The notes under the pieces are model-generated. The model was not told the DNA's origin. It was given only the letters and a program-made list of their open reading frames with translations, and did not search any database. Positions 1 to 28,045 of a DNA stretch of 28,045 nt are shown piece by piece (position 1 is the first letter of the stretch; each line of letters starts with the position of its first letter). The position numbers and the translations under genes were made by a program. Source of the stretch: a virus (taxonomy: Duplodnaviria; Heunggongvirae; Uroviricota; Caudoviricetes); IMG/VR virus record IMGVR_UViG_3300042889_001305; one strand, given 5' to 3'.

Positions 1-13
1 TTTATATAAATAT

Positions 14-42
14 AAAAAAAGGGAGAAATCATCTCCCTTTTT
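14..42 (-). terminator. Rho-independent terminator closing the envelope operon (possibly bidirectional)
   Basis: A7 (14-20), GGGAGA (21-26), 5-nt loop, TCTCCC (32-37), T5 (38-42). On the minus strand the hairpin is followed by U7, just after the TAA of ORF 46..300. Confidence 0.9.
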
Positions 43-45
43 AAA

Positions 46-300
46 TTATCCCAATTCTTCTTCTTTTGGTTCTTCTTTTTTATTAAAGATTTTACCCACT
101 TCAGCGATACCAAAAGCACCTAATGTTATGTACATAAATGAATTGTAAATAAATTCATTTACAAGTAATTCTTTTCCTAAATACCCAGTTACCAAATCAG
201 TAACTGCAAATGCTGTCATTACAATAAATGATGCAAACCCTACGATTGTTTTCTCATTCAAATCATTTGAATCTTTGAAAATATCAGTAAATTTAGCCAT
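46..300 (-). CDS. Small two-TM membrane protein, holin-like size and topology
   Basis: 84 aa with two hydrophobic segments (TIVGFASFIVMTAFAV; FIYNSFMYITLGAFGIA) and a highly charged C-terminus (KKEEPKEEE). Holin function is not demonstrated. Confidence 0.6.
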   Translation of the reverse strand: MAKFTDIFKDSNDLNEKTIVGFASFIVMTAFAVTDLVTGYLGKELLVNEFIYNSFMYITLGAFGIAEVGKIFNKKEEPKEEELG

Positions 301-347
301 AGTCTTTTTTCCTTTTTTTTTAATTATGAAACTATGTAACCTTTATT

Positions 348-971
348 TTATCCTACTTGTTCGGCATCTTCATCTCTGATTTTGCCACATTTTAAACATT
401 CTTCTTCACCATCACCATCTAAATCTCCCCATACGTGCTCACATTGTCTATGTGCAAAGTACATATCGATTTTACCATCTCCATCAAAATCTATACCATC
501 CATTACACCATCGCCATCTTCATCCACTTCAATACCTGTTCTTGGTTGTGTAGTTGGTACTTGTTCAAACGTATCGTTTACCTTTTCTATTTTTGAGTTT
601 TCAATAGCGGTTTGAAACGCCTCTGGTATGATTGGTGTGTTGTTTGGCGGAGTTACCGGCATATCAGCAGTGTTACTCATTGCCGTACCATCTTCCTCAT
701 CCATTTTCTGAACCAACATTTTATCTTTATCAGTATCACTAAACCAATAGTCAATGATTTTACCATAAGAACCAATGAACGCTCCTAATAACAATAATAG
801 AAGTTCTTTCCATTCACCTTCTATTGCTGATTTATTTAATATAGCGAAGAACATTCCTCCTATAATAAACATAAATCCACCCAATACCAATGCGGTGATG
901 TACCATCTTCTGGCCATCATATTACTTAATAAATCTTTAAAACCACTTGGGGGTTGATTATTTTCTGACAT
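348..971 (-). CDS. Two-TM membrane protein with a C-terminal DxDxDG Ca-binding / Cys-His Zn-binding tail
   Basis: 207 aa. TM segments YITALVLGGFMFIIGGMFFAIL and LLLLLLGAFIGSYG. Three DxDGDG motifs (DEDGDG, DFDGDG, DLDGDG). C-terminal C-x-H-x-W...CxxC. Confidence 0.65.
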   Translation of the reverse strand: MSENNQPPSGFKDLLSNMMARRWYITALVLGGFMFIIGGMFFAILNKSAIEGEWKELLLLLLGAFIGSYGKIIDYWFSDTDKDKMLVQKMDEEDGTAMSNTADMPVTPPNNTPIIPEAFQTAIENSKIEKVNDTFEQVPTTQPRTGIEVDEDGDGVMDGIDFDGDGKIDMYFAHRQCEHVWGDLDGDGEEECLKCGKIRDEDAEQVG

Positions 972-994
972 TTTACTTATTCTCTTTTTTTAAG

Positions 995-1156
995 TTACGG
1001 CCTATGTGGCCATTTCCAACCTTTTTTTCTACTTCTTATTACTAAATAACTGCTACCTCCAATAAAAGATGTTAAAAACATCAATGGAGAATTAAATACA
1101 AACATAGCTATCGTACACAATACAATTACCACTATAAAACCCAATCCTTGTTCCAT
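995..1156 (-). CDS. Small membrane protein not in the supplied ORF track
   Basis: Translated by hand: MEQGLGFIVVIVLCTIAMFVFNSPLMFLTSFIGGSSYLVIRSRKKGWKWPHRP* (53 aa). It fills the gap between flanking genes and has a hydrophobic core with a basic tail. Confidence 0.7.
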   Translation of the reverse strand: MEQGLGFIVVIVLCTIAMFVFNSPLMFLTSFIGGSSYLVIRSRKKGWKWPHRP

Positions 1157-1165
1157 TTTAAATGG

Positions 1166-1474
1166 TTACCATTTAGGTGCCTCTTCTTTAAATTCATCAC
1201 CTTCTTTTTTCTTTGGTTTTGGTGCCGGTGCTGGTTTAGCACTACCATCTCCACCCTTATTGATGATTATAGTTTTAGTACCGCCTGATACTTGTTGAGG
1301 TGCTGCTTGATTGATGTTGATTACTGGTGCTGCTTGTTGTACCGGTGTTTCATCTTTTTCACCCGTAATAATTTTTGTTACATATGCTGCAATACCTAAT
1401 GATATTGTACTCACAACTGTAATTAGGATACCTTTAAAAGATTTTCCTGTTGATTCCTCTTGTTCTTCTGCCAT
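1166..1474 (-). CDS. Single-TM protein with a Pro/Gln/Lys-rich low-complexity tail
   Basis: 102 aa. TM ILITVVSTISLGIAAYV, then QQAAP repeats and PAPAPKPKKK. GGAG lies upstream of the ATG. Confidence 0.7.
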   Translation of the reverse strand: MAEEQEESTGKSFKGILITVVSTISLGIAAYVTKIITGEKDETPVQQAAPVININQAAPQQVSGGTKTIIINKGGDGSAKPAPAPKPKKKEGDEFKEEAPKW

Positions 1475-1489
1475 TGTTAATTCTCCTAT

Positions 1490-1861
1490 TTATAGTTTGT
1501 TAAAATCCGTTATTCCTAATTGTTTACCACTTGCATCGAATAATCCTATTCTATATCCAGATGATGGTAATGCGTTTGTGTATACTTTTAAAATATTATC
1601 ACCTACCTTTACTTCACTTGTAGATTTAGATACTACTCTATTAGCAATATCAAAAATTTTAATAGTTACAGTTTGTGCTACATCACTTTTTACATTCATA
1701 GCAACTTCCGATGTTACAAATGGTGTTTGTAATTTGATACCAACCGCATTAGCTATTTTTAAATCATCAGTAGCCTGAGGTCTTATTGGTTCTATAATAT
1801 CATCTTTATAACAACCTGTTAATAGTACTGATAATGCAATTATTGAAATTAATTTTTTCAT
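1490..1861 (-). CDS. Lipoprotein whose mature part resembles a T9SS type-A C-terminal (Ig-like) domain
   Basis: Signal peptide II with lipobox LTGC followed by YKDD. Pattern VTIKIFDIANRVV...G.NIL...LPSSGYRIGL resembles Por-secretion CTDs, but there is no YPNP. Confidence 0.6.
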   Translation of the reverse strand: MKKLISIIALSVLLTGCYKDDIIEPIRPQATDDLKIANAVGIKLQTPFVTSEVAMNVKSDVAQTVTIKIFDIANRVVSKSTSEVKVGDNILKVYTNALPSSGYRIGLFDASGKQLGITDFNKL

Positions 1862-1872
1862 GTGGGTTTCCC

Positions 1873-2214
1873 TTATTTGGTTATTATTGTTGTTTTACTT
1901 ATTTCTTTTTTAGTAACATCTTCTAATAACAAATATAAATATTGAGATTGTATTGAATTCGTATAAATCTTCTTTACATTTTCTCCATTCTGTCCAATAA
2001 ACCTTTCTCTACTAACTACTTGTCCACTTTCTTTATCAATTAAAGTTAGTGTATATGTTCCAGCTGATGGTAAATCAAAATAAATAGATTGTCCGTTTAC
2101 TACTTTACTTTCACCGACACTAAATATTTTTTCAACAGTTGGAGTTGGGGTTGGTAGTTCTGGTTTAGTACACCCTACCAATAAAATCAATGATATCAAT
2201 ATTATCTTTTTCAT
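1873..2214 (-). CDS. Lipoprotein, paralog of 1490..1861, T9SS-CTD-like Ig fold
   Basis: Lipobox LVGC, Pro-rich linker PELPTPTPT, and YTLTLIDKESGQVV...G.N..KIYTNSIQS, which aligns with KVYTNALPS of the neighbour. TAATG overlap with the upstream gene. Confidence 0.55.
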   Translation of the reverse strand: MKKIILISLILLVGCTKPELPTPTPTVEKIFSVGESKVVNGQSIYFDLPSAGTYTLTLIDKESGQVVSRERFIGQNGENVKKIYTNSIQSQYLYLLLEDVTKKEISKTTIITK

Positions 2215-3107
2215 TAGAATTGAAAGTTTGTTCCTATCATAAATAGGATTGGGTTACTCTTTTTATATCCAACTGATTCACTTAATTTATCCCAAGTTGT
2301 GTTATATCTAATATTAGTATTCAATATGAATTTTTTAGTTATTTTCCAATCAATAGATGTACCATAATATAAATCCAAATTGAAATCATCAACATATGCT
2401 AAATCCGATTCAGTACCATCTTTGAATACTTTATATACATCACTCATTGCGAATATTTGTGGGGAGATGTTTACTCTTTTTGTTTTCAATGTATATGTGT
2501 ACATCACCATACCCCTATAACTCAATTCATTTGATGCCGGCATTTGTGGATATATTAAATCTTTAAAATTACCATTCTCATCAATTGTATATTTTCCTTC
2601 CCACTCGCCTTCGTATGTTCCCCAAAATGATTTTGATGCAATTACACTATATCCAAATGTTCCCCATTTTTTAGTTCTGAATACATCGATGAATGATAAT
2701 GTAATATCTTTTTGGAAATCAAAATCCGTAGAATAGAATGTTTGTATTGTAGTAGTTCTTTTTTCAGTATTTTTACTTAAACCATATCCCACACCATAAT
2801 AGTTCCATATAGGGTTTATCGATGCTGCAAATGAATGTCCCCATTGCCCATTCATAGATGATTTATGATATCCTAAATTAAGAGTAGTAGATACTTGCTT
2901 TCCGATTACACCTACCGAAAGGTTTGATGATGAAAGTACATCTTTTGAAAAATTAACATAGGATTGTAATATACCCACATCGTTCCAATCATCACTTTCT
3001 CCAAATAATTCTTTTGGTGATAGTTGTAATGTATCAGGTGTTTGTATTTGTGCGTTTGTAACAAAACTTACACAAAGTAAAAATAATATGGTTATTAGTT
3101 TTTTCAT
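2214..3107 (-). CDS. Outer-membrane beta-barrel protein
   Basis: Signal peptide MKKLITILFLLCVSFVTNA|Q. Many amphipathic aromatic-rich strands (WNYYGVGYGL, LYYGTSIDWK). C-terminal beta-signal-like FMIGTNFQF ending in Phe. Confidence 0.7.
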   Translation of the reverse strand: MKKLITILFLLCVSFVTNAQIQTPDTLQLSPKELFGESDDWNDVGILQSYVNFSKDVLSSSNLSVGVIGKQVSTTLNLGYHKSSMNGQWGHSFAASINPIWNYYGVGYGLSKNTEKRTTTIQTFYSTDFDFQKDITLSFIDVFRTKKWGTFGYSVIASKSFWGTYEGEWEGKYTIDENGNFKDLIYPQMPASNELSYRGMVMYTYTLKTKRVNISPQIFAMSDVYKVFKDGTESDLAYVDDFNLDLYYGTSIDWKITKKFILNTNIRYNTTWDKLSESVGYKKSNPILFMIGTNFQF

Positions 3108-3454
3108 CAGTCCATTATGAAAGTGTCGGTTTCAAATTCATATCTAAACGCTCCATCACCCACAAATGATACCCACCCAACTAAAATATTTTTATTTCTA
3201 TCATAAGTTGGTCCAATCCAAATCCCACCCTTACGAGTGAAATTATTATCTTGGTCTATAATAATAGTAGTTACATCTAGTACCCTCTGATGTAATTCCT
3301 TTAGCCATGCATCTGTAACAACAGGATAATCGTTTCTCATTTCTCGTATTACATCGTGAACTATTTCTTTCCAATCTCTTTGTTCGATTGGTAAAGTTTT
3401 AATATATTCTGGCCAATTAGCAACTCCAATTACCTTAAATGGTGTATCTAACAT
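3107..3454 (-). CDS. Hypothetical protein without an export signal
   Basis: 115 aa ORF. Its TGA overlaps the ATG of the beta-barrel gene (TGATG). No recognisable motif. Confidence 0.6.
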   Translation of the reverse strand: MLDTPFKVIGVANWPEYIKTLPIEQRDWKEIVHDVIREMRNDYPVVTDAWLKELHQRVLDVTTIIIDQDNNFTRKGGIWIGPTYDRNKNILVGWVSFVGDGAFRYEFETDTFIMD

Positions 3455-3459
3455 AATTT

Positions 3460-5742
3460 TTAATTTATTTTTATTTTTAATTGTGTTCCATTCTTATTAA
3501 CTGCATCAGTATTTGATATTGATGTTAATCCCAATGTACCATTTAATCCTATTAATGGTGTGAATGTTATTTTATATTCAGTTGTTTTATCTAATATAGT
3601 TGAACCATCTGTTATTAATGAACCCAATGTTACATATGTACCTCTATTAGTTCCAAAATTGGTAGGTGTCCCCTTTGTGGTGAATTCTATCTTTTCAAAC
3701 TTTAAAGCGGTATTATCATAGTTTAAATTGAATTGAGTACCGACTAATTCTTGTTGTAATGGGTCAACTGATATTGTTACTACTAACTTACCGCCAATAT
3801 TTTCACCCATCAGATATGCGTTTATTTGATTAGAAACTGAATTAGTTGCTAAACTCATACTTCGTATCGAATTGGTTGTAACACTACTTACACTTTGTTG
3901 TGCCGAATGTGAAAGATTCACATCACCTAACCAAGTTACATTTATATTGTATGTATTATTTAAACTACTCAATGTGAATGGAATTAAGTTGCGAGTTGAA
4001 TTAAATTGAGTTCCCCAATTTGATGTTGTTATTACATCGTAATCTGATTTGTTATATAATTTCATCAAATAAGTTAATGCCGTAGATTGTGAAAGTGATT
4101 GAACTCCTGTTAAATGTTGTAATAATTTATATGTATCCGATTCGTTAAATATCCCATTACCATCCACATCTGCATTTAAATACTGAATACCATTTGTTAA
4201 TCCTAATCCACTTTGGTTTCCCAATATACCTTTATCTGCCAATTCTTTAAATGCCAAATATACATCAGATACCCCTACTATATTACTATATAATGTATTT
4301 AGTTCCGTTTGGCTTGAATGAGTTAATTCCATTCCATGTGATTTGTATACCATTGCAGGTGAAAATGCAAATTCGGCTTTCGTTCCATACCAACCATCTT
4401 GTAATCTTAATTGGGCTTGAAATGTTGATGATGTTATTTTTGATGTCAAATCACCTGGCATTATATATGTTTTCCAAAAACCACTTACACTACTAATGGT
4501 AACTGGTCCATCGTATATATCAAATAATTTAATTGATGTTACATTGTTTGGAGAAACGCCCGTTCCATCAAATTCTCTTTCGTCTATTAACAATTGATGT
4601 CCACCCAAAGTTGCATTATATGGATTTATTATTGCCCATTCAGTTTGTCCAGCAGATGTTAGTGCTCTAATTCCATTTGCAGTTTTAGTAGTATCTAACA
4701 AACTTGTCAAATCAACTTTACCCAACCCACTTAATTGTTTAGCAGTTCCGTTTACTACATTCCATGTATTGTTAGTATATGTATATCCTTTTGCTGTGAA
4801 TTTAGTTTCATCTACATTACCACCAAAATCAACATTGAATTTTGCAGATAGAACTTCACCATTTGAGTGTGATACACTATTGGTATAAAACTCCGTAAAG
4901 GTTGCATCATCAGGATTAGTCCAAGTTCCATATTCAATTACATAAGGATTATTAAAATGATTAGGTAAATCGTTCCATTGAGAACCGCCACCCCATTTAG
5001 TTACTGCATAATCTTCATTACCACTATCGTTTGGTTCACCAGATGCCCAGTTGTTGTATTGACCGGGAATATTTCCGTTTAGTTGTCCGTTATTTATTTT
5101 AATTAGAGTTCCTTTTTCAGGTCCCGCATCTATCGTCCATCTAGCTTCACTTGCTTCATCGGTTAATGCAAACCAAATATTACCTTGTGGTACATTATTG
5201 AAAATAAATGCATCTTCATCGGCAGAAGTAATTGTTACCAAATATCCCGTTTGTCCTTTGAATGTGGTTAATAGAGATGCCGCTCTTGCGTTCGTATAAG
5301 TTGCTCCGGTTGTTATTGGTCTGTAAAAGTGTCCGTTTACACCATTGTAATAATATCCAACCGGATTGACTGTTGCCGCTACTGATAATAAAACATTACC
5401 TCTTACTGAACCTGTGTTTACTTTTAAGGATGCTAATGCAGTATTGATATTGGCCATTGTTCCCGTTACCACTAAACGAGTCTTATTACCTGCTAATGTA
5501 AATCCACTTGCTGCGGTCAGACCTGTTGTTGTAGTTAGGTTAAATGTTGTACCTGTTGGTGGATTAACTAAACTGATTGATGCTAACAAAGTTGATGTAG
5601 CACTAAACCCACTCAATACAAATCCACTTGCATCTTGTCCGGCAGTGGATGGTATAAACGATTTAGAGTCCGGAGCAGATACACTCTGTCCGAACCCTAA
5701 AAATGATATTAATAAGAATAATGTAACTAATAAATGTTTCAT
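3460..5742 (-). CDS. Secreted modular protein: adhesin-like N-domain, C-type lectin, unknown domain, dockerin-like motif, C-terminal cohesin-like domain
   Basis: The likely start is ATG at 5742 (MKHLLVTLFLLISFLGFGQ); the track's 5751 start is a TTG. Lectin motifs NGHFY...GYLVTITS..E...WASGEPN...EDY...WND. Dockerin-like ADVDGNGIFNESDTYKLLQHLTG. Cohesin-like GTQFNLNYDNTALKF. Confidence 0.75.
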   Translation of the reverse strand: MKHLLVTLFLLISFLGFGQSVSAPDSKSFIPSTAGQDASGFVLSGFSATSTLLASISLVNPPTGTTFNLTTTTGLTAASGFTLAGNKTRLVVTGTMANINTALASLKVNTGSVRGNVLLSVAATVNPVGYYYNGVNGHFYRPITTGATYTNARAASLLTTFKGQTGYLVTITSADEDAFIFNNVPQGNIWFALTDEASEARWTIDAGPEKGTLIKINNGQLNGNIPGQYNNWASGEPNDSGNEDYAVTKWGGGSQWNDLPNHFNNPYVIEYGTWTNPDDATFTEFYTNSVSHSNGEVLSAKFNVDFGGNVDETKFTAKGYTYTNNTWNVVNGTAKQLSGLGKVDLTSLLDTTKTANGIRALTSAGQTEWAIINPYNATLGGHQLLIDEREFDGTGVSPNNVTSIKLFDIYDGPVTISSVSGFWKTYIMPGDLTSKITSSTFQAQLRLQDGWYGTKAEFAFSPAMVYKSHGMELTHSSQTELNTLYSNIVGVSDVYLAFKELADKGILGNQSGLGLTNGIQYLNADVDGNGIFNESDTYKLLQHLTGVQSLSQSTALTYLMKLYNKSDYDVITTSNWGTQFNSTRNLIPFTLSSLNNTYNINVTWLGDVNLSHSAQQSVSSVTTNSIRSMSLATNSVSNQINAYLMGENIGGKLVVTISVDPLQQELVGTQFNLNYDNTALKFEKIEFTTKGTPTNFGTNRGTYVTLGSLITDGSTILDKTTEYKITFTPLIGLNGTLGLTSISNTDAVNKNGTQLKIKIN

Positions 5743-5743
5743 A

Positions 5744-7405
5744 TTATTCAACTATTAAGTTGATTTTATTACCTTTAGCATCTACTGCATCCGATAATAC
5801 AAAGTAGAATAATCCTGCAGTATTACTTAAAGTTTCTTTTGGTGTGAATATTAATTTATATGGAGTACCCACTTTAATTCTTGCAGTTTTTAATTGGTCA
5901 ATAGAACCAAATGTTAATCTACCATTATCATGTGTTGAGAAGTTAGTAATTGTACTTCCTGCATCGAATATTACGTTATCCAAAGTTAATTTAGATTCAT
6001 CATAATTCATTACTACTTGTAAACCTGCTAATTCTGCTTTTGTTAAAGTTGTAGTTAATACCACTTTTCCACCTTCTAATGTAGATGTAATACCTAATTT
6101 TGCTGTTTCTACCGCTAAAGTTTGATAAGCCATTGGTGCAGTACTCATAGATTTAATTGAGTTTGTACTTTTATTATTTACTGAATTAGTAAATTGTCCT
6201 GCAGTTATTTTAGATGCAATTACTGCTGGGTCTGATGAATGTGACCAGTTTAAATCACCACCCCATGCGAATACTGCATACACTTCTTTTATAGGAGTAT
6301 CAATGGTTACTTTATTCTTAACAACACCATCTAACCAACTTTGATTTAATAATCCACTATACCATTTTATTGAAGTTGAAGTTGAAGTTGGAATCATCGC
6401 AGTTGTTGACATATTCTGTCCCATCACATGTGCAAATAAAGCGTAAGAATCTGCTTCACCAAACGCAGTTTGAGTATTAGTTACTTTACCAACTTTCTTT
6501 TCTAATGCAGGTAATGTAAAATAATTTGTAGTTCCACTAATATCAGTTTGTGAATGTCCTAAAAATGCTTTGTAGGCATCTGATACAGTTACGATATTAT
6601 TCATCCACGTCTTTTGAAAGGCACCTCCAACAAATACACCTACTGAATCGCCCACTTTAACTTGTGTTGTGAAAAGAGCTTCACCACTTGCATCTAATGG
6701 TAATTGTGCAATAGGTTGTTGTGACCAATCAATATCTCCACTACCATCTGTTTTTAATTTCATCAATTGAACACTATGGTCAGTAATAGTATATCCTTGT
6801 GGATATAAAACTTTTACTTTAAATTGAGATGTATTACCTGTTACACCTGTTATAGATGAGAATCCACCACCAGTAATAGTTCCAACGTTTCCACCGGCAG
6901 TATCAGTACCAGTTGCCAAATCTATTTTGAATATGTTTGAATAAGTATTTTGGTCTTTTAAAATATATTTTTGAGTAGCTATTAATCCACTAATAGATTG
7001 GTCTGCTCTTTGAACTGTTAATTGTCCTACATTCCAATCTGCATTTACTGCATATCCCCACGGGGTTAATCCATACTGAAGATTTATATCATTATCATTT
7101 GCTCCTGCATTTGGAGTAAACTTATAGTTAGTCCAACCGGTATAAAATGTTTGTGCAGATGTACCTTGATTAAATGCAGTTGAAACATATGTTAATGCTT
7201 TATTGTTAAATTGGTATCTAAACCAAAGATAACGAGGATTAACAATGGTCTGTCCTTTTGTTAAAGTGTACTTAACTGTCAGAGTATCGCCAACTTTTAA
7301 CCCCGTTTCTGGTGTCATTGATTGACCGATTTTTAATTGTGCATTAGACGTAAATGCGATAGTGGATAGTATTAATATCCCTAAAAATGTTAATAGTTTT
7401 TTCAT
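5744..7405 (-). CDS. Secreted protein with N- and C-terminal cohesin-like domains and a degenerate dockerin-like region; paralog of 3460..5742
   Basis: Signal peptide ending TSNA|Q. N-domain LKVGDTLTVKY...FRYQFNNKALTYVS. Shared motifs VSDAYKAF / VSDVYLAF and WGGDLNWSHS / WLGDVNLSHS. C-domain AGLQVVMNYDESKL...DAVDAKG. Confidence 0.65.
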   Translation of the reverse strand: MKKLLTFLGILILSTIAFTSNAQLKIGQSMTPETGLKVGDTLTVKYTLTKGQTIVNPRYLWFRYQFNNKALTYVSTAFNQGTSAQTFYTGWTNYKFTPNAGANDNDINLQYGLTPWGYAVNADWNVGQLTVQRADQSISGLIATQKYILKDQNTYSNIFKIDLATGTDTAGGNVGTITGGGFSSITGVTGNTSQFKVKVLYPQGYTITDHSVQLMKLKTDGSGDIDWSQQPIAQLPLDASGEALFTTQVKVGDSVGVFVGGAFQKTWMNNIVTVSDAYKAFLGHSQTDISGTTNYFTLPALEKKVGKVTNTQTAFGEADSYALFAHVMGQNMSTTAMIPTSTSTSIKWYSGLLNQSWLDGVVKNKVTIDTPIKEVYAVFAWGGDLNWSHSSDPAVIASKITAGQFTNSVNNKSTNSIKSMSTAPMAYQTLAVETAKLGITSTLEGGKVVLTTTLTKAELAGLQVVMNYDESKLTLDNVIFDAGSTITNFSTHDNGRLTFGSIDQLKTARIKVGTPYKLIFTPKETLSNTAGLFYFVLSDAVDAKGNKINLIVE

Positions 7406-8067
7406 TGTTGTTGTTTCTCAATTTGTTTTACTAATGATTCACATGCTTTTTTAATAGCATTACTTAAACTCTGTTGATTGAATTTACCACCCTCATCAAC
7501 TATTAGTGTAGACATTGAGACTTCAGATGAACCCGCTTCTACTACAATATCTTTTCCTTTTTTGCCTTCTTTGAAAAGATTTGCTTTTAAGCGAACGACA
7601 ACTTCATCTTCATTTTTATGAAATACTGAAATGTTTGTTTTAGTTGATAGGACATCTAAATAAACGATTTCAACTTTTAATCTATATTTGGCATCTTCGG
7701 ATAATCCATATCCCTTTTCTTGTAAAAACTCTTCTAAGATATTTTTTACACCAAAAGCAAGATTACGATTTCCTGCTAACTTACCAATTTTAACCTGATT
7801 TTCTACGGATTCAACAAAGATATGGTCTTCGGCATCATACCATATATTTTCTGGATTATTTTTAAATGTACCATCGATTCTCCATTCAATCCAATTTACA
7901 ATGTTTCTTTGTAGTTCATGTTTACCAGATAACTCTAAATAAACAAAGAACATTTGGAAAGATATGGCGAATATAATCCATAACCCTACTAACGAAAGAA
8001 AAGCTGTGAATGCTTTTTCTTTTAACGAATCTACATTAATGTGTAAACTTTTAATTACCTGTTTCAT
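7402..8067 (-). CDS. Membrane-anchored protein with a putative CsgG/HfaB/LptE-like alpha/beta domain
   Basis: N-terminal TM (AFLSLVGLWIIFAISFQMFFVYL). The C-terminal domain has a strand-helix-3 strands-helix layout (LAFGVKNILEEFLQEKGY...LKVEIVY...VVVRLKA...LSNAIKKACESLV). The fold call is by pattern only. ATGA overlap with the next gene. Confidence 0.45.
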   Translation of the reverse strand: MKQVIKSLHINVDSLKEKAFTAFLSLVGLWIIFAISFQMFFVYLELSGKHELQRNIVNWIEWRIDGTFKNNPENIWYDAEDHIFVESVENQVKIGKLAGNRNLAFGVKNILEEFLQEKGYGLSEDAKYRLKVEIVYLDVLSTKTNISVFHKNEDEVVVRLKANLFKEGKKGKDIVVEAGSSEVSMSTLIVDEGGKFNQQSLSNAIKKACESLVKQIEKQQQ

Positions 8068-8150
8068 ATAATACCTTTTTTTAATTGAAAACTAAAACTA
8101 AAAAAAATAACCTATTTATGAAACATGTTGTTGCTAATAAGTATTATTCA

Positions 8151-8180
8151 AAAACAAAAAACCTCATTGTTAAATGAGGT
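8151..8180 (-). terminator. Rho-independent terminator between the glycosylation island and the envelope operon
   Basis: Perfect 8-bp stem ACCTCATT (8161-8168) / AATGAGGT (8173-8180) with a 4-nt loop containing the stop codon of 8170..9063, followed on the minus strand by TTTTTGTTTT. Confidence 0.85.
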
Positions 8181-9063
8181 CTTGTAATTCTTGATTAAAA
8201 TTTTCTTCTGATATCTTTTTAAATTCATCTCGTTTATCAAAAGCACTAAGATGATTTAATAAATGAGAATTGTTTCGGTATTTATAATTTTCACAAATTA
8301 CTAAATTTTTTATTTTAAATTGATAGATTTCCATATCAGTAGTTGTCATCAGTTTTTCTGCAGCCCACATTATAAATGTATCTTCAAATCCATAATGACT
8401 AAATGTTTCAGGTATACCAATTCTTCGTAATAATTGACCGGATAAACAAGTAAACCAACCTCCATTAAATTTATATCTTGGTTGATTTTCTATTACATTA
8501 TTAACCAATTCTAATGTAACCTCCCCTTTAACTCCGCAATCTATATATGGATTATTTGTAAGATGATAATTTAATGGTTTAGTTAAATACTTTTCATTAA
8601 CTAAACAATCCCAAGTGGAATCACCAACTCTAACAATCTCTGGTGTTATAATAGTATATGGATATATATCATTAATTGCTATTAGGGTTTCTTCCATATA
8701 AGATAAAGTCTTTTCATCAAATACGATATCAGTATCTAACCAAATATAATAATCTGCAGTTTCTTGAGTTTCTAATGTATGTTTTCTATGAGATACACAT
8801 CCTTTTATATCTTCAGATGCGGTGAAGTATTTTGCACACCAATCACTATGTGCTGATAGTTTTAGTAGTTTATCAATAAAATAACTTTTTGGTAACGCAG
8901 AACGTTTCCAATCTACCATATCATTTGCTATACACATACTCACATCTAACACCCATTCATGTGTTCCACTTAGGTGTTTTGATGCACGTCTTAATTGAGT
9001 TAATAGAGTTTCTAAATCATCAATTTCATGTGGTAAAGTAAATATTGATATTACTATCCTCAT
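8170..9063 (-). CDS. GT-A fold glycosyltransferase-like protein (paralog 1)
   Basis: YYIWLDTDIVFD (DxD), KFNGGWF, HYGFEDT (similar to the GT2/GT7 G-x-E-D motif). 297 aa. Confidence 0.7.
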   Translation of the reverse strand: MRIVISIFTLPHEIDDLETLLTQLRRASKHLSGTHEWVLDVSMCIANDMVDWKRSALPKSYFIDKLLKLSAHSDWCAKYFTASEDIKGCVSHRKHTLETQETADYYIWLDTDIVFDEKTLSYMEETLIAINDIYPYTIITPEIVRVGDSTWDCLVNEKYLTKPLNYHLTNNPYIDCGVKGEVTLELVNNVIENQPRYKFNGGWFTCLSGQLLRRIGIPETFSHYGFEDTFIMWAAEKLMTTTDMEIYQFKIKNLVICENYKYRNNSHLLNHLSAFDKRDEFKKISEENFNQELQDLI

Positions 9064-9953
9064 TTGTTATTTAATATATTTTGTAAACCGATATAAAATA
9101 ATTCTTCGTTATACTTTTTATACTCCTCACGTTTATCTATAAATTGTATTTGGTCTTTATAAGTGGTAATTCTATCGTAATAATTTTCACACACAACTGT
9201 ATTTTTTAATTTGAATTGTTTTATGGTAGGGTCTTGTAATATATTTGCACCCCACATTAAGTAAGTATCATCCAACCCATAGTGTCCGTAGTTTTCTGGA
9301 AATGGTATAACCTTCATTAATTCTTTTGATATCAATGCGAACCACCCACCACCAAATTTCATATATGGTTGGTGATGAACATTATTATGTACCTCCTCTA
9401 AGTGTGGGTCTCCATAAATAGTGGCATCAATATGTGGATTATTAGTTGCCTGATATCCTATTGGTTTATTTATAAATCTTTCATTTACTAAACAATCCCA
9501 TGTAGAATCCCATTGTCTTACGATTTCTGGGATAGATACAAATTTAGTAAATCCTGCATATTCAATTACATCTATTGAATTGATTGAATGTGCTAGGGTT
9601 TGTGGGTCAAAGATTATATCAGTATCTAACCACAAATAATAGTTTGAATCAGAATACGATGCTAATCTTCGCATTGAGGTACATCCGTTTATAGTAGTTG
9701 TAGTTTCAAATATTACCTTTCCTGCCCAATCCGTTAATGGTTTCAATCCTAAAAACTTTTCTGTGCATTCTTCTTTGGTAACACCACTTTTACCCCAATC
9801 AATTATCTCATCAGATACACACATAACAACATTAAATTTAATATTATCACATTGTTCTTTTGTTAGATAATCTTTTCCAATATGTAATCGATTTAATGAT
9901 TTTTCTAAATCTTCAATGTCCGTTGGTGATATCCAAATTACAATTTCTATCAT
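9060..9953 (-). CDS. GT-A fold glycosyltransferase-like protein (paralog 2)
   Basis: Start reassigned to ATG 9953 (ATGA overlap), giving 297 aa. YYLWLDTDIIFD, KFGGGWF, HYGLDDT. Confidence 0.7.
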   Translation of the reverse strand: MIEIVIWISPTDIEDLEKSLNRLHIGKDYLTKEQCDNIKFNVVMCVSDEIIDWGKSGVTKEECTEKFLGLKPLTDWAGKVIFETTTTINGCTSMRRLASYSDSNYYLWLDTDIIFDPQTLAHSINSIDVIEYAGFTKFVSIPEIVRQWDSTWDCLVNERFINKPIGYQATNNPHIDATIYGDPHLEEVHNNVHHQPYMKFGGGWFALISKELMKVIPFPENYGHYGLDDTYLMWGANILQDPTIKQFKLKNTVVCENYYDRITTYKDQIQFIDKREEYKKYNEELFYIGLQNILNNK

Positions 9954-10441
9954 ACTAATTCTGCAACTTTTGCCATTCGACCAAATACACATAATGTATT
10001 TTGTCCAACCAATGGTAAGTTATCAGTTAACATAACCAATTGGTCTTTATCTATTATATATTTGTATTCATCTTTTATCTGAACAGATTCACCTTTACTC
10101 TTTTTATTTTTAATATAATTGATAAAGGTATTGGGGTTACTTCCCCATGTGATATTGCCAATTCTAATAATATTATAATTTTTAAAATTAGATTTGATAA
10201 GGGTTTCCATTCTTAGTTTGTGTTGTAAGTATTTGTTACTCCCTACCTTTTCAATATCATCAACTGAAATGGAACTAAAATAGAATAAACACTTTGTTTT
10301 ATCTTGTGTATCTAACAATTCTATTTCACGCATAAATTCAGATTCTCTTGTTTCATTACTATTAGAAACACCAGATACAAAGAATGTTGCCCCTTCTCTA
10401 TCATTTAAGACAGATGCTATATCCCCCCTACCTATAATCAT
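9950..10441 (-). CDS. Short NAD-dependent epimerase/dehydratase-like (SDR) protein
   Basis: Start reassigned to ATG 10441 (TAATG overlap): MIIGRGDIA, FFVSGVSNS, YFSSISV, YLQHK (YxxxK). 163 aa. Confidence 0.65.
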   Translation of the reverse strand: MIIGRGDIASVLNDREGATFFVSGVSNSNETRESEFMREIELLDTQDKTKCLFYFSSISVDDIEKVGSNKYLQHKLRMETLIKSNFKNYNIIRIGNITWGSNPNTFINYIKNKKSKGESVQIKDEYKYIIDKDQLVMLTDNLPLVGQNTLCVFGRMAKVAELV

Positions 10442-11304
10442 TATTCGTATTTTTTTGTTATGATTCGATTCCATTCTGGAATTCTATCGTATTGATGTAC
10501 CATTGCAAATGGAATACCTGTACTTGTTTTTACAATATCACCATCCATAATAGGTGATGGTTCTAATAGGTTATCACCATACTGACTAACCATTCGTTGG
10601 TCAACCGTCGTTCCACATTGTGCAGCCCAACCCTCTTCGGAATTTGTAAACTTAGTCAATTCTTTATATGGTGAAAATGATAATGCTACATTTACTGCTG
10701 CTTGGTCAGGTGTTGCCGATGGACTTCCTTGACACATTAAATACACATTTAAAAATAATTCAGACATTGTTTTCCAATCACCTGATATTGTTCCTGCGTT
10801 TACTGTTATATTTTCTTTACATCTATCATAAACCACTTCACCAAAACTTTCAATCATATTACCTCTACCCCATACCTCATCCTTATACTTAACACTTTCT
10901 CTACCTGCATTAATTTTATAATCACCTAAGTTTTTTTCTAACCACTCTGATGGGTTATATTGGAACACAACATCTTTTGGGTCTAATGCTAATACATATC
11001 TTAAACCTTCAGATGTTTCTTCTGCCAATTGATTTAGAGCAAGATAATAATGTAAATGTCTATCAACTGTTACTATAAAATTATCTCTATAAGTGTATCG
11101 TTGATTTACTTCATCTCTATTGAATCCAATAACATCCCATCCTCTTTTTTTCAATTCATCGACCGTTGAAAATGGAACATTATAAACTATCATAACTTTA
11201 TGACCAGTGAATCCACTTCTATCAATTGAGTTTACAAATAGTTTAATATTTTCAAATGTATAATTTGTGATACATCCTATTACTACATCTTTCATTTTTT
11301 TCAT
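10441..11304 (-). CDS. GT-A fold glycosyltransferase-like protein
   Basis: YVLALDPKDVVFQYNP motif, VNAGTISG, DQAAVN and C-terminal VHQYDR, all typical GT-A landmarks. Confidence 0.6.
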   Translation of the reverse strand: MKKMKDVVIGCITNYTFENIKLFVNSIDRSGFTGHKVMIVYNVPFSTVDELKKRGWDVIGFNRDEVNQRYTYRDNFIVTVDRHLHYYLALNQLAEETSEGLRYVLALDPKDVVFQYNPSEWLEKNLGDYKINAGRESVKYKDEVWGRGNMIESFGEVVYDRCKENITVNAGTISGDWKTMSELFLNVYLMCQGSPSATPDQAAVNVALSFSPYKELTKFTNSEEGWAAQCGTTVDQRMVSQYGDNLLEPSPIMDGDIVKTSTGIPFAMVHQYDRIPEWNRIITKKYE

Positions 11305-11305
11305 A

Positions 11306-11938
11306 TTATCCTAATTTGTGTAAATCTTTATATCCGTGATAAATTGCATGGTCTGTATTATCGTAGTATCCAGGTTCAGCCAATTCAATCCACTTTTCGT
11401 TTGATACATCTGCATCTTTGAATATTCTTTCTTTCAAAGCATCTCCTGCCCAAGAGTAAATATGTTTTTGTCTTATTATTGTTTCCAATCCATGTTCTCC
11501 TAAGTTTTCATAAATTTTTAAAAAAGTTTCTCTTTTAAATATTGCTCCACCACCTGCTCTAAAATATTCTCTATTAGTTCCAACATCTTTTGAAGGCCAG
11601 TGTTTGATTTTTCTTTTTATTAGAACATCATCTTCCAATAACATCACCCATTCCGAATTTGATTTTTTACAAGTATTATATATTCTATAATGTGATTCTA
11701 ACATTTTTGGGATGTTCGTTTCCATCGAATCGGTTCTCTTTATATATCCCTGATTTCTTTGTCTAATTGTCATTTCTACATTGAATGAATCACATATTTT
11801 TTTATATTCATCTATTTTGGGTGAATTTGAATCTATATAAAAATCTATTAGTTCATTTGGATAAAACTTTCTAACATTAGATATACAATTCTCAAATGAA
11901 TGTAAATAATTTGAATCTTGAAAATTAAAACTTATCAT
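11306..11938 (-). CDS. GT-A fold glycosyltransferase-like protein (EDD motif)
   Basis: EWVMLLEDDVLI, GGGAIF and a C-terminal IYHGYK. Confidence 0.55.
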   Translation of the reverse strand: MISFNFQDSNYLHSFENCISNVRKFYPNELIDFYIDSNSPKIDEYKKICDSFNVEMTIRQRNQGYIKRTDSMETNIPKMLESHYRIYNTCKKSNSEWVMLLEDDVLIKRKIKHWPSKDVGTNREYFRAGGGAIFKRETFLKIYENLGEHGLETIIRQKHIYSWAGDALKERIFKDADVSNEKWIELAEPGYYDNTDHAIYHGYKDLHKLG

Positions 11939-12684
11939 GCAATTGATTTATATATGTATGGTGAAGGAAATCCTCTTTCAATAAAGTCTTTATCGTTTAA
12001 ATTTGTATATCTAAAATGACAAGACCAACGAATATCATCATTTAGTATATCACCTGAATTGTGGGCCAGTAATGTTGAAAATATTGCAATGTCACCAATT
12101 TGTAAAGATGGTTGAATTGGTTTATATATTTCGGTATCAATATTAACTTCTGCAAATCCAGATGTTCCCAATGATGTAGTAAGAGGGCCTAATTTATGAC
12201 TTTCTGGATAAAATACAACTGCTCCATTTTCAGGAGTAACATCAATTAATGGAATCCAAACAACAACCGAGTCCGATGATGATAACATTGATGGGTAATC
12301 TTGATGTGTTGGTGTTTTATAATATTGTGATTCTTTCGCTAATTTAGGATGATTAAAAAATAAAGCGGGTCTTGTACAAACCAATGGATTTGATATTCCC
12401 AACTCTTTTAACTTATCTAACAGAATATCATCATATACTATTTTGTATAATTCGACTAAACCAGATTGGATTAATTTACCAGTACTTTGAAATATTTCAA
12501 AATGTTCTTCAAATAATCTAATCATTGAATTTTTAAATCCATCTTCACTATCAAAATCGGTATAACCAAAATGTTTGAATTGAATTTTAAAAACATCTTT
12601 TGCAGATTCTCTTAATTTTTCAATTCTTTCTTTTGTAAAAAATTGTTTTAAAACAATTATACCATTATCTTTCAATTGTTGCAT
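11935..12684 (-). CDS. Phytanoyl-CoA dioxygenase (PhyH) family 2OG-Fe(II) oxygenase
   Basis: NGIIVLKQFF, TPTHQD (HxD), VWIPLIDVTPENG...PESHKLG, GDIAIFSTLLAHNSG (distal His), RWSCHFRY. Confidence 0.85.
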   Translation of the reverse strand: MQQLKDNGIIVLKQFFTKERIEKLRESAKDVFKIQFKHFGYTDFDSEDGFKNSMIRLFEEHFEIFQSTGKLIQSGLVELYKIVYDDILLDKLKELGISNPLVCTRPALFFNHPKLAKESQYYKTPTHQDYPSMLSSSDSVVVWIPLIDVTPENGAVVFYPESHKLGPLTTSLGTSGFAEVNIDTEIYKPIQPSLQIGDIAIFSTLLAHNSGDILNDDIRWSCHFRYTNLNDKDFIERGFPSPYIYKSIA

Positions 12685-13564
12685 ATCCTATACCAGTTTT
12701 ACCAAACCCATTTCCGTTATAAAACATATAGAGTTTGTTTTTATAATTTATAATATGTGGATATTCTACCATCTGATTATCCCAGTTACTATCGTTATCC
12801 ACATCAAGTCCTAATATACTAATTTTTTTCCAATTTACCAAATCAAAACTTTCTGCACATTTTATTCTGTAACTATTTGTTGGGTTTGTCCTATAATCGG
12901 TTTCCATTCTAACCGAATACCACATTAAATATTTATCATTATGTTTTATAACAGATGCCTTTGATATTCCACCTTCACCATCTTCCAATTTTATAGAAGT
13001 TCCTATCGGAAACCAATCTATTGCATTTTTTGATGTTGCATATTTTATATCGTATATGGGTTCAGGTTTGCCATCAAATACTTTCCATTCTCTACAAGCC
13101 AAATAATATCCATAAAACAATTTATCTTTTTTTATAATAGATATGGTGCCTGTATATCCTGGTTCTTTATATGATGTTCCGAATATTGGACCATCAGAAA
13201 ATTTATTCCAAGTAATTCCACCATTCGTACTTACTGCAAGTCCCAATGTATTGTGATATGGTACATCCAATCTGTTTGTCCAACCTATATAATACAAATA
13301 CTTCACATTACCGATTGTAATTATTTCAGTTGGCATTATACCAGCAACATCGAATTTGCCCAAATTACCCAATTCTAAAATAGGTCTTTCCGATTCAAAT
13401 AAAATATTCGATGGATTTCCAACTTCAACATCTATATAAAATGGATGACTTTTATTATCAATTCTTTTTGAATAATATATTCTCCAGTATCCGTTATTAT
13501 TTATATCAATTACCGGTACCTGTGAATGATGTTTATTAAAAATATTTCCTCCCCTTTCCCACAT
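12665..13564 (-). CDS. Five-bladed beta-propeller glycosidase-like protein (GH32/GH43/GH130-like)
   Basis: Start reassigned to ATG 13564. Repeated blades FDVAGIMP..II...YLYYIGW, AVSTNGGITWNK, AESFDLVNWKK, WDNQMVEYPHII...LYMFYNGN. Confidence 0.7.
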   Translation of the reverse strand: MWERGGNIFNKHHSQVPVIDINNNGYWRIYYSKRIDNKSHPFYIDVEVGNPSNILFESERPILELGNLGKFDVAGIMPTEIITIGNVKYLYYIGWTNRLDVPYHNTLGLAVSTNGGITWNKFSDGPIFGTSYKEPGYTGTISIIKKDKLFYGYYLACREWKVFDGKPEPIYDIKYATSKNAIDWFPIGTSIKLEDGEGGISKASVIKHNDKYLMWYSVRMETDYRTNPTNSYRIKCAESFDLVNWKKISILGLDVDNDSNWDNQMVEYPHIINYKNKLYMFYNGNGFGKTGIGYATIER

Positions 13565-13565
13565 A

Positions 13566-14225
13566 TTAATAAACTTTACTCGCCGGGGCTTCTTGTTTTT
13601 TTGCAGGTGCACCCATATACAACCCATCTTGTTCAGTTGATTTTGTTATAACCGCACCCATTGCTATCAAACTACCTTCACCAATTGTCAAACCATCTCT
13701 TATTGTTGAATTTACACCAAACCAAGCCCTTTCTTTAACATGACAATGTCCCGATAAAACTACATGTGATGTGAAAAATGCATGGTCTTCTATTTTACCA
13801 TGATGTCCAATGTGATTACCACTCCACATAACAATATTGTTTCCAATTTCAGTAAATGGTTGTATTGTATTATCTTCCAAAATAAAACAATTTTCACCTA
13901 TTTTATTTCCACATATTGTTGCCTTTGAAGAAATATAAGAAATATAAGTATATCCTTTTTTCTTACCTTCTTCATAAATTCTTTTTCTATTGTTATTCAT
14001 CTTTGTACCTGTCATAGGTGCAAAAAATAAATATTCAGTTGGTGGATATAGTTTTTCTAATTCTTCAAAAGGAACTACCGGTAATCCTTTAAATTCGGTA
14101 ATTGACATATATTCTGCATTTACTGTAAATGCAACTATTTCATAGTTACTATCATTTGTCAAATACCAATGAGTTAGTTCCGCAGTATCGTTTATACCAA
14201 AAACTACTACTTTATTTGTAAACAT
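13566..14225 (-). CDS. NeuD/PglD-family sugar acetyltransferase (hexapeptide repeat)
   Basis: KVVVFG N-domain, then left-handed beta-helix repeats IGENCFI, IGNNIVM, IGHHGKI, IGEGSLI, and GAPAK. Likely start ATG 14225. Confidence 0.85.
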   Translation of the reverse strand: MFTNKVVVFGINDTAELTHWYLTNDSNYEIVAFTVNAEYMSITEFKGLPVVPFEELEKLYPPTEYLFFAPMTGTKMNNNRKRIYEEGKKKGYTYISYISSKATICGNKIGENCFILEDNTIQPFTEIGNNIVMWSGNHIGHHGKIEDHAFFTSHVVLSGHCHVKERAWFGVNSTIRDGLTIGEGSLIAMGAVITKSTEQDGLYMGAPAKKQEAPASKVY

Positions 14226-14823
14226 ACGTTGTGTATTCATATAATCCATAATCATTTCTTATTATAAAATTTCTACTTAAATTATTTTTTAAAAACCAAC
14301 CCAACTCATCCAATGAAACATGAAATAAATCATCACGTTCCCAATCAACATGTTTTGACATTAAATTGAAAGCAATTCCTTTATCACACTTATTCCATAA
14401 TTTTTTAATTACACTTGTAAAAAAATCCATCATTTCTTCTTGTGATAAATCTCTTTTTTCGGTAAATGGGCCGTTACATACGATATAATCAAAATTTGGT
14501 ATACTTTCATTTTTTAAAATATCCAAACAATAAAAATCATTATTAGGAAATTTTAATTTCGAAGTATTATAAAATCCATCATTTATGTCTAATCCGGAAT
14601 ATTTTATATTTTTTATTTTCAAAAATTCAATATACTGATTTAACGATGCTGTTCCGCATCCAAAATCTAATAGTGATATTGATGTTTCTTCTTTTATTAA
14701 TCCAAGCATCACATCATACCTTTTAAAAGTATCTTCCAATTTTGGCCAATCCACTCCTAAATGAGTATCACCATGTTCTTTAAAACATTTATCGTAATGT
14801 TCTGCCAATTTTAAATAACTCAT
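14212..14823 (-). CDS. Class I SAM-dependent methyltransferase
   Basis: LLDFGCGTA, YSGLDIN, FDYIVCNGPF, GIAFNLMS. Confidence 0.85.
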   Translation of the reverse strand: MSYLKLAEHYDKCFKEHGDTHLGVDWPKLEDTFKRYDVMLGLIKEETSISLLDFGCGTASLNQYIEFLKIKNIKYSGLDINDGFYNTSKLKFPNNDFYCLDILKNESIPNFDYIVCNGPFTEKRDLSQEEMMDFFTSVIKKLWNKCDKGIAFNLMSKHVDWERDDLFHVSLDELGWFLKNNLSRNFIIRNDYGLYEYTTYVYK

Positions 14824-15485
14824 ATTAATTTATAATTTTTAATTTGTTTTTGAATATGTGATTTCTCATATCTAAATAACAAATCTAATATGGATGCATA
14901 CTTGTTATCAAAATCAACATTACCCATTTGTATAAAATACAATTCAATGTTATCATTTTTAAAATCTCCTTTGTTATACAACGATTGACCACCAATTGCA
15001 TTTACATATACATTTGAACCCATTTGTTTTGTTATTGATTTTAATCCTTCTCCTTTTTTTAAAGTTGTTAATCCAACCGAAGTGTTTATTATTTTAGTTT
15101 GTATATCCAAATAATTACATATTCTTTTTATTAAATTTAAATTGAATTCGGATATTGTTACTTCTCTATTAATAAATTCAGGTAAAATTATTTCATTTAA
15201 AATTGTTTCATAATGTGATTCTTTTGAGTATAAATTTTCTAATGTTTTTAAAAATTTAGGAATATAATTATTTTCAAAATTAACATATATTTCGTTACAT
15301 TTTTTATTTTGACTTGCTTTCCAAACATTTACATTTATTGTAGTGTTATTTTTTAATGTATTTCTAATCATATAACTTCTTTTCATAAAAGATACGTGGT
15401 CTAAATTTACATATGTATCAACACAATGTATAAGTTGAAAATATCCAATATAAGGGAAAAAATATGGTTGCATTATTCCTACCAT
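14820..15485 (-). CDS. wbqC: WbqC-like family protein (putative sugar glycyl/aminoacyl transferase)
   Basis: Start reassigned to ATG 15485 (TAATG overlap): MVGIMQPYFFPYIGYFQLI...D...F.K...RN, YVNAIGGQSLY, SILDLLF. Confidence 0.85.
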   Translation of the reverse strand: MVGIMQPYFFPYIGYFQLIHCVDTYVNLDHVSFMKRSYMIRNTLKNNTTINVNVWKASQNKKCNEIYVNFENNYIPKFLKTLENLYSKESHYETILNEIILPEFINREVTISEFNLNLIKRICNYLDIQTKIINTSVGLTTLKKGEGLKSITKQMGSNVYVNAIGGQSLYNKGDFKNDNIELYFIQMGNVDFDNKYASILDLLFRYEKSHIQKQIKNYKLI

Positions 15486-16171
15486 TACATATGACAATTT
15501 AATAGTGAGTTATCGGAATCATCGTTTGATTTCGTATAAATCTCAAATTTAGATAAATCAGGATACGATAATTCTAAATCTATATTCGATTTTTTTTCAC
15601 CTTTTGATGTGTAAAATTGATTCATCAACAATAATCCTCTTGCAGCTAATTCAGGCATCATATAAAAATTCCATCCTAACATATCAAAGTGGTCTTCGTG
15701 GTATGAACATTCTCTTCTACCACTATATCTCGCTCTTCTGAACCAGAAATATGCTTCCTCACTATCAGTTAAAATAGCACCACCTTTACTTAATTTAAAA
15801 TGTTTATAAGGACCAGTAAATGAAACACACATATGAGTTCCTTCTTTGTACATATCTGCCGTAAAACTTAATGCACTATCCCATACATTACTACCTTTTA
15901 AATTGTATGCACCTTTTATAGTTTTACCCTTTACGGGTTCAAAATCAACTTTCAATCCTGCATGAATAATTTCACACGGAACCGATGGATATGTTCTACA
16001 AGGTATAGAAACTATTCCATTTGGTATAGTTTTTTTGACATGGTGTTCGTAGTATAATGCCAAAAATAAAGCATTACTCATATTATCAAGTGTTACTACA
16101 TAGGGTGCACCAGTGTAATCACCTAATGCCTTTTCAAAGTCTTCTGTTATTTTATAAATTCCGTTTGCCAT
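15485..16171 (-). CDS. Short DegT/DnrJ/EryC1/StrS-family PLP sugar aminotransferase
   Basis: Start reassigned to ATG 16171. FEKALGDYTGAPY, NALFLAL, WDSA (PLP Asp), SFTGPYKH (PLP Lys) ..KGGAILTD, GWNFYMMPELAARGL. 228 aa. Confidence 0.8.
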   Translation of the reverse strand: MANGIYKITEDFEKALGDYTGAPYVVTLDNMSNALFLALYYEHHVKKTIPNGIVSIPCRTYPSVPCEIIHAGLKVDFEPVKGKTIKGAYNLKGSNVWDSALSFTADMYKEGTHMCVSFTGPYKHFKLSKGGAILTDSEEAYFWFRRARYSGRRECSYHEDHFDMLGWNFYMMPELAARGLLLMNQFYTSKGEKKSNIDLELSYPDLSKFEIYTKSNDDSDNSLLNCHM

Positions 16172-16184
16172 ATTATTATAATTT

Positions 16185-16925
16185 TTATTTTCCGTATTTT
16201 TGCCAATCGTTATGTTTAAATAATCCTTCACCGTGTGCAACACTATAATTTTGTTGTGCCCACCATTTACTAATATTTCCTTCTAATGAAATTCCTTCAC
16301 CTGCAAATGGTTTGACTGTATCTAAATAAAATTGTTTTTTATAAAGACATGGGTTGTTTGTCCAATTACCATAACGAGAACTTGCTAAAAAATATTCACC
16401 AAATTGACCAATATATTCTGGAAATTCTTTTTTAGGGTCTAACCAATGTAATGAATCTAAAAGATGTGGTGATGTACATTCAATTTCATCATCATAATAA
16501 GTTAATTCTTTTCCTATATTTCTAAATGAAAAATGTGGATTGCCTGGTTGTGCTCTATGTCTATATCTTACAACATCAACACTACCACCTAATAATTCTA
16601 GTCCAGATTCTAATCTTTCATAGGTAGTTTCTTTATTCTCTATCAGATTCCAATCGTGTTCTAATACCAAAATATTATCACTTTGAGCAGATTCTGTCAA
16701 TCTAATAAACGCTTGACCAATTCCTATATTCTTTTGTAAACCTATAAAATCTAAACCAAAATGAGTTGCAATTTCAATATCTTGTGGAGTTACTTCTTGA
16801 AATAGAATCGTAACATCGTTTACCATATCGAATAGCCCATTTTCGTAATAGGTAGTTAGTGTATCTACAAGGACTTGCCCACTATTCCAGGCTAATATCC
16901 CTATACTAATTGGTAATTTTTTCAT
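16185..16925 (-). CDS. GT-A fold (GT2-like) glycosyltransferase
   Basis: SIGILAWN, NIGIGQA, NILVLEHDW, WTNNPCLY. Confidence 0.6.
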   Translation of the reverse strand: MKKLPISIGILAWNSGQVLVDTLTTYYENGLFDMVNDVTILFQEVTPQDIEIATHFGLDFIGLQKNIGIGQAFIRLTESAQSDNILVLEHDWNLIENKETTYERLESGLELLGGSVDVVRYRHRAQPGNPHFSFRNIGKELTYYDDEIECTSPHLLDSLHWLDPKKEFPEYIGQFGEYFLASSRYGNWTNNPCLYKKQFYLDTVKPFAGEGISLEGNISKWWAQQNYSVAHGEGLFKHNDWQKYGK

Positions 16926-16936
16926 AACTTATATTT

Positions 16937-17581
16937 TTAATTTCCGAATTTTGCTGACAAATGATTAATCCAATTTATTCCGTCTTGTTTTTTCAATTCA
17001 CTTAGTTCTGGTAAATCACAAGTAGTACTCATTTCGGTTTCTACTCTAAATCCTCTTAAAATTGATTTTTTTACAGGATTTATTTCTTTTATAAAGTTAT
17101 CACCATACCATACTATTAAATCATCAGGTATATGCACCCACATTGATTTCTTTAAAAACATCAAACTACCCCATCCACTATCATTTACACCGGAATACCA
17201 TTCTTCTAAATATGGATTCCCATCATAGTTAAAATTTTCATTAAAATTTCCTTCTCCCATACCGATGATACCATGTGTATCCAATATTTCATTATCCAAT
17301 ACTTCTAAAATAATTGGATTAAAATTTATATCATCATTACAAATAGCAATCAACTCATTTGAAGCTAACTTTACACCCTTATTCCATGCCGGATTACATC
17401 CGATATTTTTACCTTCACAAATATATTTTTGTTTTGGATGTGGTTCTAAACTAGGTTCTAAATTTCCAGAATTATCGATAATTATGATTTCATCTACTAA
17501 CTCATGAGTTTGTAAATCCTCAACCAATTTTTTCAATCTCGGTGATTTTAACATTGTTGGTATAACTGCAGTATATTTCAT
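16937..17581 (-). CDS. GT2-family glycosyltransferase
   Basis: AVIPT, IIIIDNS, NIGCNPAWNKG, IAICNDDI, WYGDN. Confidence 0.75.
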   Translation of the reverse strand: MKYTAVIPTMLKSPRLKKLVEDLQTHELVDEIIIIDNSGNLEPSLEPHPKQKYICEGKNIGCNPAWNKGVKLASNELIAICNDDINFNPIILEVLDNEILDTHGIIGMGEGNFNENFNYDGNPYLEEWYSGVNDSGWGSLMFLKKSMWVHIPDDLIVWYGDNFIKEINPVKKSILRGFRVETEMSTTCDLPELSELKKQDGINWINHLSAKFGN

Positions 17582-17599
17582 AATTGGGTTTTTTATTTA

Positions 17600-18595
17600 T
17601 TATTTTGTTTTCCAAAAGGAATAAATTCCATTATCTAACTCATAGGACGACCAGACAAATCTTTCTCTTTTAGGTTGTTCTTTTGCCCATTTCCACATAT
17701 CATTCAATCCATTTTCAAACTGAGTTTTATGTTCAAATCCTAAGATATCAATTGATTTTTGAAACGTAGGTATAGAATGTTTAACTTCATGTCTACCCTC
17801 TTTATAAACCACTTCCCCACCACCAATTATTTTTTTCAAAATTTTATTTGCATCGTTGATACTCCACTCTTCAATTCCACCCAAATTAATGATTTCTTTG
17901 GATGCTTCTGGTCTTATTGCTGAGTTCCATAGTGGTTCAACGATATCATCTATATAACTAAATGCTCTAGTTTGTTCACCATCTCCAAATATAGTCATTG
18001 GTTCTCCATTCAAATGTTGGTACATCCAAATCCCCAATACATTACGATATTTGTCCCAAATATTTTGTTTAATACCATATACATTATGAGGTCTGATAAT
18101 ACACCAATCTAATCCATGTTGTTCACCTGCAATTTGTATATCCATTTCACAACCATACTTTGCAACTCCATATGGGTCGATTGGTTTTGGTATTTGGTTT
18201 TCATCAAATATTCCACCATAACCATGTCCGTATACTGCAAGAGTTGAGGTAAATACCAATCTTTTAACATCGTGCTTAATACATTGATTAACTATTCTTG
18301 CAGTTGCTACTAAATTATTTTCATAATTGTATTGTCTAATGAATGGCGATAACCCTTCTGCTGCATATGCTGCAAAATGAAATACATAATCAAATTTATG
18401 AACTTCAAAGCAATTTTCAATTGGATGTGTTACCAAATTCATTTGCCAAAATTCAACTTTTTCGTTTATGTTTTCTCTATAACCACCACTCAAATCATCG
18501 ATACCTACTACTTCTATTTCTGGATGAGTTTCTACTAACCAATCTGCTAATCTACTACCCAATAATCCTGCTACTCCTGTAATTAAAACTTTCAT
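17600..18595 (-). CDS. NAD-dependent nucleotide-sugar epimerase/dehydratase (extended SDR)
   Basis: ITGVAGLLG, DDLSGG, HFAAYA, TSTLAVYG, YGVAK (YxxxK), RPHNVYG, GDGEQTRAFSYIDD. Confidence 0.9.
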   Translation of the reverse strand: MKVLITGVAGLLGSRLADWLVETHPEIEVVGIDDLSGGYRENINEKVEFWQMNLVTHPIENCFEVHKFDYVFHFAAYAAEGLSPFIRQYNYENNLVATARIVNQCIKHDVKRLVFTSTLAVYGHGYGGIFDENQIPKPIDPYGVAKYGCEMDIQIAGEQHGLDWCIIRPHNVYGIKQNIWDKYRNVLGIWMYQHLNGEPMTIFGDGEQTRAFSYIDDIVEPLWNSAIRPEASKEIINLGGIEEWSINDANKILKKIIGGGEVVYKEGRHEVKHSIPTFQKSIDILGFEHKTQFENGLNDMWKWAKEQPKRERFVWSSYELDNGIYSFWKTK

Positions 18596-18598
18596 ATA

Positions 18599-19189
18599 TT
18601 ATAATTTTAAGAAATCCTCTACTGATATTATATTCATAAGTTGCCATTTGTGTAAATTATAATAACTATATGTTAAATAATTTTCATTAGTCATATATGG
18701 TATGTTTGTTCCTGGTTTAATCAATCCACACCCCAAATCGGAATCAATTACTTTAATGTCTAAATCAATTCTTTCAACTCTCAATTCTGCAATTGCTTTC
18801 CAAACATCACCCAACCATATACCGCCATGGTCGTTTCTTTCTTGCATATGTTCGGTTGTTGGTAAACAATCATGACATACAATAATTCCACTATCCGATA
18901 AATGAGTTAAAGAGTTTTCAATATCTCTTAATACTTGGTCATCGTGATGTAATCCATCTATAAAAATAATATCAAATTTTACATCTTCTAATATTGATTG
19001 AAAGTATTCATCAGATGTACCAACAAATGTTACTTCTCCTTTTGGAAATGGGTCTACCGATACTTTATTTTCAATTTCTATTTTATTGAAATTTGAATTG
19101 GGGTCTTGTGTTCCAACTTCTAAATAAGATTTATAATTGTTTTTTTTAATTAAGATATTAATAATATCCCATCTATTTAAATAATTCAT
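18599..19189 (-). CDS. Class I SAM methyltransferase (Methyltransf_24-like)
   Basis: YLEVG, FDIIFIDGLH, GIIVCHD, GDVWKAI. Confidence 0.8.
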   Translation of the reverse strand: MNYLNRWDIINILIKKNNYKSYLEVGTQDPNSNFNKIEIENKVSVDPFPKGEVTFVGTSDEYFQSILEDVKFDIIFIDGLHHDDQVLRDIENSLTHLSDSGIIVCHDCLPTTEHMQERNDHGGIWLGDVWKAIAELRVERIDLDIKVIDSDLGCGLIKPGTNIPYMTNENYLTYSYYNLHKWQLMNIISVEDFLKL

Positions 19190-19193
19190 ATTT

Positions 19194-19418
19194 TTATTCT
19201 GGTTGTTGGAATACTTCTATACATAATACGTTCTTATCGTTTACTAAAATCATTCTACCATCACTTGTCATAAGTTTAGTAAACTGACCTTGCTTAATAT
19301 AATCTGATTCTATATTTTCAAAAGTTCGTTTTTCTCCACCTACAAAATGTATTATTTGAGTGACAAATTTTCCTTGTGCTTTAACGCTTGATTGACAATC
19401 TAATTTTAATAATGCCAT
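19194..19418 (-). CDS. Hypothetical small beta-rich protein
   Basis: 74 aa. TAATG overlap with the upstream glycosyltransferase gene supports translation. Confidence 0.65.
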   Translation of the reverse strand: MALLKLDCQSSVKAQGKFVTQIIHFVGGEKRTFENIESDYIKQGQFTKLMTSDGRMILVNDKNVLCIEVFQQPE

Positions 19419-20305
19419 TATTTAATTTTTTTAAAATTATTAAATTCCGTTATTAACTTATCTACTCGTTGTATTTGAGTATGGTTATTTAAAACCTTAT
19501 TCATTCCGTTTAAGGCAATACGATTAAGTTCATCTCTATTTTCATTATAATAATTTATCTTTTCAATACAATCTAACATATTATCATAATAAACTATTTC
19601 TTCACCCTCTATAAACATTTCAGAAAGACCAGTTGATTCTCTTAATCTATCAGTTATAACCATCTTACCACATGCCATTCCTTCAAATAATCTACGAGTT
19701 ATTTCTCCCCATCTACTATTCTGAATAACCATTAAACCACTATTCAAAAATTCAGTATGTTCTATTGCATTCATTCCGTTTCGGTTTCCAATTAGACCCT
19801 CACCCCATTCCGTAAGGTAATCTAAAAATTCAGAACCACCTCTTCCTCTACTTGTAACCGCAACATATTGAGGTCTTTCATTCATTGGAAATTGAACTGC
19901 CGTATCTGCCCAATGGGAAACCCAATCAGCAGTTATACCTCTTTTTCTATATTCTTCTGCCGATACTTTATCCGGTGTTATTGTATAATGAAACCTACTT
20001 GCTTTTGGATAGTTTCTTACAAAGTTTTGTGGGTCATCTCCACTTTCTTGTATCCAAAATGTATTTGGTTTTAATGATTTATCTAACCACTTAGAATCAA
20101 TTCTACCCCAATCCATAAATAATACAATATCAGTTGGAATATCTTGTTGAATCCATAATTGTAATTGAGAATCATCAGTTGCAGTTATTGAAACTATTTC
20201 AGTTTCCCATCCTCTCTTTTGGAATTCATTTAATAATGATAAAGGAGTTGACCACGTTTCATTTGGAGCGTGGTTATATACGAATGTTATTTTAGATGGT
20301 TGCAT
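19418..20305 (-). CDS. GT-B glycosyltransferase, CgeB/Glyco_trans_1_2-like
   Basis: C-terminal RRLFEGMACGKMVITD...GEEIVYY...IALNGMNKVLNNHT..QRV. Confidence 0.8.
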   Translation of the reverse strand: MQPSKITFVYNHAPNETWSTPLSLLNEFQKRGWETEIVSITATDDSQLQLWIQQDIPTDIVLFMDWGRIDSKWLDKSLKPNTFWIQESGDDPQNFVRNYPKASRFHYTITPDKVSAEEYRKRGITADWVSHWADTAVQFPMNERPQYVAVTSRGRGGSEFLDYLTEWGEGLIGNRNGMNAIEHTEFLNSGLMVIQNSRWGEITRRLFEGMACGKMVITDRLRESTGLSEMFIEGEEIVYYDNMLDCIEKINYYNENRDELNRIALNGMNKVLNNHTQIQRVDKLITEFNNFKKIK

Positions 20306-20918
20306 AGAAAGAGTTTTGTTTTTCCTGTCTTTCTATTTGTTTATGATGATATAAACAAAATTGTTCTTCTGCTGGAAAATTTGAGAATGTATTGTATCCA
20401 GTAATTCTTTCATGTACTTTCCCCATCCATGTAACATCATCCGTATTCTTATATATTCTTGTCTGATAATCAGGAAAGTTTACCCATTGGGTTTCGTTTA
20501 CATTCCAACCCCACTTTTGAATATGAGATTGAGTTAAACCTTCGACCGTATTGATTCGCGGGACAAATACAATATCTACATTATTACTATCCAACACTTC
20601 CCCTAATATTTCTATTAGATATTCATGTGGAATCTCATCAGCATCTATTTGAAAAATATAATCCTTTGAACAATGTGATTTAAGATTATTTTTGAATGAT
20701 GCAAAATCGTTATTTAATGAAAATCCAACCACTTTGTGATTGGAATGTATTACATTGATTAAATTAAGATAATCCGTTACATCTTTAGTAACCGATGCTT
20801 CATCATATTGAATAACAATTTCATCTTCTTCTCTAATATGTAATTGTAAAAAATTAAGAAGTTGTGTCAACTCATCAATTTCATTACAAACTGTAACTGC
20901 GTAACTTATACTAGCCAT
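20292..20918 (-). CDS. GT2-family glycosyltransferase (beta-1,4-glucosyltransferase-like)
   Basis: ISYAVTVCNE, DFASFKN, YIFQIDADE, PDYQTRIY, W.GKVHE. Confidence 0.85.
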   Translation of the reverse strand: MASISYAVTVCNEIDELTQLLNFLQLHIREEDEIVIQYDEASVTKDVTDYLNLINVIHSNHKVVGFSLNNDFASFKNNLKSHCSKDYIFQIDADEIPHEYLIEILGEVLDSNNVDIVFVPRINTVEGLTQSHIQKWGWNVNETQWVNFPDYQTRIYKNTDDVTWMGKVHERITGYNTFSNFPAEEQFCLYHHKQIERQEKQNSFYATI

Positions 20919-21432
20919 CTTTTTCGTTTATTTCTTTTTTAATAACTTCTCGTCTATCTGAAGCAGTATTTCCTTCTTTAAATATTTCTTGTAAAAATCC
21001 ATCTTCAAATCTAATTTCCCAAACATTTTGAATTTTATCTAAAAAGTAAGTTCTATAATTGTCTAATTTATGTGAATAGATTGTTCTATTTCTTTTTACA
21101 TGTGTTTCAAATAATTGTTGTCCATCTTTAGCCATTAGTTTAAGTAATTCGCTTAAGGGTTGGTCTTTTTCAATTGGTTTTGTTTTATCTCTAAGTTTAT
21201 TTAAAAATGTAATAAAATTAGCAGGCAAGACGTGATTCAATAAAAGACAATGAATTTTGTTATCAATTTTACCAATTACAAATACATATCTACTTTCCAT
21301 CCCAACTTTTGTTGGTGGTACACCATCAACATATGTAGAAATACGATAAACGTTTCTAGGTAAAATTAGTGATTTACTAATTCTTCGTTCCGGTTTTAAT
21401 ATTTCTTTATACTGATTAGTATAGAATTGCAT
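20911..21432 (-). CDS. Hypothetical protein; possible remote homolog of the T4-type DNA end-protector gp2
   Basis: 173 aa ORF fills the gap. Segments PRNVYRISTY, CLLLNHVLP..FITFL and YRTYFLDKI resemble the gp2 family pattern as I recall it. Tentative. Confidence 0.4.
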   Translation of the reverse strand: MQFYTNQYKEILKPERRISKSLILPRNVYRISTYVDGVPPTKVGMESRYVFVIGKIDNKIHCLLLNHVLPANFITFLNKLRDKTKPIEKDQPLSELLKLMAKDGQQLFETHVKRNRTIYSHKLDNYRTYFLDKIQNVWEIRFEDGFLQEIFKEGNTASDRREVIKKEINEKDG

Positions 21433-21433
21433 T

Positions 21434-22720
21434 TTATAATTTGTTTAGTTTAGGTAATTTTAATTCAACACGAGTTGTAACTTTAACATATTTGTTAAGT
21501 AAATTGCCAAATACTTCTGTCATTTTTGTTAATGAAAAATTATTTTTAATATTTGATTGTAATCCCTTTGAACTATCTAAATATTTATTATAATTTTTAA
21601 ATACATCCATTATTTTTTGTGCTGCAGTTGAATAATTTACGGAGAACCATTGTGATTCCGCCATTAAGAATTGGTTTGCTGCTGATGGGTGGACATTTGT
21701 TAATTCTCCATCCAAATAAATAGTATTAGTTTCAGGTAAAAAATCAGTCAATCCACTCCATTTTGAAACTATAATAGGTTTACCCGTTGTAGCAAACTCT
21801 GCAAGTGGTCTACCATACCCTTCACCCTTAGTAAATGATAACATAGCCTTTACTTTTGGATGATGATATAAATTTGCTATTTCGCTTGATTTCATATCTC
21901 CAAATAATAAATAAATAGGTGGACAGTTTTCACCATATTCTTTTGTTATGGTTTTAATTTTTTCACTAATCTCTTCTCTATCGATAATACTAAATCCAGC
22001 CATAGATGTTTTTAATATCAAACCGGGTTGTTTATTTTTTGGAACGGATTTAAAAATAGTACAAAATGTTTTAATTAACATTCCTACATCTTTTCTGTCT
22101 TGTCCTAAATCTCCACTCAACCAATGACCTACAAATAAGAAATTAAAATCAGTTTCAATTTTTTTATCTAATTTTTCAGTATTAATAAGAACATCAGTTT
22201 CTTGATTAGTTCTATTTAAAAAAATATCTAAATCAACTCCTTCGAAAAGAACTTCAATTGGAGTTTGAACACTTATATCTCTAATTTTTTGACCTGATGC
22301 TTTATCCACTTCAGAAAACGAAGTTTTTTGTAATACCTCTTTTGTAAAGTTAGATGGTACTAAAACTAAATCCATTCTATTACAACCATCAATAAAATCC
22401 TTTGGTGCTAAAGTAGTTTCAACTCCTGCGGTAATACCAATATTGTATTTACCCATTTTTTTAAATTCATTAGCAACTGTAACCTGAATATATACATCCG
22501 GTTCTCTATCTAACGTTGTAATGACACTACTCAATACTTTTTTACTAAATTCACTCACACCATCGAGTTGATTTTGTGGTGTAGAACCCCAACGAGTTGG
22601 TACTACTTTCACATCATATTTATCTAAATCAAATAAACTCTGAAGTAAATCTCTACTATGGTCACCATATCCACTCCTTGTAAAAACTGGTGCTTGAAAT
22701 ACTAATAATGGTTTGCTCAT
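21434..22720 (-). CDS. GT-B (GT4-like) glycosyltransferase
   Basis: RSGYGDHSR, FLFVGHW...DRKDVG, GEGYGRPLAE...GKPIIVS.WSG..DFL. Confidence 0.85.
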   Translation of the reverse strand: MSKPLLVFQAPVFTRSGYGDHSRDLLQSLFDLDKYDVKVVPTRWGSTPQNQLDGVSEFSKKVLSSVITTLDREPDVYIQVTVANEFKKMGKYNIGITAGVETTLAPKDFIDGCNRMDLVLVPSNFTKEVLQKTSFSEVDKASGQKIRDISVQTPIEVLFEGVDLDIFLNRTNQETDVLINTEKLDKKIETDFNFLFVGHWLSGDLGQDRKDVGMLIKTFCTIFKSVPKNKQPGLILKTSMAGFSIIDREEISEKIKTITKEYGENCPPIYLLFGDMKSSEIANLYHHPKVKAMLSFTKGEGYGRPLAEFATTGKPIIVSKWSGLTDFLPETNTIYLDGELTNVHPSAANQFLMAESQWFSVNYSTAAQKIMDVFKNYNKYLDSSKGLQSNIKNNFSLTKMTEVFGNLLNKYVKVTTRVELKLPKLNKL

Positions 22721-22730
22721 ATTTTATTTT

Positions 22731-23156
22731 TTATTTTCCTGTTGAACCGAAACCTCCGGCTCCTCTTTCGGTATTATTTAATTCATTTACTTCTGTCCAT
22801 TCTACGATTGGGTGTGGTATGATTATAAGTTGACACACTCTATCTCCCACTTTATATGCTAGGGAATCAAGTCCATTAGATTTAACGAATGTTGCTTGAA
22901 GTTCTCCTCTATATCCAGCATCAACTACTCCAACTGAATTGCTTAAAATAAGTTCCGTATTTCTAATAGATGAACGCGGGAAAATTAAACCCATAAACCC
23001 ATCTGGTATTTCTAATGCTATACCCAATCCGTATGTTATTTGAAATGTAGTATTCTCTTTAATTGATGTTGCTACCAAATCCATGCCCGCATCACTTTCT
23101 TTTGCGTAAAATGGGAGTATTGCATTTTCTTGTAACCTTTTTATATTAACTTTCAT
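22731..23156 (-). CDS. dut: Trimeric dUTPase
   Basis: AGMDL, PRSS, GVVDAGYRGE, GDRVCQLI, RGAGGFGSTG (all five motifs). Confidence 0.97.
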   Translation of the reverse strand: MKVNIKRLQENAILPFYAKESDAGMDLVATSIKENTTFQITYGLGIALEIPDGFMGLIFPRSSIRNTELILSNSVGVVDAGYRGELQATFVKSNGLDSLAYKVGDRVCQLIIIPHPIVEWTEVNELNNTERGAGGFGSTGK

Positions 23157-23157
23157 A

Positions 23158-24552
23158 TTATTTTAATTTATATAATCCAAATCTATCTTTAGGTCTCCAA
23201 TTTTGGAAAGCTGTTTCCATACCATCAGAAAGAGTTTTACACATATTTGTATGATTTAATCCACCTTCGTTTAACATCCATTCCCTGCCCGCTAAACCTC
23301 TCTTTTTACGGTCTTTCTTAGGAATATCATACCAATACTTCATTGCATCAGCAACTTCGTAAATATCAACCTTATCATCAATAATATATGGCGTTGGAAC
23401 TGAACCTACAAGTGTTTGAACTTTACTGAATACTGGGTTAACCCATTCTCCATGTCCTAACTTATCTGCCCATACTCTCCAATCATGTACCGAACCGATT
23501 TTCACATAATCTTCTGCCGTTAATTCTTTACCATCTAATGTAAATGCACATTGGTCTTGTAATCCACCCGTAACGTTTACAATAATAGGAGTTCCGGCCA
23601 TTACTGATTCTGCAGTTGTTAATCCAAATCCTTCGTTACCTGCAATGTTAATAGTAACATCTGATAAGTTATAATACCAATTTAATTCCTCTTGTGAAAT
23701 TCTAGTTTCTGAGAACTTAACTTCGTAATCAGGACAAATGGTTTCCTTTACTTTAAACAAATCCGTTCCGTTTTGGTCAACCGCTTGGGTATGCATAATT
23801 AGGCAAGTCTTATCTCTATCTTCAATTGGTAAAGAATCTACAAAGCGTTTATATGCCCAAATGACATCGGATGGTTGTTTTCGTTTGATATTACGATTCA
23901 TCCAAAATAGGACAAATTTATAATCTTTATCACCTAATACTCTTTTACGGAATTCATCAGGTACTTCAGCAGGTTTGAAGGTATTTGAGTTAATACCATG
24001 CGGTACATATGATACTTGCCAATCTTCAAGGGGTTTGAATGTTGGTGAATCAGTTCTTTGTCCTACTCTTCGTACAATACCATATGTTTGTTTAGAAATA
24101 CATCCTAACCAATCACAACTCTCATAATAATCTCTATTATATTGAGGGTCTGGTAAATCATCCCAAATATGATAAAAGAAAATAGGTACGTTTTCACGTA
24201 ATTCTGCTTCCATATCATACAACCATCTCCAATAACGAGGGTCGGTAAAGTGTAGGATTGCATCAGGTTGATGTCTCATTATTAACTCGCGTAAAATATC
24301 AGCATCACCATAACCACTCCACGGAACGATTTTAACTGAAGCATCAAATACACCACTAATTTTTCTAGCATCATCACCTAAATCAATTTCTCTACCTTTT
24401 TCAGGATGTTCTACTGCTGCACCTAATTGTATCCAATCGTACTTATCCAATGTACCAAAAATTAATTCTTTTGATACAGTTGCTATACCAGAGGACATTC
24501 TGAAATCATCGGATAATAAAAGAATTTTCTTTTTCTTTCTTACTTCTGTCAT
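23158..24552 (-). CDS. GT-B (GT4-like) glycosyltransferase
   Basis: KILLLSDD...SGIATV, YVPHGI, NRNIKRKQP, NEGFGLTTAESVMAGTPII...TGGLQDQ. Confidence 0.85.
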   Translation of the reverse strand: MTEVRKKKKILLLSDDFRMSSGIATVSKELIFGTLDKYDWIQLGAAVEHPEKGREIDLGDDARKISGVFDASVKIVPWSGYGDADILRELIMRHQPDAILHFTDPRYWRWLYDMEAELRENVPIFFYHIWDDLPDPQYNRDYYESCDWLGCISKQTYGIVRRVGQRTDSPTFKPLEDWQVSYVPHGINSNTFKPAEVPDEFRKRVLGDKDYKFVLFWMNRNIKRKQPSDVIWAYKRFVDSLPIEDRDKTCLIMHTQAVDQNGTDLFKVKETICPDYEVKFSETRISQEELNWYYNLSDVTINIAGNEGFGLTTAESVMAGTPIIVNVTGGLQDQCAFTLDGKELTAEDYVKIGSVHDWRVWADKLGHGEWVNPVFSKVQTLVGSVPTPYIIDDKVDIYEVADAMKYWYDIPKKDRKKRGLAGREWMLNEGGLNHTNMCKTLSDGMETAFQNWRPKDRFGLYKLK

Positions 24553-24569
24553 TTACTTAAAATTAAAAA

Positions 24570-24764
24570 TTAAAATTGTGAACCACTTGCGTGTAATTCT
24601 GAATACTCATTAATCTGAGTTCTAAATGTTTCGTCTTCAATGTATTTGTTTAAAGAACGATTAACTAATTTTTGTAGTGTGATGTTTGATTCAAACGATA
24701 ATTGTTTGAATTTTGAATAAACATCTTTTACGATTTTGACCGTAGTCAGTTTTGTATTTGTCAT
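24570..24764 (-). CDS. Ribbon-helix-helix (Arc/MetJ/CopG-like) DNA-binding protein
   Basis: Start reassigned to ATG 24764 (AGGAGAG upstream). 64 aa: strand LTTVKI, helix KDVYSKFKQLS, helix TLQKLVNRSLNKY. Confidence 0.65.
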   Translation of the reverse strand: MTNTKLTTVKIVKDVYSKFKQLSFESNITLQKLVNRSLNKYIEDETFRTQINEYSELHASGSQF

Positions 24765-24800
24765 AACTCTCCTTTTTTTTGTTATGTATATAAATATATA

Positions 24801-24831
24801 CAAATATAAAAAAGATAAAATTTATGACCAA
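24801..24831 (-). promoter_or_regulatory. Bacteroidota-type sigma-A promoter for the RHH / glycosylation block
   Basis: Minus strand TTGG (24831-24828), 19-nt spacer, TATATTTG (24808-24801), a perfect TAnnTTTG -7 element. Confidence 0.75.
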
Positions 24832-25679
24832 ATAGGACAAATTTTTCGGGTTTTGAATTCACACCAATCACAAGATTTTGATTTATTGGTAGGGAAATCA
24901 ACTTGTTTTACTACACCTTCTTCATTATATACGGAGTCAACAAACTCCATAAATCCTTTCCAAGCTGCATTGACTGAGGGTTTTCCATTGGCTGGAACAA
25001 ACTTAGATATACGTGGTATTGTGAATTCAGTCGTATCTGATACCTTTCTTTTTAGGATTTGGTATTCAACCTCAATCTTATCTAATGGAACATTATACTT
25101 TTCTGAATAAAACTTCTTATATAGAAGCATCTGAGATGTTTTAACCTTATCTGCTTTTTGATATTGATTCCAACCTCGTGTTGATGTTTTTAAATCAATG
25201 ATAATAATTTTACCACTTGATACTTCCTTCAATACAATATCAATAAACCCAACAAAATTAACCCCCGGTCTTACTTCTGCGTTTAGGGGTAACTCAATTG
25301 AAACTAATTCAAACCCACTTTTAGTATAAAGTTTATCTAACTTAGTTTTAAAATAATGTAGAATTTGTCTACCATCGCCAAAGAATTCCTCTAATTCAAT
25401 TTGAGTACATGGAGTACCTTCAGTCATTTTAGCCTTTTCAGTAGTAAAATGTTCTACTAACTTTTCCTTTAACATACCCTCTACATCTAATAGAAGTGCC
25501 TGTTTTTTGGATACCCCATACATAACGGAAAGAAAATGTTGAATGGTTTCGTGCATTGCCGAACCAAAGATTGTATGGATGTTTGCAGATGATTCACCTA
25601 ATTTATCTATATAACTTAGTTTGAATTGTTGTTGACAACTTGTCCACATTCCATATTGACTATAACTTACTCTTGCCAT
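24822..25679 (-). CDS. PD-(D/E)XK nuclease, Cas4/AddB-like with a putative Fe-S staple
   Basis: N-terminal SYSQ...SCQQQF, GSAMHE, GFIDIV...IIDLKT, and C-terminal CDWCEFKTRKIC (1+3 Cys). Confidence 0.85.
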   Translation of the reverse strand: MARVSYSQYGMWTSCQQQFKLSYIDKLGESSANIHTIFGSAMHETIQHFLSVMYGVSKKQALLLDVEGMLKEKLVEHFTTEKAKMTEGTPCTQIELEEFFGDGRQILHYFKTKLDKLYTKSGFELVSIELPLNAEVRPGVNFVGFIDIVLKEVSSGKIIIIDLKTSTRGWNQYQKADKVKTSQMLLYKKFYSEKYNVPLDKIEVEYQILKRKVSDTTEFTIPRISKFVPANGKPSVNAAWKGFMEFVDSVYNEEGVVKQVDFPTNKSKSCDWCEFKTRKICPIWS

Positions 25680-25698
25680 TATTTGTTTTTTTATACTA

Positions 25699-25729
25699 TA
25701 AAGATACGAAAATTATTCGATATTACCAA
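25699..25729 (-). promoter_or_regulatory. Bacteroidota-type sigma-A promoter for the nuclease gene
   Basis: Minus strand TTGG-N19-TATCTTTA, intergenic, 20 nt upstream of ATG 25679. Confidence 0.7.
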
Positions 25730-26179
25730 CTATATTTTTAATTTTAATTTTGTAATTTCTTTTGGTTCGATTGCATATCTCTCACAGGTATACTTAATAT
25801 GTTCCCTACCTTCTTTTGTTGAATATAAGATTTCTAAATACTCTTCAGCCTGTTTTGTAGAACATTGATAATCCTTTGCAACCAATTCAACTAACCATTT
25901 TTCGTAGGTATCTTCTTTCTTACCTTTTACATATCTAAGGTAATATTTCCCTTTTGGGATAATACCAATTAGTGCTAGATATAATTGTTTGGGTTCTAAT
26001 ATTTCAGTATAAGGTTGTATCTCTGAAATAACAGATATCCAATCTGGATTCATTGAGATGAAACGATGTACCATATAATTAGACCAAGTCTTTTTATCAG
26101 CATCATCCAACTTATCCCAATATTTTGGGTCTTGTTCGGTTGTAATTGCCTTTATATGGTCGAATAGTGATTTCGCCAT
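25730..26179 (-). CDS. Clamp loader small subunit, T4 gp62-like
   Basis: LFDHIKAI, NYMVHRFISM, IPKGKYY..Y.K, LVAKDYQCSTKQAEEYLEIL match the phage clamp-loader A subunit pattern. The gp44-like gene is nearby. Confidence 0.7.
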   Translation of the reverse strand: MAKSLFDHIKAITTEQDPKYWDKLDDADKKTWSNYMVHRFISMNPDWISVISEIQPYTEILEPKQLYLALIGIIPKGKYYLRYVKGKKEDTYEKWLVELVAKDYQCSTKQAEEYLEILYSTKEGREHIKYTCERYAIEPKEITKLKLKI

Positions 26180-26445
26180 TATTCTTGTTCTACTTTTAAA
26201 CCAGGAGGTAGTACTTCATTAAGTACCTCGCCACATTCACCACATAGAAATAATTCTACTGGTAGAACTTCATCCTTTGGTTTACCTGTTAATAACTTAG
26301 ATATTTTTCTAAATCCAAATCCTTGTACAAAAACTTCACCACCACATTTGTTACATGCGATTGATGTTGTTTTTTCTAATGGGATTTCAACTTCATCATT
26401 TTGTCCACCAATTGGTTGACCACCTGCTCCTAAAATTTGTGCCAT
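26179..26445 (-). CDS. Zinc-ribbon protein of unknown function
   Basis: CNKCG ... CGECG. TAATG overlap with the downstream gene. Confidence 0.65.
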   Translation of the reverse strand: MAQILGAGGQPIGGQNDEVEIPLEKTTSIACNKCGGEVFVQGFGFRKISKLLTGKPKDEVLPVELFLCGECGEVLNEVLPPGLKVEQE

Positions 26446-26451
26446 ATTATT

Positions 26452-26760
26452 TTATTTTATAACCATTAATAAATCCATTTCTCTACATAAGAAATATTCA
26501 GTATCATCTAATTTAATTTTTTGAATATTCATTCCACCATGCGGTAATAATACTTTATCACCTACTGATACTTCCATTGGAATTTTAGCTCCATTTTGGG
26601 TATAAATACCATTCCCTACTGAAACAATTATACCAAATTTGTTATCACCATCTTGAACAGTGTCTGGTATGATGATTCCACCAATCTTTTTTTCTCCTGA
26701 CTCTACTTTAATTAGGACTCTATCTCCTAATGGTTTTGCTAATTGTACTTCTGTTGACAT
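26452..26760 (-). CDS. groES: Co-chaperonin GroES (Cpn10)
   Basis: KPLGDRVLIK, GGIIIPDT, VSVGNG, VSVGDKVL, REMDLLMVI. Confidence 0.92.
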   Translation of the reverse strand: MSTEVQLAKPLGDRVLIKVESGEKKIGGIIIPDTVQDGDNKFGIIVSVGNGIYTQNGAKIPMEVSVGDKVLLPHGGMNIQKIKLDDTEYFLCREMDLLMVIK

Positions 26761-26780
26761 ATTTTTTTTTGTTTAATTTA

Positions 26781-26990
26781 TTAATCGAACCATTGTCCTC
26801 TATTGGTCTTTAACTTAGTTACACCACTTTTTCTAAGAACTTCGTGGCCTTTCTTTTTCCACTCACCTACTACTTTTTTATCTTTACGCTTATGTAAGGC
26901 TAGTTGGTCTAAATAAGAGAAAAAATCATCCTCTGATAATTTCTTTAAATCATCGTCAGTTAGTGGGTTTTTAGGGTCGTATGTTATCAT
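26781..26990 (-). CDS. Hypothetical small charged protein
   Basis: 69 aa ORF directly downstream of a promoter motif. No recognisable family. Confidence 0.6.
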   Translation of the reverse strand: MITYDPKNPLTDDDLKKLSEDDFFSYLDQLALHKRKDKKVVGEWKKKGHEVLRKSGVTKLKTNRGQWFD

Positions 26991-27034
26991 TATATCCGTA
27001 TTTATCCTTAAATATACGAAAATATATCCGTATT
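26991..27034. repeat. 12-bp direct repeat TATATCCGTATT (possible operator)
   Basis: Exact copies at 26991-27002 and 27023-27034. Confidence 0.6.
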
Positions 27035-27039
27035 ACCAA
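27009..27039 (-). promoter_or_regulatory. Bacteroidota-type sigma-A promoter upstream of 26781..26990 / groES
   Basis: Minus strand TTGG-N19-TATATTTA. 25 of 31 positions are identical to the copy at 25699-25729. Confidence 0.72.
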
Positions 27040-27040
27040 A

Positions 27041-27355
27041 TTATAAGGATACTATTTTTTGAAGGTATTCTTCGATTTTTTCAGGTTTACTTCCTATTAG
27101 GGGTGTTTCTACTATATTTCCCTCAAAGACTCCTAGAAACGTAGGTATATTCGTTAAATTGATAATGCTCCTACTCTTTGGTGATTCATCTGCATTGATA
27201 TACACAAATGATATATTTTCATAATATGTAGATAATCTTTCAAAGTGAGGTTTTATCTTTGCACAATCAGGACACCAATCTGCGTAGAACATTATGAATA
27301 CCTTAGAATGGTTATTAATAATTTCTTTAAGATTATCATTAACCAACTCTATCAT
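27041..27355 (-). CDS. Thioredoxin-family protein (WCPDC active site)
   Basis: Start reassigned to ATG 27355 (ATGA overlap). FYADWCPDC, YINAD, IPTF cis-Pro motif. 104 aa. Confidence 0.88.
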   Translation of the reverse strand: MIELVNDNLKEIINNHSKVFIMFYADWCPDCAKIKPHFERLSTYYENISFVYINADESPKSRSIINLTNIPTFLGVFEGNIVETPLIGSKPEKIEEYLQKIVSL

Positions 27356-28045
27356 ATCACATCGTTTATTTCGATAAGAGTTGCCATAAAACAAATCTCC
27401 TTATCTACAATCATAGCATCTTTGTATTGTCCTTGTGCGAGAATCATAATTACGGCAGAAGTATTACCCACTGCATAATCGTTTACCTTTTCGTAAAGAT
27501 GGGTGTATAATTCAGTAAAATCTTGTATACGAGAATCTGCAACTGCTTGTCTTAGATTTACATAACGATTTCTCTTATCATCCTTTGATTTAAGAATATC
27601 TATAATTTTTACTCTAACATCTGCATCAGATATACTACTACTATCAATTTTTAATATTCCCTTTGAGGAATTAAGTTGACAGGTATTAATAATTTTACGA
27701 ATATCTGGATATGATGAATCTACTATTGGAACTAATTCTTTTAATTCAAATTGGATTCGTTCCTCTGTTAATATTTTACTAATTTGTACTGCCACATCTT
27801 TTTTAGTGGGTGGTATAATCTGAAAGGTTTGGCATCTACTTTGTATCGGGTCAATGATTTTCTCCACATAGTTACAAGTCAAAATGAATCGACAATGTTT
27901 ACTAAATGTTTCCATTAGATTTCTAAGGATTGCTTGAGCCTGAGGAGTCATATAATCAAACTCATCTAAGATAACAATTTTTATATCTTTAAACCCAATT
28001 GTAGATGCAAATGATTTTACTTTATTACGGACAGTATCCACATTG
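27352..28045 (-). CDS. Clamp loader large subunit, T4 gp44 / RFC-like AAA+ ATPase (5' partial)
   Basis: VDTVRNKVKSFAS, KIVILDEFD (Walker B), AQAILRNLME, FILTCNY, IQSRC (SRC), PDIRKIIN. The frame runs off the window edge; the track's start is an internal GTG. Confidence 0.92.
   Translation of the reverse strand, partial: NVDTVRNKVKSFASTIGFKDIKIVILDEFDYMTPQAQAILRNLMETFSKHCRFILTCNYVEKIIDPIQSRCQTFQIIPPTKKDVAVQISKILTEERIQFELKELVPIVDSSYPDIRKIINTCQLNSSKGILKIDSSSISDADVRVKIIDILKSKDDKRNRYVNLRQAVADSRIQDFTELYTHLYEKVNDYAVGNTSAVIMILAQGQYKDAMIVDKEICFMATLIEINDVI

Follow-up and report, generated by a model that had tools for sequence, protein, structure and literature searches.

Organization and conservation of the operon

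The window, that is, the whole stretch of 28,045 nt of viral DNA that was analyzed, contains 11 open reading frames on the minus strand, which run from position 8067 to position 46 and are designated g1 to g11 (Table 1). The junctions g1/g2, g4/g5, and g5/g6 overlap by 1–4 nt, and the remaining gaps do not exceed 47 nt. The block lies between two intrinsic terminators, each with an 11-bp stem and a T-run. The upstream one has a free energy of −12.1 kcal/mol (z −3.65) and the downstream one of −15.2 kcal/mol (z −4.08); in both cases, none of 200 shuffled sequences folded equally well. No internal hairpin of similar strength was found inside the 11-gene block. The original prediction of 11 co-oriented, overlapping or nearly abutting genes between two hairpin terminators was thus confirmed.

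Table 1. Positions of the genes and regulatory features of the operon.
Feature	Position	Strand	Description
intrinsic terminator, upstream	8158..8183	-	closes preceding (glycan-gene) transcription unit; 11-bp stem + T-run
promoter-like motif ATACTTATT	8136..8144	-	69 nt upstream of g1 start; weaker variant of (T)ATA[TC]TTATA
g1	7402..8067	-	221 aa
g2	5744..7405	-	553 aa
g3	3460..5742	-	760 aa
g4	3107..3454	-	115 aa
g5	2214..3107	-	297 aa
g6	1873..2214	-	113 aa
g7	1490..1861	-	123 aa
g8	1166..1474	-	102 aa
g9	995..1156	-	53 aa
g10	348..971	-	207 aa
g11	46..300	-	84 aa
intrinsic terminator, downstream	16..42	-	closes operon; 11-bp stem + T-run
next promoter-like motif copy ATATTTATA	5..13	-	starts following unit, which runs off window

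As predicted, 10 of the 11 products carry a signal peptide, a lipobox, or a membrane helix. A single N-terminal membrane helix is present in g1, cleavable signal peptides cut between [AGS] and Q in g2, g3, and g5, lipoboxes in g6 (L-V-G-C) and g7 (L-T-G-C), and membrane helices in g8–g11; g4, which has no export signal, is the exception. This supports the view of a phage transcription unit dedicated to host-envelope proteins. The phage context itself was borne out by the neighboring genes, which encode clamp loader proteins of the gp44/gp62 type, GroES, dUTPase, and an exonuclease, and by the relatives, all of them viral contigs (the largest of 334 kb) with T4-like replication genes. One of them (G002) is a complete genome of 288.7 kb with terminal repeats. 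Gln is exposed at every predicted signal-peptidase-I site in the relatives (65/65 for g2, 59/59 for g3, and 23/23 for g5). This is the Bacteroidetes Q-rule (PMC5837995), indicating that the host belongs to the phylum Bacteroidota. The source is a T4-like jumbo phage (relatives of 200–330 kb) infecting freshwater Bacteroidota, with Flavobacterium-like hosts.

Gene order is conserved among uncultured phage contigs. The core order g1-g2-g3-g6-g7-g8-g10 is syntenic in approximately 65–80 of them, and synteny persists down to 59% identity in g2. The full order across these loci is g1-g2-g3-(g5)-g6-g7-g8-(g9)-g10-(g11 or an alternative 82-aa protein)-sp240, g5, g9, and g11 being optional. The g5 gene is present in 31 loci (80–93% identity) and missing from about half of the relatives, g9 was found in only 11 loci, and in many relatives g11 is swapped for the 82-aa protein, a different one with two helices. 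By tblastn, g4 was detected in none of 85 related loci; viral contigs yielded no relative of it, and searches of Pfam, PHROGs, and NCBIfam returned no family match for it. To judge from these searches, g4 is an orphan insertion that is unique to this window and lies outside the conserved set. In the nearest relative (G001), five further genes follow, among them one for a second exported protein that is conserved and one for a barrel resembling TonB receptors. The operon belongs, as one segment, to a larger 'envelope island' that extends past the window. The gene set is therefore neither 'complete' nor 'self-contained', as had been claimed, and the endolysin gene that relatives have within or next to the block (see below) also speaks against both terms.

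Predicted products of the conserved and optional genes

An uncleaved N-terminal membrane anchor (residues ~19–45) of g1 is followed by a predicted periplasmic, YajG-like domain (PF03923). Its score of 24.4 bits lies below the cut-off of 25, and all Pfam matches of the window's own proteins were likewise under the curated cut-offs; PF03923 was matched by all 35 aligned g1 relatives. Weak matches to TraT occurred in 5 of these 35, and the family comprises more than 4,588 metagenomic clusters. The proposed assignment of g1 as CsgG/LptE-like was not demonstrated. Such similarity appeared only among Atlas leads, no CsgG or CsgF family match was found in the block, and the borderline PF03923 match does not demonstrate CsgG. 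The proposed anchoring in the inner membrane did hold, since g1 has an N-terminal membrane helix and no lipobox, and g1 is probably a periplasmic protein anchored there.

The presence of two secreted cohesin/dockerin proteins, one of them with a lectin, was borne out by the fold model, Pfam, and profile matches. Behind its signal peptide, g2 comprises two Ig-like beta-sandwiches, a helical dockerin-like segment (~266–400), and a C-terminal cohesin (~430–553). In the AlphaFold model (pLDDT 80, pTM 0.70), the cohesin resembles solved cohesin structures (TM 0.6–0.69). The viral matches of g2 include FN3/Ig proteins, and its closest viral structural relatives include T9SS-tagged ones. In g3, the signal peptide is followed by an N-terminal domain, a C-type lectin domain (~136–275), a variable middle part (~300–475), a dockerin-like loop, DVDGNGIFNESD, at residues 528–539, a single canonical calcium loop as known from dockerins, and a C-terminal cohesin (~650–760). 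The Pfam E-values were 6.8e-4 for Lectin_C and 5.7e-4 for Cohesin, the relatives carry PF00059 and PF00963, and the g3 profile matches many solved C-type lectins. The sugar-binding motifs EPN (E236-P237-N238) and WND (W256-N257-D258) are almost invariant among the relatives. Canonical C-type lectins have cysteines. The g3 lectin domain has none, and is therefore a divergent member. In studied C-type lectins, EPN goes along with a mannose/GlcNAc-type specificity. These motifs suggest that g3 has a calcium-type lectin domain that binds sugar. Neither family searches nor structure comparison revealed a T9SS sorting domain on g2 or g3. Since no route across the outer membrane is recognizable for them, both proteins may remain periplasmic until lysis.

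The predicted outer-membrane beta-barrel is g5, although it is optional in relatives. It was modeled (pLDDT 68) as a barrel of ~12–14 strands with a C-terminal Phe behind its signal peptide. The model matches NanC, PcoB, FapF, and autotransporter barrels, and reaches TM 0.56–0.63 with Bacteroidota DUF2490 barrels. The family is small (29 representatives) and has no named relatives.

Two lipoproteins and four small inner-membrane proteins had been proposed for the remainder, in agreement with the lipoboxes of g6 and g7 and the helices of g8–g11. The g6 lipobox is kept in 54 of 65 relatives. An hhalign comparison of g6 and g7 (99.3% probability, E 2e-20) indicates that they are paralogous lipoproteins. 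Each has a single domain, which looks like a T9SS sorting domain standing alone. The beta-sandwich of g7 resembles DUF3244 and the T9SS sorting domain, with matches in 40 of 41 (DUF3244) and 32 of 41 members (Por_Secre_tail), all under threshold. Its mature N-terminus, C-Y-K-D-D, fits the Bacteroidota surface-export consensus C-X-K-(D/E)2-X (PMC5080379); of 50 g7 relatives, 47 have K at +3, and 31 have two acidic residues within positions +4 to +6. The bitopic membrane protein g8 has a Pro/Gln-rich periplasmic part with short beta-type motifs, a conserved AAPVINI, and a C-terminal KKKEGDEFKE..W (42 relatives aligned). By hydropathy, g9 is a small hydrophobic protein with a basic C-terminus. 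The membrane protein g10, whose look-alikes are viral only, shows conservation of a juxtamembrane block and of an H-x2-C...C-x2-C motif, and also has an acidic DxDGDG stretch. With two membrane helices followed by a charged tail at the C-terminus, g11 has a holin-like topology, and family searches found no holin match for it. Judging by sequence, g8, g10, and g11 are likely to be small inner-membrane proteins.

A promoter-like motif and a nearby endolysin

In 40 of 53 relatives, the motif ATA[TC]TTAT[AT] occurs in the 150 nt that precede g1, compared to a background of 0.033 per 150 nt. In G002, the same motif lies 25–45 nt upstream of the genes for the tail sheath, the head-tail adaptor, and virion proteins, and it was not found directly upstream of the truncated g1 of that genome. 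The copy at g1 in the window belongs to the less common ...TATT type (6 of 54 in G002), and the motif is almost missing from the intergenic DNA between the window's replication genes. Because the motif precedes both g1 and virion genes, expression of the operon is probably late. For the same reason, the early-acting version of the superinfection exclusion that had been suggested is less likely.

An endolysin gene with a peptidoglycan-binding domain and a GH19-like C-terminus, as judged by sequence motifs, lies inside the 10-kb flanks of the module in approximately 20 of 80 loci. It is the directly adjacent gene in at least seven, and in G002 it is located between g7 and g8. No endolysin was found in this window or in most related loci.

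Known counterparts and possible role

The original prediction knew of no characterized phage system of this composition, and we found no published description of the operon in the literature searched. A reduced counterpart is present in the cultured Flavobacterium phage vB_FspM_immuto (NC_055915, gp013–gp019), where its proteins are named only 'lectin C-type domain-containing', 'cohesin domain-containing', or hypothetical. Its genes, all co-oriented, encode a C-type lectin that is exported and shares 37% identity across the lectin domain, exported proteins that match g2 structurally (BFVD entries whose lengths, 363 and 243 aa, agree with those of gp014 and gp015), an sp240-like exported protein, and a barrel-like protein ending in Phe. 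In addition, gp016 aligns with g8, is bitopic, and also ends in Trp, and gp019 is 29% identical to g1 (E 1e-9). However, the immuto block is smaller, its gene order differs, and it is located among replication genes. Lectin and cohesin are on separate proteins, no lipoproteins of the g6/g7 type were detected, and the g1-like protein starts with a cleavable signal peptide where g1 has its membrane anchor. The literature searched contained no functional study of gp013–gp019.

Other known systems share single features with the operon. Pelagimyophages (PMC7029224) and the Methylophilales phage Melnitz (PMC9004378) carry a CsgG/CsgF 'partial curli' or type VIII secretion cluster. Like the operon, this cluster is conserved in T4-like phages from aquatic habitats and encodes envelope proteins that are exported. 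It occupies a variable region that separates the replication module from the structural one, and its proposed roles are aggregation or a change in uptake. In contrast to the borderline YajG-like domain on a membrane anchor found here, these clusters have clear CsgG and CsgF homologs, and lectin, cohesin, and dockerin proteins or sorting-domain-like lipoproteins are not reported for them. T9SS cargo proteins of Bacteroidota (AlphaFold DB clusters such as A0A3M1X096 and A0A7Y5R635) match the multi-domain architecture of g2 across residues 22–553 (E 5e-15 to 8.5e-13), and an uncultured phage protein of the g2 fold is annotated with a T9SS sorting domain. The identity between g2 and the cargo is just 10–12%, though, and the cargo carries an extra C-terminal sorting domain, whereas g2 and g3 stop at the cohesin and the sorting-signal-like domain is on separate lipoproteins. 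The C-termini of g2 and g3 resemble cellulosomal and non-cellulosomal cohesins, such as those of Clostridium cellulolyticum and C. perfringens (PDB 2vn5, 1g1k, 2jh2; TM 0.55–0.69), and g3 has one canonical calcium loop as in cohesin–dockerin systems. Unlike in those systems, no full two-repeat dockerin is recognizable, both modules are on the same polypeptide, there is no scaffoldin, enzyme, or cell-wall anchor, and the proteins are encoded by a virus that infects a Gram-negative bacterium. The host surface is also the site of action of T5 Llp, Cor-type lipoproteins, and TraT-like proteins, which are lipoproteins or outer-membrane proteins encoded by phages. Weak matches to the Cor PHROG were limited to the signal peptide. 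The Cor and TraT matches are not significant beyond the lipoprotein signal, and these are single small proteins with defined receptor targets, compared to a module of at least eight proteins here.

The operon is best explained, with a moderate degree of confidence, as a probably late transcription unit that loads the host envelope, with receptor masking on the lysing cell and its debris as the most likely purpose. An expanded lysis cassette would account for the endolysin linkage and for the motif common to virion genes. In such a cassette, g11 or its 82-aa alternative (each with two helices and a charged tail) and g9 would act as holin or antiholin, the bitopic g8 and the lipoproteins encoded next to it, g6 and g7, as a spanin-like link between inner and outer membrane, and g1, g2, g3, and g5 would help to breach or disperse the Bacteroidota outer membrane with its glycan layer. 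Yet Pfam, PHROGs, and NCBIfam gave no holin, spanin, or lysis family match, and the endolysin is not a constant companion. The periplasmic part of an i-spanin is a coiled coil, which g8 lacks; o-spanins are short and proline-rich, whereas g6 and g7 are conserved domains of ~100 aa. Since this scenario also leaves the lectin and cohesins without a role, we consider it unlikely. The idea that parts of the virion (fibers, decoration) are encoded here stems from the Ig-like, lectin, and cohesin-type domains that phage fibers and decoration proteins also have, as seen in the viral FN3/Ig matches. It is hardly credible, because the Q-rule signal peptides are conserved in all relatives, lipoboxes and membrane anchors are conserved as well, and the module lies outside the structural region (in G002 at 227–235 kb, with the capsid gene at 141 kb). 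The same holds for a bacterial DNA fragment with a known locus, as all relatives are viral contigs.

In a self-contained secretion and assembly machine as originally predicted, g1 would serve as channel or assembly factor and g5 as outer-membrane pore. Together they would build a lectin-bearing cohesin–dockerin scaffold on the infected cell while it is alive, with exclusion, masking, or aggregation as the purpose. Indeed, products are predicted for every envelope compartment, g2 and g3 could be linked into chains by their cohesin and dockerin-like modules, g7 has a surface-export signal, and 'sibling capture' by aggregation was proposed for the CsgG/CsgF cluster of pelagimyophages (PMC7029224). 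However, a conserved path through the outer membrane could not be recognized, given the optional barrel, the inner-membrane-anchored g1, and the missing sorting domain. The block contains no ATPase or energy source, and probable late timing would leave little time for a structure on a living cell. We therefore regard such a machine as quite improbable. The module might instead hijack or interfere with the host T9SS, with g6 and g7 engaging the shuttle or translocon and thereby blocking secretion and gliding adhesins, or recruiting the cohesin proteins. The consistent Por_Secre_tail and DUF3244 matches of g7 relatives fit this idea, as do the proteins, cellular and viral, that come closest to g2 in structure: they are T9SS-tagged and have the same Ig-Ig-dockerin-cohesin block. 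In Flavobacterium, gliding and T9SS surface proteins serve as phage receptors. As no match reaches the family cut-off and the likeness could mean just a common beta-sandwich, this role also appears quite improbable.

Three features are new in this analysis: the promoter-like motif common to g1 and virion genes, the endolysin inside or beside the block in relatives, and the continuation of the island past the window. The data directly show the gene structure and its conservation, the domain folds, the export signals, the motif common with virion genes, and the endolysin linkage, whereas we infer the expression timing, the localization past the signals, the sugar binding, any protein–protein contacts, and an advantage for the phage; several other roles agree with the data as well as receptor masking does. 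In the preferred scenario of envelope loading, the proteins would be made alongside virion proteins, and nearly all of them would, to go by their signals, be handed to host export (Sec, signal peptidases I and II, lipoprotein sorting, and barrel assembly). The lectin/cohesin proteins and surface lipoproteins would fill periplasm and outer membrane of a cell already destined to lyse and would attach to or cross-link the glycans of its envelope during lysis or immediately afterward, while the small membrane proteins would act in or beside lysis. Receptors on the lysing cell and debris would thus be masked, so that progeny or competing phages would be neither wasted on them nor admitted.

Organization, conservation and extent of the block

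Eleven minus-strand ORFs (g1 to g11, numbered in the direction of transcription) lie between two same-strand terminator-like hairpins, each with an 11-bp stem followed by a T-run. The folding energies are -12.1 kcal/mol for the upstream and -15.2 kcal/mol for the closing hairpin, and none of 200 shuffled sequences folded as well. Neighbouring genes overlap by 1-4 nt or are spaced by no more than 47 nt. In a hydropathy and motif scan, g1 showed a single membrane helix at its N-terminus, g2, g3 and g5 showed a cleavable signal peptide each, g6 and g7 a lipobox, and g8-g11 membrane helices; g4 carried no export feature. The remainder of the window encodes T4-type clamp-loader subunits, GroES, dUTPase and exonuclease, as well as a run of glycosyltransferase, methyltransferase, epimerase and acetyltransferase genes. 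The original prediction of an 11-gene, terminator-bounded block of exported proteins was thus confirmed, as ORFs, hairpins, export signals and phage-type neighbours were all found. A strong Shine-Dalgarno-like AGGAG precedes g8, in which it differs from most genes of the block.

Coordinates of features in the window and in related IMG/VR loci
Feature	Sequence	Coordinates	Strand	Remark
g1	window	7402-8067	minus	first gene of the block
g11	window	46-300	minus	last gene of the block
Upstream terminator-like hairpin	window	8183..8158	minus	
Closing terminator-like hairpin	window	42..16	minus	
Motif variant ATACTTATT	window	8144..8136	minus	between terminator and g1
Second motif copy	window	13..5	minus	after closing terminator
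Further motif copy	window	24789-24797	minus	among replication-type genes
Small Arc-like repressor gene	window	24570-24803		listed with TTG start
AGGAG ahead of g8	window	1475-1500		
Sugar-modification genes	window	8170-22720	minus	directly upstream of the block
Protein of ~800 aa	L003 (G001)	2-2380		just downstream of the module
Protein of ~800 aa	L063	17067-19544		just downstream of the module
Lipase-class-3-like gene	L003	3900-4643		GHSLG motif

A protein-guided scan of IMG/VR with g2 yielded 99 relatives, the best 80 of which were taken as loci. The g2 relatives sit on viral contigs of up to 334 kb, and one related genome, G002, is complete (288.7 kb; 288,673 bp) with terminal repeats. When all window proteins were compared with the related loci by tblastn, the order g1-g2-g3-(g5)-g6-g7-g8-(g9)-g10-(g11) recurred, and it was kept even where g2 identity falls to 59%. 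Homologues therefore share gene order across the relatives. The glycan genes upstream are common to only 4-9 of about 80 related loci, indicating that the order of the block is stable while its neighbours vary, and that a variable glycan island adjoins a conserved envelope block.

The genes in brackets are found in part of the loci, g9 in 11 of them, and g11 alternates with an unrelated 82-aa protein that likewise has two membrane helices. No relative of g4 was detected in 85 loci by tblastn or in the viral contig collection, and we therefore regard it as an orphan insertion. g5 occurs in 31 loci, at 80-93% identity in every case. This range extends to phages in which g2 is only 59-65% identical. 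The presence/absence pattern, together with the unusually high conservation, suggests recent spread or strong constraint.

In nearly all loci that extend far enough, the block is followed by sp240, a conserved 240-aa exported protein, and often next by a TonB-receptor-like barrel of about 800 aa. G001 is the nearest relative, with g8-g11 98-100% identical to the window; past the window edge, its DNA encodes a 239-aa protein, a lipase-like protein, sp240, a zinc-ribbon protein and the TonB-receptor-like barrel. Judging from these relatives, the block is not complete within the window. The idea of a complete, self-contained machine did not hold up, as sp240 and the barrel continue the block downstream.

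In L003 and L063 the ~800-aa protein has a signal peptide and a terminal Phe; its sequence features are like those of a TonB-dependent receptor. L003 also holds a lipase-class-3-like gene. In L066, L067, L048, L046, L043, L073, L068 and L070, the DNA upstream of g1 closes with what resembles a tRNA T-arm and acceptor (GGTTCGACTCC...CCA-type), and a hairpin comes next; the module thus adjoins a putative tRNA gene there. The sugar-modification genes of the window were assigned through hits in Pfam or PHROGs to GT25-like and other glycosyltransferases, a PhyH-type dioxygenase, a hexapeptide acetyltransferase, methyltransferases and a nucleotide-sugar epimerase. In G002, 360 of the 369 called ORFs are on a single strand, and a second g10-like gene lies at 69.9 kb, distant from the module.

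Among GenBank phages, no match was found to window DNA 1-8000 or, in protein searches, to g1 or g2; only the g3 lectin domain found a match, in the immuto phages. For the module proteins, NCBIfam gave nothing above cut-off, and PHROGs gave only signal-peptide matches to Cor-type lipoproteins. Profile searches of PDB sequences returned nothing significant for g1, g2, g7 or sp240.

Domain composition of the exported proteins

The AlphaFold model of g2 (pLDDT 80, pTM 0.70) comprises two Ig-like sandwiches, a helical segment (residues 266-400) and a C-terminal domain. Residues ~430-553 match solved type I and type II cohesins (probability 1.0; TM 0.55-0.69, normalised by target), and in this model the C-terminus is predicted to adopt the nine-stranded jelly-roll beta-sandwich of the cohesin fold (PF00963). 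The C-terminal half of g3 is common to g2 at 28% identity. In Pfam, g3 scored 20.5 bits against PF00963 (gathering cut-off 24.1) and g2 gave no hit; a precomputed PF00963 hit exists for several proteins closely related to g3. The best g2 matches in the AlphaFold DB are Bacteroidota proteins annotated as cargo of the type IX secretion system (T9SS), in which the same four-part block is followed by an additional sorting domain at the C-terminus; among viral proteins, the top match comes from an uncultured phage and is annotated with a T9SS sorting domain. g2 itself ends at the cohesin, and neither g2 nor g3 matched the T9SS sorting domains in Pfam and NCBIfam (PF18962 / TIGR04183).

One canonical dockerin-type calcium loop, DVDGNGIFNESD, is present in g3. 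It is absent from the first dockerin repeat of g3 and from both repeats of g2; the two tandem ~22-residue calcium loop-helix repeats of type I dockerins (PF00404) were not found, nor was there a Pfam hit. A regex scan for dockerin-like motifs on the virion proteins of G002 was not informative.

The lectin domain of g3 scored 20.8 bits against Lectin_C (PF00059; cut-off 22.6), and many g3 relatives carry a precomputed hit to this family. A profile built from 42 relatives had over 30 C-type lectins of solved structure among its matches (E 0.005-1). E236-P237-N238, E243 and W256-N257-D258 are nearly invariant in these 42 relatives, so that g3 has the EPN and WND motifs with which C-type lectins bind calcium and sugar (QPD can take the place of EPN in the family). 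The canonical fold contains conserved disulfide pairs. g3 has no cysteine and thus lacks these pairs, and we therefore consider its lectin domain a divergent member of the family. Variability in g3 peaks at residues about 300-475, outside the lectin domain, and its tail is found in more than 2,171 sequence clusters in public metagenomes.

g1 had been described as CsgG/LptE-like. It matched only PF03923 (YajG-like, Lipoprotein_16), at 24.4 bits against a cut-off of 25; all 35 aligned g1 relatives match this family at E <= 0.1 (best E 3.7e-6). CsgG (PF03783) was matched neither by g1 nor by any of the 35 relatives at E <= 0.1, LptE was not matched by g1, and Atlas gave only low-score leads to CsgG (0.85-0.86). 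The hydrophobic helix of g1, 26 residues long, is not accompanied by a lipobox, and the conserved Gln is not preceded by a small residue at -1; g1 thus does not carry the N-terminal lipobox that targets CsgG to the outer membrane as a lipoprotein. Since CsgG and LptE matches and a lipobox are missing, the description is at best a statement about fold class. In public metagenomes, the g1 family exceeds 4,588 sequence clusters. Matches to TraT, a plasmid surface-exclusion lipoprotein, were seen in 5 of the 35 relatives (alignment A1; best E 0.0068), at a strength too low for any conclusion. We do not call sp240 a paralog of g1, because profile-profile comparison gave only a 17-residue motif at 11% probability.

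g5 was modelled as a barrel of ~12-14 strands (pLDDT 68) that matches NanC, PcoB, FapF and autotransporter barrels, as well as Bacteroidota DUF2490 barrels (TM 0.56-0.63). Its signal peptide ends in TNA|Q and its C-terminus in NFQF; with signal peptide, closed antiparallel barrel and C-terminal aromatic residue, the model predicts an outer-membrane beta-barrel. The family is tiny, as a profile search found 29 representatives among 1.84 billion, none of them named or annotated. Identity with PorP/SprF (PF11751) was rejected, because neither Pfam nor NCBIfam gave a match at E <= 1.

The lipoproteins g6 and g7 are paralogs (hhalign 99.3%). The periplasmic part of g8 is Pro/Gln-rich with beta-type motifs, and AAPVINI and a C-terminal KKKEGDEFKE..W are conserved. 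When the complex of g7, g6 and the g8 periplasmic tail was predicted with the tail as partner, the score reached 0.01 where 0.32 was the mark, with poor folding of the partner; this result speaks neither for nor against such a complex. g10 has a conserved juxtamembrane block and an H-x2-C...C-x2-C motif; its look-alikes in Atlas are viral hypotheticals only.

Timing of expression and host export signals

In 40 of 53 relatives, the motif ATA[TC]TTAT[AT] is found at most 150 nt ahead of g1, regardless of the upstream gene (background frequency 0.033 per 150 nt). It is found 89 times in G002. For 54 of these copies, a co-oriented ORF starts no more than 130 nt downstream, mostly at 25-45 nt. The copies upstream of ORFs are concentrated at 69-191 kb, the capsid gene region, and sampled downstream genes encode a tail sheath, a head-tail adaptor and a virion structural protein. 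From this co-occurrence with virion genes we infer that the motif is a phage late-type promoter.

In the window, only one further copy among the replication-type genes possibly lies in intergenic DNA. It falls within the listed ORF of the Arc-like repressor gene, 7-15 nt past the TTG start, and precedes this gene only if the true start lies further downstream.

In G002, a putative endolysin, identified from a peptidoglycan-binding N-terminus and a GH19-like C-terminal motif, is encoded between g7 and g8. About 20 of 80 loci have an endolysin gene no more than 10 kb from the module, and in at least 7 it is the immediate neighbour. Because the promoter-like motif is shared with virion genes and the endolysin is linked, the block is tied to the end of infection physically and probably also in time.

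All predicted signal-peptidase-I sites in the window and its relatives expose an N-terminal Gln (g2, 65/65; g3, 59/59; g5, 23/23). This 'Q-rule' has been described as Bacteroidetes-specific (PMC5837995). In Capnocytophaga, the signal for export of surface lipoproteins was defined as C-X-K-(D/E)2-X, immediately following the lipidated cysteine (PMC5080379). g7 of the window begins C-Y-K-D-D, which matches this signal; among its relatives, 47 of 50 have K at +3 and 31 of 50 have two acidic residues at +4 to +6. g6 (C-T-K-P-E) fits the consensus only partly. The Q-rule and the g7 signal point to a host among the Bacteroidota.

Possible roles of the block and their significance

By sequence, the conserved core would combine sugar binding, protein-protein docking modules, surface-directed lipoproteins and small inner-membrane proteins. 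On balance, we consider it probable, if not strongly so, that the block is a late envelope-remodelling module. The lectin/cohesin proteins would be delivered to the periplasm and outer membrane late in infection and would bind envelope glycans during or following lysis, the most plausible purpose being that receptors on the dying cell and on its debris are masked. A part in lysis, or next to it, would fall to the small membrane proteins. That the block is instead an expanded lysis cassette is rather unlikely. The neighbouring endolysin is consistent with it, and by inspection g11 fits the topology of a class II holin (small, with two membrane helices and a charged C-terminal tail); no holin family was matched by g11. 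Spanin pairs such as lambda Rz/Rz1 consist of an i-spanin with a periplasmic coiled coil and a short o-spanin lipoprotein. By sequence, g8 has a Pro/Gln-rich periplasmic part in place of the coiled coil, g6 and g7 have ~100-aa domains resembling DUF3244 and T9SS sorting domains, and Pfam and PHROGs gave no spanin family match, which argues against a two-component spanin.

This resemblance could also point to lipoproteins that interfere with the host T9SS. Sub-threshold matches of g7 relatives include DUF3244 in 40 of 41 and the T9SS sorting domain in 32 of 41 (E <= 0.1, best E 0.0031); in the window, g7 matches PF18962 at E 0.094 and TIGR04183 at E 0.014, both below the cut-offs. We regard this reading as very unlikely. 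The self-contained surface machine of the original prediction is quite unlikely given the continuation of the block downstream. Between the remodelling, lysis, T9SS and surface-machine readings, the evidence discriminates poorly. Virion parts or bacterial DNA have next to no probability: the g2 relatives sit on viral contigs, and the virion-protein idea was rejected because the cleavable signals are conserved. According to these signals, the products would be exported by host routes and cannot belong to virions that assemble in the cytoplasm. Late envelope remodelling could be extended to an extracytoplasmic, phage-built adhesive coat on the lysing cell, debris or neighbours, formed by late Sec-exported lectin/cohesin proteins and surface lipoproteins via cohesin-dockerin-type contacts and calcium-dependent sugar binding. 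Such a coat would be a viral counterpart of a cellulosome-style scaffold that steers progeny adsorption (debris masking or 'sibling capture'), and might also interfere with the host T9SS via the sorting-domain-like lipoproteins; we hold this to be unlikely.

The literature on phage cohesin/dockerin, on phage factors acting on T9SS and on immuto phages yielded no description of the module, and its genes are not mentioned by Chen et al. 2022 (PMC9723584). Among published systems, the CsgG/CsgF cluster of pelagimyophages comes closest; its function is likewise unknown (PMC7029224). In contrast to that cluster, the window block has no CsgG or CsgF match and is therefore not a member of this family. 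The nearest experimentally accessible relative is gp013-gp019 of the cultured Flavobacterium phage vB_FspM_immuto, which holds C-type lectin (37% identity), cohesin-type, g8-like, sp240-like, barrel-like and g1-like proteins, annotated by domain names only.

The block is real, conserved and abundant, and its parts are of known folds; phage proteins acting on the host envelope are an already known general kind. Phages with the block are abundant and devote a conserved ~8-12 kb without assigned role to the host envelope; the block includes the first virus-encoded cohesin/dockerin-plus-lectin set that our searches turned up. Because a cultured Flavobacterium phage carries a reduced version, the question is testable. 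Lysis, receptor biology and the export particular to Bacteroidota (Q-rule, surface-lipoprotein signal, T9SS-like domains) meet in the block; it could supply new display or adhesion parts, and understanding it would show how large phages manage the Bacteroidota surface late in infection.
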